Shown in pieces: positions 1 to 64,000 of a stretch of DNA of 64,000 nt. The position numbers and the translations under genes are program-made. The notes under the pieces are model-generated. The model worked only from the letters and a program-made list of their open reading frames with translations. It ran no database searches and had not been told where the DNA came from. Positions within the stretch are counted from its first letter, which is position 1. Each line of letters starts with the position of its first letter. The stretch is taken from positions 109,698 through 173,697 of the forward strand of contig MEUZ01000003.1 in the NCBI GenBank assembly GCA_001772615.1. The letters are read 5' to 3'. Source of the DNA: a candidate division WWE3 bacterium RIFCSPHIGHO2_01_FULL_40_23. Its GTDB lineage: Bacteria; Patescibacteriota; WWE3; UBA101185; 2-01-FULL-41-18.

Positions 1-655
1 GCGTTTTATCGGAGAGGTATCCCCTCGCTTTACCAGCTTTAACAACCTTCGGGATAATATCAGCCTCAAGTGAGAATGGCGCTCTTTTGCCTTTAAGAAA
101 CTCAAATATACCTTTATTTATTAAGTACACACCCCCACTTACAAGTCCGGCCACCGGATCTTCTCTATCCCCATAAAGTTTTTCAGCATAAGACTTAATT
201 TTAAAATTCTTGTCTATCTCAATACAGCTGTATCTTCTGACATCTAAAACATTACTTAAAGCTATTGAAAGAATCGGTTTTCTCGCTTTATGAAAAAGAT
301 AAAAAGCATTTAAGTTGATATTAAAAAAAGTATCCCCGTTAACAAGTAAAAAATCCTCGTCATGCGCTATGAATTCCCTCGCCTTAAGGAGTGCTCCTCC
401 TGTACCCATAGGTTTATCTTCTACTACAAACCTGTAAGTGACATCTGCTCTCTTATCTTTTCCAAGATGGGATTTAATCTGATCGGCTTTATGATACATT
501 GACAAAATAATGTCTTTGTGACCGGAAGATACAAGCCAATCAATTACATAATCAAGAAAGCTTTTTCCGGCTATAGGGGCAAGCGGTTTTGGTTTATCGG
601 AAATGACGGAAGACAACCTAGTCCCAAGTCCGCCACACAAAACCACTACCTTCAT
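1..655 (-). CDS. Sugar-phosphate nucleotidyltransferase, probably a heptose-1-phosphate guanylyl/nucleotidyltransferase of the HddC type. The N-terminal part lies in the window and the 3' end lies beyond the window start.
   Basis: The minus-strand translation starts MKVVVLCGGLGTRLSSVISDKPKPLAPIAGKSFLDYVI. This carries the GxGTRL NTP-transferase signature. Its ATG overlaps the stop of the downstream GT2 gene (ATGA). The gene sits next to gmhA. Confidence 0.7.
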   Translation of the reverse strand, partial: MKVVVLCGGLGTRLSSVISDKPKPLAPIAGKSFLDYVIDWLVSSGHKDIILSMYHKADQIKSHLGKDKRADVTYRFVVEDKPMGTGGALLKAREFIAHDEDFLLVNGDTFFNINLNAFYLFHKARKPILSIALSNVLDVRRYSCIEIDKNFKIKSYAEKLYGDREDPVAGLVSGGVYLINKGIFEFLKGKRAPFSLEADIIPKVVKAGKARGYLSDKT

Positions 656-1524
656 TCCTCTTTAATTCCCCCCTTCTCAAGTTCTGAACTCCTCTCGTCT
701 TTTCCTCCTCTTAAAATGTAAGCTAAACCCCCTAAACTTGCTGAAGCACCTTTAATTACATAAAGCAATATTAGTCCTAACCATAAATCAGGCTTTGACA
801 AGGCTTTTCTCGTAAAATAAGACCTTCTTGGAAGACTATGCATTGCGACATCCTTAGGATAATACTTTAAGCAAATAAAGTAGGACTGGCCATAGTGAAA
901 AAACCTTTTAATGTACTTTACCCACGTATTTTGTTCGTAATGATAAATGCTAAGATCAGCCCTGAACTTAACTTTTGGCTTAAATTTTAAGGTCTCTATA
1001 TATATAGCATTGTGCTCAAACATAAAGAGCTTCACCGGCCAGTCTATTTTTGAAAGTATCTTTTTTCTAAAAAATCTTGGGATAGCAGAGCCCATAAGAG
1101 GGTCATCATCTTCCAGGGAGTGAAAGATCCATTTATCATACTCAATAATCTTTTCAAGATAAGTGTTATTTAAAACTATGGACCTTTCAAAAAGGGTAAC
1201 CTCATCATACCCTCCGGTTTCGCATTCCTTTACACACTCGCTTATTGTATCTTTATCAATTGTCTGATCAGAATCAATAAAAAAAATATATACTCCTCTG
1301 CTCATATCAAAGCCAAGTTTTCTTGCTTTACCTACTGCTAATGCGTAACCGACTTTACAACCATATCTTTTAGCTATTTTTACGGTTTTATCTTTGCTAA
1401 AGCCATCTATAAGGATAATTTCCATGTTTTTATAAGACTGGCTTTTAATTGATTTCAGAGTTTTTTCCAGAGTGGCTTCGGAGTTAAAGGTGGGTATATT
1501 AACAGAAACTAGAGGTTCTTTCAT
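652..1524 (-). CDS. Family 2 glycosyltransferase (GT-A fold).
   Basis: The N-terminus reads VSVNIPTFNSEATLEKTLKSIKSQSY...EIILIDGFSKDKT, and the sequence carries a DSD(Q) DXD-like motif. Confidence 0.8.
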   Translation of the reverse strand: MKEPLVSVNIPTFNSEATLEKTLKSIKSQSYKNMEIILIDGFSKDKTVKIAKRYGCKVGYALAVGKARKLGFDMSRGVYIFFIDSDQTIDKDTISECVKECETGGYDEVTLFERSIVLNNTYLEKIIEYDKWIFHSLEDDDPLMGSAIPRFFRKKILSKIDWPVKLFMFEHNAIYIETLKFKPKVKFRADLSIYHYEQNTWVKYIKRFFHYGQSYFICLKYYPKDVAMHSLPRRSYFTRKALSKPDLWLGLILLYVIKGASASLGGLAYILRGGKDERSSELEKGGIKEE

Positions 1525-1640
1525 TTTTTAGCTCCTAAGTATTAATACATTCGGGTCGATTCCTACAAAGCTATCACTTTATGCTCCAGCTAAACTTATA
1601 TATAAAAACTCATAAGAAATCAAACCTCCAATCTTAAAGC

Positions 1641-2357
1641 TTATTTTTCGTTTTTTGCCAAGAAAGCAATATATACCGAATGGGAAGGGTCTAACTCTGC
1701 GAACTGATTTCCTATCACATTGGGGAAAGGATAATAACCTGAAACAACAGGTTTAAGATCCTTAAAACCATAAAGTAGAAGAAATTCCTTTAAAGCTCTG
1801 GAAGTAAAAACGCTTCGATGAAGCCAGAATGCATCCTTTTCTTCTCCGGAAACACTACTAAAGGGATTTCCTATACTGTGTTTCTTGATACATATATTCG
1901 TTGTACTAAAAGGTTGAAATCCAAGGAACAAAGAAGCTGTGTTATGCCATGCGGAGAGATTCTCCGTTGAAAGCAGTAGTGTTCCACCTTTCTTTAAAAC
2001 CCTTTTTATATTTATAAGAAAATTATCAACCGAAAAGAGATGCTCTATCACATTGTTACTGAAAACGAAATCAAATGTGTCATCTTTTACTCTCCAAACT
2101 TCCTTACTTACATCTTCCTTAACTATCTTTATTTTCCTCTTCCTTGCGTCTTTAATACCCGCCTCATCAATCTCCATCCCATAAACTTCTTTTGCATTAC
2201 AAGCCTTTGCGATCAAAAGCGTCTTTTCTCCTCCCCCGCATCCAACATCCAGAAACTTATGCACTTTTAATCCCAAGTTTCCAACAAATTTTTCAAGCCT
2301 TCTTACATAATTTCCCTCTGCGCTCTTAACCAGATGATTAATATAGGCGGATACCAT
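1641..2357 (-). CDS. Class I SAM-dependent methyltransferase.
   Basis: Motif I is LDVGCGGGEKT. The sequence also contains FDFVFSNNVIEHL and KKGGTLLLST. Confidence 0.75.
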   Translation of the reverse strand: MVSAYINHLVKSAEGNYVRRLEKFVGNLGLKVHKFLDVGCGGGEKTLLIAKACNAKEVYGMEIDEAGIKDARKRKIKIVKEDVSKEVWRVKDDTFDFVFSNNVIEHLFSVDNFLINIKRVLKKGGTLLLSTENLSAWHNTASLFLGFQPFSTTNICIKKHSIGNPFSSVSGEEKDAFWLHRSVFTSRALKEFLLLYGFKDLKPVVSGYYPFPNVIGNQFAELDPSHSVYIAFLAKNEK

Positions 2358-2389
2358 AATACTTAATACCTCCTAATGTTAAATAGCAT

Positions 2390-2962
2390 CTAAAAACCGG
2401 CCTCAATAATATCACAAAGAGTATGGATAATAAGGATGTGCATTTCCTGAATTCTTGCAGTATCCGAAGAAGGAACAATTAAACTAAGATCGCAAAATCC
2501 TTTAATCTTACCTCCTTTATTTCCGGTAAAAGATATTGTTTTAAGACCCAAGGAAGTTGCTTTCCTTGCCGCTTCTATAACGTTTTTAGAATTTCCACTG
2601 GTTGTAATTCCTATAAAAACATCGCCCTTCTTGCCAAAAGCCTCAACCTGTCTTGAAAATACTCTCTCAAAATCATAGTCATTTGGTATCGCAGTCATGG
2701 TAGAAGGATTTGCGGTTAAAGAAATTGCCGGCAGCGCACGCCTTTCCTTCCTGAACTTGCAAACAAGCTCCGCCGCGAAATGATTTGCATCCGAGGCACT
2801 GCCTCCGTTACCGCATATCAAAACCTTTCTACCATTCCTTAAAGCACTAACAAGAGTTCTAGATACTGCCTTAACATCAGCCGACAGCTTGACATAAGTC
2901 AACTCGTTAAGCTCCCTGGACTTGGAAAAACTGTCATCAATAAAATTTGAAACGTTACCCAT
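2390..2962 (-). CDS. gmhA: D-sedoheptulose-7-phosphate isomerase (phosphoheptose isomerase, SIS domain).
   Basis: SIS-domain signatures are present: LICGNGGSASDANHFAAEL, GITTSGNSKNVIEAA and QEMHILIIHTLCDIIE. Confidence 0.8.
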   Translation of the reverse strand: MGNVSNFIDDSFSKSRELNELTYVKLSADVKAVSRTLVSALRNGRKVLICGNGGSASDANHFAAELVCKFRKERRALPAISLTANPSTMTAIPNDYDFERVFSRQVEAFGKKGDVFIGITTSGNSKNVIEAARKATSLGLKTISFTGNKGGKIKGFCDLSLIVPSSDTARIQEMHILIIHTLCDIIEAGF

Positions 2963-3123
2963 TGAAGTATTTTAAAACATATTTTTACGTGTCAGTCCAA
3001 TCGCAGGGCTAAAAGAAAGTTTTTGACAGTTCCTTAGCAAGCTTAATTCCATAGTTTGTATTTCTATAATCTTAATCCTAAATTTTATTTTTCTTGAAAC
3101 AAGAAAATTTAAATAAAAGGCTC

Positions 3124-4806
3124 TTAATTAATGGATTTAAGGGGTGCTTCAATAGATTCTTTTTCTTTAGCTTCGGCTTCGGCACTTTCTTTAATTGACT
3201 TTTCAACAGTCTTGTCCGCCTTGCTTGGGAAGAGAGTTTTAGCAAGGGATTTAAATGCGTTAACCCAGAACTTAGGGGAGAGCACATTTACTTTTGTTTG
3301 GTTAGGATCAAAATCAAGAAGATGCCCTACAAGCTTCCAAGCGGAGTAATAAAGATACTTGATATCATCTAAAGTCCTTATTTCCAAAGCTCTTCTTAAC
3401 ATATACCTTGGGGTAAAAAATGAAGAGTACAGCTCTTGGGTCAGCTCCAGAATTTGCTCATTCGTCAAGGGGCTTTTCATAACGGCTTTTCTCATGTCAT
3501 ATTCTTCATAATCCTCCGTTAGAAGCCACCCCTTCTCCCCGCATTCTTTCCAAAGCGGAGTTCCAGGATAAGGTATAACAATTGTAGCCTGCATGGTATC
3601 AACGTAACCTTTATCAAAGCACCTCTTGGCAAGCGCAATTGTGTTTTTGGCCATTTCATATGTTTCCCATGGGTACCCAAGCATTATGGTTAAGTGGGGA
3701 TCCAGGCCTGCCTTCTTTGCCATCCTAACACCCTCCTCAATCTGATGGACTTTAACACCTTTATCAAGCTTATCTAATGTGTATTGATTTCCTGATTCCA
3801 TCCCATAAAGAATAAACCTGAAGTTTGCCTTCCCCATAAGATCATAATATTCCTGGGTAAGAGCGTTAAGCCTCATATTACAGCCGTACACCACTTTTTT
3901 GCTGTATCCGCTATCTATTAAGAGATTACAGAAAGTTTTAAGCCACGGGCCAACGGCAAGCGTACCGGCGTCATCAAAAATTTCTTTAACTCCATAATTA
4001 TCTACAACATGCTTGACTTCGGCAAAAAGCCTTTCGGGCGTAAACCTTCTGTAAGAGCCGATTTCATTAATAGTATGATCCCAAACACAAAAGGTGCACC
4101 TATTCCACCAGCAGTCTCTTCCGGAATACATATATGTTGCAGGTGTAAATCTATAATTTCCGTTAGCATAAGCGTAATACTCCCAATGAGTTAGGTCGCG
4201 ATCCACAAATGGAAGCTCATCAAGAACATGCTTTAAAACCTGCCTTCCGCTGCATGCTAAATCCAATCCATTATCCGATTTCTCAATCTTGGCCGGTTCC
4301 TGTTTTACTCTTTTATCCCCCGCTCTATACCAAAACCCACCTTCCAGTTTTTCGCCACTCGTTAGGTGGTTGAGAAGATTAACGATAAGAAAATCATAAT
4401 CTCCGCCTGCAATAATGAAATCCACCGGAGAATGGTCAAAGGATTCCTTTGGAAGGAAAGTTACATGATCACCGCACCAGACTAAAATCATTTCGGGAAA
4501 TCTCTCTTTAAGATCCTTCATAACCTTCCAATGCTGTTTTATAACAGGAGCTTTTGTCTCAACAAGAAGAAGGTCGGGTTTTTCATTTGACAGCTCATCC
4601 AACCACTCGTTATACATTTGCTTAGCCGCTATCCCATCCATCCACACAACATCGTAACCGTGCTTCTTCAAGTTAGAGGCTGCGTAAGCCGGTACCATAG
4701 GATAGATATAAGTTTCAGCGTTAAAATATTGAAATTGTCTATTTTGTGATAGAAGAGGAACTCCTTTATCCGTTTCAATAGGCGGGTATCCAACGGCTAT
4801 TTTCAT
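3124..4806 (-). CDS. Radical-SAM enzyme with an N-terminal B12-binding domain. It may be a C-methyltransferase or glycan-modifying enzyme. It has an atypical Cys motif.
   Basis: The N-terminal Rossmann-like B12-binding region is followed by SGRDCWWNRCTFCVWD (Cx4Cx2C) and a TIM-barrel-like core. The C-terminus is a low-complexity, E/K-rich tail. Confidence 0.6.
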   Translation of the reverse strand: MKIAVGYPPIETDKGVPLLSQNRQFQYFNAETYIYPMVPAYAASNLKKHGYDVVWMDGIAAKQMYNEWLDELSNEKPDLLLVETKAPVIKQHWKVMKDLKERFPEMILVWCGDHVTFLPKESFDHSPVDFIIAGGDYDFLIVNLLNHLTSGEKLEGGFWYRAGDKRVKQEPAKIEKSDNGLDLACSGRQVLKHVLDELPFVDRDLTHWEYYAYANGNYRFTPATYMYSGRDCWWNRCTFCVWDHTINEIGSYRRFTPERLFAEVKHVVDNYGVKEIFDDAGTLAVGPWLKTFCNLLIDSGYSKKVVYGCNMRLNALTQEYYDLMGKANFRFILYGMESGNQYTLDKLDKGVKVHQIEEGVRMAKKAGLDPHLTIMLGYPWETYEMAKNTIALAKRCFDKGYVDTMQATIVIPYPGTPLWKECGEKGWLLTEDYEEYDMRKAVMKSPLTNEQILELTQELYSSFFTPRYMLRRALEIRTLDDIKYLYYSAWKLVGHLLDFDPNQTKVNVLSPKFWVNAFKSLAKTLFPSKADKTVEKSIKESAEAEAKEKESIEAPLKSIN

Positions 4807-4881
4807 TATTACAGCATGGTACTATAGATACCTATCTATGTCAAAAAAAGTTGTTATACCGGGTCTTACTAATAGTATCTT

Positions 4882-5850
4882 TTAGAGTATCTCACAGAAG
4901 GCCTCTTTTAAAACCTTAAGTTTCTCCTCGTTATTAAAAACTTGGGAAGAGTCCGCTATACTTAACCCCATCAGGTCTTTTTTAGAAAGCAAGGAAAGCA
5001 GACTCTGAAGCTCAAGGATGCCCATACTATCCAATTCTTTTGAGGTTAATATTGAAGGGTAAAGTACACAAGAACTATAGTATTCAAGCATTTCATCCAC
5101 AAAGGAAAGATCTTTCTCATTAAGTTTGAAATAAAGCATCGGACAGATAAAATCAAGCTTAGAAGATAGCTCAAAAGCATTCTGACCAAGAATTCTTGTT
5201 ATTGCGCTCCCGTACTCTTTATCAGTCCAGGGAATTATAAAAGCGCCAAGTTTCACAGAAGATATCCCGGAAATCACTTCACTTGCGCTTTCTACAAAAG
5301 AGGTTATGGTCTTAGTTTTAAACTCAAGCCATTCAAGATAAAATTGACCATCAATGGCTTCTACAAGCTCCTTTCTACTTTCAGGAAGCTTTTCATTATT
5401 AAGGTAACCTTCCCTAAACTTATTAATACAGACCTCACAGTAACATGTATCAAAAATGATAGGTTCAGAAGGGATCCAGTATGTTGGGTAGTGAAGTGAG
5501 GAAAGAATTATTGATCTGATATTCTTATTTAAAGAAAGTTCCTTAATTCTCTCAAGCTTTGATCTTCTTACATCCTCATTATTAGGGCATACTCCATAAT
5601 ACCAGTCTTTACTGCAGTCTCTTCCTTCGGCTTCTAAAGGAGCCGCCGAAGGAAATTCGGATAAAAGCTCACCCCCTGAAAAGACTTCCACTGAAACATC
5701 TATATTAAGTCCATCGTTCACTCTCAAAACAGATGAGATAAAAGTTTCATCAAGATTTTTCTCATCCACAATTACCGAAGATAAACAAAGCTCATCCAAA
5801 AGCCTCAAAAAAGCGGGATCTGAATTTAAAATCTGGGACGATTTTTCCAT
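4882..5850 (-). CDS. Hypothetical protein of 322 aa with unknown function. It is co-oriented with the radical-SAM enzyme and the ferredoxin.
   Basis: This is a long ORF with no recognisable motif. It contains a CYCEVC cysteine cluster. It is tightly packed between a ferredoxin gene and the radical-SAM gene. Confidence 0.5.
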   Translation of the reverse strand: MEKSSQILNSDPAFLRLLDELCLSSVIVDEKNLDETFISSVLRVNDGLNIDVSVEVFSGGELLSEFPSAAPLEAEGRDCSKDWYYGVCPNNEDVRRSKLERIKELSLNKNIRSIILSSLHYPTYWIPSEPIIFDTCYCEVCINKFREGYLNNEKLPESRKELVEAIDGQFYLEWLEFKTKTITSFVESASEVISGISSVKLGAFIIPWTDKEYGSAITRILGQNAFELSSKLDFICPMLYFKLNEKDLSFVDEMLEYYSSCVLYPSILTSKELDSMGILELQSLLSLLSKKDLMGLSIADSSQVFNNEEKLKVLKEAFCEIL

Positions 5851-6083
5851 TAGCCTTCTTTCTCCTCCGGCCAGATCCTCTTTCCAGTTTCCTCATCATC
5901 AAGAATAATAGCAAGAGTCGGACATGACTTTGCCGCCGCAATGATGGCCTGCACGCTGTCACCAGGAATATCTTTTACGATGGCTATATTCTCATTATCC
6001 AGCTCAAAGGTGTTCGGAGCTTGTACCACACATGTACCTGCTCCTATGCATAAATCTCTAATTACAGTTATTTTAACCTTCAT
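5850..6083 (-). CDS. Small single-cluster ferredoxin.
   Basis: The sequence MKVKITVIRDLCIGAGTCV...AAKSCPTLAI shows the Cx2Gx2C...CP ferredoxin pattern. Confidence 0.65.
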   Translation of the reverse strand: MKVKITVIRDLCIGAGTCVVQAPNTFELDNENIAIVKDIPGDSVQAIIAAAKSCPTLAIILDDEETGKRIWPEEKEG

Positions 6084-6084
6084 T

Positions 6085-7101
6085 TTACCCCTCTATATAT
6101 TTGCCTTCTTTTTTACTCACAGCTTTTAAGTTTAGCTTTGGTTTTTTAAAAAGTCCATACAAAAAATAGAAGCCATAAACCAGATGAGTCAGAAAAACAC
6201 CCATTATAAAATAAAATGTAAGTAAAATGTTCTTTTCTTTACTAAAAACTTTTACTGCCTCATTTAAGAGAAGGATTACATACAAACCGACCACGGAAAA
6301 GTAAAAATAAAAAAAGAACCTGCTAAAGAAAAAAGTTAATGGTCCAAAAAATAAGCCTAAGATAAAAAGCGAGGGCACAAAATACTGAAGTTTTCTTGAA
6401 TTTTTAGGAAATATTTTGGCAAATTGCCCTCTGTGCATACCATATCTTGAAACCTGCTTTAAATGAGGCAAAAAAACAGTCCTTCTATGATGAAAAACAA
6501 CAACTAACGGGTCATATAAAATCTTCTTTCCAGTCTCTTCCAATAAATCAAGGCAAAGTTTAGTATCCTCTCCAGGCCAAAATTCACTTTTAAAACCACC
6601 CACCTTCTTAAAATCCGAAAAAAGAACAAAAAGATTTACCGAAGGGTAATCATCAACATACATCCTTTTACCCACCACATGTCTATGGTAGGTCCCTCCT
6701 CCTGCAAGAGCTGAAGACAAAATTTCACCTGAAACTTTTTCCAAAAAACCTTCATTCGGAGGAGTAATTGATGGCCCACCCACTCCACATAAATTTTTAT
6801 CCGAAAAGTCGGAAGTTGCCTTCTCAAGCCAATCGCTTCTGGGATATGCATCATCGTCAAGAAAAGCAAGAATTTTACCCGAAGCGTACCTTAACGCGAG
6901 GTTTCTTTTATCTGAAGGCCCGACTTTTCCAGAAGGGATCATTTTAAAGTTTTTTGGTAAACCTCTAAAAATCTCTTCTTCATCAGTTATTATAAGAACT
7001 TCATAATTACTATATTTAAGCTTTTTAAGATGAGGAATAGCGTCCCTAAGATAGTTGGTAATTGTTCTTACCGGTATGATAATTGATACCTTTGGCTTCA
7101 T
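6085..7101 (-). CDS. Family 2 glycosyltransferase with C-terminal transmembrane helices.
   Basis: The N-terminus reads KVSIIIPVRTITNYL...EVLIITDEEE, and the sequence contains LDDDAYP. The C-terminal 90 aa are hydrophobic. Confidence 0.75.
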   Translation of the reverse strand: MKPKVSIIIPVRTITNYLRDAIPHLKKLKYSNYEVLIITDEEEIFRGLPKNFKMIPSGKVGPSDKRNLALRYASGKILAFLDDDAYPRSDWLEKATSDFSDKNLCGVGGPSITPPNEGFLEKVSGEILSSALAGGGTYHRHVVGKRMYVDDYPSVNLFVLFSDFKKVGGFKSEFWPGEDTKLCLDLLEETGKKILYDPLVVVFHHRRTVFLPHLKQVSRYGMHRGQFAKIFPKNSRKLQYFVPSLFILGLFFGPLTFFFSRFFFYFYFSVVGLYVILLLNEAVKVFSKEKNILLTFYFIMGVFLTHLVYGFYFLYGLFKKPKLNLKAVSKKEGKYIEG

Positions 7102-7904
7102 TTTCTCATCCCGCTTTTAACCCCACTTAACTTATGTACTTTCATCCAGTTTCTCTTATTTGAATCCTCATAATACTTAAGAAAGTGGAGCCTATAGAAT
7201 ATGGCTAGGGTATCAATAAAAACACCTCTTATATCAGGGTTTAAAAAAAGAAACGCGCTTTTTTTAAAGGAAGTATTCTCAAAATCCCAGTTAATTTCAA
7301 CAGGCGCTTCAAAAATTCTTCTAAACCCCAGATGATTAGCAACAGCGAGAGATTCTATATCAAACGCAAATCGTTTAACTACAAGTCTTGGAAAAACACG
7401 GTCAACAACTTCTCTTCTGTAAACTTTAAGTCCGGTTTGAGTGTCCCCTACTCGCACCCCAAAAAGGGCCTTAACAATTAAATGGTAACCAAAACTGTAA
7501 ATCCTTCTAAAAAGCGGATATTCGTGGATTTTGGAAACAGGGTGCCTTTTGCTTCCGACAATAATATCCGCCCGGTACCACTCCATATGTTCAAGAACCA
7601 TTGAAATCCCATTGGCATTTATGTCCATCCCCGCATCAATAAAAATTACTATATCACCGGAACATAAACTTGCCCCATACCTTATAGCATAACCCTTCCC
7701 TTTATTTATCCTGTAACCTATAACCCTAATATTTCTTTTCTCAACTCTCTTTGCTTCATCAAAAGTTTTGTCTGCAAAGCCGTCAACAACAACAATAATC
7801 TCAAATCTGTACCTTGTCTGGGACATAACTTTATGAATATTTTGTATGTCCTTCTTAATTGTCTTCTCCTGCTTGTAAGACGGAACGATTACCGATACCA
7901 ACAT
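7098..7904 (-). CDS. Family 2 glycosyltransferase. The start is chosen at the internal Met, so the gene is shorter than the track ORF.
   Basis: The N-terminus reads MLVSVIVPSYKQEKTI...EIIVVVDGFADKT. The track ORF 7098..7931 overlaps the upstream flippase by 77 nt, and the later ATG reduces that overlap. Confidence 0.7.
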   Translation of the reverse strand: MLVSVIVPSYKQEKTIKKDIQNIHKVMSQTRYRFEIIVVVDGFADKTFDEAKRVEKRNIRVIGYRINKGKGYAIRYGASLCSGDIVIFIDAGMDINANGISMVLEHMEWYRADIIVGSKRHPVSKIHEYPLFRRIYSFGYHLIVKALFGVRVGDTQTGLKVYRREVVDRVFPRLVVKRFAFDIESLAVANHLGFRRIFEAPVEINWDFENTSFKKSAFLFLNPDIRGVFIDTLAIFYRLHFLKYYEDSNKRNWMKVHKLSGVKSGMRK

Positions 7905-9147
7905 ATCCCATATAGTACAACACAATCGCAAGAAGCAGTAAAAGGGAGATAGAGATATTTATGATCACAACTTCAAGCAGTGATTCGTGGTAAAGGCTTA
8001 TTAACACAAACTGCAGAAAAACAGCAGGGAATTGAAATAAAAAGACTTTGCCTTTATTTATGGCGAGAAAAAACATAACCATAAAATTTATCATTACGTA
8101 AAGGCCCATAAATACTGAAAAGGCGGGTATTAGAAATGAAGCCTTAAGAAATCTCTCTCCAAAAAGAAGGCCGACAAAAAAATCAGGAAAGGTAAAAAAC
8201 ATCAATACGGAAACTAAGGCAAGCGTGAGCTGGATTATAAAAAAGGGCTTTAAGCGCTTTGAAACATCTCCACCCTTGGCATATGCTTCCGAAACCTGCG
8301 GAAACATGACAACCGAAACCGAACCTGCACCAAAAAGGATCACCTTCCCAACAGTAACGGAAACCAAGTAAAGCCCCGCCGATACACCATCAAAAAAATG
8401 CTTCACGAGAATTACATCTACATTATTTAAAAGAACCATTCCTATATTAATCAAAAACGACGCAACGCCAAACTGAAGAAGTTTTCCGTATTCACCGTTC
8501 ATACCATTTCTCCACCCCCCAAAAAGACTCTCCCGCAAAAATAAAAGCCCCAAAAGAAATGAAAGTATCGTTGAAAAGCTCATCCCAAGGTACACACCTG
8601 AAACCCCTAACCCCAAAAACGCGAAGAAGGAAGGGATCGCAAATCTTAAAACAGATGCCGCTACCGAAAGAAAAGAAAAAGCTTTAAACCGTGAAAGACC
8701 CTGAAGATAAGAAAACGGTGGAATAATTAGAAAGGACACACCAAGGTAAATGGAAAAAAACAAAACCATATCGGATTTCTCAAGGTTTAAGTAAGATAAA
8801 ACAAAACTTTGTGAAAATACTACAAGAAGTGAGACAAGAATACCTATAGTGGATACAATTCCTATAAGTCTTGGGAGAAGACTTTTTATAGCCTCATACT
8901 CCCCTTTTGCTTTAAGGTCCGAAACCATTTTAATAACGGAAGTAATAAAAGCATTTATAGGAATGGAAAAAACGATTGATAAAGACAACAGGACACCAAA
9001 TTCTCCATATTCACTTATTGTTAAAAACCTTCCTAAAGAAAGCTGGAGCAAATAACTGAAAATACTGGATACAAATAGACTTGCAGTGACAATAAAACTT
9101 TTATAAACATCATCGTTTTTTAGAAGTAACCGCACCCTTTCAATCAT
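7855..9147 (-). CDS. Polysaccharide-biosynthesis flippase of the Wzx/MOP superfamily.
   Basis: This is a 430-aa polytopic membrane protein with about 12 hydrophobic segments. It lies between glycosyltransferase genes. Confidence 0.6.
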   Translation of the reverse strand: MIERVRLLLKNDDVYKSFIVTASLFVSSIFSYLLQLSLGRFLTISEYGEFGVLLSLSIVFSIPINAFITSVIKMVSDLKAKGEYEAIKSLLPRLIGIVSTIGILVSLLVVFSQSFVLSYLNLEKSDMVLFFSIYLGVSFLIIPPFSYLQGLSRFKAFSFLSVAASVLRFAIPSFFAFLGLGVSGVYLGMSFSTILSFLLGLLFLRESLFGGWRNGMNGEYGKLLQFGVASFLINIGMVLLNNVDVILVKHFFDGVSAGLYLVSVTVGKVILFGAGSVSVVMFPQVSEAYAKGGDVSKRLKPFFIIQLTLALVSVLMFFTFPDFFVGLLFGERFLKASFLIPAFSVFMGLYVMINFMVMFFLAINKGKVFLFQFPAVFLQFVLISLYHESLLEVVIINISISLLLLLAIVLYYMGYVGIGNRSVLQAGEDN

Positions 9148-10769
9148 CTTTCCTTCTTATAAACGTTATAAACTGGGACCGAATCTATATTTATAGTTCC
9201 CTCAAACTTTAAGTTATATTTCATCTTAGTGGAAGATGTATCCTCCCAAACTGGATAAACAAAAAAGTTAGCCCTCTCTGCTTCCGGTCCGAGAGACTCA
9301 AGAACAGCCCATCCTTTTATTTCCCTTATAAAAGGCCAAATTTGAGTATAGTATTTTTCTGGAAATGCGACAGTCAGCTTATCATCAATTCTTCTAGAGT
9401 AAAGAAGCTTACTAAGAGTCTCATTATTCTCAAAAGTCTTATATTCTCCTTGTTCCCTAATGTTATTAAAATATGAGATTATTTCGGGCACGCCAATCAT
9501 CCATTTAGGTTCAAGAACAAAAATACCTCTTTTTAACCCCCCGCCCAGAACACTATAGTAAGAGAAATAATCGGGATGGATTTTCAGATATAAAATGAAC
9601 TGTGGAATAAAAATTAAAAAAAAGATGAGATAAGCTAATTTTTTAAACTTCTCATGAAGATAAGTTAAAAGATAATCATAAAAAAATGAGGAAGCTAAGG
9701 ATAAACCCATAATGGAGGGAAGAATATATCTATCCAGTTTTTTTGAAGGAATGGAGATTTCAATGAAATAAAGAAAAGAAAAGAACAGGCTATAAAGTGC
9801 AAACTTCTTTTTATCCTCGCTTATATTAGCTTTAACAAAAAGCCACCCGATAAAGCCTAGAATTAAATATAAAGAAGTTTTGTACATCAGTACAACGGGA
9901 TAAAACGTAAAGCCGGGATCTGACGTAAGAGAACCAAAATAAATCTGATCATGCCCCCCTTCAACTCCTACGGTAAAGATGCCTGTAAAATAAGTGCTAA
10001 GTGCTTCCCAAGGTTTCACCCACATCCCCGGCCATAACAACACAAACCAAAGCAAAACAATTAAAAACCACCTAAAATAAGAACTCACCATAGATTTAAA
10101 AGTTGTTTTTTTAAAAATAACCTCTACAAAGAGCATAAAAAGAACAAACGGAAGAATCATAAGAGAAGAACTCTTCGTTAAAACGGCGAGCGAGGCAAAA
10201 AAACCTGAAACAAAAAGACTCTTAAAGCCTTTTTGAAAGTTCACGTAATAGTAGAACCAGACAAAAGAAACAACCATAAATGTTGTCATTAAACCTTCAA
10301 GATGCAAAACTTTGGTTAAAGCTATATAAAAAGGCTCTAAAGAAAAAACAGATATTAAAATAAAAGTGGTTTTTACTCCAAACATTTTCCTTAGAGCATA
10401 AAAAAGAAAGGAGATTGAAACTCCCGTAGCAAAGACAACAAAGAATTTTTGAACAAGATCAAGCTCAAAAATAGTTCTTAGTTCATTATTTGGAGGATTG
10501 CTTCCTGTAAAAACCCTGTAGTAAAGGTTATAAACTTTGATGGAAGCGCTTCCAATTATCATTAAGCTAACGCCTGGATGGTATGTTTGAATCGTTTTTT
10601 CAAACTGACCTCCAAATAAACCCCCGCCAAAATCATATATTCTTGCCTTCCATCTCCAAACATCCGTATTAAAATTATCATGGCCTAAGGAGGGAGCCCG
10701 CGACAATATAAATAAAAGGGCAACAAGTATTTCAAATTTTATTTTTCTTATTTTATCCAAAGTTTTCAT
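9144..10769 (-). CDS. GT-C fold membrane glycosyltransferase of the PMT_2/ArnT-like (GT39/GT83-like) type.
   Basis: This is a 541-aa polytopic membrane protein with an N-terminal loop (LGHDNFNTDVWRW). It is paralogous to its neighbours. Confidence 0.55.
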   Translation of the reverse strand: MKTLDKIRKIKFEILVALLFILSRAPSLGHDNFNTDVWRWKARIYDFGGGLFGGQFEKTIQTYHPGVSLMIIGSASIKVYNLYYRVFTGSNPPNNELRTIFELDLVQKFFVVFATGVSISFLFYALRKMFGVKTTFILISVFSLEPFYIALTKVLHLEGLMTTFMVVSFVWFYYYVNFQKGFKSLFVSGFFASLAVLTKSSSLMILPFVLFMLFVEVIFKKTTFKSMVSSYFRWFLIVLLWFVLLWPGMWVKPWEALSTYFTGIFTVGVEGGHDQIYFGSLTSDPGFTFYPVVLMYKTSLYLILGFIGWLFVKANISEDKKKFALYSLFFSFLYFIEISIPSKKLDRYILPSIMGLSLASSFFYDYLLTYLHEKFKKLAYLIFFLIFIPQFILYLKIHPDYFSYYSVLGGGLKRGIFVLEPKWMIGVPEIISYFNNIREQGEYKTFENNETLSKLLYSRRIDDKLTVAFPEKYYTQIWPFIREIKGWAVLESLGPEAERANFFVYPVWEDTSSTKMKYNLKFEGTINIDSVPVYNVYKKER

Positions 10770-12304
10770 TTCGCGTTAACATCAAGAGAAAAAACATACA
10801 CATTAGGACCAAACCTCTGCTCGCTTCTCTCAAAAGACTTTATCAAAGTTAAAAACTTTTTCACATTTTTATATTCCTCTGTATCAGAAAGCCTATCATT
10901 AGTGGCTATCGTTAAGTACGTCGCAGTTTCATTAACACTTATGTAAGAAAGGGACTTTATTCTCCTGTTCTTGTTGTCTATTTTTTCCATAACAGGGTCA
11001 AGATCCCTTCCGGAGTATATAACTTCCTTATCCAAGGGAATGTTTTCACCCGCCCATTCATAAAAAAGATTTCTGGTATCTTTTTCGGATAGCTTCACTG
11101 CATACTTAATTGAGTAAACAAAGGGTGGGAGAAAGACCACCGAAAACAAAATTAAAGAGAGAAGTTTATGTGAAATAAACATCTTCTTTGAAAGAACAAG
11201 ATTGTAGAATAAATTTGCCAAATAACCCACCACTAAGCTCACAAATGGGAAAACAAGCATATAATAATGTATCCTATTTTTTGAAAAACCTGTGATATAA
11301 AGGAAATAAAATAAGCCAGGAAGATAAATAAAAATCTTATCACTAGTCCGTTTAGTAAAAATGAAATAAATAAAGAAAAGTTCAAAAAGGAGAAGGAAAG
11401 AATACCCAAAATCTGAAATAATTTTTGTTGTTAGAACCTTCGATAGCTGAACGAAATACTGATCGGTACTCACCTTTCCCACATTCTCAAACTGCCAGAA
11501 AGCCCCTTTAGGTCCGTCATCCCTGGTGAAAGTATCAAAGTCAAAAAGAGCATATGGGGTACCTACAAAAAAAGAAGTCAAAGAGACAAAAGCGGCAAGC
11601 AGAAGGTTGGCTGACGCCTTTTTAAAACCGTCACCTAGCCTTAAGAGTTCATGGGTTTTCAAATATAAAATATAAGCTAAGAAAATAACAAATACCGAAA
11701 ATCCTCCGTTATATTTAGTTGAAGCAGAAAGACCTGCAAATAAAGCGGCTAAAACATACCATTTCCTTTTCCCTTCTAGCATTATTAATGAAGAAAAATA
11801 AACGGAAAGACTAAACCAGAAGGTCATGGGAACATCAATGAGTGCAAAATGCGAGTTATATGCATGATATGGAAACAAGGTTATGGCAAGAGCTGATAAA
11901 AGCCCAACCCTCTCATTAAAAAGCTTTTTACCTGTGAGAAAAACAGGAATTGCAGTAAAAGCCCCCAGGGCTGCATTAAATATCCTTGAAGCAAGATAAA
12001 AAACAAGCGGGTCTCTCCATAAAATAGGCATCAAATTTGAAATAAAGGGTTTTAAACCAAGAACCTGAAAGGCACCTCTAACAACATATATAAGCATATA
12101 AAGAAAAAAGTTTAGGTAAAAATGAAGGTGCGGCCAATCAAAATGCTTGGGATTTGATTCAAACCTTATACCCGTCGCGGTTCTCACAAGCGCGGGCTCA
12201 TCTACACTATAAATAAAAGGAAAACCATAACTTATTCCATATAATCTTAAGAAAAGCCCTAATAATAATATCAATAAAAGAGGTTTACTCACCTTTTTTA
12301 ACAT
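10766..12304 (-). CDS. GT-C fold membrane glycosyltransferase of the PMT_2/ArnT-like type.
   Basis: A DEP motif sits in the first periplasmic loop (FIYSVDEPALVRTATG). The protein has about 12 TM helices. Confidence 0.6.
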   Translation of the reverse strand: MLKKVSKPLLLILLLGLFLRLYGISYGFPFIYSVDEPALVRTATGIRFESNPKHFDWPHLHFYLNFFLYMLIYVVRGAFQVLGLKPFISNLMPILWRDPLVFYLASRIFNAALGAFTAIPVFLTGKKLFNERVGLLSALAITLFPYHAYNSHFALIDVPMTFWFSLSVYFSSLIMLEGKRKWYVLAALFAGLSASTKYNGGFSVFVIFLAYILYLKTHELLRLGDGFKKASANLLLAAFVSLTSFFVGTPYALFDFDTFTRDDGPKGAFWQFENVGKVSTDQYFVQLSKVLTTKIISDFGYSFLLLFELFFIYFIFTKRTSDKIFIYLPGLFYFLYITGFSKNRIHYYMLVFPFVSLVVGYLANLFYNLVLSKKMFISHKLLSLILFSVVFLPPFVYSIKYAVKLSEKDTRNLFYEWAGENIPLDKEVIYSGRDLDPVMEKIDNKNRRIKSLSYISVNETATYLTIATNDRLSDTEEYKNVKKFLTLIKSFERSEQRFGPNVYVFSLDVNAK

Positions 12305-13829
12305 AAAAATTCCAGAAATTAATCCCCGCTATTTTAATCGTTTTGTCATACACGAATTTTCCTTTAGTTTTATCGGGGGCTATCTCATCACTATCCAAAA
12401 CCAAAATATCATAATTATGAGCACCGTATACCCTAGCATCAAAGACCATTGAGTTAGGATAAATTGTAGACATGGCCTTTCTGTCAACAAACCCCACCCT
12501 TACAAATCCATAGTTTTTTCTTATAAAATCCCTCACCTCAAAAATACCTATACCGAATGACTTTTGACCTATTACCCGATCGGCTACCCTTGGCCCTCCA
12601 AAAAGAGGACTATTATAAACAAAATAATAAGGAAAATACTGAACTAAAGGAATAATATTTATAACGACCAGCAAAAGCGTCAAGGCTGTTTTCACTGGTT
12701 TTCTTTTCACGTTTGAAAAAAAGCTTATTAGAAAATATGAAACCGAAATTATAATAATCGGATATAGCGGCAAAAGATATCTGTCTATTTTTTTATCAGC
12801 TATCTCAACTGCTAAAAAATAAAATAGAAAAAACAAGGAAAGAAAATATAAAATCCCCGGAGCTAGTAAAAGTGGAGGCTTCTTCTTTAAAATAACAGCT
12901 CTAAAAAGATAAACAAGAATTCCTAATGAAGAAAGTAATAATAAAGGAGAAAGCTTATATAAAAAAACAATTGGGTAATAAAAAGGTCCTGGGTTTTCCG
13001 TAACAACTCCGAAAAATTTCTCCTCATGCCCTTTTTCAACAACAAGCTTGCTTCCGGAGTAAATCTTTTTAAAAACCCTTACCGGATCATCCCATAAGGC
13101 TGGGAGTATCAAATATCCTGAAAAAAAGAAGAAAAATACATAAGAAAACAAAACAATTAAAAACTTTTTGAGCGTTATCTTTTTAAAGATATAAAGAAGA
13201 AAGGAAAAGGAAGTAAGAAAAAAGATCGCCAGTATAGAAATATTTTTTGTCCAAAATGAAAAGCCTATAAATAAAGAGGATAATATAAGCCATCCATAAG
13301 AATTTTTTTTGTACCACAAATAATAAGAAACCAAGCCGTTTATAAGAAGCAATGACAAAAGTGCATCCATGTGCAAGAGCCTTGCGTTCCCAAGAAAAAA
13401 AGGCTCAACTGTAAGGAAAAACCCCGCAAGAAAAGAAGTTTCTAGGGTAAAAATCTTGCTAAGGAGAAAAACTAAAATTAAAGTTAAGATAAGTAGGGAA
13501 ACATTAAGAGTGTACTTTGCAACGAAATGAAAGGCCTCATAGGAGAATCTGTCATACCCCACTCTTGGATTGGATAAACGCTTAAGAATTTCAACGGGAG
13601 CACCTGTGATAAGCATTAGAGTAACCCCTGGATGATAGTGTTGGTATGTTCTTCTGAAATCCCTGCTTTTAATCGCGTCTATATACTGCTCTGATCTAAA
13701 ATGCCAATTAAGGGCGTCAGGGTTCATTTCATCATTACCAAGCCTTGGTACATGGGTAATAAAATAAACAAAAGCAAAAACAATGGAATAGATAAAAACT
13801 TTATTTTTCAATAGCATAAAAAACCCCAC
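12285..13829 (-). CDS. GT-C fold membrane glycosyltransferase of the PMT_2/ArnT-like type.
   Basis: A DE motif is present in HVPRLGNDEMNPD. It is a polytopic membrane protein. Confidence 0.6.
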   Translation of the reverse strand: MGFFMLLKNKVFIYSIVFAFVYFITHVPRLGNDEMNPDALNWHFRSEQYIDAIKSRDFRRTYQHYHPGVTLMLITGAPVEILKRLSNPRVGYDRFSYEAFHFVAKYTLNVSLLILTLILVFLLSKIFTLETSFLAGFFLTVEPFFLGNARLLHMDALLSLLLINGLVSYYLWYKKNSYGWLILSSLFIGFSFWTKNISILAIFFLTSFSFLLYIFKKITLKKFLIVLFSYVFFFFFSGYLILPALWDDPVRVFKKIYSGSKLVVEKGHEEKFFGVVTENPGPFYYPIVFLYKLSPLLLLSSLGILVYLFRAVILKKKPPLLLAPGILYFLSLFFLFYFLAVEIADKKIDRYLLPLYPIIIISVSYFLISFFSNVKRKPVKTALTLLLVVINIIPLVQYFPYYFVYNSPLFGGPRVADRVIGQKSFGIGIFEVRDFIRKNYGFVRVGFVDRKAMSTIYPNSMVFDARVYGAHNYDILVLDSDEIAPDKTKGKFVYDKTIKIAGINFWNFYVKKGE

Positions 13830-14691
13830 CCAGAAGACTTACTAAAAGCCTTATAAGATGATAAACGATAGATGCCGAAATGGCTCCTTCAAGCGAAACT
13901 CCCACCTGCAAGAAAAGAAGCCCGTAGAGAGCATCCTGAACCCCAAAAGAATTCTGGGAGGGTATGAAAAAACTCGCGAGTATTATCACTGGGAAGGCAA
14001 AAAAGGAAAACCCTAAAGGAATAGGAAATCCTAGTGAAACAAAAATAAAATGCTGCGTAAGGATTGAAAATACCTGAACAAAAATAGAAGTTATAAAGGC
14101 GTAAATTAAAACTCCCTTCTGCCCTTTATATACTTTTAACGCGTCTGAAAACTCTTTTAACTTTCTAATCTTCAAAGAAAGCTTATCAATAACCTTAAAG
14201 AATACAAAAATTGCAACCCAAAACCCGAAAAACATCAAAAAGCCATAGATTTTAAAAACCCCAATCAAACCATAAGTAGCAAATAAACTTAAAATTACAA
14301 CACCGCTGAATCTTTCCATAAACGTTGCGGCAAAGGCTTTAGAATGATCTTTTATATATCGTCCAAGCCTAAAAGCCTTATAAACATCTCCCCCAATACT
14401 AGTTGGTAGAAAATTATTAAAAAATGCTCCTATAAAATAAAGTTTAACCAAAGTAAAAAGTTTAACATGCTCTGTTCCATCAAAAATACTTAACAGCTTT
14501 CTCCACCTTAAAGAAGAAACCACATAATTTAAAATGATAAAGGAAAGAATTATAGGTAAATAAAAAAAGTCAATCCCTTTAATGCTTTCTATAAACAATC
14601 TTTTATCAATCTTATAAAAGATTAAAGCTAACAAAAAGATACTGACAAAAACTTTTATCAACGTTTTTTTAAAATTTTCGGTTTCCTTCAT
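13801..14691 (-). CDS. Flippase-like membrane protein with a lysylphosphatidylglycerol-synthase-TM-like (UPF0104) region.
   Basis: The sequence FFNNFLPTSIGGDVYKAFRLG is typical of the family. The protein has about 8 TM segments. Confidence 0.5.
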   Translation of the reverse strand: MKETENFKKTLIKVFVSIFLLALIFYKIDKRLFIESIKGIDFFYLPIILSFIILNYVVSSLRWRKLLSIFDGTEHVKLFTLVKLYFIGAFFNNFLPTSIGGDVYKAFRLGRYIKDHSKAFAATFMERFSGVVILSLFATYGLIGVFKIYGFLMFFGFWVAIFVFFKVIDKLSLKIRKLKEFSDALKVYKGQKGVLIYAFITSIFVQVFSILTQHFIFVSLGFPIPLGFSFFAFPVIILASFFIPSQNSFGVQDALYGLLFLQVGVSLEGAISASIVYHLIRLLVSLLGGVFYAIEK

Positions 14692-16133
14692 CTTTTTAAA
14701 TTTAATATCAACCGTTTAATACTAATAACCTTCAACTTATCTACAACGTATAAACAAATTAGAGAGTACACTAAGTAAAACAAAAATCTAAGTAGGAAAC
14801 CAGACACAAAAAAGTGTGGGAAGGTTATAAGCGTTAAGCAAATTGTCAGAACCAAAAACTTTTGATCAAGAATATTAAATTTAAGACCCCTCTTAATCAT
14901 AAAATATAAACTAATAAATGAAAGCGCAGAGCCCAAAAATAAAGCGAGAGACATTGAATTTATACTACTAAACTTAAGAACAGATAACATAAAAAATGAT
15001 GCAACCGAAGTAAAAAGAAGAATAAAATATGAAACGGACATCTCAACAATCATTTTAGAGGGTATGAGGATACTTGATTTAATAATGTTAACATAGGAGT
15101 AAAATGTGAAGGCAAGAACAAGAGGTACTATTATCGGAAAAACGGACGAGTATTTTGATCCCACAGCAAATAAAATTATCTCCTTTGAAAAGTATATTTG
15201 AGAAAGAGCCGCAAACAATATCAAGACATAAAGCTTGTCAAAATTTTCGTGGAAAAGTTTCTTAAAACCTTCAAGGTTTTGGGTAAATTCTTTTGAAAAT
15301 ACAGGAAGGTTTACATCAGTTAGGGCATCAGAAATCGCCATAAGCTTGGATGAATAAAGAACCGCAAAACTGAAAATCCCAACGACCTCTAGAGACTCAA
15401 AATACCCTAAAGTGATTTGGCCAAACTTATACCATAACGTATATAAAACTTTAACAAAGTATATTCCAAGACTTAATATAAGCACATTTCTAAAAATCAG
15501 TTTAAACTCCCCTCCCGATGGAAGCTTTAAATGAGATCTTATAGGCCATAAAGCAAGAAAAGCCAAACTAAAAGATGACACAACATTAAACAAAGTCAAA
15601 GCAATAAAATAACCGTTCACACGATAATAAAAAACCAATGGTGCATAAAGAACAAGACTGACGAGCGATATACAAGCCTGATATAAAAAAAGCCTCTTAA
15701 ATCTTTGAAGACCTGCAATAACTGAATTAAATATGCTTTGAACTCCCTGTATAACCAAAACAAGAGAGTAAAGCCTCAACGGAAAAATTATTTCACTATG
15801 TTTATAAACATGCTCCGAAAGATAAGGAGCTAAAATAAAAAGACCAAGAGCAATAGGCAGTGTAATTATATATTTAATGGCTACGGAAGAAACAAAAATC
15901 TTAAATACGTCTTCTTCCCCTTTAGATGCGGAGATTTCCCTTGTTGTTCCCGATGCAAGGCCCAAATGTTGTGCGATACCAAAAAGGGCTCCGACGGCAC
16001 CCACAATCCCCACCAAACCAAACTCCGAAACCGTCAGAATCCTTGTAATAATTACACTCTGAAGAAGACCGACAACAAGGGCTGAAAACCTTGAGATTAT
16101 GCTAAATATCTGCCATTTACCAAGGCTACTCAC
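14688..16133 (-). CDS. Polysaccharide-biosynthesis flippase of the Wzx/MOP superfamily.
   Basis: This is a 481-aa polytopic membrane protein. Confidence 0.55.
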   Translation of the reverse strand: MSSLGKWQIFSIISRFSALVVGLLQSVIITRILTVSEFGLVGIVGAVGALFGIAQHLGLASGTTREISASKGEEDVFKIFVSSVAIKYIITLPIALGLFILAPYLSEHVYKHSEIIFPLRLYSLVLVIQGVQSIFNSVIAGLQRFKRLFLYQACISLVSLVLYAPLVFYYRVNGYFIALTLFNVVSSFSLAFLALWPIRSHLKLPSGGEFKLIFRNVLILSLGIYFVKVLYTLWYKFGQITLGYFESLEVVGIFSFAVLYSSKLMAISDALTDVNLPVFSKEFTQNLEGFKKLFHENFDKLYVLILFAALSQIYFSKEIILFAVGSKYSSVFPIIVPLVLAFTFYSYVNIIKSSILIPSKMIVEMSVSYFILLFTSVASFFMLSVLKFSSINSMSLALFLGSALSFISLYFMIKRGLKFNILDQKFLVLTICLTLITFPHFFVSGFLLRFLFYLVYSLICLYVVDKLKVISIKRLILNLKR

Positions 16134-17563
16134 AACTTTCTCCTAACTAAATAAACTTCCGTAAGCAAATTGCCGTTATCGTCATAAAATGACTCAATCG
16201 GTGCTTGATTTTTTACTCTACCGCTTTTCTTCCTAAGAAGACTCTGCGAATTATAAACATAAATGTATAAATCATACTTAGACATGGGATCCTTTAAAGG
16301 TTTTATATAATATTTTATAAGTTTATCTCCCTCATTTGATAACACGGATGCAACACTTTCATTCGTACGGATGAACTCATTAGCTTCTTTAAGCCTCCTG
16401 TTATAAGGAAAACCAAAAATACTTAAATGGTAATAATCTGATGGCATGGAAACTTTCCAAAAAAGAATCTTTTTCTCTGCCCATGGATACTCAACCTCAT
16501 GGTCAACAAAAATTAAATAGCTTTGGTACAAAAAGAAAAGGAAAGCAAGAGAAACACCTAAACCATATGTAATCTTAATAACTTGATTCTCAAGCAACTT
16601 GTATACAGCTACAATTCCATAGGAAGCTATAACAATAGTAGGAGGAAGATAATTATATATATGAGTCCCGGGAACTGAAGCAATAAAATTAAGGGTAATA
16701 AAAGAAGGCAAAAGCCATAAAAACATCGGCAAAAGCTTCCTATTTCCAAAAATTACACCTGCGACAAAAAACAAAATCAAAAAGTAATATGTAAAAAGGG
16801 GGTTATAAAGTTTGAAAGTAACAGAAGTGTCGGAAACTTTGTCAACCCCTCCTTCAAGTCTCTCAAAAAGATAGCTTTTTGTATTGGAAAAAGAAGAGCT
16901 TGTTAAAAAAGGAACATAAAACAATGAAACCAAAATAGTGAAAATTAAAAATCCAAAAAACAAAAAATATAACTTCTTTGACAAAAATCCTCCTTTAAGC
17001 CACTGATAAAGAAAATAAGCAACTATCAATAAAACAAACGCACCATCGTAATGAGCTAGAAGACCCAAACCAAGAAAGATAAAAGACAAAATTAGGTGGA
17101 GCAGTTTTTTGCTTCGTCTTAACTTCTCAAAGAAAAAAAGTGATAATAAATAAAATAAGAACGTAAAAGACTGATATTGAACTATTCTTGAAAAAGCAAC
17201 AAAAAAACCATTGACAGATAAAAACAGAGAAGAAAGTAGAGCTACCTTCTTTCCATACATCTGTCTTATGAAAAAATAAAAAATAAAAACCGAAAGAACT
17301 CCCGCTAAGAAAAAGGGGGACCTTGTGATAAATTCATCATAACGCTCGGAAAATAAGCTAACAGCAAAAGTGACAAGAAACTGGATCGGCCCCTTCTTTT
17401 GGGAAAGCAAGAATTCAGTTAAGGGCGCACCTTTAACATATAAAGCTCTGATCTCATCTCCCTGAAACTCCGAATAAGACAGGTTTGAGAGCCTCAAAAA
17501 GACGCTAACCGCAAGCAAAAAGATAAGACCTATTATTTCTTTCCTTCTTAACAAATACCTCAT
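16130..17563 (-). CDS. GT-C fold membrane glycosyltransferase of the ArnT/PMT-like type.
   Basis: A GDE motif sits in the first loop (SEFQGDEIRALYVKG). It is a polytopic membrane protein. Confidence 0.6.
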   Translation of the reverse strand: MRYLLRRKEIIGLIFLLAVSVFLRLSNLSYSEFQGDEIRALYVKGAPLTEFLLSQKKGPIQFLVTFAVSLFSERYDEFITRSPFFLAGVLSVFIFYFFIRQMYGKKVALLSSLFLSVNGFFVAFSRIVQYQSFTFLFYLLSLFFFEKLRRSKKLLHLILSFIFLGLGLLAHYDGAFVLLIVAYFLYQWLKGGFLSKKLYFLFFGFLIFTILVSLFYVPFLTSSSFSNTKSYLFERLEGGVDKVSDTSVTFKLYNPLFTYYFLILFFVAGVIFGNRKLLPMFLWLLPSFITLNFIASVPGTHIYNYLPPTIVIASYGIVAVYKLLENQVIKITYGLGVSLAFLFFLYQSYLIFVDHEVEYPWAEKKILFWKVSMPSDYYHLSIFGFPYNRRLKEANEFIRTNESVASVLSNEGDKLIKYYIKPLKDPMSKYDLYIYVYNSQSLLRKKSGRVKNQAPIESFYDDNGNLLTEVYLVRRKL

Positions 17564-19641
17564 CTAACAAAAACCTTCCCAAGGAATATATTGTAAGTTT
17601 TTATGTTGTTCGTCATTCCAACAAATACATTATAATTTCCGCTTGGAGAGGAATCAGGAAGTACAAATTTATTATCTTCAAGATAATAAACCCCCTCTTC
17701 CCAGTTTAAGGGAGGGTTCACACCAAAAGAAGGCAGGTTAGCTATCTGATGAATATACTTTCCATCTTCACTCTTAAAAGAAGTATAAATCACGTATGCG
17801 TTCAAGCTCGCGTCCCCTTCCTTCTTATACACAAAATTAACCTCAAACTCCTTTCCCTTTTCAATAATTTGCGGAAGGTTAAAATCGGATAGGTAAAGAC
17901 TCTGCCCTATTGAATAATTAACCTTTTCAACGTAGTCAAAATCCTCCTGCAGAGGAAGGATCCTTTCACCCGGGCCGGAAGTCTCCTTTTTAAAAACAAA
18001 AATATTGGAGCATGAGTAGATAAGTTTATAATCGGGATTTCTCAAAATATGTCCCACAACTTTATTTATTAAATCAAGATTAACTCCAAGTATAGATAAA
18101 ACTTTTTTGGAATTAACATCAACGACAACATAGTCGGAAGTATCAAAGTTTGCGGGAAATAAAGCATTTACCCTTCTTGTTGAAAAATGGGCACCTAAAT
18201 AATCCGGTGCCGTTACTGTAGCACTCGATGGAACAAGGCTAACAACCCCATCAAAACAGTTCCAGTCTTTGGTTTCAAGCCTGTTTACTTTAACCCTTTC
18301 ACCTTCTTTATAGTTCTTAATCTCATCTACCTCACCTGACGCAAAAGCAAATCTTCTACCTAATGACTGTGTGAACCATAGCAGAATAGGGTTTTGATAA
18401 AGGTTTGACGTATAGATATTAGTAGCAAGCAATAAAATTGAAATAAAGAGTGAAAGTTTTTTAGGCTCTTTTCTTAAAAATACCCTATAAGCATCTTCAA
18501 ATAATTTGATGGAAAATAAAACAGAGATAAATAAAATTGGGATGATCATACTTATACGGTGGTTATAAATTTCGGCTGTCCCAACACCTGACTGCGTTGT
18601 TAGATAATTGATTAAAAATTCTGGGGAAGATATTAGAAGGATTGGAAGATAGAAAACGGGAAGATATAAAAGAGGCATAAAAGTCATATTAAAGTTTTCT
18701 TTTCTATCCCCAGAGAAAAAAATTTTAATTACCTTTCCTGGGTCAAGCGCCATATTCTTTAAAATCTCAAGATAAGACTCCCCAAACTCCTCATACCTGC
18801 TTAGGAAGTAGTTAGGTTTAAGGACATCCTTTTTAGCGTCTATATCAACTCCGATACTTTGAACAAACCTCTGATAACCCTCTATCCTGTAGTGTGAAGC
18901 GTTTGGTATCAAAACAAAAAAAGTTATAAAAAACCACAAGAGGGAGATGGTCCCCATTAATAAAGCGATCTTTCTTTGCCCTCTAAAAAAGAAAATGAAC
19001 CCAGCGTATGCAAGAATTATAAGAGAAATTTCCTCCTTTCCTGCCATCGTTAAAAGAATTAGAAAAAAGAACAATAAAACTTTATTTCGGGTAAATAATC
19101 TCTTTATATACATGTCCTCAAGCAAAAGAAATGCACCTAAGAAGAAAGGAACCACTGACGTGACACCGTGAAAACCCGTCCAAGCGAGAAGATATCCTAC
19201 GGCAGGATAAAAAAGAAAGGACAAAGCCACGAACATAGATGCAAACTTTGAGTTTAAAATCCTTGTCCCGATTAGATAAAGAAGAAATGATGAAGAAATA
19301 AGCAGAAAAAGTTGAGCAACAACAAGAATCCTTGCATCCGGAAATACTGCATAAAATGGAACAAAGACGAGAAGGAATGGATCAACGTGGCTCATCCCCC
19401 ACCTTGGCATATTTGCGCCGAAATAATCGGTCACCTCCATAAACCTTCCATTAAGAGTGTTGTAAACCATTTGGCTCATGTTTCCAAGGTCAAATTTACC
19501 GTATTCATAATTGCGATACCTGAACATCGTAACTCTCACCGATGTTATAAATACAATCGCCGCCATTCCTACTACTATAAATAAGGGGAGGCTTCTTTTC
19601 ATATTTTTAATCGTTTTAGACTCGTAATTTATCATATACAA
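17560..19641 (-). CDS. Large membrane protein, DUF2079-like (a putative GT-C-type glycosyltransferase), with a C-terminal extracytoplasmic domain.
   Basis: The 693-aa protein has an N-terminal polytopic region (NMSQMVYNTLNGRFMEVTDYFG...HVDP) and a soluble C-terminal half. Confidence 0.5.
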   Translation of the reverse strand: MYMINYESKTIKNMKRSLPLFIVVGMAAIVFITSVRVTMFRYRNYEYGKFDLGNMSQMVYNTLNGRFMEVTDYFGANMPRWGMSHVDPFLLVFVPFYAVFPDARILVVAQLFLLISSSFLLYLIGTRILNSKFASMFVALSFLFYPAVGYLLAWTGFHGVTSVVPFFLGAFLLLEDMYIKRLFTRNKVLLFFFLILLTMAGKEEISLIILAYAGFIFFFRGQRKIALLMGTISLLWFFITFFVLIPNASHYRIEGYQRFVQSIGVDIDAKKDVLKPNYFLSRYEEFGESYLEILKNMALDPGKVIKIFFSGDRKENFNMTFMPLLYLPVFYLPILLISSPEFLINYLTTQSGVGTAEIYNHRISMIIPILFISVLFSIKLFEDAYRVFLRKEPKKLSLFISILLLATNIYTSNLYQNPILLWFTQSLGRRFAFASGEVDEIKNYKEGERVKVNRLETKDWNCFDGVVSLVPSSATVTAPDYLGAHFSTRRVNALFPANFDTSDYVVVDVNSKKVLSILGVNLDLINKVVGHILRNPDYKLIYSCSNIFVFKKETSGPGERILPLQEDFDYVEKVNYSIGQSLYLSDFNLPQIIEKGKEFEVNFVYKKEGDASLNAYVIYTSFKSEDGKYIHQIANLPSFGVNPPLNWEEGVYYLEDNKFVLPDSSPSGNYNVFVGMTNNIKTYNIFLGKVFVR

Positions 19642-20782
19642 AGTCTACCTTTCTCGCTTGTGCATCCCATGAGAAACGGCTTCTGATAAGATTTATGTCA
19701 ATCTTAACACTCTCCTCCGTTATTTTTGTAATAAGCTCTGCTAGACTATCCGCACTATGAACCTTAACTTCATACAAACCTTTAATATCTAGAGGAAGTT
19801 TAAACCCCGATGCCGCCACAGAAATACCGCATGATAATGCTTCCAATACCACTTTCGGAAACCCTTCATAAACAGATGGGAGAACAAAAACATCTGACAA
19901 CTGATAATAAATCGGCAGTTCTGGATTAGACTTTTCACCTACAAATTTAACTCTTAATCCCAAACCTTCACTTGCAACTATCTCTTTAAGTTTATCCACA
20001 TATGCTTTCTCTCCCTTGCCAACAAGCATTACTACAAAGTTAGAGGGTAAAAACTTTAGAGACTCAACAATAAGGTGTATGTTTTTTCTGTCTACAAAGG
20101 CGCCGATATTAGATACTACAACTGCATCTTCTTTGATTCCTACTCGCCTTCTTAAATCCAATTTTTCGTAAGGGTTGCAGGGTTTAAAGATATCGGTATC
20201 AACTCCTGATTCTATAACTATTAACTTTTTTTCATCGGCTGAATACTCCTTAATAAAATCATTCTTAACCGATTCACTGACGCAGATACAGTAACTCGCT
20301 AACTTCAGCGCTAATACTTCTGACAATTTGTGCAGGGGCCATTCAATGAACTTACTAAGAACATAGATCCTCTTGCCCGAATGCAGGATTTCGTTTTCCC
20401 TAGCCTTAGAGCAAATGTGAAAGTGAGCAACTATTGGAGTTTTATCAATAAATCCAAAAAGAAATTTATAGATATAAATATAGAGTCCAAAGTGTCCATG
20501 TAAATGAAGAACGTCCACTTTATGGAAAAGTCTCCAAAATACAAAGTAAATAGCCATCAATGGTGCCGTCGTTACAAGGGCTGTCCCCTTTATTGGGGCT
20601 CTTAGAAAAGCCTTAATATCAACATTACTAAGTAATTCTAAAGCACCAGCCTTTGGCCATCTTGCACAAAAAACAGTTATGTGGTGGCCAAGCTTTGTCT
20701 GTGCTTTCGTCATACCATAAAGAGCAGGAGCAAGTCCTGTCCACGGTGGCGGCCATTCATAAACGACTCTTAATATCTTCAC
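19616..20782 (-). CDS. GT4-family glycosyltransferase (GT-B fold).
   Basis: The sequence contains EGFPKVVLEALSCGISVAAS (an EX7E motif). Confidence 0.75.
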   Translation of the reverse strand: MKILRVVYEWPPPWTGLAPALYGMTKAQTKLGHHITVFCARWPKAGALELLSNVDIKAFLRAPIKGTALVTTAPLMAIYFVFWRLFHKVDVLHLHGHFGLYIYIYKFLFGFIDKTPIVAHFHICSKARENEILHSGKRIYVLSKFIEWPLHKLSEVLALKLASYCICVSESVKNDFIKEYSADEKKLIVIESGVDTDIFKPCNPYEKLDLRRRVGIKEDAVVVSNIGAFVDRKNIHLIVESLKFLPSNFVVMLVGKGEKAYVDKLKEIVASEGLGLRVKFVGEKSNPELPIYYQLSDVFVLPSVYEGFPKVVLEALSCGISVAASGFKLPLDIKGLYEVKVHSADSLAELITKITEESVKIDINLIRSRFSWDAQARKVDFVYDKLRV

Positions 20783-20831
20783 ACGTGGATTATATCAACT
20801 AAAACCCTTACCCAAAAAGGTCTTTTATATC

Positions 20832-22040
20832 TTATTCGGAGTTTAATACCTCCGATATTACCTCTAAATACTGATTGGCCATTTTTTCCACAGAGAAAAG
20901 TTCCTTGGCTTTTTTTAGAGCACCCTCTCCCATCCTAACTCTTAATTTTGGATCGTTAAGTAAAAGCTTAATTTTCTGTGTGAAATCCCTCCAATTTCCG
21001 GCTTTAATTAAAAATCCCGTCTCATTATCAAAAACGCCCTCGTTTACCCCTCCAAGATCCATGGCCACAATAGGAAGCGAGGCCATCATTGCTTCAGGGA
21101 TCGTCACTGGAAAGCCTTCTCTTCTTTTTGTAGGAAGAATAAAAATGTGGGAACTTTCATAGAACTCCTTTAATTCCTCTCTTTTTACAAAGCCAAAAAA
21201 GTGTATCCTATCGGAAACACCCTTTGACTGGGCATATTCTTTCAAAGCTTTTTCATCACTCCCTCTTCCCACAATGTTAAGTCTTAAATCCCCTAACACC
21301 TCCGATAAAAAACTTACACAGTCAACAAGTTCAAATAGCCCTTTATCTTTCTCAACCCTTCCAACATAAATCAAAGAAGGTTTGGAAGTTTCTCTTATTT
21401 TAGGATCCACACCCATATCCTCCACTCCGTTATAAATAACCTTGACCATTTCTCTACTTATACCTGTTTCAAAGATAATGTTGTCTTTTACGAAGAGAGA
21501 AACGGCAACCACCAAATCGCTCCCATGAATAAATTCTTTCTGTCTTGTAAGAAGGGTTTTTAGCACGTATACAAAATCCTTAAGCATCCCCGGCAGGCTT
21601 AATAGTCTTTTAGGCCTCGATAATACTGTTTTAAGCTCCCCTAATATTGTGCCGTGTGCGATAGAAATAACAGGAATGCCTACCTCATTTTTGTGTCTGA
21701 TAATACCCAAACCTGCCGAGCTTTGACTTAAAGCTATATCATACGGGAAGTTTTTATGGTCTTCTAAAAACATCTCAAAGCTTTCCTTATACCATTCATC
21801 CCTTACGTTACTTCCTAAAATATGGTCAGTAAAAATTTTATTTTTGGGCTTTACGTTAACAAACTTATAAAGAACCCCGTTAACGGTTTCCTCAATGCCA
21901 TTAAGCTCACCAGCAGGTGAGTAAACTGTAACTGCGTGCCCCCTTTGGGTAAAGGCCTCGCAAAGAATCTTGTTTTGAACCTCAAGTCCTCCATGATTTG
22001 GGTGAAAAGTTGTTGATTTAATAAATACAGCTATATTCAT
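20832..22040 (-). CDS. GT4-family glycosyltransferase.
   Basis: The sequence contains EGFPVTIPEAMMASLPIVAMDLGG. Confidence 0.75.
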   Translation of the reverse strand: MNIAVFIKSTTFHPNHGGLEVQNKILCEAFTQRGHAVTVYSPAGELNGIEETVNGVLYKFVNVKPKNKIFTDHILGSNVRDEWYKESFEMFLEDHKNFPYDIALSQSSAGLGIIRHKNEVGIPVISIAHGTILGELKTVLSRPKRLLSLPGMLKDFVYVLKTLLTRQKEFIHGSDLVVAVSLFVKDNIIFETGISREMVKVIYNGVEDMGVDPKIRETSKPSLIYVGRVEKDKGLFELVDCVSFLSEVLGDLRLNIVGRGSDEKALKEYAQSKGVSDRIHFFGFVKREELKEFYESSHIFILPTKRREGFPVTIPEAMMASLPIVAMDLGGVNEGVFDNETGFLIKAGNWRDFTQKIKLLLNDPKLRVRMGEGALKKAKELFSVEKMANQYLEVISEVLNSE

Positions 22041-22041
22041 T

Positions 22042-23223
22042 TCAACTATTAAAAAGGTTCTCCAGCTTCATTATAGTATTCTCAAATCCAAACATACTGA
22101 TAACTTTACTCCTTGCAGATAAACCAAATCCTTTTCTTTTTTCTGGGTCCTTTAAAAGAATCTCCACTCTGTCAGCAAGCATCCTCTCATCTTTCTCATC
22201 AACAAGAAACCCATTAACATTATCCTCTACAAGTTCAGGAATAGCGGATATTTTAGTAGCCACAACAGGTAGGCCGCAAAGCATAGCCTCTATAATTACG
22301 TTAGGTAGACCATCCAGATCCCCGCTTTCAGCCTTAATACTCGGAGCTACAAAAATGTCGGCCTCAAAAAAATTGTGCTTATGTTCCTCAAAAGAAACCT
22401 CCGATGGAAATTTCACTCTATCCATAAGTGACATATCCGAAACCATCTTTAAAAGTCTCTCCTTTTCAGTACCTGGATCCCCTGCGATTCTAAGCTCGAA
22501 ATTAAGACCCTTCAGTTTTAAGATCCTTGCTGCAAGCACCATGTAAGAAAACCCTTTCTTTTCAACCATCCTGCCTACCATATAAATCACGGGAGCTTTA
22601 TTATTCACTTCCGACATCTTTCCCTCAAATAAATCAAAATTAATAAAATGGTAGATAGTGATAAGCTTACTTAAATACCGCTCGGGAATAAACTTTTTAA
22701 GATATAATACGTTGTTTTTAGTGCAAGTAACAACAAATTTGGAATCCTTGATTCTCTCTGTTATGCTTCTAGGATTAGAAAGCCATATATCCTCTGCATG
22801 GCACTCAATGCTAAAAGGAATTTTAGAAAGATCAGACAACATATTAGCAATCAAAGCGCCTTCCGTTATCCAGTTGGCATGTATCAGTGAAGGTTTAACT
22901 TTTCTTACAAACGAAAGCATGGAGATCGCGGTCCCAAGAGACAAAAGCCTTTTTCCATATTTAAAACAAACAAAAATAAATCTGAAAGGGTGAAAAAGCG
23001 CATATAAAAGCACACTTATAACTCTTTGGAATTTAGACTTATGGAAATATAAAATTTTCCCGTTTAAAACGTCTGGAACCCTGCCTTTTTCCCCTTTTTC
23101 TAGTGAAAGGATTGAAATATCAACCTTACCGCTTTTAATAAGTGCCTCCACTTCGCGTGTTATAAAGTTCTGACTAAAAGTTGGAAATGTAGGTATGTAA
23201 TACAAAATTTTTCTCATCTTCAC
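22042..23223 (-). CDS. GT4-family glycosyltransferase.
   Basis: The sequence contains DGLPNVIIEAMLCGLPVVATKISAIPELV. Confidence 0.75.
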   Translation of the reverse strand: MKMRKILYYIPTFPTFSQNFITREVEALIKSGKVDISILSLEKGEKGRVPDVLNGKILYFHKSKFQRVISVLLYALFHPFRFIFVCFKYGKRLLSLGTAISMLSFVRKVKPSLIHANWITEGALIANMLSDLSKIPFSIECHAEDIWLSNPRSITERIKDSKFVVTCTKNNVLYLKKFIPERYLSKLITIYHFINFDLFEGKMSEVNNKAPVIYMVGRMVEKKGFSYMVLAARILKLKGLNFELRIAGDPGTEKERLLKMVSDMSLMDRVKFPSEVSFEEHKHNFFEADIFVAPSIKAESGDLDGLPNVIIEAMLCGLPVVATKISAIPELVEDNVNGFLVDEKDERMLADRVEILLKDPEKRKGFGLSARSKVISMFGFENTIMKLENLFNS

Positions 23224-23242
23224 AGCATAAAATAACTTGTAG

Positions 23243-23734
23243 TTAAAAGGTTTCTAACTCTCTGTACCAGTCCGGCATCTTCATAAACACTTCAACCTGC
23301 TTTTTTATTCCAGCTTTAATTTTAGTCTTTGGGTTAAAACCAAAAAAAGTTTTGGCTTTAGTAAGAGAAAGTGGCACACCAGCCATAGCGGCAAGGTGAA
23401 TAACAACTTCAAACTGGTGCTTTTTAAAAAGTGATTTCAGAAAGTCATAATCAACTATATCCCCTTGTGTAAATAAGAAGCTACCTCTCACTCCCGTTTC
23501 AAGTTTTGAAAGACTCCCAAACTCATCAAGAACTTCTTTAACACCGGCTTCAGGAAAGGTAACGGGTTTATTGCCGCTTGAAAGAAAAGTTAAATCAAGG
23601 TTAAACTCTTTGCATTTTCTTGGATAGTAAGGATGGAAATTATCAATTCCTAAAACGTCATCCCCCCTTTGAATGAGCTTGCGGCATAAAAAACTCCCGA
23701 TAAAACCAGCAACTCCAGTCACTAAAACCTTCAT
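23243..23734 (-). pseudogene. NAD-dependent epimerase/dehydratase remnant with an in-frame internal deletion. The Rossmann N-terminus and the C-terminal tail remain, and the catalytic middle is missing.
   Basis: MKVLVTGVAGFIGSFL...VIHLAAMAGV is joined directly to the C-terminal-like ...KAKTFFGFNPKTKIKAGIKK. Only 163 aa remain, against about 310 aa for family members. A full-length paralog lies at 24787..25773. Confidence 0.5.
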
Positions 23735-23749
23735 ACGAAGATTATAGCA

Positions 23750-24751
23750 TCAGTCAACATTGATTTCTCTTCTTATCGTATAAGGCTTTCTATCGGTTGC
23801 TTCAAAAAAGATCCTAACAAGAAGCTCGCCTAAAAGACCTGTCATTATAAATTGACCTCCAAGCACTATAAACATAACGGAAAAAATGAGTAACGGCCTT
23901 GAACCTATATCATGCCCATATAAAAATTTGTCCACCGCAAGATATAAACTCATTGCACAGCCCGCCAAAAAAAGAACTGATCCGGTAAGTCCAAATAGTC
24001 TTCCCGGCATCATTGTAAAAGGCTTAGTAGAGAAAGACTTAAAAAATGCCAGAGGAAAAAGATCCAAAAACACCGAGAAGGTTCTCGTTAAAGAACCGTA
24101 AGCGGTACTTCCATATACTCTTGGCTTATACTCCACATCAAATTCGGTAATCTTATTGGTATAAACAGTTCCATAAGCAAGCATAAACCTATGCATTTCC
24201 CCATAAAACTTAAGGTTATTAAGAACAAACCTCCTAAAACCTTTAAGCCCCGAACCTTGATCTTTAATTTTTATTCCCGATATAAAACCTATGAGCTCGT
24301 TAGCAATCGAGGAAGGGATGGACCTTAAAAAAGCGGTGGCTCTTCTTTCTTTAAATCTGCCTACTCTATTCGTGTTTACTATGTCAAAACCCTCATCAAG
24401 CTTTTTAATAACATTTAAAATCTCATTCGTATTAACCTCAAGATCGCTTGCTATAATAATTACATAATCTCCCTTGCTATGATCAAACCCATTCTGATAG
24501 GCTGCGGTTAAACCGTAATTTCTTGAATGCTGGATCACCTTCAGACTTTTATCATTTTGAGCAAGTTCGGAAAGCACATCCCAGGTTCTATCTTTAAAAC
24601 TTCCATCGTCAACCATTATAATTTCGTAACTTCTACCACTTTCCTTCAAAACTTCTTTAAGTTCTTTGTACAAAACGATTATATTTTTTTCCTCATTATA
24701 AATAGGAACAATTATGGAAAGATTTACATTTTTAGTTGAATCAAAAAGCAT
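23750..24751 (-). CDS. Family 2 glycosyltransferase of the polyprenyl-phosphate sugar transferase type (DPM1/ArnC-like), with a C-terminal TM anchor.
   Basis: The sequence reads LSIIVPIYNEEKNI...YEIIMVDDGSFKDRT. Two hydrophobic helices sit at the C-terminus. Confidence 0.75.
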   Translation of the reverse strand: MLFDSTKNVNLSIIVPIYNEEKNIIVLYKELKEVLKESGRSYEIIMVDDGSFKDRTWDVLSELAQNDKSLKVIQHSRNYGLTAAYQNGFDHSKGDYVIIIASDLEVNTNEILNVIKKLDEGFDIVNTNRVGRFKERRATAFLRSIPSSIANELIGFISGIKIKDQGSGLKGFRRFVLNNLKFYGEMHRFMLAYGTVYTNKITEFDVEYKPRVYGSTAYGSLTRTFSVFLDLFPLAFFKSFSTKPFTMMPGRLFGLTGSVLFLAGCAMSLYLAVDKFLYGHDIGSRPLLIFSVMFIVLGGQFIMTGLLGELLVRIFFEATDRKPYTIRREINVD

Positions 24752-24786
24752 AGCAAGTAAGATTTTCCCACATCAAAATTGCGTGG

Positions 24787-25773
24787 TCAAACCCTAAGGT
24801 CAAACCCTCCCGGGCGTTTAGCATGCCAGTAAAGGGATGACCTGACAATATCAGCAAGTGAGTTTTTTGGTTCCCAGGAAAGCTCTGTTTTGGCTTTTTT
24901 ATTATCAGCCCATAAGGAATCTACATCACCCTTTCGTCTGGGAGATGTTACAGTATTGATCTTCCTTCCCGTTTGCAGCTCAACTTCCGTTATTACATCC
25001 TTTACTGAAAAACCATGGGAAGAGCAGACATTAAATATTTCGCTTTTAGGCTTTTTTGATAAGTGCTCTGCCGACTTAATAAAAGCCTCGGCAACATCCT
25101 CCACATGAACGTAATCCTTAATATAGGTTCCGTCATAAGTCTCAAAGTCAGATCCATGCATCCTAAATACCCCATCTGATAAAGCGGCTTTTGAGAGCAC
25201 TGATACATCCGAGCTTAAGGCCCCCTTATCCTCACCGATACTCCCATCCGCCATGGCTCCGGCAACTTCAAAAAGCCTTAAAGAAATTGTTTTAATCCCA
25301 AACAAAAGATCATACCACCCAAAAATTCTCTCTATAAAAACTAGCGTTTCAGAAAACACAGTTTCCGTACCAAAGTCACTATCTTCATTAACCGGAAGAA
25401 AGTCAGCCTTACCATAAATCTCTGAAGATGAAGCAAAGATTAGCCTTTTTACTGAATTCTGCTTCATGGCCTCAACAAGGTTAAGGCTCGCGGTAATGTT
25501 ACTCTTCAAGCAAAGGTAAGGCTCCTCAAAAGAGTTTTTGGAAGCAGTGTTTCCGGATAAATTAATTACTAAATTAAAGGCGGACGTCTTTAAAGCTCCG
25601 TCAATACTGTTAAAATTAAGAAGGTCTCCTTCTATAACTTTACAGATCTTTACTGCTTCTTTATGGCCGGTTGAGAAATTATCAAAGACGGTAACTTCAT
25701 TATTTGCTTCAAGAAGTTTTCTTACAAGTACAGAACCAATAAAACCCGCACCACCGCATAAAAGAACTCTCAT
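24787..25773 (-). CDS. NAD-dependent sugar epimerase of the UDP-glucose 4-epimerase (GalE) type.
   Basis: The N-terminus is MRVLLCGGAGFIGS. The protein is full length (328 aa) with a YxxxK region. Confidence 0.7.
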   Translation of the reverse strand: MRVLLCGGAGFIGSVLVRKLLEANNEVTVFDNFSTGHKEAVKICKVIEGDLLNFNSIDGALKTSAFNLVINLSGNTASKNSFEEPYLCLKSNITASLNLVEAMKQNSVKRLIFASSSEIYGKADFLPVNEDSDFGTETVFSETLVFIERIFGWYDLLFGIKTISLRLFEVAGAMADGSIGEDKGALSSDVSVLSKAALSDGVFRMHGSDFETYDGTYIKDYVHVEDVAEAFIKSAEHLSKKPKSEIFNVCSSHGFSVKDVITEVELQTGRKINTVTSPRRKGDVDSLWADNKKAKTELSWEPKNSLADIVRSSLYWHAKRPGGFDLRV

Positions 25774-25788
25774 GTTCCTTGTCTTAGA

Positions 25789-26535
25789 CTAATATTTACC
25801 CAGAAGGTCATTAAATCTTACCTTTAATACATCTAAAAAATTATAAAAAGAATCTCTTATATTATTAACTCTTGTATTTCGGTATTCCCACACAATGGGC
25901 ACCTCTTTAATCTTTTTACCCATCTTTTTTGCAATAAAAAGAATTTCCACATCAAAAGCCGTAACTTTGGGAACTTTAAGTTCTTTTGACGAATCCCCAT
26001 ACAATAAACTCTTTTTAAATATCTCTCTGGCAAGATCTCCCCTGAAAAGTTTAAAACCGCATTGAGTATCATTAATTCCTGAAAGAACCAGAAGCCTTAC
26101 AAGAAGGTTAAAAGTCCTTCCCATTATATGTCTTATCAGCGGTTCATTTTTTCTGACAGCGCCTATGCCTTCTCTTGATCCAATCCCAATATCAAAATCA
26201 TTGTCTTTTACCCACACAAGAAGTCTTTTAAGCTCTTCTATGGGTACGGCCAGATCTCCATCACACAAAAGAACAAAGTTGCCTGTAGAATTTAATACAC
26301 CTGTCCTGACTGCAAAACCTTTCCCTTTATGTGCATTCTTTATCAAAATAACCTTTTCGTTTGTACTCCTAAAGGTATCAACAGTTTCTGACGTAGCGTC
26401 CGTGCTTCCATCATCAACCACAATAATTTCATAATTAGGTTCAAAGTCATTAAGAAAGGTTGTAATTTTCGTTAAGGTTATTCCTATATTAGGTTTTTCA
26501 TTATACGCGGGTATTACAACGGAAATTTCAGTCAT
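25789..26535 (-). CDS. Family 2 glycosyltransferase of the polyprenyl-phosphate glucosyl/mannosyltransferase type.
   Basis: The sequence reads MTEISVVIPAYNEKPNI...IIVVDDGSTDAT. The start is taken at the internal Met to avoid a 38-nt overlap, against the track ORF end of 26574. Confidence 0.7.
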   Translation of the reverse strand: MTEISVVIPAYNEKPNIGITLTKITTFLNDFEPNYEIIVVDDGSTDATSETVDTFRSTNEKVILIKNAHKGKGFAVRTGVLNSTGNFVLLCDGDLAVPIEELKRLLVWVKDNDFDIGIGSREGIGAVRKNEPLIRHIMGRTFNLLVRLLVLSGINDTQCGFKLFRGDLAREIFKKSLLYGDSSKELKVPKVTAFDVEILFIAKKMGKKIKEVPIVWEYRNTRVNNIRDSFYNFLDVLKVRFNDLLGKY

Positions 26536-26536
26536 A

Positions 26537-27673
26537 TCAAACTTTAATAACGGTGGCAGTTTTTTCCCAAACAATTTTACTATATAAGAGATAGTTCCAT
26601 ATGAGCCCGATTAAAATTCCAAGAGGATAGCCTACCAAAAGCACAAAAATAACTTTCCCAAAAACCGATTGCGATAAAACAATGAAGCCTTTTTGAATAA
26701 AGTATGTGCCTATATTTATAAGACAAAAGATAATAAACTTTTTCATCTTCTCATCCACTCTTACGATTTTTCTCTCCTTAAACGACCAGAGATTGTTAAA
26801 AGTGAAAGTTGTAACTACTGCGGCAAGAAAAGCTGGTAGTAAAGAGACAGAAGGATTAATCTTGTAAAAAAGAACTAAAAAATAAAAAATGGAAGTCTGC
26901 ACAAAAAGACCCGCACTCCCTACTATCAGAAACTTAAAAAAAGAAGCATTCTTTTTAATCCTTAACTTAAAAATAAGTTTGAGAGATTCAATAATATTCT
27001 CCTTTTCCATTTTTGAGTCCCCTCTGTCTCTCAAACCAAAAGCTATAGGGATTTCACCAATTTTTCCACCCTTCATTTTCATCTCATATAAAAGCTGAAT
27101 TTTGTATGTGTATGCCTTTCTATCTAAATCCTCAAGGTTTACTTTAGAAAGGGTTGAAACTCTTGATATCCTATAACCGGAGGTAACATCATGAATTTCA
27201 AAAAGGCCCAGTACAATTCGCGAGAGAAGATTCCCAAAAAAACTTAAGAGCTTCCTGTAAAGTGCCCATGAGTCAGGAATAGAACCTCCTTTGATATACC
27301 TTGAACCAAGCACATAGTCATATCCTTCATTTAATTTTGCCACGAATCGCTTAACATCCTTCGGATCGTGCTGAAAGTCAGCGTCCATTTCAACAATCCC
27401 ATCCGCTTTAAGCTCACTAATTGCATATTTCATTCCCAAAATATAGGCGCTTCCAAGTCCTGTTTTTTTCTCTTCCACCAAAAGATGTATGTTGGGATTT
27501 TCCTTCACCTTTTTCCTTACAGCCTCCGTTGTGCCGTCAGTTGAATTCCCATCAACAATCACGCTATGCATTTCACACGAGGGAACACCTTTAAACTGCG
27601 CCTTCAGCGCATCAAGAAACTTGTCAATATTTTCAATTTCGTTATAAGTTGGCGTTACAACTACTATCCTCAT
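26537..27673 (-). CDS. GT2 glycosyltransferase fused to a C-terminal GtrA-like membrane domain.
   Basis: The sequence reads MRIVVVTPTYNEIENI...VIVDGNSTDGT. The C-terminus carries 4 TM helices (FLIVGSAGLFVQTSIFYFLV). Confidence 0.75.
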   Translation of the reverse strand: MRIVVVTPTYNEIENIDKFLDALKAQFKGVPSCEMHSVIVDGNSTDGTTEAVRKKVKENPNIHLLVEEKKTGLGSAYILGMKYAISELKADGIVEMDADFQHDPKDVKRFVAKLNEGYDYVLGSRYIKGGSIPDSWALYRKLLSFFGNLLSRIVLGLFEIHDVTSGYRISRVSTLSKVNLEDLDRKAYTYKIQLLYEMKMKGGKIGEIPIAFGLRDRGDSKMEKENIIESLKLIFKLRIKKNASFFKFLIVGSAGLFVQTSIFYFLVLFYKINPSVSLLPAFLAAVVTTFTFNNLWSFKERKIVRVDEKMKKFIIFCLINIGTYFIQKGFIVLSQSVFGKVIFVLLVGYPLGILIGLIWNYLLYSKIVWEKTATVIKV

Positions 27674-27735
27674 CTCATAGACCCTTAAACTAACCCTAAC
27701 AACTCAAAGTTTACAATAAAGATTAAGGGAATGCT

Positions 27736-27990
27736 CTAAATACCAAGAACCATGGCAAAAAGCAGTGTTACGATACCGCCTATTAAAACATATTCCAGTA
27801 TAATCTGAAAAGTGAGCCGATCCTCCAAATAATGATGGACAAACGCCCACAAAACATAGTAAGAAACCCCCGCCAGGACAGAGAAGAACTGATATCTTAA
27901 ATTAAATCTGAAAAGAAAGAAAAAAAGGAAGCTTACGGATAGCCCCACAAAAAGAAAAATTAAATGTGAGATGTGCTTTTTTTCTTCCAT
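27736..27990 (-). CDS. Small membrane protein of 84 aa.
   Basis: The ORF has three hydrophobic helices. It is co-oriented with the CAP protein upstream and separated from it by 1 nt. Confidence 0.4.
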   Translation of the reverse strand: MEEKKHISHLIFLFVGLSVSFLFFFLFRFNLRYQFFSVLAGVSYYVLWAFVHHYLEDRLTFQIILEYVLIGGIVTLLFAMVLGI

Positions 27991-27991
27991 A

Positions 27992-28882
27992 CTATAAAAC
28001 CCTGCCTGGAACTATAACAAACCCTATACTCACTATTGCAAGCATCAAAAGGAAAATATGAGCTAAAGTGTGCCCGTTAAGTTTAACAATACCTTTTCTT
28101 GATGAATACCAAAAGTCAATCATAAACAAGGCAAAAACAAAACCGGCAAGAATAAGCGAAATGGTCTTCGTGAAGAAATAGATGTCAATAAGCGGAAACT
28201 CTTCTTTCTTTGAAGTATCAACCGCACTTAATTTTTCACCGATTTGGCTCTCTAGAAGAGAAGAATCACTTCTTTGGACTTTTAATCCCCCTATCTCCAC
28301 TTTCTCAACGGGAACCGGCGTTCTTCTCTTACCGAAAAATTGAACAACAAGTGTAGTCTGGTAACCGTCCAAAGTCCCGTTTACAACAGCAAACCCTATA
28401 TCATTGTAATTTGGATTTAAAAGGTTGTCCCTATGTGTAGGAGAGTCCATCCAGGCCTTAACAACACTTTTAGATTCATTAAAGTTTTTTGCTAGGTTCT
28501 CCCCTGCTGTTGAGTAGTCATAATTAACCTCCGAAAAGAAATACCAAGGCTCAATCCCAGAAGGTGATACATGCGCCCAATAGTTATTTTTAAACATATC
28601 CTCGGCTTTAGCACTTGCCGCCTTGGTTAAGTCCGGATCAAGATTAAGTTCCGAAAGTCCTTTAAGCTTTCTTTGTTCATTTGTGTATTTATAAAGATCT
28701 GAAGCGTTGATATTGGAGGCATAACCTAAGACTCCGGGCATTCTTACTGCCGTAACTCTAATAGACGCCATTAAAAACAGAAGGAGGAAAGAATAATAAC
28801 TTAAAGCCTTATGGCTTAGTAAATGTGACCTCCTCTTACCATTCACATCAGGAAGAAAGTGGGCAAATGTGACAAGCTTCAT
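27992..28882 (-). CDS. CAP/SCP-like (cysteine-rich secretory protein family) domain protein with N-terminal and C-terminal TM segments.
   Basis: The sequence contains AGENLAKNF...KAWMDSPTHRDNLLNPNYNDIGFAV. Confidence 0.65.
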   Translation of the reverse strand: MKLVTFAHFLPDVNGKRRSHLLSHKALSYYSFLLLFLMASIRVTAVRMPGVLGYASNINASDLYKYTNEQRKLKGLSELNLDPDLTKAASAKAEDMFKNNYWAHVSPSGIEPWYFFSEVNYDYSTAGENLAKNFNESKSVVKAWMDSPTHRDNLLNPNYNDIGFAVVNGTLDGYQTTLVVQFFGKRRTPVPVEKVEIGGLKVQRSDSSLLESQIGEKLSAVDTSKKEEFPLIDIYFFTKTISLILAGFVFALFMIDFWYSSRKGIVKLNGHTLAHIFLLMLAIVSIGFVIVPGRVL

Positions 28883-28909
28883 ATCACTAAAATAATAACA
28901 TATAAACTC

Positions 28910-28939
28910 TTGACATTAGGAAATAGGGCACCTAGTATA
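28910..28939 (+). promoter_or_regulatory. Sigma70-type promoter: TTGACA, an 18-nt spacer, then TAGTAT.
   Basis: The sequence reads cTTGACAttaggaaatagggcaccTAGTATatacttaATG. The -10 element lies 7 nt before the ATG at 28946. Confidence 0.45.
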
Positions 28940-28945
28940 TACTTA

Positions 28946-29155
28946 ATGCCAAAGCTTAAAAGAAAGAACAAGTCTTCCTCAACCAGAAGCTCTGCCATAT
29001 ATGACAGGGAGTTTCATTTCCTCACCGATAACAAGCGCACACTTCAGTTAATTATAACTGCCTTCCTTGCTCTCTCCGCTCTTCTTGTCGCCCACATAGT
29101 AAATCAGCAGGAAGAGCTTGACCTATACAAAGAAGCAAGGGCGGTCACAAGATAA
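28946..29155 (+). CDS. Small membrane protein of 69 aa. Its mRNA is probably leaderless.
   Basis: The ATG lies immediately downstream of a consensus promoter with no SD sequence. One TM helix is present (LQLIITAFLALSALLVAHIV). The stop is 3 nt before the SBP gene start. Confidence 0.35.
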   Translation: MPKLKRKNKSSSTRSSAIYDREFHFLTDNKRTLQLIITAFLALSALLVAHIVNQQEELDLYKEARAVTR

Positions 29156-29158
29156 TCC

Positions 29159-29971
29159 ATGCCACCCAAGACTCTTATTGTTCTCCTTATTGGAATTTTA
29201 TTTATAAGCCTTTTCTATTATTATTCAAAACTTAATTCCGGCAATCCTTTCACGGAAGACGCCCCCAAAGACAACTCTTTGGAGAGAGTTCTCTCCTCAA
29301 AGGAACTAAGAGTAGGATCAGCCCTTGAGGAGCTTCCCTGGGGGAAAGTTGATCCTAAAACGGGAAAAGAAATAGGAGCAGAGGTTGAAATTGCAAAACT
29401 CGTTGCCGATAAGCTTTCGGTCAAACTCGTACTTGTAAATAAAGGTTTTGACTACCTTTTACCTGACCTTCTTAACAAGCAATATGATGTTGTAATAGCC
29501 GGGATGAGTATAACCAATGAAAGGAAAAAGCTTGTTAACTTTACCGGTCCTTACCTTACTACAGGCCTTTCCATAATTGTGAGAAAGGACAATCAAAGCA
29601 TTAAGTCGGTTTCTGATCTTGAAGGGAAAAAGGTAGGCACACTTTCAGGAACCACTTCACATGAGTTCCTTCAAACTTTAAAAAATGTTGACGTTAGAGC
29701 CTATGATGATCCTGGAAAGTACATAACTGAAACAATTAACGGAAACATTGACGCTACCGTTTATGATGCAACCGCAGCAAATAACTACTTAAAAGAAAAT
29801 CCTTCCCTTAAAGTCACAGGGGACCTTCTTAAAAAAGAGCAATACGGCATGGCCGTTAGAAAAGGGGATGTTATGCTTCTAAATGAATTAAACCTTATCA
29901 TATCGGAAATTAAGGATAGTGACGAATTTAAAAAGATTATACAAGAATGGTATGGCCCTTCTGTTGAATAA
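29159..29971 (+). CDS. Periplasmic solute-binding protein of family 3 (polar amino acid ABC-type SBP).
   Basis: The protein has a signal anchor. It contains DVVIAGMSITNERKK and GTLSGTTSHEFL. No permease or ATPase is adjacent. Confidence 0.7.
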   Translation: MPPKTLIVLLIGILFISLFYYYSKLNSGNPFTEDAPKDNSLERVLSSKELRVGSALEELPWGKVDPKTGKEIGAEVEIAKLVADKLSVKLVLVNKGFDYLLPDLLNKQYDVVIAGMSITNERKKLVNFTGPYLTTGLSIIVRKDNQSIKSVSDLEGKKVGTLSGTTSHEFLQTLKNVDVRAYDDPGKYITETINGNIDATVYDATAANNYLKENPSLKVTGDLLKKEQYGMAVRKGDVMLLNELNLIISEIKDSDEFKKIIQEWYGPSVE

Positions 29972-30053
29972 AAATTTAAAAAACATCAACCAACTATAAC
30001 AAACGATAAAGAAATCTTAGCTTAAAAAGATCACGGGTAGTATTATTGAGTCA

Positions 30054-32258
30054 ATGGCCCAGAAAAAAGTACTTCTAAAAGAACGCTTAATACTTTCCTA
30101 CATTTCAGTAGTTTTCATTTCACTTTTTATTTCCATACTCTTTTCTTACACTCTTTTTATCCTTACCGTTAACAAAAGGCTTGATCCTGAAATTACAGGT
30201 GCCAAAGAGACAATGGAGGGGAGAATTTCCGAACTTATGGAAAAATCATTGATCTTCACGGATATTATCTCGCGCGAAAAAGAAGCTCTTTCATTCCTAA
30301 AAAATGAACTTTCAAGAGATGGGACTATTGAAGACTTAAGAAGATTTAACAGCAAAGCAGGTCTTGACATCCTTCAGATCCTTGATCAAAACGGGAAAGT
30401 TCTGCTAAGCCTTGAAAATCCTTCTGTTGAACCCTACAGCAAAATTAATGATAATCTAGTTCAGAAAGGTCTTAGAGGCTACAAAAACAGCTCCTTTCAG
30501 ATAGAAGACGGAAAGCCTTCAATTGTTTCCATCGTTCCCATTCAGGAAAACGGGAAAACATATGGTGCTCTCCTCGGCGGCTTCACCGTCACAAACCAAC
30601 TTCTTAATAAAATAGAAGGATCCCTTCATAAAAAGATTTCCGTTTTTGATCTCAACGGCTACCTATTCGCCACAACAATAGAAGATAAAAACGGAGTTAG
30701 AGTAAGTGATCAAAGAATAGACCAAAACACACTGATTAAACTTAAAGAAGGTCAAAAATTCGTTAGGGCAAGAGTAAATATAGAAGACATAAGATATAGG
30801 GTTCTTTATTCAATGATCGGGAACTTTGAAGGCAAGGACTCCTTCATAATTATGATTGCCCTTCCTCTTGAAACAATAATTGCGGATAATAACAGAACCA
30901 TCGGTATTCTCGTGTTTGCCAACCTTATAACTGTGGTAATCGCACTTTCATTTGCCATGAAAAACTCCAAAGACCTCATAGATCCCATTTACACCATAAA
31001 AAAGGGTACGGAAATTGTTGGATCTGGTAACCTTGACTACAAAATCAATGTCAGCACTGATGATGAAATAACAGATCTTGCTAACTCATTTAACGACATG
31101 ACTAAACGTATAAAAACTCTGCTGGATGAAGTTTCTGATGAAAAAAACATTGCTAGTACGGAAAGAAATAAATTCTTCACTGTTTTTGAGGGGGTTCTTG
31201 ATGGCATACTTACACTTGACTACGACAGAAGGATAACTCTTTTTAACAAGGCCGCAGAGGAAATAACCGGCCTTTCGTCAAAGGATGTTTTAGGAAAAAA
31301 GTGCGATGAAGTTCTTCTTTTCTTTAAAAACAAAGTAAGGCTTCCCTCATCGGAATTTTGCACCTTAAAAGAGGCGGACAAAGACCAGACAATCTTCTCC
31401 GACAATAACTTAAAACTTGTCACATCAAAGAAAGATCTTTTTGTTTCCCTGACAAGCTCGGTAATAAAAGAAGGGAAGCTTGCAAACCTGGGATGTATAC
31501 TTACTTTTCAAGACACAACCAGGGAAAGAGAGCTTGAAGAAATGAAGCTTGATTTTGTTTCTATGGCAGCGCATGAACTAAGAACACCTCTTACTTCAAT
31601 CAGGGGATACATTTCACTTCTGGAACCTAAAATTAAAGGAATAATAAATGAAAATGACATGAAATTTCTTGAAAGGATTGACATTTCGGCCTCTCAACTT
31701 TCAACACTTATAGAAAACCTTCTTGACGTTTCAAAAATAGAACATGACTCGCTGGAAATAGAAGTCAAGAAAGAGGAGTGGGTTGAAATAGTAGAGGCTT
31801 CCGTTGAAGGTTTTAAGGATCTTGCTAAAGAAAAAGAGATTAAACTTTCTTTCAAGGAACCAAAGTCAACTATTCCTCCCGTAGCCATAGATAAGTTTAG
31901 AATTTCGGAAGTCCTTTCAAATCTCCTTGCCAACGCGTTAAACTTCACGAACGAGGGCGGGGAAGTAACTGTTACTATAGGAATTGATAATGGCTTTATA
32001 AAAACAATAATAAAAGATACGGGATGTGGAATACCAGAAAGGGCCATCCCCCATCTCTTTACAAAGTTTTACAGAGTAACGGGGATTTTAGAAAAAGGCT
32101 CAAAAGGAACAGGACTTGGACTTTATATCAGTAAGTCCATTGTAAGCATGCATGGGGGTAAAATCTGGGTTGAGAGTAAACTGGGCGTTGGAAGTTCATT
32201 TTCATTTACTGTTCCGATTTTTAGTATGGCTGAAGCAACTAAAAGTTCTAGCTTATAG
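30054..32258 (+). CDS. Sensor histidine kinase with TM helices, an extracytoplasmic sensor, PAS, HisKA and HATPase domains.
   Basis: The H-box is HELRTPLTSIRGY, the N-box is NLLANALNFT, and the G-box is GTGLGLYISKSIV. Confidence 0.85.
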   Translation: MAQKKVLLKERLILSYISVVFISLFISILFSYTLFILTVNKRLDPEITGAKETMEGRISELMEKSLIFTDIISREKEALSFLKNELSRDGTIEDLRRFNSKAGLDILQILDQNGKVLLSLENPSVEPYSKINDNLVQKGLRGYKNSSFQIEDGKPSIVSIVPIQENGKTYGALLGGFTVTNQLLNKIEGSLHKKISVFDLNGYLFATTIEDKNGVRVSDQRIDQNTLIKLKEGQKFVRARVNIEDIRYRVLYSMIGNFEGKDSFIIMIALPLETIIADNNRTIGILVFANLITVVIALSFAMKNSKDLIDPIYTIKKGTEIVGSGNLDYKINVSTDDEITDLANSFNDMTKRIKTLLDEVSDEKNIASTERNKFFTVFEGVLDGILTLDYDRRITLFNKAAEEITGLSSKDVLGKKCDEVLLFFKNKVRLPSSEFCTLKEADKDQTIFSDNNLKLVTSKKDLFVSLTSSVIKEGKLANLGCILTFQDTTRERELEEMKLDFVSMAAHELRTPLTSIRGYISLLEPKIKGIINENDMKFLERIDISASQLSTLIENLLDVSKIEHDSLEIEVKKEEWVEIVEASVEGFKDLAKEKEIKLSFKEPKSTIPPVAIDKFRISEVLSNLLANALNFTNEGGEVTVTIGIDNGFIKTIIKDTGCGIPERAIPHLFTKFYRVTGILEKGSKGTGLGLYISKSIVSMHGGKIWVESKLGVGSSFSFTVPIFSMAEATKSSSL

Positions 32259-32796
32259 GACCTATTTTTGTGGGAGGCCAAAATCTTAAAAATACCTTGC
32301 CGTCAATCCTTCCTTCGGACAAAGGCCCAAAAACCCTTGAATCGGCCGAGTGCAATCTGTTGTCTCCCAAAACGAAATAATATTTATCCGGCACATCAGC
32401 AACAAGACTTTGCACATCCTTAGTACAAACAGAAGGAGGAAGGTACTTCTCCTCAAGCTGCACTTTTTCACCAGTTTTTAAAATTACCCTTACAAAACAG
32501 TCTTTAATTTCAACTTTTTCTCCCGGGAGGCCTATAATTCTTTTTACGTAGTCTATATTATTGTTTCCAGGCGGATTAAAAATAATTATGTCACCTCTTT
32601 TTAGCCTGTGAAATTTCGGCGACAACCTCTCAACAAGAAGTCTTTCACCCGTATAAAGAGTAGGCTCCATAGAAGCCCCAACAACAACCTCGGGAAAAGC
32701 CAAAAAAGCATATACGGCTAAAAATATAGCGAGAGAAATAGCAAAAGTTTCAATCATCTCGGAGAAAAGATTTAAGAATGACTTCATAGGTGACAA
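32248..32796 (-). CDS. lepB: Signal peptidase I.
   Basis: The catalytic Ser sits in GASMEPTL. The sequence also contains the box motifs GDNRLHSADSR and KRIIGLPGE. Confidence 0.85.
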   Translation of the reverse strand: MSPMKSFLNLFSEMIETFAISLAIFLAVYAFLAFPEVVVGASMEPTLYTGERLLVERLSPKFHRLKRGDIIIFNPPGNNNIDYVKRIIGLPGEKVEIKDCFVRVILKTGEKVQLEEKYLPPSVCTKDVQSLVADVPDKYYFVLGDNRLHSADSRVFGPLSEGRIDGKVFLRFWPPTKIGPIS

Positions 32797-32821
32797 TTAT
32801 AACAGGAGTTATAATGGATTT

Positions 32822-33565
32822 GTGAAACTTTTAAAAAGGCCAAAGGAATCACTAATCCTGCTTCTGACATTGATTTTACTTGTCTCCATGACATCTTTTT
32901 CAATTGTTCAAGTAATAACAAATCTTTTGGCGGGTGTTATCTCCTGCCTTCTCTTTGACGCTTTTTTTCTAAAACTAAGAAAGATTAAACTCTTTAAACT
33001 CTCCGCCGCATTTGCAACAGGTCTTATACTTGCCATTCTCATCTCACCAAGCGCGCCTTTGTATGTGTTTGTTACTGCTTCACTAGCTGCCATGTTTTCT
33101 AAAAATTTTATAAGGCTTAAAAACTTCCATGTTTTTAATCCCGCGGCATTCGGGGCTTTCACGAGCCTCATCATCTTTAATATCCCTATCTCATGGTGGG
33201 CAGTATCCTACTCTTTAACCCCTGCACTGATCACAATTATCGGTGTTGGGTACATTACAATAATAAAGTTAAAAAAACTTCCTGTTCTGGTATCCTTTTA
33301 CACTGCCTTGATAATTACGTTCCTTCTTTTAAATGTTCCTCTACAAGCTATTTTTGATTACACAGCAATCTTTTTTGTCTTCGTTATGCTATGCGAACCA
33401 ATGACAAGTCCTAATAAAAAGACCCTTCAACTTGCTTATGGAGGTTTGGCGGCTCTTCTTTCCTTTACCCTTCCAGCTGAACTTGTAAAAGACCCTGTGA
33501 TCTTTTCGCTTCTACTCGTAAATGGGATGGGATTTTACTTTGAAAGAGTAACTCAAAAGATTTAA
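32822..33565 (+). CDS. Integral membrane protein of unknown function (247 aa, about 7 TM).
   Basis: This is a hydrophobic ORF in an intergenic slot with good spacing. Confidence 0.45.
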   Translation: MKLLKRPKESLILLLTLILLVSMTSFSIVQVITNLLAGVISCLLFDAFFLKLRKIKLFKLSAAFATGLILAILISPSAPLYVFVTASLAAMFSKNFIRLKNFHVFNPAAFGAFTSLIIFNIPISWWAVSYSLTPALITIIGVGYITIIKLKKLPVLVSFYTALIITFLLLNVPLQAIFDYTAIFFVFVMLCEPMTSPNKKTLQLAYGGLAALLSFTLPAELVKDPVIFSLLLVNGMGFYFERVTQKI

Positions 33566-33575
33566 ACTTCAACTT

Positions 33576-36134
33576 TTATAAGCCTCTTCCATGGCAATTT
33601 TTGTATTTTACGGGAGTACCGTCCGGCTTCTTCCTGCCGCAGGGACAGGGATCATTCCTTCCAACCTTCATTATTCCTGATTTTACAGGCTCAACTTTAA
33701 ATCTACGATGCTCTGCCTCTTCCTCCAAAACTCCCGTCTCAAGCTCCCCATGCTTGAATTCAACACCTCTTTCAGGCACTCTTCTTGCTACCCCGGCACC
33801 TTTTATTTCTTCCGCTTCAACTTTAGCAAGCTGAACAAAACGGGTGGCTACAGAGGAGTATATTCTTTCAACTAGAGCTCCAAATCTTAAATGCCCCTCC
33901 TTTCTGTATTCCACAAGCGGATCTCTTTGAGCGTAACCTCTTAAATTAATCCCTTCCATTACATCATCCATATCATCAAGATGCTCTATCCAAAGCGTGT
34001 CTATAACCTCAAGAGACACCATAGTAATAACCCGTCTTACCAGATCCTTTGAAGTTTCCCTCTCTTTCTCATCAATAAGAGAAGTTAAATCTTCATCGGT
34101 AAACGGTTGAATCTTTGGAATTAACCACTCTTTAGTCCACGGTTCTTCCGAAATACCAAGAAACTTTCGCCTTAACTTATAAATCACAACCCTTTGCTGA
34201 TTCATCACGTCATCAAACTCCACAACTCTTTTTCTTATGTCAAAGTTATGACCCTCAACTCTCTTTTGGGCATTTTCTATGGCCGAGGAAACAATACCTG
34301 CCTCAAGAGGAGTACTTTCATCAAGGCCAAATCTATCCATAAGCTTTTCTACCGTTGCACCTCCGAAAATTCTCATTAAGTCATCCTGTAAAGAAACAAA
34401 AAACCTTGACGACCCGAGATCACCCTGCCTTCCTGACCTTCCCCTTAGCTGATTGTCAATCCTTCTTGACTCATGCCTTTCAGTCCCAATTACATGAAGG
34501 CCCCCAAGTTCCCTTACCCCATCTTGTTCTAAAGGCTTAGCATTTTCACCTCCAAGAATAATGTCAACACCTCTTCCTGCCATATTCGTAGAAACGGTTA
34601 CTGCACCTTTTTTCCCGGCTTGCGCAATAATTAAGGCCTCCCTTTCATGGTTTTTCGCGTTTAATATCTCATGTGGAACCTTTTTTCTTTTTAGAAACTC
34701 GTGAAGAATCTCGCTTTTTTCAACAGAGGTGGTTCCCACAAGCACAGGCTGACCTTTCTGGTATTTCTCTTCTATTTCATTTGCCACTGCTCTAAACTTG
34801 GAGGCCTCCGTTTTGTAAACAACATCCGTATGGTCAATTCTCCTTGCCGGCATGTGCGTAGGTATCACAACAACCTCAAGTTTATATATCTTATGAAGCT
34901 CTTCAGCTTCCGTTTCCGCAGTCCCTGTCATTCCCGAGAGTTTTTTATACATTCTGAAGTAGTTCTGGTAAGAAATTTCGGCTAAAGTTCTGGATTCCCT
35001 TTGTATTTCAACCCCTTCTTTGGCTTCTATTGCCTGATGCAAGCCTTCGGAATATCGGTTGCTTGGGAGAAGCCTCCCTGTAAACTGATCAACAATCACA
35101 ACTTTGTCCTCTTTAAGTACATAATCTTTATCTCTTTGAAACAGGGCTTTTGCCTTAAGAGCCTGCTCAACATGGTGCACTGTCTCAAAATCTTTCTCAT
35201 AAAGGTTATCCACGTTAAGAAGCCTCTCCACCCTTCTTATACCAAGGTCAGTAAGAACAACACTGTTTCTCTTTTCGTCAACTTCATAATCGGTTCCTCT
35301 GGCAAGATTATTCACAAGATTTGCTATCTCATAGTATTTCTGCGTTGATTCTTCTGCGGGAGCGGAGATAATTAGGGGCGTTCTTGCCACATCAATAAGA
35401 ATTGAATCGGCCTCATCAACAATGGCATAGTTGTGAACACCAAGGTCGCCATTTCGGTTTACTTGAACGAGTTCGCTACCATCTAACGCTCTATTATCTC
35501 TTAAATAATCAAACCCGAATTCATGATTTGTTCCGTATGTAACATCGCATTTATACGCCTCCGCTCTTAATACCGGTCTTAATTTTTTAGAGAGTGGATC
35601 CAGAAATTCTGGATTATCAAAAGAGGGGTCAAAGACGTACGCTTTTTCGGAAACTATAGCTCCAACGGTCAATCCAAGATAACTATAAATTGGCCCCATC
35701 CATCCTGCATGATGGGCTGAAAGATAATCATTAGGAGTAACCAGATGGGCTCCATCCCCCGTTAAGGCATTAAGATATAAGGGGGCAGTTGCGGTTAAGG
35801 TCTTTCCTTCCCCCGTTTTTTGCTCCGCGACTTTTCCTTGTGAAAGCGCAATTCCCGCAAGAAGCTGGACGTCAAAATGCCTTTTATTTATAGTTCTTTT
35901 CCCCGCCTCCCTTACTAAGGCAAAGGCCATGGGGAGAATTTTATCAAGGTATGCGTTTTTTTCTTCAAAACTTTTTCCTTTTAACTCTTCTTGCCACCTA
36001 GTTGTTTTTTCTTTTATCTCATTTTCACTTAAAGCGGAAACCTCCGCCTCTAAAGCGTTAATTTTTAAAACAAGCGGTTTTAATTTTGAAAGCTCTTTTT
36101 CATTTGAATCAAAGAGTTTACCCAGTAGTGTCAT
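33576..36134 (-). CDS. secA: Preprotein translocase ATPase SecA.
   Basis: The protein is 852 aa with Walker A GEGKTL and a DEAD-like DEADSILID motif. The C-terminal zinc finger reads CPCGRKKPDG...CHG. Confidence 0.95.
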   Translation of the reverse strand: MTLLGKLFDSNEKELSKLKPLVLKINALEAEVSALSENEIKEKTTRWQEELKGKSFEEKNAYLDKILPMAFALVREAGKRTINKRHFDVQLLAGIALSQGKVAEQKTGEGKTLTATAPLYLNALTGDGAHLVTPNDYLSAHHAGWMGPIYSYLGLTVGAIVSEKAYVFDPSFDNPEFLDPLSKKLRPVLRAEAYKCDVTYGTNHEFGFDYLRDNRALDGSELVQVNRNGDLGVHNYAIVDEADSILIDVARTPLIISAPAEESTQKYYEIANLVNNLARGTDYEVDEKRNSVVLTDLGIRRVERLLNVDNLYEKDFETVHHVEQALKAKALFQRDKDYVLKEDKVVIVDQFTGRLLPSNRYSEGLHQAIEAKEGVEIQRESRTLAEISYQNYFRMYKKLSGMTGTAETEAEELHKIYKLEVVVIPTHMPARRIDHTDVVYKTEASKFRAVANEIEEKYQKGQPVLVGTTSVEKSEILHEFLKRKKVPHEILNAKNHEREALIIAQAGKKGAVTVSTNMAGRGVDIILGGENAKPLEQDGVRELGGLHVIGTERHESRRIDNQLRGRSGRQGDLGSSRFFVSLQDDLMRIFGGATVEKLMDRFGLDESTPLEAGIVSSAIENAQKRVEGHNFDIRKRVVEFDDVMNQQRVVIYKLRRKFLGISEEPWTKEWLIPKIQPFTDEDLTSLIDEKERETSKDLVRRVITMVSLEVIDTLWIEHLDDMDDVMEGINLRGYAQRDPLVEYRKEGHLRFGALVERIYSSVATRFVQLAKVEAEEIKGAGVARRVPERGVEFKHGELETGVLEEEAEHRRFKVEPVKSGIMKVGRNDPCPCGRKKPDGTPVKYKNCHGRGL

Positions 36135-36177
36135 AACTTTCGTATTCTACAACTCAAACGCCTTTATTTAAACTAAT

Positions 36178-36930
36178 CTAGTACAAAAAATAGAGGACTA
36201 CAAAAGCAAGGATAACTCTATATATAATAAAAACTGATAAGGACTTCGCTTTCAGAAAGTTTATCAGGAATTTAATAGCAAGAAGTCCTGAAACAAACGA
36301 GGCCAAAATACCAGCAAAGTAAGGCGCATAACCTATAGAAGCTATAAAAGATGATGTCGTAAAAAGCTTAAAAAATGCAGCAGCTAAAACTGCAGGTGTT
36401 GACAAGAAAAATGAAAACTTTGCTGCGTCCTCCCTCTTAAGTCCACCTAAAAGTCCCCCTGAAATAGTAACACCTGACCTTGAAATTCCAGGAAGCAACG
36501 CCAACGGCTGAACAAATCCCATTATTAACGCGGTTTTTAAATTAAGCTTCGTTCCTTTTTCCAGTTTTCCCGCCGCATATTCAGCTAAAACCATTATTAA
36601 AGAACCAATAAGCAGAAACACAACTACCCAAAAAGCCTCCCTGAAAAAATTCTCCACCGGCCCATCAAGAAAAAAACCAACAATCATAACAGGAAGAGAA
36701 CCGGCTGTAAGATAAAGAGCCATCTTTCTATCCATTTTCAGAAAATCTCTGGCAAAATAAACAAAGACGGCTGCAGCTGTACCTAAATGCAGGGATGTGT
36801 CAAAAACCAAAGGAGATTTCCCCCAGTCAAAAAACCAAGGGATAAGCAAAAGGTGGGCTGTTGAGGATATAGGTAAAAACTCCGTGACACCCTGAACTAA
36901 ACCTAAAATGACCGCCTGGAAAATGCTCAT
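36178..36930 (-). CDS. uppP: Undecaprenyl-diphosphate phosphatase.
   Basis: The sequence MSIFQAVILGLVQGVTEFLPISSTAHL belongs to the BacA/UppP family. Confidence 0.85.
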   Translation of the reverse strand: MSIFQAVILGLVQGVTEFLPISSTAHLLLIPWFFDWGKSPLVFDTSLHLGTAAAVFVYFARDFLKMDRKMALYLTAGSLPVMIVGFFLDGPVENFFREAFWVVVFLLIGSLIMVLAEYAAGKLEKGTKLNLKTALIMGFVQPLALLPGISRSGVTISGGLLGGLKREDAAKFSFFLSTPAVLAAAFFKLFTTSSFIASIGYAPYFAGILASFVSGLLAIKFLINFLKAKSLSVFIIYRVILAFVVLYFLY

Positions 36931-37616
36931 GAGTAGCCATAAATTATAACATTATCCGAATTAGTTTTTCCCGCGACAATAAGAGATCTCACTTCCGAAA
37001 AATATTCCGAGACATTTTCAATGAAGTTATTTACATCATCCTGATGGTGCTTTAAATAAATCCTATTAAACACAGCTAAGCCGTTTGGGATAAGAAGCCT
37101 TTTAATTCCTGAAAAAAAACTTCCCGAATTTCCAAGTTCAGGATAAACTTCTCCAACAAAAATATTTGTGATAACGCAGTCAAATTCGTTCGGGGAAAGA
37201 CCAAACTCCTCTGGGCTTGTAACAACTCTTAAGGCATCATCAGTGATAATTCTATGGTTTGGTATAGAACCTACGTCAAAATACTTTCTGGCTATTTCAA
37301 CCATAACCGAATCAAACTCAACGCTGACAATGGAAACACCTTTGTGTCTTTCGGACAGAATCCAAGGTATAGCGCCTCCCCCAAGCCCAAGAAGTAAAAC
37401 ATGACTCGGTTCTCCTAAAGACTCGGTTATTACATCAACAATCCTTCCCCAATACATTCTCCCAGCAAGGGGAGAGCCGCGGTTAACCGATTGTGTAACT
37501 CCGTCAGCAATAAGCCTCCTTGTCTTGCCCTTTTCCAAAACCTTGATTTTACCGTTTAAAGGAGATGTAGTCTCAAAAACCACCTTGGGAGGAGTAACAT
37601 CGGAAAAGACAGTCAT
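36927..37616 (-). CDS. Spermidine-synthase-like (PABS fold) methyltransferase-family protein.
   Basis: The sequence contains VLLLGLGGGAIPWIL...VEFDSVMVEIARKYF. Confidence 0.55.
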   Translation of the reverse strand: MTVFSDVTPPKVVFETTSPLNGKIKVLEKGKTRRLIADGVTQSVNRGSPLAGRMYWGRIVDVITESLGEPSHVLLLGLGGGAIPWILSERHKGVSIVSVEFDSVMVEIARKYFDVGSIPNHRIITDDALRVVTSPEEFGLSPNEFDCVITNIFVGEVYPELGNSGSFFSGIKRLLIPNGLAVFNRIYLKHHQDDVNNFIENVSEYFSEVRSLIVAGKTNSDNVIIYGYS

Positions 37617-38950
37617 CAGGATATTTCTTTCTTACCCATCAGTTTTTGCAACGCTTCAGGCACTTTTATAGTACCATCCTCTTTCTGGTAATTGTCAAGG
37701 ATAGAAATAATCATTCTACCCATAGCGCAACCCGTGTCGTTTACAGTATGGGCGTATCGGGTACTTCCTCCATCCTTAAATCTAATGTTTAATCTTCTTG
37801 CCTGAAAATCGGTGGCATTTGTATCAGTCATTACTTCCATAAACTCCCTTTGGGAAGGAAGCCAAACCTCAGCATCATATTGCTTATGAGAAGCAAGGTA
37901 GCCCGCATCGGCACTGCATTTATTTAAAACTCTGTATGGAAGCTGTAACTGCTGCAAAAACCACTCATTTATTTCCCTCAAGTATTCCATAGTTTCATCA
38001 GAGGTTTCAGGAATAGTCACAACATCCATCTCAAGCTTATCAAACTGATGAACTCTTTTTATTCCGTAAACATCCTTCCCCCACGACCCTACTTCACTTC
38101 TAAAACATGATGTTAAAGCAAACATTTTATATGGAAGCTCCATCTTTGAAACTGTTCTATCCATAAAATAGGCAAAGAGAGGGGGCTCGGACGATCCTAC
38201 AAGATAAAGATTTTCTCTATTTTCAACATTGTCGCTTTCAATTTTATATACCTGGTCCCTTCCTTCAGGAAAATGACTGGTGCCGACTAAAACCCTATCC
38301 TTCACAAGAAGGGGTACCATCATTGGAACAAAACCTTCGGAAACTAACTTTTTCTTAAGAAGTGAGGCCAAAGCATCCTGCAGCAAAACCGCGTCATTTT
38401 TCAGATAGCAAAACCTGCTTCCCGACGTGATGGCACTTTGCTCAACATCTATCATGTCATGCATCTTTCCAAGCTCAATGTGATCCTTCATCTTAAAATT
38501 TGCTTCAGGCATGTATTTAGCTGCGCTATTTCCTTTTCCAAGTTTTTTCTTTGGAAGATATCCATCTAAGGGCGTCCACACAGCTAATTCCACATTATCG
38601 TCAGGACCGTCGCCTATTGGCATATTGGAACAGGGAATATTGGGAAGATATAAAAGCTTCTCATTTAATTTCCCTTCAAGAATTTTCAGATCATTTTCAA
38701 ATTTCTTTAATTCTATCTTCAACCTCAAAGCTTCCTTAATTAATTCCGCCCTCTCTTTAGCAACCTTTGTTTTTGAAACCTGTTCAGAGAGGCTGTTTCT
38801 TAAAGCTCTATGAGACTCAACGTGCGAAAGCATCTCAAGTCTTTGGTCATCAAGCTTTAAAATCTCATCCACATCCGTCTTTGCCTTCCTTACCCTAACT
38901 GCATATTTTACCTTGTCGGGAAAAGCTCTGATAAATTTAATATCAAGCAT
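37616..38950 (-). CDS. serS: Seryl-tRNA synthetase.
   Basis: The N-terminal coiled-coil arm is followed by a class II core (FRSEVGSWGKDVYGIKRVHQF, GRMIISILDNYQKEDGTIKVPEAL). Confidence 0.9.
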   Translation of the reverse strand: MLDIKFIRAFPDKVKYAVRVRKAKTDVDEILKLDDQRLEMLSHVESHRALRNSLSEQVSKTKVAKERAELIKEALRLKIELKKFENDLKILEGKLNEKLLYLPNIPCSNMPIGDGPDDNVELAVWTPLDGYLPKKKLGKGNSAAKYMPEANFKMKDHIELGKMHDMIDVEQSAITSGSRFCYLKNDAVLLQDALASLLKKKLVSEGFVPMMVPLLVKDRVLVGTSHFPEGRDQVYKIESDNVENRENLYLVGSSEPPLFAYFMDRTVSKMELPYKMFALTSCFRSEVGSWGKDVYGIKRVHQFDKLEMDVVTIPETSDETMEYLREINEWFLQQLQLPYRVLNKCSADAGYLASHKQYDAEVWLPSQREFMEVMTDTNATDFQARRLNIRFKDGGSTRYAHTVNDTGCAMGRMIISILDNYQKEDGTIKVPEALQKLMGKKEIS

Positions 38951-38955
38951 ATAGC

Positions 38956-39627
38956 TTACCTTTCAGCGTTAACATATATATTACAAAAGTATTCAAGGAG
39001 TCCTAAAAGATTGATGGATTTATAATAATACCTGCACGTCTTTCTAACAACTTCCCTCTCTTTAACACCCCCAAAGCCTATAAACATATCACATACCTGT
39101 CCGGCTCTAACGTCAGTCATCCCATCTCCAACAAAAACGGTCGGGCCGCTCACCGAAATTTCTTTCAACACTAACTCCTTGCCAAAATCCTCCGCTAAAA
39201 TAGACCCTTTGGCAATTCTCTTAAAGCTACCGCTTTTATCAAACTCAAGATCCACCCCATAAACATTTTCTCTTTTAACACCCGCGTAATCCGCAAAAAT
39301 ATCAATAGCCTCCTTTAAACCTCCGCTTGCTATGTAAACCTCTCCTCCAAGACTTCCAATTATTCCAAAAAGAGTTTTTACGCCAGGAAGTTTTGACTCA
39401 ATATATTTTTCCCCAAGAAGCTCCAAATCTTCTTTCTTAGGCTTAATCAGTGAAAGCCTTTCTTGCAGAGAATCCTTAAAGGGGGTCTCGCCTGTCATTC
39501 CCGATTCCGTGATCTTTCTTATCTTCATACTTATTTCCTCACTACAGGATAAACTGTCCAACCCCTCTATTGAGACAAGAGTGCTGTCGCAATCAAAAAC
39601 GAAATTTTTAAAGCTTAAGGTAGTCAT
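38956..39627 (-). CDS. HAD-superfamily phosphatase (phosphoserine-phosphatase-like).
   Basis: Motif I is FDCDSTL. The sequence also contains GDGMTDV. The gene sits upstream of serS in the same operon. Confidence 0.65.
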   Translation of the reverse strand: MTTLSFKNFVFDCDSTLVSIEGLDSLSCSEEISMKIRKITESGMTGETPFKDSLQERLSLIKPKKEDLELLGEKYIESKLPGVKTLFGIIGSLGGEVYIASGGLKEAIDIFADYAGVKRENVYGVDLEFDKSGSFKRIAKGSILAEDFGKELVLKEISVSGPTVFVGDGMTDVRAGQVCDMFIGFGGVKEREVVRKTCRYYYKSINLLGLLEYFCNIYVNAER

Positions 39628-39812
39628 ATTTCCCCATAAAAAAACCCTCCTGTATCGGAGGGGTCAAATGACGGTACCACCCTTTGTTTAACTTTATTCA
39701 CAGCTGTAACGGGCATCCCCGGAATCAGTTAGCTATCCAAAACTTTCTGGTTTTGGATGGGATCTGATCAGCTAAAGCAGTGGAAAACCTGCTCTTAACG
39801 CTTTTATATGTT
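39628..39812 (-). promoter_or_regulatory. T-box riboswitch leader, probably responding to tRNA-Ser. It controls the HAD-phosphatase/serS operon.
   Basis: The minus-strand RNA contains AAAGGGUGGUACCGUCAUUUGACCCCUCCGAUACAGGAGGGUUUUUUU. This comprises a T-box consensus (AGGGUGGUACCG) and an antiterminator with a 7-nt UGGUACC bulge. The terminator that overlaps it is CCCUCC-N6-GGAGGG followed by U7, ending 17 nt before the ATG. Stem-I candidates lie upstream, and UCA/UCC Ser codons appear in a large internal loop. Confidence 0.6.
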
Positions 39813-39818
39813 CCAATC

Positions 39819-39848
39819 TTTATACATGAAAAACCTAAAATCTGTCAA
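39819..39848 (-). promoter_or_regulatory. Sigma70-type promoter for the T-box leader: TTGACA, an 18-nt spacer, then TATAAA.
   Basis: The minus strand reads TTGACAgattttaggtttttcatgTATAAAgattgg. Confidence 0.45.
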
Positions 39849-39924
39849 GTTGATGCATAACAAGTAAAGGGATAAAATACCTCCATCAAAATCACGGCCT
39901 AATGGCCAAAAAAAGGAGACAGAT

Positions 39925-40200
39925 ATGAGTCAGGAAATCGTGTTTGTTGACGTAGTCAGGCTGGAGGGCCACAGAACACCGGTTGCGGTACTCTCCAAAG
40001 TTGGTGCGAGTGGGGTACAACTCTACCTTAAAAATGGCTCAACATTCGGTCTTACTCTCACACCAAACATCAATGAAGCCCTTCCTATGGACGTGAGTCC
40101 TCGATCGCGTGATGTGATCACTACTCTGGCCAGGGAACGTTTCGGTGTAGAGGAAGATATGGTCAGATTCAACAATTGGCCTGAATTCCCCGCCGATTAA
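39925..40200 (+). CDS. Small hypothetical protein of 91 aa in a GC-richer segment.
   Basis: A strong SD sequence (aaaaaGGAGacagatATG) precedes the start. A hairpin terminator lies immediately downstream. The gene is isolated on the plus strand among minus-strand genes. Confidence 0.5.
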   Translation: MSQEIVFVDVVRLEGHRTPVAVLSKVGASGVQLYLKNGSTFGLTLTPNINEALPMDVSPRSRDVITTLARERFGVEEDMVRFNNWPEFPAD

Positions 40201-40218
40201 CAAAAAGCGTCTCTCAAA

Positions 40219-40255
40219 CAGCCTGTTACCCAAAGTGACAGGCTGATTTTCTTCT
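40219..40255. terminator. Rho-independent terminator hairpin between convergent genes.
   Basis: CAGCCUGU, an 11-nt loop, then ACAGGCUG, followed by AUUUUCUUCUC. A T-rich tract is also present on the opposite strand. Confidence 0.5.
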
Positions 40256-40275
40256 CGCCTAGAAACAGTGGATCG

Positions 40276-40878
40276 TTAGAGCCCAAGCTTCACGGCATCT
40301 TCCTGCATTGCCGAAAGCGTAACCTCCATAAACTTATCCAAAGAAATTCCAAGCTTCTCGCTGCACTGCTCTATCTGCTCCCTTGAAACGGTTCTTGCAA
40401 ACTCCTTTTGCTTCCATTTCTTCTTAACGGAATCCACATCAACCGAAACAAGTTTCTTATCCGGCTTGACCAATGCACACGCGACAATGAACCCCGTTAG
40501 CTCATCAACACATTCCAAAGACCACTCAAGAAGGGTTTCGGGCTCTCTTAAATGAGTCACTTTAGTATTATGGGATTTAAAAGCTTCTACAATATGGGAA
40601 TGGACATCATAAACTTTAAGCCAGTCAAGAAGCATGATCGTATGCTTTTCCCAGTTATCCTTAGTTATTTCATAATCCGCATCATGCAAAAGTCCCACAA
40701 CTCCCCAGTCCTCCTCCGACAGATTATTAACGGAGCTTTCATTTCTTCCCTCTTTTTTAAAATATCTATACAATGCCCTCATTGCCACCGAAACTGCATA
40801 GCAATGCCTTCTTAAATTTACATTAAGCATATTTTTGTGAAGAATTTCCGTGGCAATATTATGAGTCAGCTTTTCCAT
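40276..40878 (-). CDS. HD-domain phosphohydrolase.
   Basis: The HD motif lies in VGLLHDADYEI, and an upstream His is present. Confidence 0.6.
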   Translation of the reverse strand: MEKLTHNIATEILHKNMLNVNLRRHCYAVSVAMRALYRYFKKEGRNESSVNNLSEEDWGVVGLLHDADYEITKDNWEKHTIMLLDWLKVYDVHSHIVEAFKSHNTKVTHLREPETLLEWSLECVDELTGFIVACALVKPDKKLVSVDVDSVKKKWKQKEFARTVSREQIEQCSEKLGISLDKFMEVTLSAMQEDAVKLGL

Positions 40879-40881
40879 AGC

Positions 40882-42348
40882 TTAATCAAGAGGACCTACA
40901 ATCTCAATGTTTTCTTCAGGTTTAAGAAGCGGAAACATAACGCATTCTCTTATAGACTTCCCGGCAAGGAACGAAAAAAGCCTTTCGGAAACGCCAAACC
41001 CCGTAACGGGAGGCATCCCATATTCAAGAGACCTTACAAAATCATAATCAAACATCTGGGCCTCCGTATCGCCTTTTTCTCTCATTTCCTGCTGGTCTTT
41101 AAATCTTTCCGCCTGATCAATTGGATTATTAAGCTCCGAATACCCATTCCCAACTTCTGATCCACCGATAATAACCTGATACCTCTCAACAAAGTCAGGA
41201 TCATCTGCTTTTCTTTTGGCAAGAGGCGAAACTTCCACAGGATGATCAGTAAGAAAGAGCGGACCTGAAATATTTTTCCTGACCGCCTTCCAAAGATGGT
41301 CTAAAAGCCTACCTTTGGTATCAGATTCCATAAATCTGATCTTCATTTTCTTAAGCTTTTCTTTTAGGTCCTCCGAGGAAGCTTTTTTAATATCAATCCC
41401 CAGCTCCTTTTTCAAAGCATCAGTAAAAGTTAACCTACCCCACTTTTGATTCAAATTTATCTTCTTCCCAAATATTTCAAATTCATAAGTTCCAAAAGTT
41501 TCAAAAGCAACTTTTTTGTACATCTCCTCAACAAGCTTCATGGAATCCTCATAATTTGCAAAAGCCCAGTAAAATTCCACCTGCGTGTAATCCTGGAGGT
41601 GCTCTTTACTAATTCCTTCGTTTCTAAACTGCCTTCCAATCTCAAATGTTTTTTCAAAACCTCCCGTCATTAACCTTTTCTGCCACAACTCTCCCATTGA
41701 AATTCTTAAATACACATCAATATCCAAAGCATTATGATGGGTAACAAAGGGATTAGCGTCGGCTCCTCCCGCGGTATTTTCTAAAACGGGCGTTTCAACC
41801 TCCAAAAAACCTTTAGAGAGTAGGAAACTTCTGATGGAATTCCAAAACTTTGATTTTTGTCTGAAAAGATCTCTTAACTTAGTATTTAAATTAAAATCAA
41901 CATATCTTTGTCTGTATCTTTCCTCAACATCTTTAAGCCCAAACCATTCGGAAGGCATAGGCCTAAAAGACTTGGACAACAGCTTATAATCCCCAACCTC
42001 AACCGTGATTTCTCCAGCTTTAGTAGTAAAGAGCTTGCCTTTGGCAAACAAAAAATCCCCTGCGTCTAAAAGATCAAGAAACTCATAGCTTTTACCACCT
42101 AATGCATCCTCCTTAAAAAGAAGCTGTATTTTGGAGGATTCATCATAAACATCCGAAAAAGTGATCTTTCCATGCTTTCTGAAACCGTGGAGCCTTCCGC
42201 ATACTTCAACTATCTCCCCCATCGGCTTTAAAAGAATTTCGGCAATAAAAGTCTTATCAATGGAAAATGAAAGATATGGATTAACCCCAAGTTCCAGTAT
42301 CTTTTTGAATTTTTCAATACGAGTGGAAATAATGTCCCTAGAACTCAT
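40882..42348 (-). CDS. lysS: Lysyl-tRNA synthetase, class II.
   Basis: The N-terminal OB anticodon-binding domain is followed by class II motifs (FRNEGIS..., GGSEVGNGYSELNNP, EYGMPPVTGFGVSERL). Confidence 0.9.
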   Translation of the reverse strand: MSSRDIISTRIEKFKKILELGVNPYLSFSIDKTFIAEILLKPMGEIVEVCGRLHGFRKHGKITFSDVYDESSKIQLLFKEDALGGKSYEFLDLLDAGDFLFAKGKLFTTKAGEITVEVGDYKLLSKSFRPMPSEWFGLKDVEERYRQRYVDFNLNTKLRDLFRQKSKFWNSIRSFLLSKGFLEVETPVLENTAGGADANPFVTHHNALDIDVYLRISMGELWQKRLMTGGFEKTFEIGRQFRNEGISKEHLQDYTQVEFYWAFANYEDSMKLVEEMYKKVAFETFGTYEFEIFGKKINLNQKWGRLTFTDALKKELGIDIKKASSEDLKEKLKKMKIRFMESDTKGRLLDHLWKAVRKNISGPLFLTDHPVEVSPLAKRKADDPDFVERYQVIIGGSEVGNGYSELNNPIDQAERFKDQQEMREKGDTEAQMFDYDFVRSLEYGMPPVTGFGVSERLFSFLAGKSIRECVMFPLLKPEENIEIVGPLD

Positions 42349-43702
42349 ACTTTAAGAGTTTATCAGAAAAGTAGCCGTACATATATTCGGATGAGTATTT
42401 GTCAAAAAAACTTTGGACTTCCGCTTCCGATGCCTCGGCATAAAAATGCATGACAACATTTGCAAGCTGATCAGCGCATGAGTACATCTTGCTCGCATTT
42501 GGAAGGATTCTATCCCCATCAAGCTTAATTGCTCCGTTTTCAAGGCAGTAGTTATAAAAAACGCGGTAGCCCACAAGATAATTCTCTACCTGCGGCGCGG
42601 TTTTACGTATGAAGTAATCCGAAAAAGTTCTCATCAACATCACATATAAAATAGCCTCAAGATCTTTCTGGGACAAAACGCCTTTTATTACCTGAAATCC
42701 GCAGGCTTTAATGCCAACAATGGACGAATGAAGCTCCATAACAGGGTTAGACATACTCTTTAAGCGCTTCCAAGCTCCTTCATACTGAAAAATCGCTTCC
42801 GTAATCTCATGAGCAAGAACGAGTCTTACAGCGTTAGCCATTATAAAATCGTCACTGAAACTTTTCTGAACACCTAATTCAATAAAGTCCCTGAATAGCG
42901 GAAGGAGCATTTGACCGTCTCTTCTTTCAATGTTATTTGTGTAAACGACAATTTTAATACCACACTTTTTAATCGTATTAATATCTTCGGGATAATTTAC
43001 GGCTCTTGCGGGAAGTGAAGCATTCCTTCCCCCAATACAAATAACATTATCAACTCGTACCTTTATCATATCCGCTGAAACATTCTGCCTTGCCTTTGAT
43101 CCAAAAGGAGGAAGCATGTTTCTTATTACATCCACATAATTTAAAGGATTATATGAACCGTTCGTGCCCGTATATGTAAAATTAAAATTATAAGCTTTCT
43201 TTAAACTAAAAAGTCTGTCCGCATATGACCCAAGAGGCCCTGCCATAAGATGTAAAAAGCTTTTATTATCAACTGCTATCCATGCTTTTTCAAGAGTTGA
43301 GTAATCCCCATGACAAAACTCTTTAGAAGCTATTTCTAGATATTTTTTGAAACTTTTTTCAGAGGCAAGTTTTGAAGCCTTTAAAAATAGATCAGATATT
43401 TCTTTTAGAACATCTCTATATTCCTCATGATAATAAACAGCACAAAGCTTCCCACTTGAGTCTCTTTTAACAACCGTGTAAGGGTCTAAAATCTTAGGTT
43501 CTTTTTTAGATGCTTCTTCAATTTCTTTACGCGTTGCATCTGTAGGATAAAAACCCCCACCCTTAAAATCCCCATCCGCCTGCTTTGCAAATATTTCACC
43601 AACTTTTTTTCCAGCTTCTTTTAATATTTCTACAATTTTTAAATCTGTCTTTGAAAATCTCTTTTTCTCAATAGGATATTCAAGGTAATACTTCTCATTC
43701 AT
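42338..43702 (-). CDS. Hypothetical protein of 454 aa, possibly a metallohydrolase-like enzyme.
   Basis: This is a long conserved-looking ORF that contains LAHEITEAIFQYEG. No firm family assignment can be made from the sequence alone. Confidence 0.45.
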   Translation of the reverse strand: MNEKYYLEYPIEKKRFSKTDLKIVEILKEAGKKVGEIFAKQADGDFKGGGFYPTDATRKEIEEASKKEPKILDPYTVVKRDSSGKLCAVYYHEEYRDVLKEISDLFLKASKLASEKSFKKYLEIASKEFCHGDYSTLEKAWIAVDNKSFLHLMAGPLGSYADRLFSLKKAYNFNFTYTGTNGSYNPLNYVDVIRNMLPPFGSKARQNVSADMIKVRVDNVICIGGRNASLPARAVNYPEDINTIKKCGIKIVVYTNNIERRDGQMLLPLFRDFIELGVQKSFSDDFIMANAVRLVLAHEITEAIFQYEGAWKRLKSMSNPVMELHSSIVGIKACGFQVIKGVLSQKDLEAILYVMLMRTFSDYFIRKTAPQVENYLVGYRVFYNYCLENGAIKLDGDRILPNASKMYSCADQLANVVMHFYAEASEAEVQSFFDKYSSEYMYGYFSDKLLKYEF

Positions 43703-44168
43703 AAAACACTTCCAAAATCTTATATTTAAGTTTAACTACTGGAGTTGTGACTTCTATGACGTCTCCAACTTTTGACCCCAAAAGAGCCTGTCCGACTGGA
43801 GACTCGTTGGAAATTAAATTTTTTATAGGATTTGCCTCTACACTTCCGACAATTTTAAACTTGTCAACCTCTCCGTCACATTCAACTTTAACCATTGCCC
43901 CGATAGAAATAAAGTCAGCGGCTATCTTTGCTTTTTTCTCATCTATTATCTTGTAATCTGAAAGTATACTTTCAAGCTCCGAAATCCTTCTTTCAAGAAG
44001 GGTTTGCTTTTCAAGCTCTAGATCATATTGAATATTATCTTCATAACCGCCAGATTCAATGGCGGCTTTAATTCTTTCGGCGGCTTTTTGCCTTCCGTTT
44101 GCTATGAGGTCGCTATATTCCTCCTGTAATTTGCTTAATCCCTGCTTTGTAAGATATGTGTTTCCCAT
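43695..44168 (-). CDS. GreA/GreB-family paralog of 157 aa. Its coiled-coil tip is divergent: the acidic residue corresponding to D41 is replaced by Gly.
   Basis: GGYEDNIQYDLELEKQ aligns to GDISENAEYESARERQ of the neighbouring canonical GreA. The C-terminal FKBP-like domain is conserved (VGQALLGSKVGDVIEV). Confidence 0.7.
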   Translation of the reverse strand: MGNTYLTKQGLSKLQEEYSDLIANGRQKAAERIKAAIESGGYEDNIQYDLELEKQTLLERRISELESILSDYKIIDEKKAKIAADFISIGAMVKVECDGEVDKFKIVGSVEANPIKNLISNESPVGQALLGSKVGDVIEVTTPVVKLKYKILEVFYE

Positions 44169-44211
44169 AACACCCTTCTTCGGGCACTTAATTTAAGTCA
44201 ATCTGGCAGGT

Positions 44212-44676
44212 TTACTTGATGCTAAGGATTGTATACGTAAGCTTTCCAACGGGAGCTTCCACTTCAACTTTATCTCCAATTCTTTTTCCCATTAAAGCTA
44301 GTCCAAGGGGAGACTCATGTGAAATTTTCCTCTCCATTGGGTTTGCCTCAACTGCCCCGACTATATAAAACTCTTCTTCCCCGCCTTCTACATGAACTTT
44401 AACAACACACCCGACATCCACAACATCACTGTTTTTATTTTCTTTTATGGTTTCAACGTTTTTTAATATCTCCTCAAGCTCTGTAATTCTACCTTCAATA
44501 AACGCTTGTCTTTCACGCGCGGATTCATACTCGGCATTTTCGGAAATATCGCCCATTTCTCTTGCGGACTTTATTCTTTCCGCGATCTTTGAGCGCTCTA
44601 CATCCACCAGATTCTTATATTCTTTTTTAATTTCTTCAAAACCTTCTTTTGTAAGGTATACTTTACTCTTTTTCAT
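44212..44676 (-). CDS. greA: Transcription elongation factor GreA.
   Basis: The canonical tip is MGDISENAEYESARERQ, and the C-terminal domain reads PLGLALMGKRIGDKVEVEAP. Confidence 0.85.
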   Translation of the reverse strand: MKKSKVYLTKEGFEEIKKEYKNLVDVERSKIAERIKSAREMGDISENAEYESARERQAFIEGRITELEEILKNVETIKENKNSDVVDVGCVVKVHVEGGEEEFYIVGAVEANPMERKISHESPLGLALMGKRIGDKVEVEAPVGKLTYTILSIK

Positions 44677-44863
44677 AAAAATAAAAAAATCCCCTCAAAC
44701 AAACCGAAGCTTAAAGATTAAGAGGGGGAACTTTTTTTCTTAAATCCTTTGTAACGTGAATGATCGTATCACGCAAAAACCTTAATGTCAAGCTAAGGAA
44801 ACGTTGATTTGACAACAAAAATGGCTCTTTCAATCAATAGTGTGTGTCTGATAAAATTAAAGA

Positions 44864-46051
44864 GTGAAAAGACTGCTCATTCCACTTCTTCTCCTTTTAA
44901 CCTTTCTATTATTAGGATACATTTTAGTCAGATCAAAGAACCAAAAAATCTTAACGTTAACCAAAAACTTCAAGGAATCCGAAAAAACGGTTGCCTTACT
45001 TAAGGATGATATTAAAGTAAAAGAAGCTACAATCTCTTCCCTTAGCAAAGAACTTGAAGGAATTAGAGGTACAGTTATTTATAAAGAGTTAAAGCTCATA
45101 AAAGATACCCTTATAAACTTTAAAAAGCTTAAGGACAAAGTAAATTCTTATCAAAAACTGGGTGTGAAAACGGAAAGCGTGGCGGACAAGTTTCCTATTC
45201 TGACGGATTTGCTTTTAGAATTAAAGTTTGAGGAGGCAAGTAGTTCCATTAAAGCCTATGACGATAACCTTGAAAAACTGTATGAACAAAAAAAGGAAGA
45301 AGAAAGAAAGGCTTTAGAAGAACTTCAGAGAAGGTACACTCAAGTTTTGGATCAGGGCGGCTACATTAGATACAGTGTTAGAACAGACGTCGGGGTCTTT
45401 CTAGCAGACATCCTTGTTGCTGACCTTAACAAAGTAAGGGTCATAACCGATACTGCAAACGATTCGGATTGCAAAAGAGACTGCGCGTTATTAACACTTG
45501 CTTCCTTTGTTTCAAGAAACGGTGGTTTTGCAGGTATTAACGGATCCTACTACTGCCCTCCTGAATACCCTCAATGCAGTGATAAAAAAAACTCCTTTGA
45601 TTTTCCCGTGTATAACTCAAGACTTGGCAAATGGATTAATAAAAAGAACCTATTTTGGGACAACAGAGCATTAATAACATTTAGGGGAAATAGCGGAAGT
45701 TTTTACAAATTTGAAAAAAGCTACAGCACTGGTACATCCGTTGATGCCGGTTTAGCGATGGTCCCCGGCCTTCTTCAAAATGGAAGTGTAATAGTTGGCT
45801 CATATAAACTTGAGGCAAAAGAACAGATAAGGTCAACCCGAAGCTCAATAGGGTTTAGCGGTTCAAAAGTGTATGCAATAACGGCAAGAGGCGTGAACAC
45901 CTACGAGCTTGCTTATGTACAAAAGGCTGTGGGCGCCAAGAATGCTCTCGCTCTTGACGGAGGCGGCTCCATTAATTTTTATTATAACGGGGTATATTAC
46001 GCAGGACCCGGAAGAGCCCAAGCCAATTCAATAATTTTTAAATATAGGTAA
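44864..46051 (+). CDS. Membrane-anchored protein with a coiled coil and a C-terminal phosphodiester-glycosidase (NAGPA-like) domain.
   Basis: The protein has an N-terminal TM segment. The sequence KNALALDGGGSINFYYNGVYYAGPG is typical of the phosphodiester glycosidase family. Confidence 0.65.
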   Translation: MKRLLIPLLLLLTFLLLGYILVRSKNQKILTLTKNFKESEKTVALLKDDIKVKEATISSLSKELEGIRGTVIYKELKLIKDTLINFKKLKDKVNSYQKLGVKTESVADKFPILTDLLLELKFEEASSSIKAYDDNLEKLYEQKKEEERKALEELQRRYTQVLDQGGYIRYSVRTDVGVFLADILVADLNKVRVITDTANDSDCKRDCALLTLASFVSRNGGFAGINGSYYCPPEYPQCSDKKNSFDFPVYNSRLGKWINKKNLFWDNRALITFRGNSGSFYKFEKSYSTGTSVDAGLAMVPGLLQNGSVIVGSYKLEAKEQIRSTRSSIGFSGSKVYAITARGVNTYELAYVQKAVGAKNALALDGGGSINFYYNGVYYAGPGRAQANSIIFKYR

Positions 46052-46052
46052 A

Positions 46053-46859
46053 TTAACTTTTCTTTCTTGCCATACCTACTATGTGTGCTTTTATAAATTC
46101 GGGCTTTAACCCGTTTAAAAGCCTATCAAAAAAGTTTGAAAGGAAAAAAGAAGGTTTATTGAAAGAGGTATAGCCCGGATCATAGTTTAATTTTAATTCA
46201 ATATCTGAAAATGAAGTTTTGTATAAAAGCTCTTTTAAAACTTTGATCTCATTAGCTTTATAAAAAGTTGTGAAAACATCACTTTCGCCTCTGTCATAAA
46301 GGAATTTATTTACAAAAAAGTTTAGTTTTTGGTTTTTTAAAACTTCTTTAAGCCTCAACAAAAAGTAATCCTTATTGGGAGTAGCCAGAATTAAATACCC
46401 TCCTTTTTTAAGCACCCTTGAAACCTCCAAAAAAACCTTTTCCGGTCTTTCTAAATGCTCTATCACCCACATAGATATAACGACGTCAAAAATCCCGTTT
46501 TCATATGGAATTTTTTCAAGATTTCCATACTTTATCTCATCAAGACATATATTCTTACCTGTAAATTCAGGGTTTATATCAACACCAAAAGCGCGGGAAA
46601 TTTTATCTCTGTACTCATCTATTACGTAATTCCCGTTTCCGCATCCTGCATCCAAAACCTTAAGAGGGTGGGATAAATCAGAGACTGCCCTATCAAAAAG
46701 ACTGCATAAAACAATATGTGTATTATCCCAAGAAGGATTTAACTTTTTATATTCTCTATTAAAAAATATCTGTCTTTTTTCTTTCGGAGAGAGAACCGAA
46801 TAAATCTTAATATACCCCTCCTCAAGGACTTTTGATTTAGCCGTCTTTACTTTTCGCAC
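46053..46859 (-). CDS. Class I SAM-dependent methyltransferase.
   Basis: Motif I is VLDAGCGNGNYV, and the sequence contains VVISMWVIEHL. Confidence 0.7.
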   Translation of the reverse strand: MRKVKTAKSKVLEEGYIKIYSVLSPKEKRQIFFNREYKKLNPSWDNTHIVLCSLFDRAVSDLSHPLKVLDAGCGNGNYVIDEYRDKISRAFGVDINPEFTGKNICLDEIKYGNLEKIPYENGIFDVVISMWVIEHLERPEKVFLEVSRVLKKGGYLILATPNKDYFLLRLKEVLKNQKLNFFVNKFLYDRGESDVFTTFYKANEIKVLKELLYKTSFSDIELKLNYDPGYTSFNKPSFFLSNFFDRLLNGLKPEFIKAHIVGMARKKS

Positions 46860-46888
46860 GAGAGAAGTATATCAGTTAGAATCAATAT

Positions 46889-47740
46889 ATGGACCTTTCT
46901 TTAAATATAACCGGGGGATTCCCCGATTACTCCCTTATTGATAGCGGCGGGGGCTACAGGCTTGAGAGATTTAAGGATATTGTGGTAGCTAAACCTGACC
47001 CTCAAGCCATTTGGAAAAGAAGAACTAAACTCTGGGATAAAGCAGATCTAATATTTAACAAAGAAACAAATGCTTGGGAAAAAAGATCCGAAGTTCCAGA
47101 CTCTTGGAATTTAAAATGGGGAAATTTAAAATTTAAAGTCAAACCCACTCCTTTTAAGCACCTGGGTATTTTTCCCGAACAAAGCGATCACTGGGACTTT
47201 ATTAAAAGAAAAATAGAACATGAAGAAAGAGAAATAAAGGTGCTGAATCTATTCGGGTACACCGGAGCCGCAAGCGTTGTGTCGGAGGCATTCGGGGGCT
47301 TAGTAACTCACGTGGACGCTTCAAAACCTGCGCTAATATGGGTTAAGGAAAACGAGAAACTAAATAATCTTTCAGGAGAAATAAGAGTAATAAATGATGA
47401 CTGCCTTAAATTTACTGGGAGAGAGATAAAAAGAGGAGCAAAATATGACCTGATACTTGCAGACCCGCCCGCATTTGGACATGGAGCCCAAAATGAAACT
47501 TGGAAATTTAACGAGGGTTTCCCAAAGCTCTTAGCAAATGTCATTAATTTGCTATCAGACGAGCCGATTGGGATCCTAATTAACGCTTATGCTATCTCCT
47601 CCCCGTCAACTATGCTCTTAAATACTTTAAGAGATTATCTTTCGGGTGGAAAAGTAACATATGGAGAGCTTTTGCTCTCCGAAGAGACGGGAAGAAACTT
47701 CTCAACGGGGATTTATGCCCGCTGGGAGCCTAATACCTAA
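46889..47740 (+). CDS. SAM-dependent methyltransferase with a DPPAF motif, of the RlmI/RsmD-like RNA methyltransferase type.
   Basis: The sequence contains [11 protein letters not shown]...[13 protein letters not shown]. Confidence 0.6.
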
Positions 47741-49964
47741 ACTTTACCCTTTTTAAAAGAAGCGAATTGGAGACAACCGATACCGAAGATAAAGCCATAG
47801 CCATTGAAGCAAATATCGGATTTAAAAGAAGGCCGAAAAACGGGTACAAAACACCGGCCGCAACCGGTATTAAAGCAACATTATAAAAGAAAGCCCAGAA
47901 AAGATTCATTTTTATCGTTCTCATAGTTTTTCTTGAAAGTTCAATTGCAAGGGCGACAGAAGCCAAATCCTTATTTATTAATGTTATACCCGCAGATTCC
48001 ATGGCAACATCTGTTCCACTGCTCATAGCTATCCCCACATCAGAAGAAGCAAGGGCAGGAGCGTCGTTAATCCCATCCCCTACCATAGCTACGGTTAAGC
48101 CCCCAGACTGGATTTTTTTAATTTCGGCCTCTTTCTGATCAGGAAGAACTTCCGAAAGTACATTTTCTATTCCAAGACTTCTGCCTATGGCCAAAGCCGC
48201 CCTTTGATTATCCCCCGTTATCATATAAATCTTAATCCCAAGCTTTTTAAGTTTTTGGATAGCACCAGAGGCACTTTCTTTAACCCTATCCGAAATAGCA
48301 ACAATCCCGTATAAAGCTTCATCAACCGCTAAAAATACAACAGTTTTCCCTTCATTTTCCAGTTTTTGCACTTTCTCCTCGTACTCTTTAGCATTTATCC
48401 CAAAGTTAGTCATTAGCCTTCTATTTCCAAGAAGAACCTTTTGACCCAAAATCTCGCCTTCAACTCCAAACCCTGATGTCACCTTGAATTTTTCAATCTT
48501 TTGAAAAGCTACATTCTTCTTTTCACCTTCATTAACAATAGCTTCCGCAAGTGAATGCTCCGATCCCTTCTCCAAAGAAGAGGCAAGTGTAAGAACTTTA
48601 TCCTCTGAAATCCCATTTAGACCTATGACATCTGTTACCTCGGGCTTGCCTTTGGTCAAGGTTCCCGTCTTATCAAATACTACTACCCTAATCTTATGAG
48701 CAATTTCAAGGCTTCTGGCATCCTTTATTAAAATCCCGTTTTCGGCTCCCTTAGCAGTTCCAACCATAACGGCCGTTGGTGTAGCAAGCCCCATAGCGCA
48801 GGGGCAGGCAATTATAAGGACGGCAACCGTGTTTAAAAGTGCAAAAATGAAAGAAGGAGCAGGGCCAAAGTCATACCAGATTACAAAGGTTAAAACGGCA
48901 ATAATCATTACAACAGGTACAAAATAAGATGAAACAAGATCCGCAAACCTTTGAATCGGTGCCTTGCTCCCCTGTGCCTCTTCAACCATCTTTATTATCT
49001 GGGATAAAAGTGTGTCCTTTCCTACCCTTGATGCCTTAAACAAGAAGGTTCCGCTCTTATTTAACGTGGCCCCTATAACCGTATGCCCAGCTTTTTTATC
49101 AATAGGAATACTCTCCCCCGTCACCATTGACTCATCAATTGACGATTCACCTTCCAGTAATACCCCATCAACGGGAATTTTCTCGCCCGGCCTAACCCGA
49201 ACAATATCACCTATTAAAACCTCCGATATGGGAACATCAACCTCCCTCCCATCCTTTACAATTCTAGCCGTTTTTGCCTGGAGCCCGATCAACTTCTTAA
49301 TAGCTTCGGACGTCCTTAATTTTGCCTTCGCTTCAAGATACCTTCCTAAAAGAATCAATGCAATAATAATTGTAGAAACATCAAAATAAGGTTCGGGTTT
49401 GATACCAATCCCCTCCACCACTTGAGGAAAAACCGTTACAAAAGCCGAGTAAAAAAAAGCAACCGAGGTTCCAAGAGCTACAAGAGTGTCCATATTAGCT
49501 GTTCTGTGCTTTAATGCGGGGATTGTTGCCAGGTAAAAATCATACCCCACAAAAAACTGAACGATAAACGCAAGAACAAGCTGAATATAAAAATTTCTTA
49601 ATATCAACGGAGATGTCTCAATAAAACCAGGAAAACTCCCCCAAAATATAAGGAGGCCAAGTGATAAACCTACAAAAACTTTATATTTCAGTACTTTTAA
49701 CTCTCTTTCCTTCTCTTTCTTTTGCAGATCTTCTTCCGTAAGCTCCTCTTCAACCATTGCCTTATATCCTACATTTGAAACAACACTGCAAAGCTTTTCA
49801 TAAGAGACTTTATCTGGATCAAACGTCACACTTGCCTTTTCGGTTGTTAAATTAACATTTGCCTCTGACACACCCTCTGTTTCCTTTAGGGACTGCTCAA
49901 TGGTCCTTACACAGGAAGCGCAGTGCATTCCTTTAATTAATAAAGTTTTCTTTATATTTCCCAT
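47730..49964 (-). CDS. copA: Copper-translocating P1B-type ATPase.
   Basis: The N-terminal HMA domain contains GMHCASC. The TM CPC motif, the DKTGTLT phosphorylation site and the GDGINDAP motif are all present. Confidence 0.9.
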
Positions 49965-50000
49965 AACTGCCCCCGATTACTATTTAGACGATTTTGGGAT

Positions 50001-50360
50001 TTAGCTTGCAACCACTTTTCCATGAAACATATTCATTCCACAGGAAAAAGGGTACTCCCCCGCTTTTTGAGGATTAACCTTAATCTCAACTTTTTTGTCT
50101 AAAGGAAGAAATTTCCTTATCCCAAAATCCGAAAGAACCACCTCCTCAAGACAGGAGTTTGAATCCTTTCTTATAAAGTTTAGTGTTGTTTCTTTTCCGA
50201 CTGGAACTTGAATTATTTCAGGGTTATACCCACCTTCAACCGTTATATCAATACTTGACACCGCCTTAACCTCCTTTCCCTTTCTCATCAGGAAAAAATA
50301 ATAAATAAATATTGAAAGCCCAAGCCCTGAAATAGTAACTAAAATTTTGTCTATAGACAT
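50001..50360 (-). CDS. Membrane-anchored cupredoxin-like copper-binding protein.
   Basis: The protein has an N-terminal TM segment. The C-terminal sequence EYPFSCGMNMFHGKVV shows a Cys/His/Met type-1 copper pattern. Confidence 0.55.
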   Translation of the reverse strand: MSIDKILVTISGLGLSIFIYYFFLMRKGKEVKAVSSIDITVEGGYNPEIIQVPVGKETTLNFIRKDSNSCLEEVVLSDFGIRKFLPLDKKVEIKVNPQKAGEYPFSCGMNMFHGKVVAS

Positions 50361-50366
50361 AAAAGC

Positions 50367-51881
50367 TTATGTAACTTTAATCTCTTTCATAGAAATTTTT
50401 GGCACGGGAAGGCAATCCGCCAGCTGCGGGTTGCATTGATTTTCAGGATCCTCCTTCTTCCCTCCTGTTTCCAACTTCAGAGAATCAGGCTTTTTAATAA
50501 CTGTGAACTGTGACCCTCTAGTTGTCATTCCCATTGAACAGCTAAATGCGAGAGAGCCTTCTCCATTAGGAGTAAACTTTATTGATTCGGTCTTATCGGG
50601 AGGAAGGTATTTTGTGATACCAAGCTTTGGAACCGTTATTACTTTCGCGCACCCCGACGCTTTTGAGGAATCTATCCACCATTCCACAGGAACACCCTCA
50701 TAAATAGTGAACTTTGAAGGGTAATACTCAAGACCCTCTATCCTCATCTTAATCACCTGAACACCGTTTATAATTTCACCGGTTATTTCCGAGCCAAGAA
50801 CCTCCTCACTCCCATGGTTAACATCAAAAGTTACTCTGGGGAGATTCAGACTCACACCCGATAAAACCATCCCGTTATTAAAGTTAAAAAGGCCAAGTAG
50901 CACTACAACCGCGCCGGAAAACTTAAGGAAATACCCATGAACCCTCCCCTTAACAAAACTTGAAATAACACCAAGCGACATTAGGGCAGGCAGGGTGCCA
51001 AGCGAAAACATAAACATCGTGATCGCGCCAACCGCAAAACTCCCTCTCGTAAGTACATACAATTGGAGTGCCTGCGTAAAACCACACGGAAGAAAAAAGG
51101 TCAAAGCCCCGAGGACAAAGGGAGCTTGAAGCCTTCCGTTCTCATTTAAGGCTTCTATTTTATGCCCGATAAACTTAGGAATTTTAGGTTGAAGTTTCGA
51201 AACCAACGGGAAAATTCCCAAAATCTGAAGGCCCAGAATAAGCATCACAACACTAACAACCATCGTCACAAAACCTGTAAAACTAGGCGAGTAGGAAAAA
51301 AAGGAACCGAAACTTCCAAGAAGGCCTCCCAGAAGAGTGTAAGAAGCAATTCTACCTACGTTAAAAAGAGCAAAGGGCTTAAACTTTTCAACGCCGCTTA
51401 AATTTGGATTTTGTTTGCTGTATCTTGCCGCACAGGCAAGAAGAAGACCTCCCGTTACTGCAATGCATGTTGAGACTGCAGCCGTTAAGCCAAGAAGAAA
51501 CACAAAACCATAACTCATGGTATCGGAAATGGCAATTTCAGGAGCCAGCTTTAATCCTCTTAAGATAAAATACCCCGCTACAACGATAAGAAAAATTGCG
51601 CCGGTTTCAAGGTGCTCCTTCTTGTCATCACTCGCAGGAGGAATATTTCCTAAAGATGGATCAAAAACCGTGTAGCCGTATTTATTAACCGCTTGGTTTA
51701 GCTCTGAAAGCGAAGGCCTTTTAGCGCATCTTAACTGGGCTGTTCCCATTGCCTGATCGGCTTTAACCTCTCTTACACCGTTAATCTTAGAGAGCTCTCT
51801 TTCTATCAACAGTTCACAGCTAGCACAGTGCATACCTTTTATTTTAAGCTTCACTTTTTTTATCTTATTCTCATTTTCCAT
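50367..51881 (-). CDS. Three-domain fusion: an N-terminal HMA metal-binding domain, a DsbD/CcdA-like polytopic permease, and a C-terminal cupredoxin-like domain.
   Basis: The N-terminus contains GMHCASC. The middle is multi-TM and contains FLPCGFTQALQ. The C-terminal sequence LAFSCSMGMTTRGSQFTV is paralogous to the 50001..50360 cupredoxin. Confidence 0.6.
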   Translation of the reverse strand: MENENKIKKVKLKIKGMHCASCELLIERELSKINGVREVKADQAMGTAQLRCAKRPSLSELNQAVNKYGYTVFDPSLGNIPPASDDKKEHLETGAIFLIVVAGYFILRGLKLAPEIAISDTMSYGFVFLLGLTAAVSTCIAVTGGLLLACAARYSKQNPNLSGVEKFKPFALFNVGRIASYTLLGGLLGSFGSFFSYSPSFTGFVTMVVSVVMLILGLQILGIFPLVSKLQPKIPKFIGHKIEALNENGRLQAPFVLGALTFFLPCGFTQALQLYVLTRGSFAVGAITMFMFSLGTLPALMSLGVISSFVKGRVHGYFLKFSGAVVVLLGLFNFNNGMVLSGVSLNLPRVTFDVNHGSEEVLGSEITGEIINGVQVIKMRIEGLEYYPSKFTIYEGVPVEWWIDSSKASGCAKVITVPKLGITKYLPPDKTESIKFTPNGEGSLAFSCSMGMTTRGSQFTVIKKPDSLKLETGGKKEDPENQCNPQLADCLPVPKISMKEIKVT

Positions 51882-51941
51882 ATACTTAGTATAACCTAAT
51901 TATAGACTAGGTTTGATAAATGATTGCAAGGTCATCAAATT

Positions 51942-52325
51942 TTATTTCAGGTTTTGCCAAAGGCCAATCACATTGCCTTCAGTATCGGTAACTCTTGCAT
52001 AAAGTCCCATATCCCCTACTTTCATTTCTGGTGTAACAACCTTTCCCCCGGCTTCCTCAACTTTATCTAAAGATCTTTGAAGCGACGCAACAGATAGAAC
52101 TATCACAACCGATTCAGATGGTGACTGCCTTTTCATCATTCCGCCGTTAATTGCACCCGACTCCTTGGGCATTCCCTTGTCATCAGTCTCAACAGTGTGA
52201 ACAAAATAATAATCCGATGTATCAAGAGGCGCTTTATGTATCTCCCACCCGAAAACATCACCGTAAAACTTTTGGGCTCTTTCTACATTGTCCGCGGGAA
52301 CTTCAAAATGAACTACTTTATCCAT
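51942..52325 (-). CDS. VOC (glyoxalase/bleomycin-resistance fold) family protein.
   Basis: The sequence reads MDKVVHFEVPADNVERAQKFYGDVFGWEI...GNVIGLWQ. Confidence 0.65.
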   Translation of the reverse strand: MDKVVHFEVPADNVERAQKFYGDVFGWEIHKAPLDTSDYYFVHTVETDDKGMPKESGAINGGMMKRQSPSESVVIVLSVASLQRSLDKVEEAGGKVVTPEMKVGDMGLYARVTDTEGNVIGLWQNLK

Positions 52326-52464
52326 ATTTCCTCCTAAAATTTTTTACTTGAATTTATATTCTAGACCTTGAATAGATATATATCAATATATGTGCCATTC
52401 CTGCAAGTTTGTCATTCCCGCGCTTGCCCGCCCTCTTGGCGGGAAAGCGGGAATCTAAAAAATG

Positions 52465-52500
52465 GGGCAGTGCCTGATTTACAAACACTGCCCAAAAAAG
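52465..52500 (-). terminator. Rho-independent terminator hairpin on the minus strand. A second GC-rich hairpin lies at 52414..52454.
   Basis: On the minus strand GGGCAGUG, a 13-nt loop, then CACUGCCC is followed by CAUUUUUUAG. The adjacent imperfect palindrome reads ATTCCCGCGCTTGCCCGCC-ctctt-GGCGGGAAAGCGGGAAT. Confidence 0.45.
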
Positions 52501-52509
52501 CGCTATTTG

Positions 52510-52728
52510 TCAGCGTACAGAAACTATCCAGGCCTGTCGCTGAATTGCCTCATACACCCTCTTTGGATATGGAGGAAGAAAAGCTGGGGCAACGTTATCC
52601 ACCCCATTGTGCGCGGCAAGCGCCATAATGACGCCACTCGGGTTTTCCCCCTCCCCTCTCACTGCTTCAGCCTTTAAGTCTTCAAGCGAAACCGGAATCC
52701 CTTCAAGAAGCTGGTCAACCACAGTCAT
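52510..52728 (-). CDS. Small GC-rich ORF of 72 aa. It may be a gene fragment or a small protein.
   Basis: The ORF is followed by a minus-strand terminator. Its local GC content is much higher than the surroundings. No family was recognised. Confidence 0.3.
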   Translation of the reverse strand: MTVVDQLLEGIPVSLEDLKAEAVRGEGENPSGVIMALAAHNGVDNVAPAFLPPYPKRVYEAIQRQAWIVSVR

Positions 52729-52881
52729 TTTCGTCTTCTCCTTTGTGAAGTTTAGTAAATACTATCAAAAAGCGAGAAGCGGTGTCATCTCGTTTAATTT
52801 AATGGCACCCTCCTAAACCTCAAATCCAGCGGTAAGAAACAAGAAAAACTCCCCATTTACTTTGGTATTATAATTTCCACT

Positions 52882-53616
52882 ATGCTGACCAAAGCACAAC
52901 TTCAAAGCAACTTAAATAAAAATCCAATGGTCCTTAGACGACTAAGAACCTTAAAACTGGCGGAAGGGATCAATCCTAAATTCCGCACTCCCCATATTGT
53001 AGGTGGTTACCTTAGGAATATATTGCTAGGACATGAGCCAAAAGACTGTGATGTTGTATTTCAGGGCTATCAGCTAAACCAACCGGGTATTTTAGAAGCG
53101 GTAAGAGAGGCTGAAAGAAGACTAAAAATTGACTCCTACCCAAATTGGGACTTTGAAAATGTTCTGGCAACAGGTGTTACAAATGATTTTTATGAAAATA
53201 CTATTGGAAGATACTCACACCACACTGACTACTTGACACTTTTACTTATAGACACAAGCGGTACGTTATACCTGGGGGATAATAAAACACTTTCGGGTCT
53301 TGAAGGGAGAACTTTTGATTTGCGTTTTCCCGGAGTAGAAATTTGGGTAAACCACCGCGCAAAAGGAAAAAGCTATGTTTACTGCCTAATAGGAGATTTA
53401 ATAAGAGGATTGTATCTTGGGCAGCTTCTTAACCTTAAATACTCACTAATAGCGGAATTCTTATTGAGTTATTTTGACGTTTTCTTTAAAAGTTTAAGCC
53501 CGGAAGATCAACAGACAAGACAAGCCTTTTGGATGAAAAAGACGGGATGTGACCCTAAGTATCAACATATCCTTGACCGCTTCGGAGTGAAATCTTTGAA
53601 AGCAACCGCTTCATAA
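52882..53616 (+). CDS. Short nucleotidyltransferase with a poly(A) polymerase/CCA-adding-enzyme head-domain motif.
   Basis: HIVGGYLRNILLGHEPKDCDVVF matches the GGxVRDxLLG..pKDxD head-domain signature. At 244 aa the protein is too short for a full CCA-adding enzyme. Confidence 0.5.
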   Translation: MLTKAQLQSNLNKNPMVLRRLRTLKLAEGINPKFRTPHIVGGYLRNILLGHEPKDCDVVFQGYQLNQPGILEAVREAERRLKIDSYPNWDFENVLATGVTNDFYENTIGRYSHHTDYLTLLLIDTSGTLYLGDNKTLSGLEGRTFDLRFPGVEIWVNHRAKGKSYVYCLIGDLIRGLYLGQLLNLKYSLIAEFLLSYFDVFFKSLSPEDQQTRQAFWMKKTGCDPKYQHILDRFGVKSLKATAS

Positions 53617-53843
53617 GCTGTGATTAGAAACTACTTGACCTCTGAGCCAAATAATCACTCTTTTGTATATAGTTTCAGTTTTAGGGAATTCAAATTATAA
53701 TAAATACCATAAATAAACAAATTATAGGCATAAATCTAGAAGAAGGACTAATTAAGAAAAAGGGAAGTTTTAAATATGGCCTAGCGTTCATATTTTCAAC
53801 CTTCATATGGACCTATTTTTTTATTAATACATTCATCCTAAAT

Positions 53844-54995
53844 TTGGATTATTTCCTTTTAAATAGGGTCGATCCTGATTTGATCACGTTGCTAAACTAC
53901 AAATTTATCCTGACACTTTTACTATTCTCCATATTTCTGTTGCTTATCAATACAAGTATTTTTCCTTACATGTTGCACATCTTGATTTTCTCATTAATAC
54001 TACCCATTTACATTATTCTTATGTTTTGGAAATCGAAAAACTGGCTACTAACTTTTTCAATTGTTGATAATTTAATTGAGGGTTTAACACACTTTAAAAG
54101 AAAATTTATATTAGTAACCTTGTTGATTATGTCAACGGTAGTAATATTTAACTTCGAAAGTGCGGTATTACTATACGCTACCAGTTTATTCTTATTAATC
54201 TATTTACTAATAACATACTTCATTGCTTTTACTAAACCTTTTAAAAAATCAATATTATTTGAATCATTTTCTAACTTATCCATTAAACTTACCAAATCAT
54301 CCTTCACTAAGAGACTTATAGAAATTAATGAAGAATTAAGAGGCAAAGAACTTAACACATTCAACCAAACCCAAGAAATACTATATGCAAACAACCTCCA
54401 ATTAGCTGTGATCGCTCATAGAGGTATGTATTTTATAGCAAACAAATTATCAATGTATAAAAAGAGTAGAATTTACCTTTACCATATTTCAATAAATATT
54501 ATATTTCTCTTTTTATTTTCTGCTTTTATTTTTAGCCTTATAAATTTTGCGTTATATAAGATTAGCTCTAGCAATTTCGCCTACTCTGGTACTTTTGGTT
54601 GGTTTGACTTTTTATACTACAGCTCTTTTGCAATGTTTTCAGGTGGTTCTGAAAATCTTTCTCCAGTATCCATCTTATCCAAAGTAATAAAAATGATAAT
54701 GTTAGTATCTGCAGGTATTATCATTTTAACTATAATTCTTAATGTTTCCTTCCTAGTAAAAGGTGAGAAGTATAAAGAAGATATTGACGAATTAGCTGAA
54801 ACTTTAAAGAAAAACAGTGAATATTTTCAAAATTTTATATCTGAAGAATATAACTTATCAATTTTTCAGGCAATAGAAATACTGCATAAGCTGAAATCCG
54901 GTTTTATTACCCTTATATTCATGCTTTCTCAGGACATACCAGGAATAGAAAATTTAAGGTCAGAAGATGAATCAAAGAAAGACAACAATAAGTAA
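53844..54995 (+). CDS. Polytopic membrane protein of unknown function in an AT-rich accessory segment.
   Basis: The 383-aa protein has 8 or more hydrophobic helices. Its codon usage is extremely AT-rich compared with its neighbours. Confidence 0.45.
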   Translation: MDYFLLNRVDPDLITLLNYKFILTLLLFSIFLLLINTSIFPYMLHILIFSLILPIYIILMFWKSKNWLLTFSIVDNLIEGLTHFKRKFILVTLLIMSTVVIFNFESAVLLYATSLFLLIYLLITYFIAFTKPFKKSILFESFSNLSIKLTKSSFTKRLIEINEELRGKELNTFNQTQEILYANNLQLAVIAHRGMYFIANKLSMYKKSRIYLYHISINIIFLFLFSAFIFSLINFALYKISSSNFAYSGTFGWFDFLYYSSFAMFSGGSENLSPVSILSKVIKMIMLVSAGIIILTIILNVSFLVKGEKYKEDIDELAETLKKNSEYFQNFISEEYNLSIFQAIEILHKLKSGFITLIFMLSQDIPGIENLRSEDESKKDNNK

Positions 54996-55079
54996 TATTA
55001 ACATGTCAAATTAAAAATTTCTCTTCTGCTCTTGTATTTTCTTAGTTGAGCCTTCTCTCAGAAACCCGCGAGAATAAGT

Positions 55080-55140
55080 TGGTGACCCCCCTCAGAGACG
55101 TATTTCGAACACCTTTGCAAGAACCTAGTTCACACATACG
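55080..55140. repeat. Degenerate direct repeat (copy A) derived from the tRNA-Glu 3' end, a putative relict att site.
   Basis: The sequence tGGTGACCCccctcagagacgtaTTTCGAACaCCtttgcaagaaCCTAgTTCAcAcaTACG is compared with copy B at 56131..56188 and with the antisense of the tRNA-Glu 3' end, tGGTGACCCtggggggaTTCGAACcCC. Confidence 0.55.
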
Positions 55141-55193
55141 AATGTTTAAAAGAGGCATACTTTACGAATTATTACAAAAAAAGTGAGTGAAAA

Positions 55194-55409
55194 CTATTCT
55201 ATATCAAACATATAAGAACATATCAACCTCGCGCTAACGCCAGAGGGAAGATTTACACTTGATCCGCCACACTTGTTAAAATTCCCACCTCTTACAAAAC
55301 AATCTAATTTATATAGAGTGGTTTTTGTCAGACCACCACTAGTACCATAATATACATTTCCCAGAGAATATAGCCATACCCTTAATCCAATCAAAAACAA
55401 AACGACCAA
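55194..55409 (-). CDS. Small secreted or membrane Cys-containing protein of 71 aa.
   Basis: The hydrophobic N-terminus reads MVVLFLIGLRVWLYSL. It lies in a cassette between the att-like repeats. Confidence 0.3.
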   Translation of the reverse strand: MVVLFLIGLRVWLYSLGNVYYGTSGGLTKTTLYKLDCFVRGGNFNKCGGSSVNLPSGVSARLICSYMFDIE

Positions 55410-55448
55410 AGATATCCAGATTAATGGTTTTTTAGCATATTTTATTTT

Positions 55449-55628
55449 CTAGAAATATATGGACTGCTCCTTTAATTCAGAATCCCAGAACCATTTACAG
55501 ACGTCATAATTGCCTGTCCGCTCATTAAATCTGCATCTTCTTAGAAGTGAATTGTTATTTCCAAATATAGGAACTAAACTCAAAAGCAGTAAGATGACAA
55601 GAATCAACAATATAACTAAATACTTCAT
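55449..55628 (-). CDS. Small signal-peptide peptide of 59 aa. It is not in the ORF track because it is under 60 aa.
   Basis: The sequence is MKYLVILLILVILLLLSLVPIFGNNNSLLRRCRFNERTGNYDVCKWFWDSELKEQSIYF. Its ATG overlaps the stop of the upstream gene (ATGA). Confidence 0.35.
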   Translation of the reverse strand: MKYLVILLILVILLLLSLVPIFGNNNSLLRRCRFNERTGNYDVCKWFWDSELKEQSIYF

Positions 55629-55936
55629 AATTTAATCTTTTTATTCCTTAAAACAATACTAACATTAACTAGTACTAAAGAGATTACAAACCAGAATACT
55701 AGATCAATGATCAGATTTTTTCGATCGATGGCTGTACCTCCAGGAGTTAAAATCCTTCCTTCGGAATCATGCATTAATACACCGCCCCCTCGGACAATAT
55801 AGTAGGTGAGAGGAAGCCCTTTTTTACCTGTGCATCCTGCCAAGCAGTCAATCGGGGGTTGAGTGTAAAATGATGGATAAACAAAAATTAACGAAAGAAT
55901 AATAAATAGAGATATTGAGATAAGTATCTTCTTCAC
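55625..55936 (-). CDS. Small membrane protein of 103 aa, with an N-terminal signal anchor and a C-terminal TM segment.
   Basis: The sequence reads MKKILISISLFIILSLIFVYP...DLVFWFVISLVLVNVSIVL. It is translationally coupled to the downstream peptide. Confidence 0.4.
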   Translation of the reverse strand: MKKILISISLFIILSLIFVYPSFYTQPPIDCLAGCTGKKGLPLTYYIVRGGGVLMHDSEGRILTPGGTAIDRKNLIIDLVFWFVISLVLVNVSIVLRNKKIKL

Positions 55937-56130
55937 TAATTACATTCTAACACTCGGCTATTAACTAATAAATTACATTTCACAATAGGTAGTGGTAACC
56001 CAGAGGGAATTCGGTCACAACTCTCGCTTCGCTCGGTCGCGACCCCGCCTCCTTCGCTGACGCTCAGCCCGGCATTCGAACCCCTGCATGCTGATCTTAA
56101 AGTTTTTCCCTCTGCCAATGGACTACTTGC

Positions 56131-56188
56131 TGGTGACTCACAGTGACGTATTTCGAACACCTTACCGGCAGCCTAATTCATACCTACG
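56131..56188. repeat. Degenerate direct repeat (copy B) derived from the tRNA-Glu 3' end.
   Basis: The sequence is tGGTGACtCacagtgacgtaTTTCGAACaCCttaccggcagCCTAaTTCAtAccTACG. It shares about 80 percent identity with copy A over about 57 nt. Confidence 0.55.
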
Positions 56189-56385
56189 TAAAACTCCAGG
56201 AGCTCGGTTTTACCTACCATAATGTCAATATAGCCGTAATTGAAGACTATGGACAGGAGAATCCCCATGTTTAAGTCCTCTTTGTACGACGAGCTATAGT
56301 CTCTCAAAATATAATATCCACGGCCTCCCGAAAAGGTATATTCAAAACATATTTCTTTACGAGCAAGAAAAATTTTACCAAACCG

Positions 56386-57510
56386 TCAGTTTAAGTCGCC
56401 GCACCAGGCGAGAAATAGTGAATCTGATAAAGGTAAATGACGGATACCGATAGCAAGAGGACGGCCTAAACGTAGATTTTGGAGAGAAATATTCAGAATT
56501 GTTTCTGATTTTCCAGGGGCAGAATTGGTTTTAAGTCCGTTAATCACTTCTGTTAAGGGATACGCTACCAATCCAATGGCAAGGCAAGACCCCTTATAAA
56601 TATTTGCGGGTGGTTTTCCAGCCATAAAGTCTAATTGAATCACAATTTTTGTTTTTTCATTGCCTAGATCAGTAAGTGTCGCAATACTCACACCATTTCC
56701 TTCTCCGCTGTTTTGAGGGGTTAAGGGTATATAATATGTATCGTTTGTAAAAGTTTTCAAATTTTCAGCAACATATGGTGTTTGGGATATGTCAGGCGTT
56801 TCAGTTGAAGTAGTTGAAGTATTTGATCTCCACTGAAAAGTTCTCAATATTGTATCTGTTTCTTTAAAGAAATCAGCATAAAGACTGACGGGTGTCCAGC
56901 CCTCAACCTCTGCTTTTATTTGGTGTAAATAATTTATACAAATCTGTTTTTTGGTAATGTCAAGCAAGTCGCATCTGATCCTTTCGACGACAGGCTTGGA
57001 GAGTACAAAAGTGAGATCCTTATTTTTATCGGTAATAAGATCTATTGACGTGACTCTTTGACTTCCCACCACACTTGTGCGGCTTATTACATTGTTGTCC
57101 ATGTTGATCACCAACATGTCTTTTGATACTGGACCTTGATCCATGGAGGTTTCATCCACCCACGTGTCAGTTTTTGTATTATAGATTGATCGGGAAAGTT
57201 GACCAGAAAATTGTATATCTTCGATACCTTTAACGAGGGTAATTGTTGCAACGCTCAAATATTTTATGTCTGCCTCAGTAAATAATTTAGGGGTTATGAG
57301 AAATTTTTCTAGACATACTCCGTTAAATTTGTTATCGCAATCAGTTTTCGTAATAGAGAAACTGTTTGGCACCTGAAAAGAATAACCGTACGTATCGCTT
57401 CTATAAGTGTCGACAATTTGATTTTTACCCTGATTCAGTCCGGTCAAATAAATAATTCTAGCTATACATAACAATGCAAAAGCGCTGATAATTAAAATTA
57501 CTTTTTTCAT
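56386..57510 (-). CDS. Secreted protein of unknown function (about 375 aa) with an N-terminal signal peptide.
   Basis: The start is taken at MKKVILIISAFALLCIA. The track ORF runs further into the tRNA gene, and that extension was rejected. Confidence 0.55.
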   Translation of the reverse strand: MKKVILIISAFALLCIARIIYLTGLNQGKNQIVDTYRSDTYGYSFQVPNSFSITKTDCDNKFNGVCLEKFLITPKLFTEADIKYLSVATITLVKGIEDIQFSGQLSRSIYNTKTDTWVDETSMDQGPVSKDMLVINMDNNVISRTSVVGSQRVTSIDLITDKNKDLTFVLSKPVVERIRCDLLDITKKQICINYLHQIKAEVEGWTPVSLYADFFKETDTILRTFQWRSNTSTTSTETPDISQTPYVAENLKTFTNDTYYIPLTPQNSGEGNGVSIATLTDLGNEKTKIVIQLDFMAGKPPANIYKGSCLAIGLVAYPLTEVINGLKTNSAPGKSETILNISLQNLRLGRPLAIGIRHLPLSDSLFLAWCGDLN

Positions 57511-57596
57511 ATTTCTAAGTTCGCTTATTAGCGGTTTGCTTCTTTGGTGCACTGGTGGGGGGAACAGCAACCCTACCTCTTTTGTGATTTCCAAAA

Positions 57597-57673
57597 TGGT
57601 GACCCTGGGGGGATTCGAACCCCCGGTCTTCGCCCTGAGAAGGCGACGTCCTAAACCGCTAGACGACAGGGCC
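57597..57673 (-). tRNA. tRNA-Glu (anticodon CUC).
   Basis: The sequence is GGCCCTGTCGTCTAGCGGTTTAGGACGTCGCCTTCTCAGGGCGAAGACCGGGGGTTCGAATCCCCCCAGGGTCACCA. It folds into a cloverleaf with a 7-bp acceptor stem, a TTCGAAT T-loop and an encoded CCA end. Confidence 0.85.
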
Positions 57674-57773
57674 ACAAAACCCACTTCTGCTTCATGGGAT
57701 CCCCACTTTCGTGGGGATGACGGTGCGACCGTCATTTTTGCATTATACCATCAGGAATAATATACTTTAGAAA

Positions 57774-58211
57774 ATGGGAAATCTTACACCTGCCAAAATT
57801 AAACTATCCGCGGTACTACTCGTAGTAGCCGTTGTTTCCATTTTATCTGTTTACAACTTTCAAAAATTTAAACCAAACGTCTCAAGCGCACGAAGAGCCA
57901 AGGAAGGGGAACAAGCAGGTATCCACCTTCCTTCGGACCTTCCAATACCTTTGAATTCCAAAGAATTAAGCACTGTCCAAAGTACTGACAATATCCAGAT
58001 GAATCTTGAATCAGAAGAAAAATCCGAAAGCATTTACAACTTTTACAAAAACATCCTTCTTGATAAAGGCTGGAGTATAAAAAGCAATGCCGTTACGGAA
58101 AACGGATATGTCACAAACTATCAGAAAGACGAAAACGAACTGATAATTTCAATAACACGGGACAATTCAATTAATAAAAGCATAGTGGGGATTGAATTCT
58201 CCAAGGACTAA
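57774..58211 (+). CDS. Hypothetical signal-anchored protein of 145 aa.
   Basis: The N-terminal TM segment reads LSAVLLVVAVVSILSV, and the C-terminal domain is soluble. Confidence 0.45.
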   Translation: MGNLTPAKIKLSAVLLVVAVVSILSVYNFQKFKPNVSSARRAKEGEQAGIHLPSDLPIPLNSKELSTVQSTDNIQMNLESEEKSESIYNFYKNILLDKGWSIKSNAVTENGYVTNYQKDENELIISITRDNSINKSIVGIEFSKD

Positions 58212-59969
58212 TTACTCTTTAGTTCCCTTCTTATATACTGCCCTCCACGGCTGGTACCTGCTCACAAAAGTATCTTTATATAAAACCTCCTCGCCTTTTT
58301 TAACAGTCCTTTCAAAGGAAACATTAGCTCCCCAGGCCGCCCAATCAACCTGGACCACCTTTCCCTTTTGAAGCGTTGGATCATCCTCATAAACCGCTTC
58401 CGGAGGCGCAACAACATTGGTTACAACAGGTTTGGTTAACTCAACAGTTCTCCCATCAGGAGTCCCATAAATCTTAAACCTTAACATAACCTTATCAAGA
58501 TCCCAATCAGCCTGAACAAGAAGGTATCCCGGAGTATCATTTCTAAACTGAAAATCTACCGAAGGTGAAAAAACCGTAGCATCAAGACCTACATCCGAAT
58601 TCTCCTCATAATAATGCACTCTGTAAGCGTGAGCAGTTCTTTTAACAATCGGAAGCCCGGCGTTTAGCACGGCCCTAAAAAGTGTGGTTGAAACCTGGCA
58701 GACACCCCCGCCCTCGCCAAGAACCGTCCTTCCGTTTTCTATAATATAGGCCTGATCATACCCTGTTTTATAACTTATCTCCCCAACGGACTTGTTAAAA
58801 GAATACGTATCTCCAGGAGCAACAAGAACACCACTTGACCTCCCCGCAGCAAGGGTTAAATTCTTAATCCTTCCGGGAATTGAGCCACTAAAGTAAGAAA
58901 CACCCTCACCTAATAAAGCGTAAATGCCATATTTATTCGTATCTGAAGGTGCTTTACTTGGATTAACCAAAAGAACCACTTCCTTGACATCCGATTTCAA
59001 AGCTTTAGAAAAATCTTTCTTAAACTGCTCCTTATCCATGGATCTGCCATCGCTTTTTGGCCTGAATTCAACCACCCTTTCGCCATCGGTTCTAAACACC
59101 TCACCCCTTGGTTCAACGTCAACTTCCTCTGAAAGATCACCGGAAAGCTTGTTTAATGCGGTTTTATCGGTTCCCACAACCACCTTTCCGTCTTCTTTTT
59201 TATATGAAAGCATGCTTAAAATATCCTGTTTGGAAAATGTCCAAACTTTATCTTCAAACTTAACCCGCGGAGAACTGCCTATGATCCTTTCAACTTCGCT
59301 CTTCACCAAAAGGAGATCCGCCTCCCCATTTTTTGGAACGACTCTTTTAACTGGTAGCTTATAACTTTGGGATGAAAAATTATCAATAGAATTAAGAATC
59401 TTAGAATTTAAAACTTCTTTTTCAAGTTTTTTTCCCTCGGATGCTTTGGTGATAATAAGCTCCCCATTATTTGCGAGCACAAAGGTAGGCTCTTCAGACT
59501 GAATATTTACCGTCCCCTCTATTGAAGAAATAAACTGACCCAGCTTATTGTCATTGTAATAATAAATCGGCGGAAGCCTAATGCCTTTAACAAAAGCCGC
59601 CAGCTTGTCTTTTGAATCCACAATAAAACTTCCTGTTCTTCCAAGATTAAAAAGCTTTTCAACCGTTTCTTTCACTTCGTAATTTAAATCTATGTCTGAA
59701 GAAGTTAGATCAAACTCTTTTCCTTCATATGTAAAATTCAAGAGGAGATCTTTCTCGGAAAGTTCTTTTCTTAAAGCTTCATAAGCTTGCGAGGAAGTTT
59801 TGCCCCCCATCTTTAAATTTCCTATTTTAACACCGGGAATTATTCTTTGAGCATAAAAAAAATGATAAAGGATGAAGAAAAAAGTAACAGTAAAAAAAAC
59901 AACCGCAAACGGTTTAGCTAGTTTTTTTCTGAAAAAATTATGAGTTTGATGCCAAAGTCTTTTCATCAC
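58212..59969 (-). CDS. VanW-family domain protein of 585 aa, membrane-anchored.
   Basis: The sequence GGGVCQVSTTLFRAVLNAGLPIVKRTAHAY is a VanW-domain signature. An N-terminal TM segment is present. Confidence 0.65.
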   Translation of the reverse strand: MMKRLWHQTHNFFRKKLAKPFAVVFFTVTFFFILYHFFYAQRIIPGVKIGNLKMGGKTSSQAYEALRKELSEKDLLLNFTYEGKEFDLTSSDIDLNYEVKETVEKLFNLGRTGSFIVDSKDKLAAFVKGIRLPPIYYYNDNKLGQFISSIEGTVNIQSEEPTFVLANNGELIITKASEGKKLEKEVLNSKILNSIDNFSSQSYKLPVKRVVPKNGEADLLLVKSEVERIIGSSPRVKFEDKVWTFSKQDILSMLSYKKEDGKVVVGTDKTALNKLSGDLSEEVDVEPRGEVFRTDGERVVEFRPKSDGRSMDKEQFKKDFSKALKSDVKEVVLLVNPSKAPSDTNKYGIYALLGEGVSYFSGSIPGRIKNLTLAAGRSSGVLVAPGDTYSFNKSVGEISYKTGYDQAYIIENGRTVLGEGGGVCQVSTTLFRAVLNAGLPIVKRTAHAYRVHYYEENSDVGLDATVFSPSVDFQFRNDTPGYLLVQADWDLDKVMLRFKIYGTPDGRTVELTKPVVTNVVAPPEAVYEDDPTLQKGKVVQVDWAAWGANVSFERTVKKGEEVLYKDTFVSRYQPWRAVYKKGTKE

Positions 59970-60475
59970 TGGTTTTTAATCAAAAAAGATGATGCCGCTT
60001 TATCCATATCCAAAAAATCATCGGCTTGCTCCACTAATTTTCCTGATGTGTTCCTTCCAAACCCGATAACTTCAGTCCTTACTCCCCTGCTTTTTGCATA
60101 GTCCAAAAGGTCGGCATAATCACCGTCTCCAGAGACTAAAACCATAACATCAACTTTATCCATAAGCCTTATTGCATCCATACAAAGCCCCACGTCCCAG
60201 TCTCCCTTTTTAGCCCCACCGTAAAAAACCTGAAGCTCCTTAGCCCTGACCTCAAAACCCTGTAAAGACAATGCTTCAAAGAAATCTTTTTCAGCTCCAA
60301 CATCCGCCTTTATTACATAAGCAAATGCCCTTATTAACATTCTTCTTGAAACCGCTGTCTTTAATACACGGCTGAAATCAACCTTGGATTGATGCAAATT
60401 TTTGGCGCTGTAGTACATGTTTGAGACGTCCACAAAAACGCCAACCCTTTGCTCTTTATGTCTATGAGATTGCAT
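59966..60475 (-). CDS. NYN-domain (LabA-like, PIN-related) protein.
   Basis: The sequence reads VGVFVDVSNMYYSA...VLVSGDGDYADLL. It overlaps the VanW gene by 4 nt. Confidence 0.65.
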   Translation of the reverse strand: MQSHRHKEQRVGVFVDVSNMYYSAKNLHQSKVDFSRVLKTAVSRRMLIRAFAYVIKADVGAEKDFFEALSLQGFEVRAKELQVFYGGAKKGDWDVGLCMDAIRLMDKVDVMVLVSGDGDYADLLDYAKSRGVRTEVIGFGRNTSGKLVEQADDFLDMDKAASSFLIKNQ

Positions 60476-60479
60476 AAAG

Positions 60480-62369
60480 TTATAGTAACACAGAAATTAA
60501 GGCTGTAAAAAGCGGCACATGGTAAAATGACAACCAAAGCATTGTTGTCATCCCGGATCTCAAACATTGGGGGGTCGTATAACGGTAGTACAGCGCCCTC
60601 TGGAGGCGTTTATCGGGGTTCGAATCCCTGCCCCCCAGCCATGAAAAACTGGCAGCTTGTAGGACATTGGTATTTGTTACAGCATCAATACTTTTTTCAG
60701 GTTCGAACTTTGTAACGACATTTTGAATTGTATCCTTTCCCTTCTCTATCAAATACCATGCTTTTTCCCCGTCAATATGTAATTTTCTGTCCTTAATAAA
60801 TAGGTTCGAACCAAGTGCGTTTAGTATTGCAACTTTAGTTTTCGCATCTCCATTAGCAAACCAGTAACGGGCATAACATGCGAAATCAAATGCACGAGTT
60901 GACGTTTCCAACCAAGTATTTTGTCGTGTGCTTAGCTTTTGTTTTTCCACCAAAAGCGCTTCCTTTTCGCTCAATAACGATACTTTTTGTTTGTTCAATT
61001 CGTCTGGCGTTAATAATACGTGTGTAGTATTTTGAGGTGAAATATACAGTTTTGTAAGGTTATCAATCCTGCTTTCCACATCCTTAAGTGCAGAATTGAT
61101 ATTACTGCTTATTATCAGTCTATCGGTAAATTCAACATCTGTTAATTCGTTTAGGTATTTTATTGCCCAATCACGCAAGCGGGTAGATATTTCTATTTTC
61201 TTTAGTGCAAAATCTACAGTATTTTCCAGCTCCTTCAACGTTAAACTACCCTCGGTGCAGGAAGGAGTGGTTTTACCAGCACAGACGTAGTAAATATAAT
61301 GCAATATCTTCTTATGTTTCATATTTTCGATTAAAGTGCCGCAAGCAGAGCAGGCTTTCCTGGTTTTAGTTAATGCGAATTTATTCTTACAATCGCATAT
61401 AATTTGCAATTTTTCCTCAAATGTAATGCTGCCTCCGCAACCACCGCATCTTAATGCCTTTTTGAAAATACCCTCTTTTTTAGACGTAGGCGATTTTACA
61501 GTCTTACCTAGAATAATTTGTATTTTTTCAAATTCTTCTTTGCTAATCATTTTTTTATGATTACCCCAACCTTCAACTAATTTTCCGTCTACGACACGTA
61601 CCATCCAACCATAATAAAACGGGTCTGATACTATGCGATAGAAAGAACTTTTAGATAGAGGTCTGCCGCCTTGTCTTGCTGTTCTTCTCGTACGATAGCC
61701 CCATACATTATTTAGAAGCTCCAAAACCTCCATCCTGGTATAGTTTCCAGTTAAAAGTAGTTGTAACGCCTTGCTTAATAATCCCCATTGTTTTTCATCA
61801 ATATCGATGTACTTTTCTTTTGTGATCGGATTTTCCTTGTTTATGTATCCTGGCTTGGCGAATCCTGCCCATTCCTTTTGCTCGAAAAACTTTTCTTTAT
61901 TACCTCGCCGTACAGCATCCGATTTATCATCCGAGTCCCGAGTTGCACGTGTAAACTCCTGCATCAGGTATTCTTTATCTCTGCCTGTGTTTTCATAAAT
62001 TGCATGAGGTGTTATTACATAGCTTAGAAGCCCATCAGACATAAGTTGAACAAATTCGCCGCCTTCTTTATAATTCCTGTTGAGCCGATTAGCATGCCAA
62101 CATAAAACAACTTGGACTTTACCCGTTTTGATTTCTTCGATCAATTTTCTGTAGTCTTTTCTTCCCGTTTCAAATGCCGAGGCTTTTTCTTCATAATCGG
62201 ATGTAATCTTAAGATCATATCTATCTATAATTTGCTCGTGAATGTCTGCATTTTGCCCAGGTAATGATCTTATTTGCTTGTCTTCCGCATCCTTTGTGGA
62301 TTTACGTTTATAACAGCTTATGCCTAAGGTTTTTATTTCTTCAATTAGTTCAGGGCTAAAATAAGCCAT
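60480..62369 (-). CDS. Large serine recombinase (phage-type integrase). The last ~55 codons of the ORF run antisense through tRNA-Gln, so the real C-terminus is uncertain.
   Basis: The N-terminal resolvase domain reads ISCYKRKSTKD...GKVQVVLCWHANRLNRN. A recombinase domain and a zinc ribbon (CGGCGGS...CDC...CSACG) follow. Confidence 0.8.
   Translation of the reverse strand: MAYFSPELIEEIKTLGISCYKRKSTKDAEDKQIRSLPGQNADIHEQIIDRYDLKITSDYEEKASAFETGRKDYRKLIEEIKTGKVQVVLCWHANRLNRNYKEGGEFVQLMSDGLLSYVITPHAIYENTGRDKEYLMQEFTRATRDSDDKSDAVRRGNKEKFFEQKEWAGFAKPGYINKENPITKEKYIDIDEKQWGLLSKALQLLLTGNYTRMEVLELLNNVWGYRTRRTARQGGRPLSKSSFYRIVSDPFYYGWMVRVVDGKLVEGWGNHKKMISKEEFEKIQIILGKTVKSPTSKKEGIFKKALRCGGCGGSITFEEKLQIICDCKNKFALTKTRKACSACGTLIENMKHKKILHYIYYVCAGKTTPSCTEGSLTLKELENTVDFALKKIEISTRLRDWAIKYLNELTDVEFTDRLIISSNINSALKDVESRIDNLTKLYISPQNTTHVLLTPDELNKQKVSLLSEKEALLVEKQKLSTRQNTWLETSTRAFDFACYARYWFANGDAKTKVAILNALGSNLFIKDRKLHIDGEKAWYLIEKGKDTIQNVVTKFEPEKSIDAVTNTNVLQAASFSWLGGRDSNPDKRLQRALYYRYTTPQCLRSGMTTMLWLSFYHVPLFTALISVLL
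60567..60640 (+). tRNA. tRNA-Gln (anticodon CUG).
   Basis: The sequence is TGGGGGGTCGTATAACGGTAGTACAGCGCCCTCTGGAGGCGTTTATCGGGGTTCGAATCCCTGCCCCCCAGCCA. It shows the U1:A72 pair and G73 typical of bacterial tRNA-Gln, and the CCA end is encoded. Confidence 0.85.
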
Positions 62370-62413
62370 AATTCCTTATATAAAAACGTATGGGCAGTTG
62401 AAATAAATATGTA

Positions 62414-62632
62414 TTAAACGTTACTTACATTATTATCGCAGAATTTGCCTTTTATGTTCAAATTTTCTGTTGCAATCGGTTTATAAATCAGGCTGAACAG
62501 TTGTAAAAATTCCATAGCCTTTTTTTCCACATCGGAATCGTCAAAATTTATACCGTAATCTTGTTTACATATTTCCTTAAATGCACTTAAAGCCTCGGGA
62601 CTTAATGATCTTCTTAAAGACTCTTTTTTCAT
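62414..62632 (-). CDS. Small hypothetical protein of 72 aa, co-transcribed with the RHH gene.
   Basis: Its start overlaps the RHH stop by 1 nt (TGATG). Confidence 0.4.
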   Translation of the reverse strand: MKKESLRRSLSPEALSAFKEICKQDYGINFDDSDVEKKAMEFLQLFSLIYKPIATENLNIKGKFCDNNVSNV

Positions 62633-62787
62633 CAGTCCACCCCAACATCTGGTAGGAATTCTTTAATTGCATATTCAACAAGTTCCTTGATTGACTTTTC
62701 TTCTGCTGCGGCAAGTCTCTTTAAGTCTTTATGCAGTTTAGAATCAATTCTTATTAACTTGGTATCCTTTTTTAACTTATTACGCAT
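62632..62787 (-). CDS. Ribbon-helix-helix (CopG/Arc-like) DNA-binding protein of 51 aa. It is not in the ORF track.
   Basis: The sequence is MRNKLKKDTKLIRIDSKLHKDLKRLAAAEEKSIKELVEYAIKEFLPDVGVD. A beta strand followed by two helices gives the RHH pattern. Confidence 0.5.
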   Translation of the reverse strand: MRNKLKKDTKLIRIDSKLHKDLKRLAAAEEKSIKELVEYAIKEFLPDVGVD

Positions 62788-63046
62788 AGTAAACTTATTT
62801 ACCTTAAAAAACCTCCAACCCCCTCTAGTTACCTGGTCTATCCTCTATGAACAGAGCTACCCCCTCCTGGAATGCTGTCCAGGTCATCAGGTTAATTCAT
62901 GTCGGATGAGCCAGCTACGATTAAGAGTCCTCTTAGTGGCACACATTGGTGGGACTAGGTATCGTAGAACCTCTACGTTTTTAGATTAGATTTATTTTTG
63001 ACGGGATACTATGGTAATAATTATCTTAAATTTATCCTCAATTATT

Positions 63047-63784
63047 CTATGAGGTTATAGGTAGCGGGTTAAATTTGTAGCCTCTGCCTCGTACGTTAAT
63101 AAACATCTCGGTTAGCATTTCTTTGGGTACACCCACCCCCTGTAGAATTTTTAACATCCTTAATTTGATTTTATGAATTACCAGGGTCTTGTCCGTATCT
63201 GTATAAGCATTAAGGTCAAGAAGTCTATCAATCTCCTCAAAAGTTAATAATTCCCCAGGTTTACTAAAATGATGGATGAGAAGTCTGTCGGGATTATTAT
63301 TTATACTTAAATCTGCCCATTTATTTTTATAACTAATTTTGGCGTTAAAGGCATCTAAAACTAAAGCCCCGTACTTATATAAGCCTTCGGATTCGTGGTT
63401 GACAACACAAGCCTTAAGTTTAGCTAAGTTTATATTTTTAACCCAAATATGCTCCGTACCTAACTGTACGAACGTAAAACAAGTATCGTTATTTGCCGCA
63501 CTCGTACAAATATCATCAACGACAGCTTTAGTTGCACCTGTTTTTTTGTTAAGGAATCTTTTATAAGGAATTTTTAGTGAGTCTACCTTTTTTAATGCGG
63601 TGGCTTGCTCAAAAACAGAAAACAAAATTTCTTTTCTAAGCTCTAAAAGATCTGCCTTATTATAAACAAAATTGCCCGTATTTTCTTCCATAAAATTGCG
63701 GGCAGTAAATAAGTTACTTTTTCTTAAATTTTTTTGTACAAGAGAGGTAATCCGTTGTGGGTGTCTGGGACTCCCGACACCCAA
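63047..63784 (-). CDS. Putative transcriptional regulator with a C-terminal winged-helix (OmpR/PhoB-type) DNA-binding domain. The true start may be the internal Met near 63691.
   Basis: The C-terminus ...MLTEMFINVRGRGYKFNPLP resembles the trans_reg_C wing. The N-terminal region is unassigned. Confidence 0.4.
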   Translation of the reverse strand: MGVGSPRHPQRITSLVQKNLRKSNLFTARNFMEENTGNFVYNKADLLELRKEILFSVFEQATALKKVDSLKIPYKRFLNKKTGATKAVVDDICTSAANNDTCFTFVQLGTEHIWVKNINLAKLKACVVNHESEGLYKYGALVLDAFNAKISYKNKWADLSINNNPDRLLIHHFSKPGELLTFEEIDRLLDLNAYTDTDKTLVIHKIKLRMLKILQGVGVPKEMLTEMFINVRGRGYKFNPLPITS

Positions 63785-63987
63785 CTCTCTACCGCTATTT
63801 TACTCTTTTTACGATTAAACTTAACATACACTTTTGAATTACGGGTGTTGTTATTAAGTCTATCCTTGTCAAAGTAACCTTTCAGGGTAAATATGAGCTG
63901 TAACGCACGAAGACGTACAGACCAATCGGCTTCTGTTTTACCTGCCCCCCTAACAGTTCTGGTCGCCTCCAAGGCGTTTTTTAGCAT
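63724..63987 (-). CDS. Hypothetical ORF of 87 aa that overlaps the upstream end of the regulator gene.
   Basis: There is ORF-track support only. No motif was found, and the 5' end lies near the window edge. Confidence 0.2.
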   Translation of the reverse strand: MLKNALEATRTVRGAGKTEADWSVRLRALQLIFTLKGYFDKDRLNNNTRNSKVYVKFNRKKSKIAVESWVSGVPDTHNGLPLLYKKI

Positions 63988-64000
63988 TGTTACGAGTTCC

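Follow-up and report, generated by a model that had tools for sequence, protein, structure and literature searches.

The 297-nt intergenic gap at positions 39628-39924 of the window (the whole 64,000-nt stretch of DNA analyzed here) lies between divergent genes and raises the question of whether its minus-strand transcript is a riboswitch that senses tRNA or no more than the site of a terminator hairpin. An earlier note, made from the sequence alone, had described here a T-box leader that is transcribed from a separate promoter, switches between antiterminator and terminator and controls a serB-like/serS operon, and the comparative evidence presented below supports that reading. We propose that the element is very probably a tRNA-Ser-sensing T-box of reduced architecture, which would attenuate transcription of the serB-like and serS genes in this WWE3 bacterium.

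Genomic Context of the Leader

On the plus strand the gap is bordered by an unannotated open reading frame of 91 amino acids (39925-40200), and on the minus strand by the gene for a HAD-IB, SerB-like phosphatase (38956-39627, annotated ATG at 39627), the first of the regulated genes. The second, serS (37616-38950, minus strand), encodes a seryl-tRNA synthetase (TIGR00414, 380 bits) with the same sequence as OGC50311.1 from candidate division WWE3 bacterium RIFCSPHIGHO2_01_FULL_40_23, and the minus-strand operon then continues beyond these two with a spermidine-synthase-like methyltransferase, uppP and secA. In profile searches the phosphatase reaches 86.8 bits with the serB family TIGR00338, which is under the cut-off, and 49.9 bits with the HAD-IB family TIGR01488, which is over it. 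Because its best family match is serB, albeit under the cut-off, and because a homologue with 40% identity is encoded directly downstream of serA at another locus, the protein is probably a phosphoserine phosphatase.

The leader has a sigma70-like promoter of its own, read from the sequence as a -35 box TTGACA (39843-39848, minus strand) and, after an 18-nt spacer, a -10 box TATAAA (39819-39824, minus strand), which would place the transcription start near 39812; 13 nt separate the -10 box from the AAAAGC that opens the leader. A consensus promoter scan did not list this site (39848-39819), because TATAAA lacks the final T that the scan demands. The same TTGAC(A/T) motif stands at the same relative position before the leaders of L156, L157, L159, L160, L164, L052, L116 and L166, and serS leaders open about 10 nt after such a TTGAC(A/T)...TA-rich promoter, with the exception of L001, where the nearest promoter-like site is found about 76 nt upstream of the leader. 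Downstream of the TTGACA/TATAAA promoter, the minus-strand leader of the window is about 170 nt long, and the whole 191-nt leader folds more stably than shuffled versions of itself (z = -3.0).

Mutually Exclusive Antiterminator and Terminator

The distal part of the leader carries the T-box motif AGGGUGGUACCG, read from the sequence at 39683-39672 of the minus strand. This 12-mer occurs a single time in the window and in none of 100 shuffles, and the 14-nt stretch AGGGUGGUACCGUC that begins with it (39683-39670) agrees with the T-box consensus AGGGUGGNACCGCG at 12 of 14 positions. Together with the sequence downstream it makes up an antiterminator (39659-39683, minus strand), in which helices A1 (AGGG/CCCU, 39683-39680 with 39662-39659) and A2 (GUC/GAC, 39672-39670 with 39665-39663) are arranged around a 7-nt bulge, UGGUACC (39679-39673). 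An intrinsic terminator overlaps it: the hairpin CCCUCC-GAUACA-GGAGGG (39662-39645, minus strand) is followed by a U7 tract (39644-39638), and the whole was also recovered independently by a terminator scan. The terminator's 5' arm, CCCUCC, takes in the entire 3' strand of A1, so that the two structures are mutually exclusive. With folding energies of -4.8 kcal/mol for the isolated antiterminator vs. -12.3 kcal/mol for the terminator, whose stem ends 17 nt ahead of the annotated phosphatase ATG, the default state is therefore predicted to be termination. All of the sequence features that the earlier note had listed (promoter, T-box motif, antiterminator, bulge, terminator, U7 tract and 17-nt spacing) are thus present on the minus strand.

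Conservation of the Leader among serS Loci

A single close homologue of the phosphatase, P0002 (45% identity), turned up among 5.8 billion proteins, and the corresponding locus in a Hainich groundwater Patescibacteria MAG (L001) is syntenic with the window, its leader being 77-82% identical and carrying the same elements. Two further phosphatase homologues, P0003 and P0004, were set aside because their contexts, serA or unrelated, contain no T-box. Additional loci came from SerS homologues with 63-72% identity, one of which (P0031) is named WWE3 by NCBI: in L156, L157, L159, L160 and L164 the leader stands directly before serS, with no phosphatase gene, and in L161, where the sequence is cut off, the end of the terminator can still be seen. 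Altogether, seven orthologous serS leaders match the element order of the window (L001/L132, L156, L157, L159, L160, L164 and L052), six of them from WWE3-clade relatives and the seventh, L052, from a distant bacterium.

A covariance model built from the leaders, R1, gives one match in the window (39637-39807, 129.7 bits) and, on 80 serS loci of GTDB species, one further leader, that of L052, whose SerS is 41% identical. No HAD gene is found at any of these 80 loci of SerS homologues, and the regular expression GGGTGGNACC, which is too strict for T-boxes of the L156 type, had given no leader among them before R1 recovered L052. A 19-bit R1 match in L079 falls inside an alpha/beta-hydrolase coding sequence and was discarded as spurious.

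Every orthologous leader has a terminator at the corresponding position, in the form of a G+C-rich hairpin with a tract of U6-7. In L156, L159, L160, L164 and L052 this hairpin precedes the serS start by roughly 25-85 nt, which points to transcription attenuation as the common mode. Because the leader is missing from two close relatives, L158 (where the gap measures 36 nt) and L163, and because in L156/L157 the T-box is degenerate and the antiterminator barely overlaps the terminator, the T-box leader is apparently dispensable or decaying in parts of the WWE3 clade.

Ultrashort Stem I with an Apical UCC Codon

Near the 5' end of the leader, a basal helix AGC/GCU (39800-39802 with 39770-39772, minus strand) takes the position of the K-turn C-stem and shows compensatory changes in other leaders (UGC...GCA in L164, GGC...GCC in L052). 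It encloses an ultrashort Stem I, GAGCAG/CUGCUU, with the apical loop (G)UUUUCCA (39775-39794, minus strand). Stem I measures 6-7 bp across the serS leaders, and a manual count that does not depend on any model finds 48 of 48 cells paired in eight serS leaders, with three positions showing three to five different pair types. In the model-based alignment, which was itself fitted to the covariance model and of whose fit the manual pair count is independent, five of the seven pairs change on both sides, and the covariation score reaches 0.338 vs. 0.145 for shuffles (0 of 500 shuffles attain 0.338) and 0.153 or less for a control in which the partners were slid by 1-3 columns. RNAalifold predicts both Stem I and Stem IIA on the same alignment.

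The apical loop, which takes the forms (G)UUUUCCA, CUUUCCA, UUUUCCG and UUUUCC, retains UUUCC in all eight serS leaders, and the base that follows is A or G in seven of the eight; in the window, the loop presents the Ser codon UCC at 39782-39784 (minus strand) and then the purine A at 39781. With six Ser codons, about nine occurrences are expected by chance per 100 nt, so that a Ser triplet is telling only where it is conserved at a set place in the structure; across the serS leaders, the apical-loop UCC alone among Ser codons stays constant. By this comparison, the predicted Ser specifier is the apical-loop UCC, which matches the regulated serS. T-boxes that carry the specifier in the apical loop of a short Stem I have been described before (PMC7583486, citing Sherwood 2015).

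Stem I ends in this loop of 7-8 nt, and the distal tRNA-elbow platform (AG bulge plus distal loop) is absent; when L052 and L159 are aligned to the Rfam T-box model RF00230, 76 Stem I model positions are replaced by 9-10 nt. The K-turn is graded across the leaders, with a consensus form in L052 (tandem GA/GA after a bulge of 3 nt), GA/GA and a bulge of 4 nt in L159, and variants in the other leaders, among them GA/UA in L160 and L164 and a non-consensus AA or GA opposite UA in the window. Of the two elements that the earlier note had proposed to identify by folding Stem I, the specifier codon is predicted to be UCC, and the putative K-turn of the window departs from consensus. The lack of recognizable K-turn G.A pairs in the window, as well as that of an S-turn GAA, could reflect drift or a tolerated variant.

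Stem II, Stem IIA/F-box and Linker

Stem I is followed by a longer stem (39723-39769, minus strand) with a GAUCAG/CUGAUU base, a 5x6 internal loop AUCCC/AGCUAA and a variable upper hairpin, the counterparts of which in L159 and L052 are aligned by RF00230 as Stem II. Its base undergoes compensatory changes from A-U to G-C in L001, from C-G to U-A in L159 and from C-G to G-C in L116. The length of Stem II is highly variable among leaders, UAA is conserved on its 3' side, and the S-turn GAA seen in most relatives is missing from the window. The Stem IIA hairpin CGGG-GAUG-CCCG and the F-box CCGUUA come next (39707-39721, minus strand) and are invariant in nine of nine leaders. Their consensus, CGGG-NNNG-CCCG and then U(U/A)A(C/U)AGC(U/A)GU as the F-box region, falls on the IIA/F-box positions of RF00230 in L001, L052 and L159. 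Comparison of the leaders allows at most 2-3 bp for a IIB pseudoknot pairing, with no covariation.

A single-stranded linker (39684-39706, minus strand), with a conserved CAGCUGU and the purine-rich AAAGUUAAA (39695-39687), joins these elements to the T-box. The 24-27-nt stretch between IIA and the T-box holds no Stem III hairpin in any WWE3-clade leader, and L159 is aligned to RF00230 with the Stem III positions deleted; L052 does carry Stem III. The purine-rich Stem III flanks are retained (AAAGU...AAA, with AAGUG in L160 and L164). Two further pairings were considered and rejected. A long-range helix AGCUG/CAGCU around Stem II and IIA, suggested by RNAfold for L116, was abandoned because the change of GCU to GCA in L164 is compensated in the 5' AGC and not in CAGCU, and because L001 has an A/A mismatch; a GUUAAA/UUUGAC pairing in the minimum free energy fold is not kept in L160, L164 and L116 and was taken as incidental.

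Relation to the T-box Family

RF00230 has no match in the window, either at its gathering score (93 bits) or at E<=10 with permissive filters, so that the Rfam check suggested in the earlier note came back empty; T-boxes are not annotated in this lineage. Weak snoRNA and Phe-leader matches from Rfam fall on the terminator and are attributed to chance. The same T-box model scores 57.9 bits with L052 (E 2.7e-10), 26.1 with L159, 23.2 with L001 and 20.8 with L166, a range of 20.8-57.9 bits among the relatives that lies below the 93-bit gathering threshold throughout, and it also misses L116, L125, L110 and L086. L052 is in register with RF00230 over the K-turn, a truncated Stem I, Stem II, IIA/F-box, Stem III and the T-box, and thus forms a bridge between the WWE3 leaders and canonical T-boxes; the window leader, in turn, is homologous to L052 via R1. 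We consider it highly probable, on these comparative grounds, that the WWE3 serS leader is a genuine T-box riboswitch of reduced architecture. The earlier note had held that without a significant Rfam match, or without elements such as the distal AG bulge/loop, only a terminator hairpin would be left. Both are indeed missing from the window, and the comparative data still point to a T-box: those were the wrong criteria, as the leader appears to belong to a reduced class that lacks these very elements and not to be a lone terminator.

Compact Leaders of thrS and aspS

A metagenome scan gave a separate compact T-box family of nine distinct leaders, which combine an apical loop YYACCAA, holding a Thr codon, with UGGA. 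In seven of the nine, thrS is found downstream, directly or after a small GNAT gene, and the remaining two (L096 and L117) are too near a contig end to show the downstream gene. A tRNA-Thr in the locus set ends with the discriminator U73, its assignment to the Dojkabacteria locus L050 resting on output order only. At the variable position of UGGN, six of the eight serS leaders have C, whereas the window and L052 have U; C and U are both able to pair with G73, the UGGU of the window as a wobble, where UGGC would pair perfectly. Bacterial tRNA-Ser in general, including that of E. coli, carries the discriminator G73. The tRNA-Ser genes in other fetched loci (actinobacterial) have the same base, and no tRNA-Ser gene was found in the window or in the fetched WWE3 loci. 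With UCC and a C or U that could pair with G73 in the serS leaders, and a Thr codon and UGGA, which could pair with U73, in the thrS leaders, codon, discriminator base and downstream synthetase appear, at the level of sequence, to agree in two independent families.

The reduced layout recurs not only in these thrS leaders but also before aspS. Two paralogous WWE3 aspS leaders, L116 and L166, share one and the same apical loop, AUUGUGGCC, whose 3' side contains neither GAC nor GAU, and the GGC of this loop could pair with a GUC anticodon only via a G.U pair. Since the loop is without a standard Asp codon, the rule that the apical 3' triplet is the specifier is not proven general. The UGG in the loop might have been explained if the second gene of L116 were trpS; that gene encodes a D-Ala-D-Ala carboxypeptidase, and the idea was dropped. 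The aspS leaders share the C/U alternation of the serS ones, with UGGC in L116 and UGGU in L166. The discriminator base of tRNA-Asp is likewise G73.

Proposed Mechanism and Alternative Readings

In the mechanism that we propose, the stronger terminator would form by default, and transcription would stop before the phosphatase gene. Upon low seryl-tRNA charging, the anticodon of uncharged tRNA-Ser(GGA) would pair with UCC and its free NCCA end with the UGGU of the bulge, U facing G73 as a wobble; tRNA-Ser binding would thereby stabilize the weak antiterminator, and RNA polymerase would read into serB-like/serS. Charged tRNA-Ser, on the other hand, would be unable to stabilize the antiterminator, and the terminator would form. 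If the phosphatase does act on phosphoserine, expression of the operon would raise both serine supply and seryl-tRNA charging. The tRNA steps of this scheme are modeled on what is established for T-boxes in general (PMC7583486, PMC11297988). The terminator of the window, like that of L001, also carries GGAGG in its 3' arm, before the first AUG, and the switch may additionally gate translation.

That last feature could be given the leading part, in a translational T-box whose hairpin mainly hides GGAGGG from ribosomes, as in the actinobacterial ultrashort-Stem-I ileS class. The GGAGGG in the terminator 3' arm is a possible Shine-Dalgarno sequence for an AUG that comes right after U7 and opens a nine-codon open reading frame (39608-39637, minus strand) overlapping the phosphatase start. 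In L001, the hairpin 3' arm with GGAGG(G), the U7 and the AUG follow in the same order, with that AUG as the in-frame phosphatase start, and every T-box with an ultrashort Stem I known to date is translational (PMC7583486). In the window, however, the AUG is out of frame with the phosphatase; in L156, L159, L160, L164 and L052, serS has its own ribosome-binding site and starts roughly 25-85 nt downstream of the hairpin, where sequestration is impossible; and the hairpin of every orthologue is a classic intrinsic terminator, rich in G+C and followed by U6-7. We thus regard a mainly translational switch as unlikely. Less likely again is a decayed relic or constitutive attenuator, T-box-like but no longer responsive to tRNA, as might be suspected from a window leader without elbow platform, Stem III, consensus K-turn or S-turn, and from relatives that have lost the leader (L158 and L163) or carry a degenerate T-box with little antiterminator/terminator overlap (L156/L157). 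Decay of this kind is hard to reconcile with a window copy that has a perfect AGGGUGGUACCG and an A1 fully overlapped by the terminator, with the maintenance of Stem I, the UCC loop, IIA/F-box, T-box and terminator through compensatory changes down to 41% SerS identity, or with the same reduced layout in the thrS and aspS leaders.

A different question is where the specifier lies. The earlier note had placed it among UCA/UCC triplets in a large internal loop, which would make the long stem at 39769-39723 Stem I, with the codon in its internal loop (39763-39754) or, alternatively, as AGC in AGCUAA. Canonical specifier loops are indeed internal loops, and the stem offers UCC twice in AUCCCAUCC and UCA in GAUCAG. 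These internal-loop triplets are nonetheless unconserved, since L001, L156, L159, L160 and L164 have unrelated sequence there or no such loop; UCA/UCG sits within the covarying helix, the triplets on the 3' side would specify Ala, Thr or Leu in different species, and RF00230 places the long stem as Stem II in L159 and L052. We therefore give this placement very little credence, the least of the alternatives weighed here, and retain the apical-loop UCC as the predicted specifier of a tRNA-Ser-responsive transcriptional T-box.

Comparison with Known T-boxes

T-boxes serve as a model case of recognition between RNAs and have been put forward as a target for antibiotics, and the leader described here would mean that tRNA charging is directly monitored in ultrasmall CPR bacteria, about whose gene regulation hardly anything is known. 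Full-text literature searches returned no paper linking T-boxes to Patescibacteria, CPR or Saccharibacteria, with a prior description elsewhere being possible, and the class II model of TBDB is built on Actinobacteria only. Annotation of the Rfam or TBDB type misses such leaders, and a dedicated covariance model such as R1 is needed to find them. That a distinct minimal transcriptional T-box class unseen by Rfam exists in Patescibacteria (WWE3, Magasanikbacteria and others) is a proposition on which we find the balance even. The distal Stem I platform is held to be generally required in transcriptional T-boxes for fast tRNA capture, and Stem III to be an integral part of the aminoacylation sensor that cannot be dispensed with (PMC7583486). 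If the class is real, both platform and Stem III would be dispensable in nature for cotranscriptional tRNA sensing, and the class would regulate serS, thrS, aspS and probably glyS in organisms that were believed to have next to no riboswitch-type regulation. A family without platform or Stem III, yet with a terminator, would also serve as a minimal scaffold for testing structural claims.

With the canonical class I T-boxes (B. subtilis tyrS and glyQS, Firmicutes serS) the WWE3 leader shares the T-box sequence, the UGGNACC bulge between A1 and A2, the competing terminator with its U tract, Stem II, the IIA/F-box CCGUUA and an aminoacyl-tRNA synthetase gene downstream, and a canonical serS T-box (L149) also carries UCC, in ...UUUCCG..., and UGGC, as do the WWE3 relatives. 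Unlike the canonical T-boxes, it has a Stem I of 6-7 bp with an apical codon and neither an elbow platform nor Stem III, and the window leader in particular is non-consensus in its K-turn and S-turn and goes undetected by RF00230. An architectural parallel to its Stem I is offered by the actinobacterial ileS T-boxes (Mycobacterium tuberculosis, Nocardia farcinica; class II in TBDB), which have a short Stem I with an apical specifier and no platform (PMC7583486, PMC11297988), and which likewise possess Stem II and IIA/F-box, presumably compensating for the missing platform. Those T-boxes, however, are translational, act by Shine-Dalgarno sequestration and keep an often enlarged Stem III, whereas the WWE3 leader has a terminator and no Stem III and belongs to another phylum (WWE3/Patescibacteria) and to another amino acid and operon (Ser; serB-like and serS). 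The glyQS T-boxes, for their part, are like the WWE3 leader compact and transcriptional, each without one standard domain, but in reverse: glyQS lacks Stem II and IIA/B and has a long Stem I with platform as well as Stem III, whereas the WWE3 leader dispenses with the latter and keeps the former.

Genetic context of the T-box leader in the window

The T-box leader on the minus strand of the window precedes a SerB-like HAD phosphatase gene, a homologue of which (40% identity) is found at comparison locus L153 (921-3139), where it overlaps the stop codon of serA, encoding a 3-phosphoglycerate dehydrogenase with an ACT domain. This arrangement supports a phosphoserine phosphatase role for this HAD-IB subfamily.

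Immediately downstream of the U7 tract of the terminator is an AUG that opens a nine-codon minus-strand ORF, MGKYDYLKL* (39608-39637), for which the GGAGGG in the terminator arm is likely the Shine-Dalgarno sequence. The ORF is out of frame with the phosphatase, whose annotated start (39627) it overlaps. At L001 (3990-4090), the syntenic phosphatase locus of a groundwater Patescibacteria MAG, the equivalent post-U7 AUG is itself the in-frame phosphatase start. This may be explained by translational coupling, by a shift of the start or by an indel in the assembly.

Upstream of the T-box promoter lies a divergent 91-aa ORF on the plus strand (39925-40200) that has no match in Pfam or NCBIfam. 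In front of it are a small hairpin, GGCC-AUUA-GGCC, and an A-rich tract containing GGAGA (39895-39924). An 11-bp hairpin behind it (40219-40245) could terminate transcription in both directions and shield the T-box promoter from the minus-strand operon located upstream.

Leaders recovered from metagenomes

A metagenome scan with the pattern AAAGTTAAA N3-5 GGGTGGNACCG returned 68 loci (L085-L152), at least 27 of which are leaders 5' of thrS, often with a small GNAT acetyltransferase gene in between; one ThrRS among them belongs to Candidatus Magasanikbacteria. UGGA is present in those thrS leaders whose sequence was inspected, and the Thr codon falls within a 7-nt apical loop, YYACCAA, in one subgroup, while a second carries an ACC-A triplet in a putative short internal loop (...AUGGUACCAC...). 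Sampled members of both subgroups (L125 and L110) gave no match to the Rfam T-box model RF00230 at E<=1.

Very short leaders of the form UCUCC-CCGGCAC-GGAGA-CUACCGUAG...AAAGUUAAA...GGGUGGAACCGUC, with GGC-A in the loop and ACC-G in the next segment, occur at L087, L088, L101, L102, L107, L111, L121, L129, L131, L133 and L151, and a NUDIX hydrolase gene follows in those with a readable downstream ORF (L088, L121, L129, L131 and L151). Another set of leaders, extremely rich in A and T and carrying AAAGUUAAAAA(A)UUGGGUGGAACCGUUC, is found at L086, L092, L098, L100, L108, L122, L124 and L142. That of L086 precedes a glyS fragment that looks interrupted, since its ORF matches the GlyRS N-terminus but stops at 82 aa; either a frameshift or a non-standard genetic code may be the cause.

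Related leaders in the WWE3 clade

Paralogous leaders with the same architecture as the serS leaders precede WWE3 aspS operons (L116, 1104-1267; L166, 1272-1454), which encode a non-discriminating AspRS and, as second gene, a D-Ala-D-Ala carboxypeptidase. Their bulge reads UGGC in L116 vs. UGGU in L166, and their conserved 9-nt apical loop, AUUGUGGCC, lacks GAC, GAU and AAC alike where the serS leaders carry UCC; pairing between its GGC and the GUC anticodon would require a G.U pair. The closest serS relatives (72% identity; leaders at L156, 1870-2014, and L157, 1832-1976) carry a degenerate T-box, UUGG-UUGGCACC-UUUC...GAAA-CCA, whose antiterminator shares only about one base with the terminator (ACUCGGA/UCCGAGU), and which may represent a switch in decay or one wired differently.

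Follow-up and report, generated by a model that had tools for sequence, protein, structure and literature searches.

Among secondary-channel factors, small changes at a protein tip are enough to reprogramme RNA polymerase, as the contrast between GreA and GreB (stimulation of transcript cleavage), Gfh1 and Rv3788 (inhibition) and DksA (regulation) illustrates. The window analysed here, a 64,000-nt stretch of DNA from the candidate division WWE3 (Katanobacteria) bacterium RIFCSPHIGHO2_01_FULL_40_23 of Rifle groundwater, contains two neighbouring Gre-family genes, one with a canonical tip (greA1) and one without (greA2). Candidate-division (CPR) lineages have reduced genomes, and redundancy with greA1 is therefore unlikely to persist in this group. 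What, then, is the second Gre factor for? An answer could offer an initial look at how CPR bacteria control transcription elongation, a topic absent from the literature we searched, in which no paper combined Gre factors with CPR.

The gene pair and its surroundings

Both genes are on the minus strand, where greA1 (44212..44676, 154 aa) is transcribed first and greA2 (43695..44168, 157 aa) second. The ORF coordinates agree with an earlier note on this DNA, which had placed two adjacent Gre genes 43 nt apart, but that note's "upstream" and "downstream" labels hold in plus-strand coordinates only. The spacer (44169..44211, minus strand) carries a purine-rich, Shine-Dalgarno-like GAAGGGTG 3 nt ahead of the greA2 ATG, and a search of its minus strand for a terminator-like site found none; in relatives, the corresponding spacer is 10–52 nt long. 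Further along, the start of orf454 (42338..43702, minus strand) overlaps the greA2 stop by 8 nt, lysS (40882..42348, minus strand) overlaps the orf454 stop by 11 nt, and orf200 (40276..40878, minus strand), which encodes a conserved 200-aa protein, closes the gene string. Given the short spacer, the gene overlaps and the lack of a terminator between greA1 and greA2, we propose that the two are co-transcribed from one promoter.

A putative operon promoter lies at 44763..44791 (minus strand), with TTGACA, a 17-nt spacer and a TG-extended TACGAT. Consensus match and conservation both point to it: the site is the best match of the region (10/12 consensus positions, TG present), and a TTGACA-N17-T(G)nTAnnAT layout is found 92–128 nt upstream of greA1 in all seven related lineages that have enough upstream sequence.

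Downstream of the pair, orf454 encodes a protein of the DPP III (M49) fold whose metal motif is altered. Pfam and NCBIfam gave no match for it, but it does have distant matches to PF03571-bearing proteins, and its AlphaFold2 model (pLDDT 91.5) reaches a TM-score of 0.82 to Caldithrix DPP III (6eom). The metal motifs are changed from HExxH to HE[IV]T[ED] and from EEAKAD to ELHSS. A homologue of orf454 follows the second Gre gene in all related loci, and the largest contig with the protein is 435 kb. The next gene, lysS, encodes a class II lysyl-tRNA synthetase (Pfam tRNA-synt_2, E = 7.7e-72; tRNA_anti-codon, E = 1.2e-12) and is syntenic in most related loci. For orf200, a domain search gave only a sub-threshold DUF2750 match; its product is 64–78% identical in L001–L004, L006, L007, L009, L011 and L013, where the gene comes directly after lysS (after orf454 in L013).

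Both Gre ORFs belong to the Gre family (GreA_GreB_N plus GreA_GreB), with matches far beyond chance: E-values are 1.5e-26 (greA1) and 3.9e-15 (greA2) for PF03449 and 1.6e-23 and 2.3e-22 for PF01272, the greA2 scores of 56.2 and 79.2 bits both being above cutoff. The two proteins share 45% identity (BLASTP 5e-44). NCBIfam separates them at the level of the canonical GreA equivalog, where greA1 passes NF001263 (182.8 bits, cutoff 145) and TIGR01462 (165.2, cutoff 139) but greA2 fails both (133.9 and 124.5). In fact, greA2 falls beneath every NCBIfam GreA/GreB cutoff, with 86.5 and 71.9 bits against GreB model cutoffs of 188 and 171, and it scores 40.1 and 29.2 bits against the Rnk/Rv3788-type models NF004548 and NF004396, whose cutoffs are 126 and 109.

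The AlphaFold2 model of greA2 (pLDDT 83.4) has helices at residues 8–40 and 46–70, a loop at 41–45, a beta-rich C-terminal domain (CTD) and a full-length coiled coil. Its TM-scores of 0.84–0.90 to GreA, GreB and RNAP-bound Gfh1 support the fold and the coiled-coil length and cannot separate GreA-like from Gfh1-like function. Aligned to E. coli GreA (about 33% identity), greA2 has an identical coiled-coil register and is gap-free over residues 6–75. In the CTD, greA2 also has every residue that 68 Gre proteins, greA2 among them, share without exception (G90, V107, E111, S120, S123, P124, G126 and G135), from which its RNA-polymerase-binding domain is predicted to be intact. One of these, S123, sits within the "SP" motif, aligns with S121 of E. 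coli GreA and is taken as the equivalent of MtbGre S127; MtbGre S127E no longer bound RNAP (PMC3132773). According to the same study, a Gre factor can be specific to its polymerase.

Net charge over residues 1–75 ranges from -1 to -7 in greA2 orthologues and from -1 to -5 in greA1 orthologues. The hallmark of GreB is a large basic patch on the coiled coil, and we rejected a GreA/GreB-type split based on such a patch, as the coiled coils of both paralogs are acidic and K/R52 has become Leu in greA2.

The rebuilt tip of greA2

The earlier note read a canonical tip, GDISENAEY, in one copy and GGYEDNIQY, with D41 replaced by Gly, in the other. Gap-free alignment to E. coli GreA (1grj) gives the same result. 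In greA1 (tip codons G-D-I-S-E-N-A-E-Y at 44527-44553), D41 and E44 in E. coli numbering, which are D43 and E46 in its own, are intact. In greA2, whose numbering equals that of E. coli and whose tip also aligns to greA1 without gaps, the tip (codons at 44025-44051) is G40 G41 Y42 E43 D44 N45 I46 Q47 Y48. That note had left out two points: E44 is also altered, conservatively, to Asp, and position 43 is Glu, so two carboxylates remain at the tip, at 43 and 44. The protein therefore lacks the canonical GreA pair D41/E44 but keeps N45 and Y48, which have been linked to the binding of backtracked RNA (PMC3132773).

These features are conserved. In an alignment of 17 greA2 orthologues, G40, G41, N45, Y48, E51 and the CTD motif ISNESPxG are invariant, and the tip is among the most conserved parts of the protein. 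Position 41 is Gly in 17/17, position 44 is Asp in 15 and Glu in 2, and position 43 is E or D in 16/17. Positions fixed in greA2 but different in both greA1 and 70 other canonical Gre proteins are confined to 37, 41, 43, 44, 51, 52, 54 and 119, with the changes R to I/L at 37, D to G at 41, S/A/T to E at 43, E to D at 44, A to E at 51 and R/K to L at 52. To judge from the alignment, the divergence of greA2 is concentrated around the tip.

An acidic residue at 43 also tracks the absence of D41 more widely: among Gre representatives, it is present in 17/32 without D41 and 0/115 with D41 (Fisher p = 7.5e-14), and of the 32 that lack D41, 19 have kept two or more acidic residues within 41–44. The possibility, raised earlier, that the acidic residues simply lie elsewhere in the alignment thus holds in part, as an adjacent E43/D44 pair is conserved, but D41 itself is gone. 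Because E43 and D44 are conserved and an acidic 43 occurs only where D41 is absent, a retained catalytic or metal-binding function must be taken seriously.

To our knowledge, all characterised non-cleaving Gre homologues retain the acidic pair and differ elsewhere. The greA2 clade is the opposite natural experiment: D41 has been removed, an adjacent acidic pair installed and N45/Y48 kept, all beside a canonical GreA. It therefore bears on a question of mechanism: must Gre-assisted hydrolysis have the D41...E44 geometry, or would an adjacent pair of the TFIIS kind serve instead?

Measured against GreA itself (E. coli, 1grj; TIGR01462/NF001263), greA2 shares the two domains, the length, G40, N45, Y48 and the CTD motif IS-x-x-SP-x-x-x-L-x-G. 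It differs in having G41, E43 and D44 and in the replacement of R37, A51 and R52 by I, E and L, and it always co-occurs with a canonical GreA.

The earlier note regarded the loss of D41 as a Gfh1-like change, which the comparison contradicts: Gfh1 and Rv3788 keep acidic tip residues and lack N45/Y48, and greA2 is the converse. Gfh1 (Thermus/Deinococcus; 2f23, 2eul, 2etn, 3aoh/3aoi) does resemble greA2 in being a Gre-fold paralog beside a canonical GreA with a tip that is not GDxxEN. However, the Gfh1 tip (2f23, 2etn) is SSDDYDDSGL, with four acidic residues including those at 41 and 44 and with SGL instead of N45/Y48, whereas greA2 has SGGYEDNIQY, so aligning greA2 to Gfh1 and E. coli GreA upheld Gly at position 41 but not the likeness of the tips. 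The richness of the Gfh1 tip in acidic residues has been described previously (PMC4598747). Identity between greA2 and Gfh1 is 29–32%, the same as to GreB, and Gfh1 is from a different phylum; neighbour-joining (NJ) trees, whose deep nodes lack support, did not recover a pairing of the two. The greA2 model takes the GreA-like orientation, with a TM-score of 0.84 to RNAP-bound Gfh1 and 0.45 to flipped free Gfh1, a comparison that involves one predicted conformer and is silent on switching. Gfh1 itself inhibits RNAP catalysis, does not stimulate cleavage and undergoes a domain flip that depends on pH (PMC4598747).

Rv3788 of M. tuberculosis (an RNAP inhibitor of the NF004548 type) resembles greA2 in that it is an additional Gre-like protein in an organism whose canonical Gre is essential, but it is only 16% identical to E. 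coli GreA, compared with about 33% for greA2. It keeps both acidic residues, and its inactivity has been ascribed to loss of the N45/Y48 equivalents (PMC3132773); it does not stimulate cleavage and competes at the secondary channel (PMC3132773, PMC4598747). Rnk has a shortened coiled coil, while that of greA2 is full length. The tip sequence, the model scores and the tree position together led us to reject membership of greA2 in the Gfh1 or Rnk/Rv3788 groups.

A parallel from outside the family is the Sulfolobus pair TFS4/TFS1, in which a cleavage factor was duplicated and one tip rebuilt, so that the altered factor competes for the same channel (PMC5715097). The two cases share an evolutionary logic, but TFS4 has an unrelated fold (zinc ribbon) and kept neither acidic residue while gaining three lysines; greA2 retains two acidic residues.

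Conservation and age of the pair

Orthologues of greA2 form 17 clusters with 55–71% identity, all of them full length with intact ORFs. The order greA1, greA2, DPP3-fold gene, lysS is kept in the nine lineages with readable context, across which lysS is only 42–74% identical, and the same order is found in two more distant WWE3 lineages, L018 and L020. First copies are always GDxxEN, and greA1 orthologues in all related loci keep GD[IL]SENA[EDG]Y. Non-synonymous divergence is 0.17–0.34 for greA2, greA1 being alike; because saturation of synonymous sites affects all available pairs, the result is qualitative, with dN far below dS. Of the earlier note's two concerns about relatives, one is settled by the pairing, which recurs in every relative with readable context, and the other by the intact orthologues, which leave no sign of a degraded pseudogene. 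The idea of a pseudogene or relaxed copy was rejected on the intact ORFs, the invariant motifs and the low dN. It follows that the note's core claim stands: next to a canonical GreA there is a further Gre paralog whose catalytic loop is non-canonical, and it is conserved, not degraded. greA2 is a real Gre variant, neither a Gfh1 copy nor a dead gene.

The copy is also old. In NJ trees with bootstraps, the greA1 and greA2 clades are each monophyletic (0.95–0.99) but do not group together (0.00–0.01), which argues against a recent origin; no deep node of these trees is supported, even with the tip columns removed. Furthermore, greA2 has a mean identity of 49% to other CPR GreAs and 45% to its neighbour greA1. 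Recent tandem duplication was therefore rejected, as the paralogs never group and greA2 is as near to other CPR GreAs as to greA1.

Distant WWE3 lineages suggest how the tip changed. The second copy in L020 is GDIEEN, with D41 still present alongside E43, which indicates that the tandem pair arose before D41 was lost; the orthology of greA2 with the L018 and L020 second copies rests on synteny, not on the tree. Homologues of the L018 second copy vary at the catalytic positions (GDIEEN, GNIEEN, GGVEEN, GDVLEN, GNVLEN and GD[IV]LQN); for the GNVLEN and GDxLQN proteins, the tree relation to greA2 is poorly supported. Other arrangements occur too: in L019, a single canonical GreA occupies the position before the orf454 homologue; in L017, greA, of a Dehalococcoidia type with the tip GGTENN, adjoins lysS with neither extra gene; and single greA genes are found beside lysS in other bacteria as well.

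The greA2 clade is rare in public data, with one 50%-identity cluster among 1.84 billion representatives. A single-protein scan of genome contigs for the clade found nothing, a profile scan of genome contigs found only two species representatives, and a metagenome scan found three loci. One sequence, P0002, combines a greA1 N-terminus with a greA2 C-terminus; it comes from source "SRC" with an SRR read-run accession, and we judged it an assembly chimera and not a natural fusion, assuming that SRC denotes protein-level assembly.

Possible roles of greA2

We consider greA2 to be a new lineage-specific variant of a well-known family rather than a new kind of system, and its functional meaning is what we infer here. 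Very probably, it is a diverged secondary-channel factor with a function of its own that greA1 does not duplicate. Our preferred reading, to which we assign a probability of roughly 45%, goes further: greA2, carrying a re-registered acidic pair, would modulate GreA1 and catalysis or compete with them rather than act as a canonical stimulator of cleavage. That it regulates or competes is a reasonable hypothesis by analogy with E. coli GreA, in which D41N and D41A proteins bound RNAP, lost cleavage stimulation and inhibited elongation at high concentration (PMC3078854); in MtbGre, D43N is one of the tip mutants assayed for Mg2+ coordination (PMC3132773).

[quoted passage not shown] The coiled coil, being of canonical length, would bring the rebuilt loop to the active centre. 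There, a flexible Gly-Gly, an aromatic residue and the adjacent acidic pair E43-D44 would stand in for the D41...E44 pair, with N45 and Y48 kept, and the surroundings of the tip would change as well, with basic R37 and R52 becoming Ile and Leu and A51 becoming Glu. We think it most likely that such a tip would still engage the active-site Mg2+ and trigger-loop region, but GreA's efficient cleavage stimulation would probably not be reproduced. The output may thus be like that of Gfh1 or Rv3788 in effect, reached via a different tip solution.

Alternatively, greA2 could still be a transcript-cleavage factor whose carboxylates have been re-registered from D41/E44 to an adjacent E43/D44 pair, like the TFIIS DE-hairpin, dividing labour with greA1 by, for example, backtrack depth, metal ions or pH. 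We regard this as a credible possibility, if a somewhat doubtful one. Both E43 and D44 are conserved in greA2 orthologues, and TFIIS and TFS do the same chemistry with Asp and Glu side by side (PMC5715097). The exclusive occurrence of acidic 43 without D41, together with the 19/32 non-D41 representatives that keep paired acidic residues, looks like compensation that preserves two-carboxylate function, possibly catalysis, and the L020 tip offers a plausible path in which E43 was gained and D41 then lost. N45 and Y48 are invariant in greA2 and missing from both known inactive homologues, Rv3788 (PMC3132773) and Gfh1, so Gre-like action on backtracked complexes may persist. Co-transcription fits complementary roles better than antagonistic ones, and an inhibitor constitutively co-transcribed with its target is not obviously economical. 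However, every D41 substitution tested in E. coli GreA reduced or abolished cleavage (PMC3078854), the tip-proximal basic R37 and R52 are gone and E51 has been gained, and with no GreB-like basic coiled coil in either paralog, a GreA/GreB-style division is not evident. In addition, some homologues of the L018 second copy, namely GNVLEN and GDxLQN, have just one carboxylate at the tip.

Two other readings fare much worse. A redundant duplicate in the course of degenerating, whether a relaxed copy or an incipient pseudogene, could account for the missing D41, the scores beneath the NCBIfam GreA cutoffs and the slightly lower identity of greA2 than greA1 to orthologues in some pairs. We find this scarcely credible, given intact ORFs in all 17 clusters and all loci, dN far below a saturated dS, invariant tip and CTD motifs, an arrangement that outlasts the divergence of lysS, and separately monophyletic clades that mark the copy as old. 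It is also very improbable that greA2 has moved off RNA polymerase to become chaperone-like or a partner of the DPP3-fold protein or LysS. The overlap between the greA2 stop and the orf454 start, a coupling that is conserved, would suit such a partnership, as would the altered metal site of orf454 and its lack of a known function, but the single canonical GreA before the L019 orf454 homologue ties that gene to Gre factors generally rather than to the G41 variant, greA and lysS are adjacent in L017 without the extra genes, and the RNAP-binding CTD residues are the most conserved part of greA2.

A broader proposal combines the tip with gene control. The GG-aromatic-E-D-N loop might be an instance of a recurrent, previously unrecognised alternative Gre active site, with carboxylates adjacent at 43–44 as in TFIIS, in a two-factor WWE3 operon whose conserved leader terminator could itself be a target of the Gre factors, giving autoregulation. 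We think this unlikely as a whole; if the alternative-tip part were true, a single WWE3 operon would provide a canonical GreA together with a Gre whose altered tip gave it a catalytic or regulatory output of its own.

The leader element in question (44677..44728, minus strand) is a terminator-like hairpin followed by a U-run and is a candidate transcription attenuator by analogy with E. coli greA, for which a leader terminator has been described (PMC2836576). The hairpin, CCCCCUC...GAGGGG, occupies 44728-44691, and the U-run at 44689-44677 reaches the greA1 start codon. Its fold of -14.3 kcal/mol has a z-score that is not significant in an 80-nt context, and the element is absent from L010, L018, L019 and L020. 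The case for it is solely one of positional conservation: in the window and in L001, L003, L005, L011, L012 and L013, an element of the form C4-5...G4-5, A0-2, T6-7 ends 6–12 nt before the greA1 start.

The tandem Gre genes and their operon

Two Gre-factor genes lie 43 nt apart on the minus strand of the window: greA1 (44212..44676, 154 aa), the canonical copy, and greA2 (43695..44168, 157 aa), in which D41 is changed to Gly. Each protein matches both Gre Pfam domains (E-values 1e-15 to 1e-26 across the two proteins). They share 45% identity; greA1 scores above the curated NCBIfam GreA thresholds, and greA2 falls under every one of them. The ORFs and Pfam matches confirm the tandem and spacing described in the earlier note. 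Its upstream and downstream labels need reversing, as transcription reaches greA1 first: the order is promoter-like site (44791..44763, minus strand; TTGACA-17-TG-TACGAT, the top match of the region), leader, greA1, greA2, orf454, lysS (lysyl-tRNA synthetase) and orf200 (a 200-aa protein). Neighbouring genes share 8 nt at the greA2/orf454 boundary and 11 nt at the orf454/lysS boundary, and a search of the region found no terminator-like site between the two Gre genes.

The greA1 leader (44677-44791, minus strand) contains a C4-5...G4-5 hairpin and a U6-7 run, stopping 6-12 nt short of the start codon. This hairpin lies downstream of a promoter-like TTGACA-N17-T(G)nTAnnAT sequence, and both occur in 7/7 clade lineages with enough upstream sequence (the window and loci L001, L003, L005, L011, L012 and L013). 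The hairpin is absent from the leaders of L010, L018, L019 and L020, and its folding z-score is not significant by itself. E. coli greA has a leader terminator (GraL; PMC2836576); by analogy, the element in front of greA1 may be an attenuator.

The gene after greA2, orf454 (42338-43702, minus strand, 454 aa), is 100% identical to a database entry labelled as a hypothetical protein of a WWE3 (CPR/Patescibacteria) bacterium, and it has no match in Pfam or NCBIfam. Its model (pLDDT 91.5) has a dipeptidyl peptidase III (DPP III, M49) fold, with a TM-score of 0.82 to Caldithrix DPP III (6eom) and weaker matches that include Fe2+/pterin-dependent PolE proteins. The zinc motif is altered, with HE[IV]T[ED] in place of HExxH and ELHSS in place of EEAKAD. 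WWE3 lineages retain orf454 in the interval from the Gre gene(s) to lysS; one of them, L019, has a single GreA.

Conservation and age of the pair

Among 5.8 billion clustered proteins searched, 17 clusters hold greA2 orthologues (55-100% identity), named WWE3 or Patescibacteria where names are given. All 17 have the tip pattern GG[YF][ED/L][DE]N..Y, with an acidic residue always at 44 and in 16/17 at 43; the orthologue alignment shows no variation at G40, G41, N45, Y48 or E51, nor in the C-terminal motif ISNESPxG. The greA1 orthologues all keep GD[IL]SENA.Y. Every locus with readable context (L001, L003, L005, L010-L014 and duplicates; nine lineages counting the window) has the order canonical GreA, greA2, orf454 homologue and, usually, lysS, with Gre-Gre spacers of 10-52 nt in relatives, so the pairing proposed in the earlier note is conserved. 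The clade is narrow: when 1.84 billion 50%-identity representatives were searched with a profile, it came out as one cluster at 271 bits (next match 167 bits), and among GTDB species representatives it was found in just two.

Non-synonymous divergence is alike for greA1 and greA2 (0.17-0.34), whereas synonymous sites are saturated. Because its orthologues are conserved and non-synonymous divergence is low against this saturation, greA2 is judged to be under purifying selection. These same observations rule out a pseudogene, in the window or in relatives, and we consider a degenerating greA2 extremely improbable.

A recent tandem duplication can also be rejected: in trees, the greA1 and greA2 clades are each supported at 0.95-0.99 and never join (union 0.00-0.01). 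More distant genomes, found partly via the orf454 homologue, place the tandem in time relative to the tip change. L018 has Gre(GDLKENGMF), Gre(GGVEENPAY), orf455 and lysS; L020 has Gre(GDLSENGMY), Gre(GDIEENLMY), orf453 and lysS; and L019 has a lone canonical GreA in the slot preceding the orf454 homologue. Since the second copy in L020 retains D41, with E43 already there, the tandem is older than the D41 loss. The copy that varies in its tip is the one adjoining orf454. Homologues of the L018 second copy have the tips GDIEEN, GNIEEN, GGVEEN, GDVLEN, GNVLEN and GD[IV]LQN (with context known for L018 and L020 only), and trees give them no resolved relationship to greA2.

The greA2 tip and its likely function

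The coiled coil of greA2 aligns without gaps to E. coli GreA (1grj) and GreB, so its own numbering equals E. coli numbering. The alignments bear out the tips read in the earlier note, GDISENAEY in greA1 and GGYEDNIQY in greA2, the latter being G40 G41 Y42 E43 D44 N45 I46 Q47 Y48. When we screened for columns fixed in greA2, unlike greA1 and also unlike 70 canonical Gre proteins, just eight passed, 7/8 of them around the tip: 37 R->I/L, 41 D->G, 43 S/A/T->E, 44 E->D, 51 A->E, 52 R/K->L, 54 E->K and 119 K->L. The C-terminal domain has all family-invariant residues, and neither greA1 nor greA2 has a GreB-like basic coiled coil.

The AlphaFold2 model of greA2 (pLDDT 83.4) has helices 8-40 and 46-70, a five-residue loop (41-45) and the usual C-terminal domain. 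Its coiled coil is of canonical length, so the tip should, on this model, reach the active centre. Foldseek gave TM-scores of 0.90 to a GreA model (9a7t_B), 0.86 to GreB (2p4v), 0.84 to GreA (1grj), 0.84 to RNA-polymerase-bound Gfh1 (3aoi_X) and 0.45 to free, flipped Gfh1, a comparison which does not separate activators from inhibitors.

Among the 150 best 50%-identity Gre representatives, 112 have D41/E44, and in about a quarter the tip differs, in many cases reading G-x-x-[DE]-[DE]-N (for example GTPEEN, GSLDDN, GGLEEN, GLLDDN, GGSDDN, GHFEEN, GNIEDN, GAIEDN, GSLEDN and GNLEDN). Position 43 is acidic in 17/32 non-D41 sequences vs 0/115 D41 sequences (Fisher p 7.5e-14); the ranking profile is biased to E43/D44 by a few bits, which does not explain the missing acidic 43 among D41 sequences. 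Non-canonical tips are scattered in a poorly resolved tree, several with canonical sisters, so D41 was lost repeatedly. The acidic-43 pattern looks like a carboxylate that was relocated rather than lost, and a two-carboxylate function is probably kept. Gre catalysis and inhibition by Gfh1 and Rv3788 both rely on tip carboxylates, so the pattern is compatible with either.

We read greA2 as a functional secondary-channel factor, diverged from and non-redundant with greA1 (probability about 0.8); a role away from the polymerase is very unlikely. As to what it does there, we tentatively favour, at a little under even odds, a modulator or competitor that stimulates cleavage in the canonical way weakly or not at all. 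The D41N and D41A forms of GreA keep polymerase binding, lose cleavage stimulation and inhibit elongation at high concentration (PMC3078854), which by analogy favours altered function in greA2. The main rival is a cleavage factor acting in an alternative register, with the relocated carboxylate in use; we hold this possible, with lower confidence. The likeness to Gfh1 drawn in the earlier note fails in detail: the Gfh1 tip is SSDDYDDSGL, and greA2 is the converse, with N45 and Y48 kept and D41 gone. Rv3788 likewise keeps both acidic residues, and its inactivity was put down to missing N45/Y48 equivalents (PMC3132773), the reverse of greA2. The 4wqt entry, a Gfh1 chimera with about 30 altered residues around the tip (tip GDLRENAGY), is deposited as a cleavage-stimulating factor, so the tip region decides the outcome.

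Other Gre proteins and window features

One database protein, P0002 (SRC, SRR3989344; 159 aa), has greA1 as its first 59 residues and greA2 as its last 97, the junction falling in the RI[ST]ELE segment that both share. On the assumption that SRC denotes assembly at the protein level, we judge it a chimera of that assembly; were it genuine, it would represent a tip swap by natural recombination.

A large Gre group has the tip GGTENNAEY (G41, E43, N44) and is named Dehalococcoidia or Chloroflexi where names are given (L017 4001-4468; P0078-81, P0098, P0208 and many of P0224-P0271). The L017 gene directly precedes lysS-serS, with no tandem canonical GreA within the 8-kb locus. A Gre-like group with a shorter first helix has the tip HSE[DE][VL][ND][PT]E[YF], and just a faint hit to the N-terminal Pfam domain is recorded for it (L015 4001-4462; P0082, P0083, P0085, P0106, P0108, P0110 and P0117); in L015 an HD-domain gene is next, and no Gre gene is adjacent.

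Elsewhere in the window, eight overlapping membrane-protein genes form a run at 7855-19641 (minus strand): four PMT/PMT_2-like glycosyltransferases, two polysaccharide-biosynthesis (flippase-type) proteins, one LPG_synthase_TM and one DUF2079. G+C is low there (0.32-0.36) and AT skew unusually high (0.20-0.25). A tRNA gene (57600-57673, minus strand; Rfam 62 bits) lies within ORF 56386..57735, which was listed mechanically, so this ORF is probably over-extended at its N-terminus.

Follow-up and report, generated by a model that had tools for sequence, protein, structure and literature searches.

Putative relict insertions on the 3' side of tRNA-Glu in a candidate division WWE3 bacterium

Gene content around the tRNA-Glu gene

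The DNA analysed here, a continuous window of 64 kb, comes from a tiny groundwater bacterium of candidate division WWE3. ARAGORN detected two tRNAs only in the window, tRNA-Glu(CTC), whose 3' end with encoded CCA lies at 57597, and tRNA-Gln(CTG), and the two bracket a conserved core block with an AF_1845-like gene, a VanW gene and an NYN gene (Table 1). The order tRNA-Gln / NYN / VanW / AF_1845 / tRNA-Glu was kept in the relatives L044, L045, L048, L051-L054, L057, L058, L067 and others, and the sequence outside both tRNAs was different in each of them. The closest relatives were just 55-67% identical in VanW, so ordinary rearrangement could also account for the loss of synteny at the tRNA. 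A 244-aa gene in the left flank was tried as a synteny anchor and discarded, its homologues lying in wholly different neighbourhoods.

The same tRNA-Glu was an integration site in related genomes (L053, L054, L067). A large serine recombinase, a TraG/TrwB-like coupling protein and Replic_Relax were encoded directly at tRNA-Glu in L053, and this insert is a serine-recombinase conjugative or mobilizable element. The inserts following tRNA-Glu in L054 (2.5 kb, three genes) and L067 (0.37 kb, GIY-YIG) carried no integrase and were bounded by exact 15-22-nt repeats of their own tRNA-Glu 3' end. At tRNA-Gln, a serine-recombinase element was found in the window, which encodes a 629-aa serine recombinase, and in L058; together with L053, these occupied tRNAs indicate that mobile elements of the lineage make use of the site. 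All contigs of this population retrieved from NCBI, JGI, ENA and Logan were 99.97-100% identical and collinear at this locus, with no empty-site or excised variant among them. A metagenome scan with a 47-nt piece of tRNA-Glu gave no match, the source contig itself included.

Table 1 Features of the tRNA-Glu locus, in window coordinates
Feature	Position	Strand	Basis or description
383-aa helical membrane protein gene	53844..54995	+	AT-rich (27-29% GC)
46-aa ORF	55046-55186	+	overlaps R1
R1, distal direct repeat copy	55080..55140	+	starts with TGGTGACCCC
71-aa ORF	55194..55409	-	ORF list; no gene-caller support
59-aa protein gene, segment B	55449..55628	-	N-terminal hydrophobic segment; ORF list, gene calls
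103-aa protein gene, segment B	55625..55936	-	hydrophobic N- and C-terminal segments; gene call in several assemblies
R3a, candidate scar	55993..56013	+	TGGTAACCCAGAGGGAATTCG; 17/21 match to the 3'-terminal 21 nt of tRNA-Glu (from T loop to CCA), in direct orientation
GC-rich filler, 57 nt, between R3a and R3b	56014..56070		flanks GGAATTCG / GGCATTCG; not tRNA-like
R3b	56071..56084	+	GGCATTCGAACCCC; 13/14 match to tRNA-Glu T arm (antisense)
44-aa ORF	56088-56222	+	overlaps R2
R2, tRNA-proximal direct repeat copy	56131..56188	+	starts with TGGTGACTC
375-aa protein gene, segment A	56386..57513	-	N-terminal hydrophobic helix; ORF list
tRNA-Glu(CTC), putative attachment site	57597..57673	-	ARAGORN; Rfam tRNA 62 bits
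Conserved core block between two tRNAs	57774..60641		Pfam
AF_1845-like gene	57774-58211	+	Pfam
VanW gene	58212-59969	-	Pfam
NYN gene	59966-60475	-	Pfam
tRNA-Gln(CTG)	60568-60641	+	

The ORFs of 71, 59, 103 and 375 aa listed in a preliminary description of this DNA exist and all have hydrophobic N-termini, and the coding status of the 71-aa ORF is doubtful because gene callers left it uncalled. The idea that they encode bacteriocin, immunity or surface-exclusion functions was unsupported, as the cassette proteins had no match in Pfam, PHROG, PADLOC or NCBIfam. The 375-aa protein had just three database matches, its C-terminal 114 aa being 60% identical to P0002, and its AF2 model (pLDDT 39) was unusable. 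Homologues of this protein were seen in a non-tRNA context in L047. The 383-aa protein is a member of an uncharacterised, widely distributed family that has a pore region like that of K+ channels; with this distribution and no bounding repeat, its gene does not bear out the proposed third, older cassette. From 53.6 to 55.8 kb the GC content drops to 27-34%, compared with about 40% on either side.

No recombination gene was recognised in the segments. Pfam found no integrase or recombinase, nor any other domain, in the segment proteins, and tblastn for remnants in 52300-57600, with queries comprising three serine recombinases and TraG-like, relaxase and GIY-YIG proteins, returned nothing below E 0.35. 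The tRNA-Glu side of the window had no detectable coupling protein, and 55000-57600 matched nothing in a blastn search of phage records.

The direct repeats R1 and R2

R1 and R2 are genuine direct repeats on the plus strand, as had been described, and at 75-79% identity to each other they were found nowhere else in the window. The ungapped alignment gave 79% identity over 48 nt, and allowing a 3-nt indel and adding the head TGGTGAC(C/T)C extended it to 61 nt at 75% (E 8e-8), with an exact common core of 19 nt (GACGTATTTCGAACACCTT). The 18-mer core occurs at just two sites in the window, R1 and R2 (expected 0.03). A third copy was found neither with an nhmmer profile of R1 and R2 in the 64-kb window and 931 kb from relatives, nor in the window at 3 mismatches. 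Segments A and B had no similarity beyond these repeats.

With just two copies in the window and none in 931 kb from relatives, the pair does not behave as a generic MITE-like repeat dispersed over many unrelated loci. That R1 and R2 are a dispersed short repeat present here in two copies by chance is already largely refuted and, in our view, very improbable: they have no terminal inverted repeats, the one match in viral contigs was judged to be chance, and 185,579 species-representative genomes yielded 10 single matches to the 18-mer core in unrelated phyla, where chance alone would give about 17 (our estimate). The source genome is not included among these representatives, because the scan gave just unrelated-phyla matches. 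A hint of recurring sequence does come from contig ends of several assemblies, which cluster at 55995-56053, in a GC-rich patch outside R. This cluster was rejected as a sign of an empty-site variant, since no alternative junction was recovered and other shared breaks lie at 55518, about 56915 and 58260.

A coding origin, with R1 and R2 as conserved parts of two small paralogous plus-strand genes, draws on the overlapping 46-aa and 44-aa ORFs, which have LVT..DVFRTP..P.S..R in common. The 3-nt indel keeps the frame, 12 of 19 aligned codons specify the same residue, and tblastx reached E 5e-6 in the ORF frame. However, other frames score in tblastx too, substitutions are even over codon positions (4/4/6 by our count) with no third-position excess, the similarity ends at the repeat edges inside both ORFs, and neither ORF was called by any gene caller in any assembly. 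We consider such paralogues most unlikely.

The repeats open on a motif of the tRNA end. TGGTGACYC occurs three times in the window, always on the plus strand, at R1, R2 and the tRNA-Glu 3' end (57597); the expected count is 0.36, and three copies were reached in 0 of 100 shuffles. It stands exactly at the start of the R1-R2 homology and reads ...G(G/A)GTCACCA in the tRNA sense, and the opening of R1, TGGTGACCCC, is the reverse complement of GGGGTCACCA, the terminal 10-mer of most relatives' tRNA-Glu genes. The orientation had been given correctly as that of the tRNA-Glu 3' end, the tRNA itself being encoded on the minus strand. R1, R2 and the 21-nt match R3a all lie on the plus strand, antisense, on the 3' side of tRNA-Glu.

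Beyond this motif the likeness faded, and the view of R1 and R2 as degenerate copies of the tRNA-Glu 3' half was not upheld. The terminal TGGTGAC(C/T)C matches, but TTCGAAC(A)CC stands at the wrong spacing, TTCGAA being 4-7 nt too distant from the CCA end as judged by eye, which leaves a terminal 7-10-mer as the remaining tRNA identity. Local alignment of the whole repeats to the tRNA was within the range of shuffled controls (p 0.10-0.14), and 4.5% of genomic 61-mers aligned to tRNA-Glu as well as they did. The Rfam tRNA model had no match to R1, R2 or R3 at E<=10, including searches of 260-280 nt, and none of the three was among the ARAGORN predictions. A profile of 12 WWE3 tRNA-Glu genes reached R2 at E 140 and missed R1, and the reciprocal R profile did not match tRNA-Glu. 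Against the relatives' tRNA-Glu set, R1 gave a marginal p of 0.01 and R2 alone 0.16; the best tRNA match of R1 was the L057 tRNA-Glu (20/28 ungapped), and tRNA-Glu genes made up 7 of the 8 best matches to R1 and R2 when 56 distinct tRNAs were compared. On these alignments, R1 and R2 are not demonstrably tRNA-Glu copies.

Another reading is a simple local duplication that has nothing to do with the tRNA, for instance of a small regulatory site or of sequence from an intergenic stretch or 3' flank, which we regard as possible but doubtful. TGGTGAC(C/T)C and TTCGAA would then be coincidental, and the scar at 55993-56013 may be real and independent of R1 and R2. Such a duplication accords with the alignments inside the shuffle range, with the failure of the R profile on the tRNA and the scant reach of the tRNA profile to R, with the lack of anything else common to segments A and B, and with the absence of a tRNA-like fold (z-scores +0.2 to +0.9); neither RNA nor DNA folds of R1, R2 and the GC-rich patch were stabler than shuffles. 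It does not account for TGGTGACYC being confined to R1, R2 and the tRNA end, exactly where the R1-R2 homology begins, or for the 10-mer that R1 has in common with the ends of relatives' tRNA-Glu genes. The orientation and location also fit the att-repeat geometry of L054 and L067, and no promoter or terminator signal overlaps R1 or R2.

A candidate tRNA-end scar between the repeats

R3a, overlooked in the preliminary description, is the strongest candidate for an att scar made of a partial tRNA. Its match is anchored at the last base of tRNA-Glu, lies 1.6 kb downstream of the tRNA in direct orientation, and is the sole one with <=4 mismatches in the window. Matches like it occurred in 0.33% of 300 shuffled windows, a significance that owes something to the choice of window length, made once the data had been seen. 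The WWE3 tRNA-Glu family profile placed R3a at E 3.2, spanning nhmmer model positions 54-75, which is the span of the L054 repeat.

The T-arm match R3b, 58 nt beyond R3a, was the best local tRNA match within 52000-57590 (p 0.003-0.03 against composition-preserving shuffles) and covered nhmmer model positions 47-63 at E 4.3. Three of the seven weak non-tRNA matches of the WWE3 tRNA-Glu profile fell inside 55993-56161 on the correct strand, a clustering with a chance of about 3e-4 by our own estimate. The GC-rich patch was also considered as a full-length tRNA-Glu pseudogene and rejected, since past the first 21 nt its similarity was at shuffle level (p 0.3-0.6). The filler between R3a and R3b had no match in viral contigs.

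Possible origin of the locus and comparison with known systems

On balance, the roughly 4 kb downstream of tRNA-Glu(CTC) probably represents small insertions that piled up at a tRNA attachment site and have since decayed and become immobile. The earlier proposal of relict insertions at tRNA-Glu thus stays plausible through R3a, R3b and the occupied sites in relatives, but without R1 and R2 as tRNA copies. Mobile elements of this WWE3 lineage would use the 3' part of tRNA-Glu (T loop to CCA) as their recombination site; each new insertion would displace older material away from the tRNA, and its far boundary would keep a partial copy of the tRNA end. The clearest such scar in the window would be the stretch 55993-56013, together with the T-arm fragment at 56071-56084. 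In the simplest view, R1 and R2 may be the ends of two related inserts, each made of the short tRNA-derived core TGGTGAC(C/T)C and about 50 nt of conserved element arm, and they would be closer to each other than to the tRNA because of this composition. The recombinase genes would have been lost, with secreted and membrane protein genes of no recognisable family left as cargo. For R1 and R2 we infer an origin by site-specific recombination, as we do the order of events and the type of recombinase.

The identical cores left by serine recombinases are usually very short, so the 57-nt repeats are not explained by these enzymes alone. A more elaborate possibility is that R1 and R2, in which the 19-nt core is invariant, are functional att sites of integrase-less cargo cassettes for secreted and membrane proteins, moved in trans by the large-serine-recombinase elements of the WWE3 tRNA-Glu and tRNA-Gln sites. 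We hold this to be improbable; if true, these ultra-small episymbiotic genomes would have a cassette-exchange system for their surface proteins.

Remains of mobile-element insertions by tRNA genes are a common, well-known textbook pattern. In Prochlorococcus tycheposons, successive integrations by a tRNA leave remnants and scattered partial tRNAs (bioRxiv 10.1101/2020.12.28.424599). The locus resembles such tRNA-targeted islands in its location at a tRNA 3' end, the putative partial-tRNA repeat R3a in direct orientation, the stacked small segments of atypical composition, the cargo-only remnants without integrases, and the intact elements at the same tRNA in relatives. It differs in that no integrase or fragment of one was found, in the small size of its segments (about 0.9-1.5 kb), in the strong decay of the scars and in having shown no polymorphism between strains; R1 and R2, moreover, have at most 7-10 nt of tRNA identity.

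Cis-mobilizable elements (CIMEs) are among the cargo-only segments that have att sites on both sides and form by accretion next to ICEs, as with ICESt1/ICESt3 of Streptococcus thermophilus. The R1...R2 segment is likewise short, lacks recombination genes, has two related att-like direct repeats, and adjoins a site where, in relatives, elements with a recombinase have inserted. In contrast to a CIME, there is no partner ICE at tRNA-Glu, the repeats are just 75-79% identical, and R as a recombinase site is putative. The large-serine-recombinase ICE/IME at tRNAs (L053; the window and L058 at tRNA-Gln) involve the same gene block and the same tRNA targets, whereas the tRNA-Glu side of the window has no recombinase, coupling protein or relaxase.

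If the reading as a decayed pile-up is true, site-specific insertion debris builds up and persists at tRNA genes even in a CPR genome streamlined to under 1 Mb. The reading would also suggest that lineage-specific secreted and membrane proteins of this genome arrive by such insertions. The comparative result may outweigh the repeats themselves: a conserved five-gene block lies between two tRNA genes, both used by serine-recombinase elements in WWE3, and this tRNA-bracketed block offers a defined locus for gene-flow studies in the phylum.

Direct repeats and their likeness to tRNA-Glu

The window comes from a genome of candidate division WWE3 (CPR), RIFCSPHIGHO2_01_FULL_40_23 (GCA_001772695.1, contig MEVI01000003, ~433 kb), from Rifle aquifer metagenomes. 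The preliminary description read R1 and R2, two direct repeats lying distal and proximal to tRNA-Glu, as att scars of serial integrations at that gene. Their reality as direct repeats was confirmed: they align ungapped over 48 nt at 79% (or, if a 3-nt indel is allowed, over 61 nt at 75%) and share an exact core of 19 nt, which has no other copy in the window with 3 mismatches allowed. Searches with an R1+R2 profile, in the window and across 931 kb of related genomes, found no further copies. That the pair is a dispersed repeat is very unlikely, and that it is coding sequence equally so. TGGTGACYC occurs three times in the 64 kb (expected 0.36), at R1, R2 and the tRNA-Glu 3' end, on the same strand at all three sites, bearing out the proposed common orientation, and its position is the exact start of the R1-R2 similarity.

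Features around tRNA-Glu, in window coordinates
Feature	Coordinates	Strand	Remarks
Copper-handling cluster and glyoxalase/bleomycin-resistance gene	47730-52325		left of the variable segment
GC-rich hairpin	52412-52456		GTCATTCCCGCG...GAAAGCGGGAATC
383-aa gene	53844-54995	+	very AT-rich, convergent; beyond R1
R1	55080-55140	+	beyond the 103-, 59- and 71-aa ORFs from tRNA-Glu
103-aa gene, 59-aa gene, doubtful 71-aa ORF		-	between GC-rich patch and R1
GC-rich patch	55993-56086		between R2 and 103-aa gene
R3a	55993-56013	+	TGGTAACCCAGAGGGAATTCG
R3b	56071-56084	+	GGCATTCGAACCCC
R2	56131-56188	+	follows 375-aa gene, going away from tRNA-Glu
375-aa gene	56386-57513	-	nearest feature to the tRNA-Glu 3' end, on its lower-coordinate side
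tRNA-Glu(CTC)	57597-57673	-	ARAGORN
GC-rich hairpin	57697-57722		GGGATCCCCACTTTCGTGGGGATGAC; in the tRNA-Glu leader
629-aa recombinase ORF	60480-62369	-	antisense through the whole tRNA-Gln gene
tRNA-Gln(CTG)	60568-60641	+	ARAGORN

Local alignment of R1 or R2 with antisense tRNA-Glu gave a score of 9 against a shuffle mean of ~7 (p 0.10-0.14), equalled by 4.5% of all genomic 61-mers, and once the first 9 nt were removed, no similarity above chance was left (p 0.22-0.26). The Rfam tRNA model did not match either repeat at E<=10, even in 260-280-nt searches, their folds were no better than those of shuffles, and a profile from 12 WWE3 tRNA-Glu genes placed R2 at E 140 and left R1 unreported. Read from the sequence, the TTCGAA previously taken for the T loop is 4-7 nt further from the CCA end than a T loop should be, and the bases on either side of it form poor pairs. 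R1 starts with TGGTGACCCC, whose reverse complement, GGGGTCACCA, is the end of the tRNA-Glu gene in most relatives. Among 56 distinct tRNAs from all loci, seven of the eight best matches to R1/R2 were tRNA-Glu genes (top, 20/28 ungapped), and against the tRNA-Glu set p was 0.01 for R1 and 0.16 for R2. By the preliminary description's own yardstick, likeness to the tRNA-Glu 3' end above that of shuffled controls, the body of the repeat therefore all but fails, though its terminal 7-10 nt do not. The main rival explanation, a local duplication that has nothing to do with tRNA-Glu and in which R1 and R2 share the 9-mer with the tRNA end by chance, is possible but doubtful.

A candidate partial tRNA-Glu scar

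R3a, overlooked by the preliminary description, agrees with the final 21 nt of tRNA-Glu (antisense TGGTGACCCTGGGGGGATTCG) in 17/21 positions, beginning at the very last base of the gene. It is the sole window site with at most four mismatches to this segment, and such sites arise in 1 of 300 dinucleotide-preserving whole-window shuffles. R3b, 58 nt past R3a, matches the tRNA-Glu T arm at 13/14 and is the top local match of tRNA-Glu across 52000-57590 (p 0.003-0.03). The WWE3 tRNA-Glu profile has seven weak non-tRNA matches in the window, three of which are R3a, R3b and R2 (model positions 54-75, 47-63 and 49-74), all on the correct strand and within 170 nt, with an estimated clustering chance of ~3e-4. 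Judged by these matches, R3a is a better candidate scar than R1 or R2. The 57 nt between R3a and R3b are GC-rich and not tRNA-like, so that a full-length tRNA-Glu pseudogene was ruled out for the patch.

Contig ends of seven independent assemblies cluster in the 58-nt GC-rich stretch 55995-56053, and three Logan unitigs meet there (ends at 56040 and 56042, one start at 56013) and overlap by 30 nt (k-1). This suggests that the 30-mer 56013-56042 of the GC-rich filler also occurs in another context in those samples. Neither a second copy of it nor an alternative junction was recovered, and shared contig break points exist elsewhere too. Two results speak against mobility at this locus: all retrieved assemblies of this population were identical and collinear across it, and no recombinase, relaxase or homing-endonuclease remnants were detectable in 52300-57600.

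Insertions at tRNA-Glu in relatives

The comparison had no close relatives to draw on; identity in the nearest VanW orthologues is 67%, 63% and 55%. The tRNA-Gln / NYN / VanW / AF_1845-like / tRNA-Glu(CTC) block is kept in the related WWE3 loci L044 and L045 and a dozen metagenome loci; outside both tRNAs the sequence differs in every genome. L053 carries an integrative conjugative or mobilizable element directly at tRNA-Glu, which encodes a large serine recombinase of 543 aa (Resolvase, Recombinase, Zn_ribbon_recom), a TraG/TrwB-like coupling protein of 871 aa and a Replic_Relax protein. In L054, the segment of tRNA-Glu from T loop to CCA is repeated 2.5 kb downstream over 22 nt, with an exact 15-mer; the insert so enclosed has genes for a truncated Ldh_2, a glyoxalase and a PP2C-like protein and no integrase. 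In L067, an exact 17-nt repeat of the tRNA-Glu 3' end lies 0.37 kb downstream, and between the two copies is a broken GIY-YIG gene with inverted repeats (TTCGACAAGCTC / GAGCCTGTCGAA) at its ends. With the tRNA-Glu profile, the L054 repeat does no better than E 1.3 and the L067 repeat no better than E 0.9, and the former covers positions 54-75, the identical span to R3a. Since these repeats also score weakly and the spans agree, R3a is probably the same kind of object, more decayed.

The most economical reading, which we consider somewhat probable, is that small insertions stacked up at tRNA-Glu as their attachment site and that the locus is their relict. On this view R3a would be a partial-tRNA scar, and R1 and R2 the ends of two related inserts, each with a short tRNA-derived core joined to a conserved arm. 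Successive integrations beside a tRNA, with older ones pushed outward and leaving remnants and scattered partial tRNAs, are described for Prochlorococcus tycheposon islands (bioRxiv 10.1101/2020.12.28.424599); to this already well-described serial integration at tRNA genes, the present locus adds at best one further, degraded example.

Several smaller features accompany these loci. The broken endonuclease gene of L067 (9329-9777) has 12-nt terminal inverted repeats, follows tRNA-Glu and adjoins dnaA, and the GC-rich filler of the window contains CTTCGCTGACGCTCAG, resembling the L067 insert end CTTCGACAAGCTCAG. The acceptor stem of the window tRNA-Glu differs from nearly all relatives (L045-L073) at pairs 6-67 and 7-66, both compensated; at residue 67, which is G in the acceptor 3' strand of most relatives and A in the window tRNA-Glu, R1 retains G.

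Cargo genes and flanking regions

The products of the 375-, 103-, 59- and 71-aa ORFs have hydrophobic N-termini, and none matches Pfam, PHROGs, PADLOC or NCBIfam, leaving the suggested bacteriocin, immunity or exclusion role without support. Only two partial relatives of the 375-aa protein were found, its two halves correspond to adjacent genes in a tRNA-free context in L047, and its AlphaFold model is unusable. The 383-aa gene had been proposed as a third cassette; no repeats bound it, and that label rests on composition alone. Its product is not an orphan (733 representative homologues), has a confident all-helical AlphaFold model (pLDDT 91.8) and resembles the pore regions of K+ channels weakly but consistently. 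It belongs to a large uncharacterised membrane-protein family without a Pfam entry, whose consensus lacks the K+-channel selectivity-filter motif. Homologues start ~50 residues earlier, so the window copy may be 5'-truncated.

The copper-handling cluster (P-type ATPase, cupredoxin, HMA-DsbD protein) and the glyoxalase/bleomycin-resistance gene adjoin tRNA-Glu in no relative, and the acquired region may therefore extend leftward over them, beyond the interval first described. The two related GC-rich hairpins, the only ones of their type in the window and mutually inverted, bracket the entire 5.3-kb variable segment including tRNA-Glu; a stem-motif scan matching both found none in 931 kb of relatives.

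At tRNA-Gln, the ORF of a 629-aa large serine recombinase (Resolvase + Recombinase), called by neither NCBI nor JGI, stops 88 nt beyond the tRNA 5' end. With an Omega-repressor gene and further small genes to its right, an element appears to be integrated there. The ORF-through-tRNA layout recurs at tRNA-Gln in L058 (6624-8165), where the recombinase is a different one (22% identity), and at tRNA-Glu in L053 (12725-14356).

Follow-up and report, generated by a model that had tools for sequence, protein, structure and literature searches.

In a bacterium of the candidate phylum WWE3 (Patescibacteria), the 3' end of a tRNA-Gln gene is occupied by an island of ~8.3 kb (about 8.26 kb between its junctions), and we are fairly confident that it is an integrative element placed there by a large serine integrase of a widespread, tRNA-targeting family, that this integrase carries attP inside its own ORF, and that the cargo is an HpaII-type system. 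Positions 60633–64000 of the window, the stretch of 64,000 nucleotides that was analyzed, form the integrase-proximal end of the element; the remainder was viewed in L001, a copy of this contig that extends farther, in which the far junction was located. The core of a sequence-only reading of the window holds: it had proposed that a mobile element with a large serine recombinase is integrated at tRNA-Gln and that one of its ends is in view. The window contains the following features.

60480..62369, minus strand: large serine recombinase ORF, 629 aa as integrated (Pfam, PDB profile, Foldseek)
60568..60641, plus strand: tRNA-Gln(CUG), intact (ARAGORN; Rfam tRNA, 57.4 bits)
60617..60624, minus (integrase) strand: T-loop sequence TTCGAACC, 17–24 nt from the core start
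60633..60641, minus strand: 9-bp common core TGGCTGGGG, antisense of the tRNA end CCCCAGCCA, repeated at L001 3468–3476
60697..60708, minus strand: motif m2, GTTCGAACCTGA, encoding F-E-P, 67 nt upstream of the core
60800..60811, minus strand: motif m1, GTTCGAACCTAT within GGTTCGAACC (10-bp palindrome), encoding G-S-N-L
62414..62632, minus strand: 72-aa protein, just upstream of the integrase, overlapping the ribbon–helix–helix (RHH) gene by 1 nt
62632..62787, minus strand: 51-aa RHH (Omega/Arc-like) repressor (Omega_Repress E 5e-8, RHH_1, PHROG Arc-like repressor)
63047..63691, minus strand: 214-aa cargo protein as called in the public record; the ORF spans 63047–63784
63724..64000, minus strand: 3' portion of a gene for a 158-aa protein, which continues beyond the window edge

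The recombinase ORF reads antisense through the whole tRNA, as the sequence-only reading had described, with the tRNA ending 1 nt beyond the position 60640 given there. Profile searches, which that reading had proposed as a check, found both a Resolvase domain (PF00239, E 2.1e-11) and a Recombinase domain (PF07508, E 5.3e-5; 23.9 bits against a cut-off of 21.1). Residues R22 and S24 of the catalytic domain with its nucleophilic serine are invariant across 34 sequences, as are C308, C311, C325, C327, C340, and C343 of the recombinase and zinc-ribbon region with its coiled coil. PDB profile matches include the SPbeta integrase (E 4e-21) and the TP901-1, TnpX, and PhiC31 integrases. An AF2 model (pLDDT 80.5 overall) has a β-rich region at residues 306–392 and long helices at 396–443 and 455–506, and Foldseek relates it to the SPbeta (E 1.9e-17), Bxb1 (3e-13), and LI (3e-10) integrases, with PhiC31 also matched. 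The ORF is intact and keeps all of the residues that are invariant in the family. Its conserved part ends with WLG (about position 60633); from about residue 577 the integrase is encoded by the antisense tRNA (WLGGRDSNPDKRLQRALYYRYTTPQ...), such that residues 578–629 derive from antisense tRNA and host DNA up to the stop codon at 60480.

The far end of the element carries a second copy of TGGCTGGGG 8.26 kb from the tRNA-end copy, with the conserved arm GTTCGAACCTAT at +21 from L001 3468. Sites of this TGGCTGGGG+GTTCGAACCTAT type occur twice in L001 against 0.002 expected (2000 shuffles); the second, a weaker far-junction-like site, is at L001 2894. A 574-bp leftover of an older insertion probably precedes the element. 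We found no long direct repeat of the tRNA 3' end, with only 9 nt shared rather than the ~15–50 nt tRNA repeat of tyrosine-integrase islands. Such a long repeat is not expected for serine integrases, and the search for a 15–45 nt repeat that the sequence-only reading had recommended is unsuited to this enzyme class, the repeat being 9 bp here and down to 4 nt elsewhere in the family. No gene with a Phage_integrase domain was called between the two junctions, and the sole recombinase is of the serine type. Joining L001 11640–11737 to 3477–3560 reconstructs attP, and joining L001 3400–3476 to 11738–11830 reconstructs attB. In the tRNA half-site, TTCGAACC starts at +17; in the P' arm it starts at +22 and occupies 22–29 nt, 5 bp farther out. 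This holds for L001 and for all 25 family loci with two delimited junctions; the element-side motif of the P' arm is GTTCGAACC. This outward shift is the same as the rule established for the LI integrase, in which the motif recognized by the zinc-ribbon domain (ZD) lies 5 bp nearer the center in attB than in attP (PMC3783163). We therefore propose TTCGAACC in the tRNA as the putative ZD recognition motif of an attB-type half-site, so that the sites would show the centerward displacement in attB typical of serine integrases; simple att sites with a short shared core (9 bp here, 4 nt across 25 loci) are likewise typical of them. As a point against our reading, the P arm has no evident mirror copy of the motif.

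Based on this anatomy, tRNA-Gln would constitute the B' half of the hybrid site attL, with the element now supplying its last nucleotides (positions about 71–76). The proposed attB would consist of B', that is, the acceptor 3' strand and T-arm of the tRNA with T-loop TTCGAACC as ZD motif, and B, a variable stretch of ~20 bp that follows the tRNA. The attP site would span the 3' end of the integrase ORF, the P arm being the codons that end the conserved protein (...SFSWL) and the P' arm containing GTT(C/A)GAACCTAT, which lies 5 bp farther from the crossover than the T-loop does in the tRNA and encodes WLG-IVEEVRTY.... Crossover probably occurs inside the 9-bp core, which the family comparison narrows to the 4 nt GCTG at 60636–60639, and the exact crossover dinucleotide presumably lies among these. 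Strand exchange within ~4 nt around the discriminator base would leave the tRNA intact. The core falls in integrase codons W577-L-G, and the codons of the native tail are at the far junction; with attP thus within the integrase ORF, integration is predicted to swap the C-terminal tail of the protein, which would account for the antisense read-through of the tRNA. The integrase would keep all of its domains while its short native tail, left behind at the far junction (attR), is replaced by a disordered tail encoded by the antisense tRNA.

The reconstructed free form of the integrase, predicted to have 605 aa, ends with WLGIVEEVRTYIINAP..., in agreement with family members that are not beside a tRNA (DEIRTYY, DDIRTYY, HEVRTWF). 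An exact look-up of this predicted sequence among ~15 billion proteins returned no match. The C-termini of many homologs that end in WLxx and a stop codon were considered as free forms and rejected, as they are integrated forms with an in-frame TAG in the T-stem. We think it probable that neither the read-through nor the tail swap has a function, both being by-products, that the integrase works alike with either tail, and that the conservation of VRTY reflects a constraint on the P' DNA. The tRNA-encoded tail is predicted to be disordered (pLDDT <50); integrated tails range from 4 to >50 aa, many stopping at the TAG inside the T-stem; and the DNA motif fixes the first 11 tail codons, beyond which an open frame of 24 codons is about what chance allows. 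Two observations run counter to this explanation: a second peptide motif, [DYF][IVT]P, recurs 8–11 residues past RT in 7/36 tails, and the integrase ORF crosses the core in every member of the family.

The arrangement is family-wide: GTDB genomes yielded 214 relatives, of which the best 80 loci, from Patescibacteria genomes, were analyzed. In 52 of these 80 the integrase gene ends antisense in an opposite-strand tRNA, either Ser, Gln, Asn, Met, Trp, or Phe, and in 44 loci the tRNA 3' end is within 4 nt of the predicted core (Ser 13, Gln 11, Asn 11, Met 5, Trp 3, Phe 1). At 25 loci, where 0.46 would be expected by chance, the arm motif recurs upstream and, at a constant distance from it, 4 nt or more match the tRNA end. 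These loci delimit elements of 4.4–11.2 kb, and within the family the identity between the two sites can be as short as 4 nt.

The genes upstream of the integrase are organized as an RHH-p72-int operon that opens with the RHH gene. The sequence-only reading had correctly recognized both the RHH gene and the tightly coupled 72-aa gene. The RHH protein is not a conserved partner of the integrase and the 72-aa protein is: among the best 80 of 214 loci, the RHH protein is next to int in 3, whereas 38 have a homolog of the 72-aa protein, encoded on the integrase strand and usually no more than ~2 kb upstream of int. AF2 predicts two helices for the 72-aa protein, for which Pfam, PDB-sequence, and Foldseek searches gave no match and which does not resemble SPbeta SprB; a word-index search returned only the protein itself, and a full HMMER search 22 weak relatives. 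The 72-aa protein is a candidate directionality or accessory factor that may participate in excision.

Two further T-loop-like sequences, m1 and m2, are located within the integrase gene, m1 exactly 103 nt upstream of m2 and the P' motif 88 nt beyond m2. Their synonymous sites are fixed family-wide, and the six strongest synonymous biases among 213 conserved codon columns are all in m1 and m2 (G values of 37–121, median 3.3): serine is encoded by TCG in 35/38 cases (background 0.14), asparagine by AAC in 49/49 (background 0.43), and proline by CCT in 39/44 (background 0.30). The motifs encode the conserved LGSNL and FEP of the folded C-terminal region, as would be expected if protein constraint or codon bias, and not a DNA or RNA signal, explained their conservation; the concentration of the six top-ranking biases in these two motifs makes that explanation very unlikely. 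We also considered m1 as an RNA mimic of a T-arm and dropped this idea because inspection of the sequences revealed no stem-preserving covariation of the flanking bases. It is conceivable, if rather improbable, that m1, m2, and the P' motif make up a composite attP in which they are bound as accessory sites by the zinc-ribbon domain of the integrase or by its 72-aa partner, with the tail exchange acting as a switch of directionality or expression. If so, the free form would have the native tail and the integrated form the tRNA-encoded tail, a type of directionality control not known from serine integrases, and the family would offer a natural enzyme platform directed at a near-universal tRNA T-loop sequence.

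The cargo consists of an HpaII-type restriction-modification system with Vsr, a LexA/CI-like S24 repressor, the RHH protein, and small regulators. The restriction endonuclease, C5 cytosine methyltransferase, and Vsr are encoded together at L001 5551–8116, outside the window (RE_HpaII E 9e-116, DNA_methylase E 1e-107, Vsr E 8e-28), the gene content of a type II HpaII-like system; the guess that the cargo might include defense systems has thus proved right. The 214-aa protein has no match in Pfam, PHROGs, or PADLOC, because of which the label of winged-helix regulator previously given to its ORF is unsupported, and no homolog of it is present at the best 80 of 214 related loci. The intergenic region at 62788–63046 was rejected as a structured RNA (z = +0.33, no Rfam match). 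The terminator-like hairpin described there, at 62963–62982, exists as a hairpin at 62963–62977 followed by a T-run, but it is on the plus strand, opposite to every flanking gene, and the region has no excess of terminator-like sites (4 vs. 3.1 ± 1.9 in shuffles). It seems unlikely that we are dealing with a temperate phage, or with a phage satellite of the PICI or tycheposon kind, and not with a nonviral defense island. The LexA/CI-like S24 repressor and the Arc-like RHH protein would suit a phage, as would the N-terminus of the 158-aa protein, outside the window, which weakly resembles a small terminase subunit or HTH (PHROG 51, E 5.5e-8); some family members have Prim-Pol/AAA_25 or DnaG-type primase genes beside the integrase, and tycheposons bearing large serine recombinases are known. 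However, the element measures only 8.3 kb, it encodes no capsid, portal, tail, or lysis proteins and, for packaging, only the weak small-terminase-like match, which is under the Pfam cut-off (Terminase_2, 25.2 bits vs. 26.1), and a scan of IMG/VR found no family member.

With regard to mobility, the same element (99.92% identity, 2541 nt) is found beside an identical tRNA-Gln with an unrelated flank past the tRNA 5' end, and relatives whose NYN is 80–83% identical have tRNA-Gln(CTG) beside NYN-VanW without a recombinase. The proposed comparison with related genomes therefore yielded a tRNA-Gln free of the recombinase but not the exact empty site, the closest relatives being rearranged on the far side. 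A degenerate 36-mer covering all four junction types, which works locally, had 0 matches in the JGI metagenome collection because the collection lacks this organism, which gives the search no power. The same junction test for another family member (L103-type) found one occupied contig only and no empty attB or circular attP. In all seven long integrase-bearing contigs, from several samples, the integrase is at the same place, and the copy may thus be stable or fixed in the population. We regard it as quite unlikely, nevertheless, that the element is a fixed or domesticated remnant that integrated once and is no longer mobile, its recombinase being kept for other reasons or decaying. Such a remnant would agree with the constant location, with the failure to find an empty site, circular form, or free-form protein, and with a GC content like that of the host (0.365–0.38 for the element and 0.375 for the host), which lacks the compositional separation that the sequence-only reading had suggested looking for. 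Against it are the intact ORF with every invariant family residue, the well-kept att architecture, the near-identical element beside tRNA-Gln with a different host flank, and the absence of the element from relatives. We favor an element that may still be mobile.

Serine integrases are the chief tools for large-DNA insertion; in nature they usually target idiosyncratic protein-coding genes. The whole clade described here appears to read the T-arm and acceptor end of tRNAs, sites found in every genome, and to have switched among at least six tRNA species, which suggests a modular code composed of a constant T-loop motif and a variable acceptor part. Mobile elements of Patescibacteria are poorly known, and our analyses identify defense-carrying small islands as mobile DNA in this group.

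The integrase shares with PhiC31, Bxb1, A118/LI, and SPbeta SprA the catalytic domain, αE helix, recombinase and zinc-ribbon domains, and coiled coil, as well as short att sites with few identical base pairs and the 5-bp ZD shift. Unlike those systems, its target is a tRNA 3' end with the T-loop as the motif probably recognized, attP is inside its own ORF, two extra motif copies are under synonymous constraint, its 72-aa partner does not resemble known directionality factors, and its hosts are Patescibacteria. Islands and prophages placed in tRNA genes by tyrosine integrases are similar in their 3'-end insertion, intact tRNA, adjoining integrase, and defense cargo, but the enzyme family is different, the repeat is 4–12 nt rather than roughly 15–50 nt, and arm-type sites of the lambda kind are absent. 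The "suicidal" SSV-type integrases likewise have an att site inside the integrase gene and a compact int-att module; they are tyrosine recombinases, reported to be exclusive to archaea, that integration splits into inactive halves (PMC8371274). In contrast, the present enzyme is a serine recombinase that is not divided into Int(N) and Int(C): all domains up to residue 577 are contiguous and the swap is confined to a short tail at the C-terminus, such that a trait described for archaeal tyrosine integrases is present in a milder bacterial form. The tycheposons of Prochlorococcus, 27/937 of which carry a large serine recombinase, are also small cargo-bearing elements stacked at tRNA genes; they belong to a different phylum, and the likeness is by description only, as the att anatomy of the serine-recombinase members is absent from that report (bioRxiv 10.1101/2020.12.28.424599). 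The largest catalog of serine-integrase sites does not contain the word tRNA in its main text (PMC10083194). TIGER predicted 14/297 serine-integrase islands at t(m)RNA genes, a use of these genes then described as unreported and needing proof, and gave no family, mechanism, or att anatomy (PMC7192596). Serine integrases have scarcely been reported at tRNA genes, and the arrangement that the sequence-only reading called usual is not so for this enzyme class; the present family helps to fill this gap by supplying a coherent sequence-level account of such sites.

The sequence-only reading placed an integrated mobile element with a large serine recombinase at tRNA-Gln; this element is real and that main interpretation is right, and we regard the anatomy and integration model described here as highly probable. 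The window holds the integrase-proximal end of the element:

60568-60641, plus strand: tRNA-Gln(CTG), called by ARAGORN, with which Rfam concurs (57.4 bits)
60480-62369, minus strand: integrase ORF of 629 aa with Resolvase and Recombinase domains (Pfam)
62414-62632, minus strand, upstream of the integrase: 72-aa gene, overlapping the RHH gene by 1 base
62632-62787, minus strand, upstream of the integrase: RHH gene (Omega_Repress, E 5e-8)
upstream of the RHH gene: 214/245-aa ORF with no detectable domain
upstream of that ORF: 158-aa gene, of which only the 3' part falls inside the window

From approximately residue 577 (WLGGRDSNPDKRLQRALYYRYTTPQ...), the integrase ORF reads through the tRNA on its antisense strand. 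A sequence profile search of the PDB matched the SPbeta integrase (E 4e-21), TP901-1, TnpX, and PhiC31, and the top Foldseek matches of the AF2 model (pLDDT 80.5) are the SPbeta, Bxb1, PhiC31, and LI integrases. The model is composed of the following segments:

residues 1-128: catalytic domain
residues 129-163: alpha-E helix
residues 175-286: recombinase domain
residues 306-392: zinc-ribbon domain (ZD)
residues 396-506: coiled coil
residues 509-577: extra C-terminal segment

Ten public contigs encode exactly this integrase protein, and on the seven that are 0.2-1 Mb in length its context is the same. Its source is candidate division WWE3 bacterium RIFCSPHIGHO2_01_FULL_40_23 (GCA_001772695.1). 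The whole element is visible in L001, a 21.9-kb segment of a 416-kb ENA contig that is identical to the window across their overlap (window coordinate = 72370 - L001 coordinate). The part of the element outside the window encodes:

Vsr
C5 cytosine methyltransferase (E 1e-107)
HpaII-type restriction enzyme (E 9e-116)
96-aa protein
LexA/CI-like S24 repressor
two unknown proteins

The earlier suggestion that the cargo may include defence systems is borne out by the restriction enzyme, the methyltransferase, and Vsr. The long direct repeat of the tRNA-Gln 3' end that had been anticipated was searched for and not found, and none is expected because the integrase is of the serine type. Instead, the far junction at L001 3468 carries 9 nt (TGGCTGGGG) that repeat the antisense tRNA end, with the arm sequence GTTCGAACCTAT at +21 from this core. 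A second, weaker site of the same P' (attP half) type lies at L001 2894 (TGGCTGG, then GTTGGAACTTAC at +21); two such sites are observed compared with 0.002 expected. These junctions therefore delimit an intact element of 8.26 kb (L001 3477-11737). The 574-bp segment between the two sites (L001 2894-3467), whose sole gene encodes an AAA_33/zeta-toxin-like kinase, looks like the remnant of an older insertion. Paired P' sites, 0.4-3.6 kb apart, are also present in three other family loci (L045, L053, and L083), suggesting that remnants of previous insertions have become stacked.

Fusing the two junctions, with the integrase-side sequence taken from the tRNA junction and the element-side sequence from the far junction, reconstructs the free form of the element; the reconstructed attP and attB junction strings are CAGTTTTTCATGGCTGGGGATCGTGGAAGAAGTTCGAACC and GACATTTCCCCTGGCTGGGGGGCAGGGATTCGAACC, respectively. 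The integrase of this form has 605 aa and the C-terminus WLGIVEEVRTYIINAPSMVDIPELVAVTV, in agreement with the tails of family members located away from tRNA genes (SLLASLDEIRTYY..., SLLRVMDDIRTYY..., and PMLSRALHEVRTWF...). Integration therefore substitutes a tail read from the antisense tRNA for the native one. In the AF2 model, pLDDT is below 50 from residue 578 onward, a prediction of disorder for the new tail, and we consider it unlikely that the exchange has a function.

Among 8000 candidates scored, 286 are relatives of the integrase at E <= 0.001 (36-63% identity), with Patescibacteria supplying most of those that bear names. GTDB genomes contain 214 loci with a gene for a relative; we analyzed the best 80 of these. 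An opposite-strand tRNA overlaps or abuts the end of the integrase in 52 of the 80, and in 44 of the 80 the tRNA 3' end lies within 4 nt of the position predicted from motifs internal to the gene; the tRNAs targeted in these 44 loci are Ser (13), Gln (11), Asn (11), Met (5), Trp (3), and Phe (1). Many homologs seem to end two residues past a conserved WL only because the T-stem holds an in-frame TAG. The arm motif GTTNGAACCTAT is found upstream in 25 loci with a core match exactly 21 nt ahead of it (0.46 expected by chance), a core match being at least 4 nt (GCTG, GCGG, GCTC, or GTTG) at the same place in the tRNA junction. The elements so delimited span 4.4-11.2 kb, as sizes visible within a 10-kb flank, and share the P' arm consensus t.GCtg.g.....T.gA..a.GTTaGAACcTatttt; the host side of these 25 junctions shows no conservation. 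The 4 nt that are always shared place the crossover at approximately tRNA positions 71-74, so the tRNA retains its full sequence.

In the tRNA half-site, TTCGAACC (antisense T-loop and stem) begins 17 nt from the core's first base, and in the P' arm TT(C/A)GAACC, here in the form GTTCGAACC, begins at 22 nt. The 9-bp ZD motif of the LI integrase is likewise shifted outward by 5 bp in attP relative to attB (positions 16-24 and 11-19, respectively; PMC3783163). From this spacing we hypothesize that the T-loop probably serves as the ZD motif of the family, which would explain moves among tRNA species with one constant contact. No mirror motif was found in the P arm.

The motif GTT(C/A)GAACCTA occurs 93 times on the integrase strand versus 22 on the opposite one across 1.37 Mb of loci. 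The integrase coding sequence contains two copies in addition to the P' copy:

m1: CTTGGTTCGAACCTAA, encoding LGSNL, in which GGTTCGAACC is a perfect palindrome
m2: GTTCGAACCTA, encoding FEP, which follows m1 at a distance of exactly 103 nt and precedes the core by 67 nt

Nineteen independent loci match the pattern m1-N94-m2-N75-TTCGAAC. Across 213 conserved codon columns in 50 full-length genes, the six strongest synonymous-codon biases all fall within m1 and m2 (G values of 37-121 versus a median of 3.3): Ser is TCG in 35 of 38 cases (background 0.14), Asn is AAC in 49 of 49 (0.43), Leu is CTA in 32 of 46 (0.14), and Pro is CCT in 39 of 44 (0.30). This concentration of bias therefore marks DNA- or RNA-level signals. 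Our leading guess, which we advance tentatively, is that the integrase or its partner binds m1 and m2 as accessory sites. Mimicry of a T-arm at the RNA level is unsupported, the flanks being without covariation.

Homologs of the 72-aa protein are encoded upstream of the integrase, on the same strand, in 38 of the 80 loci. It is predicted to form two helices and has no match in Pfam, PDB sequences, or PDB folds; it is the natural candidate directionality or accessory factor. The RHH protein is found again in just 3 of the 80 loci. In the 25 delimited elements, an XRE-type HTH protein is present in 14, and further recurrent cargo consists of OLD-like ATPases, ImmA-like peptidases, S24 repressors, and C5 methyltransferases. 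In L103 and L109 (a Roizmanbacteria-type element at tRNA-Asn) and in L111, Prim-Pol/AAA_25 or DnaG-type primase genes adjoin the integrase, and these members also carry a ThsB-like TIR protein, OLD-type ATPases, and type I restriction-modification or Mrr genes. The family apparently consists of small islands that are capable of replication and carry defence genes.

Two observations count for mobility of the element. The same element recurs in another sample, on a contig with 99.92% identity over 2541 nt, a match that extends 2 nt past the tRNA 5' end before unrelated flank, and relatives with an 80-83% identical NYN gene, the host neighbor, have tRNA-Gln(CTG) without any recombinase. Null searches for empty sites, circular junctions, the free-form protein, and family members in IMG/VR count against it: an exact look-up among about 15 billion proteins did not find the 605-aa integrase; a junction scan of the JGI metagenome collection, which is without the WWE3 organism, gave 0 matches; a junction scan for a second member (L103 type) gave one occupied contig only, with no empty site or circular junction; and a scan of IMG/VR found no family member. 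Many short public contigs (L008, L012, L099, L104-L107) break inside or just past the tRNA where the integrase ends; the probable cause is that other tRNA genes or strains share the 3' half of this tRNA. These breaks are evidence neither for nor against an empty site. On long contigs, integrases with native tails are surrounded by other mobile-element genes, and L111 has a second serine recombinase 9 kb downstream of the first, which fits tandem arrays in which the P' arm of the next element would restore a native-like tail.

Other features of the contig are recorded here in their own right. The terminator-like hairpin reported earlier is present at 62963-62977 on the plus strand (CGTAGAACCTCTACG followed by TTTTT) and lies opposite to all adjoining genes, in a region with no enrichment of terminator-like sites; it contains TAGAACCT, whose similarity to the family motif GTTAGAACCTAT may be due to chance. 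The longest ORF at 56386-57735 (minus strand, 449 aa) crosses tRNA-Glu(CTC) at 57597-57673 on the same strand; public annotations give 374-449 aa, and the long start is probably an overcall. GC content dips to 0.275 at 54001-55000, spanning an ORF at 53844-54995 (plus strand), and to 0.285 at 14001-15000, compared with about 0.375 for the window; these could be other foreign insertions. About 6.3 kb beyond the right end of the window, a GC-rich intergenic stretch of 321 nt (L001 1790-2110, minus strand of L001, corresponding to the window plus sense), flanked by a thioredoxin gene and small ORFs, folds far more stably than its shuffled versions (z = -5.79, equalled by 0 of 100 shuffles; z = -2.85 for the opposite strand). 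It has no Rfam match even at E <= 1 and could be a structured RNA of the WWE3 host that has escaped annotation.

Serine integrases have rarely been reported at tRNA genes: 14 of 297 serine-integrase islands were predicted at t(m)RNA genes, a prediction noted there as previously unreported and requiring proof (PMC7192596); among 937 tycheposon-type elements of Prochlorococcus, 27 have a large serine recombinase (bioRxiv 10.1101/2020.12.28.424599); and the word tRNA is absent from the main text of the largest serine-integrase site catalogue (PMC10083194). The WWE3 locus is a member of a coherent, previously undescribed clade of serine integrases that target tRNA genes and whose own ORF contains attP. 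An att site within the integrase gene has been described as exclusive to the archaeal "suicidal" tyrosine integrases (PMC8371274); unlike in those enzymes, the split in the present integrase takes off no more than a short tail and does not disable the enzyme.
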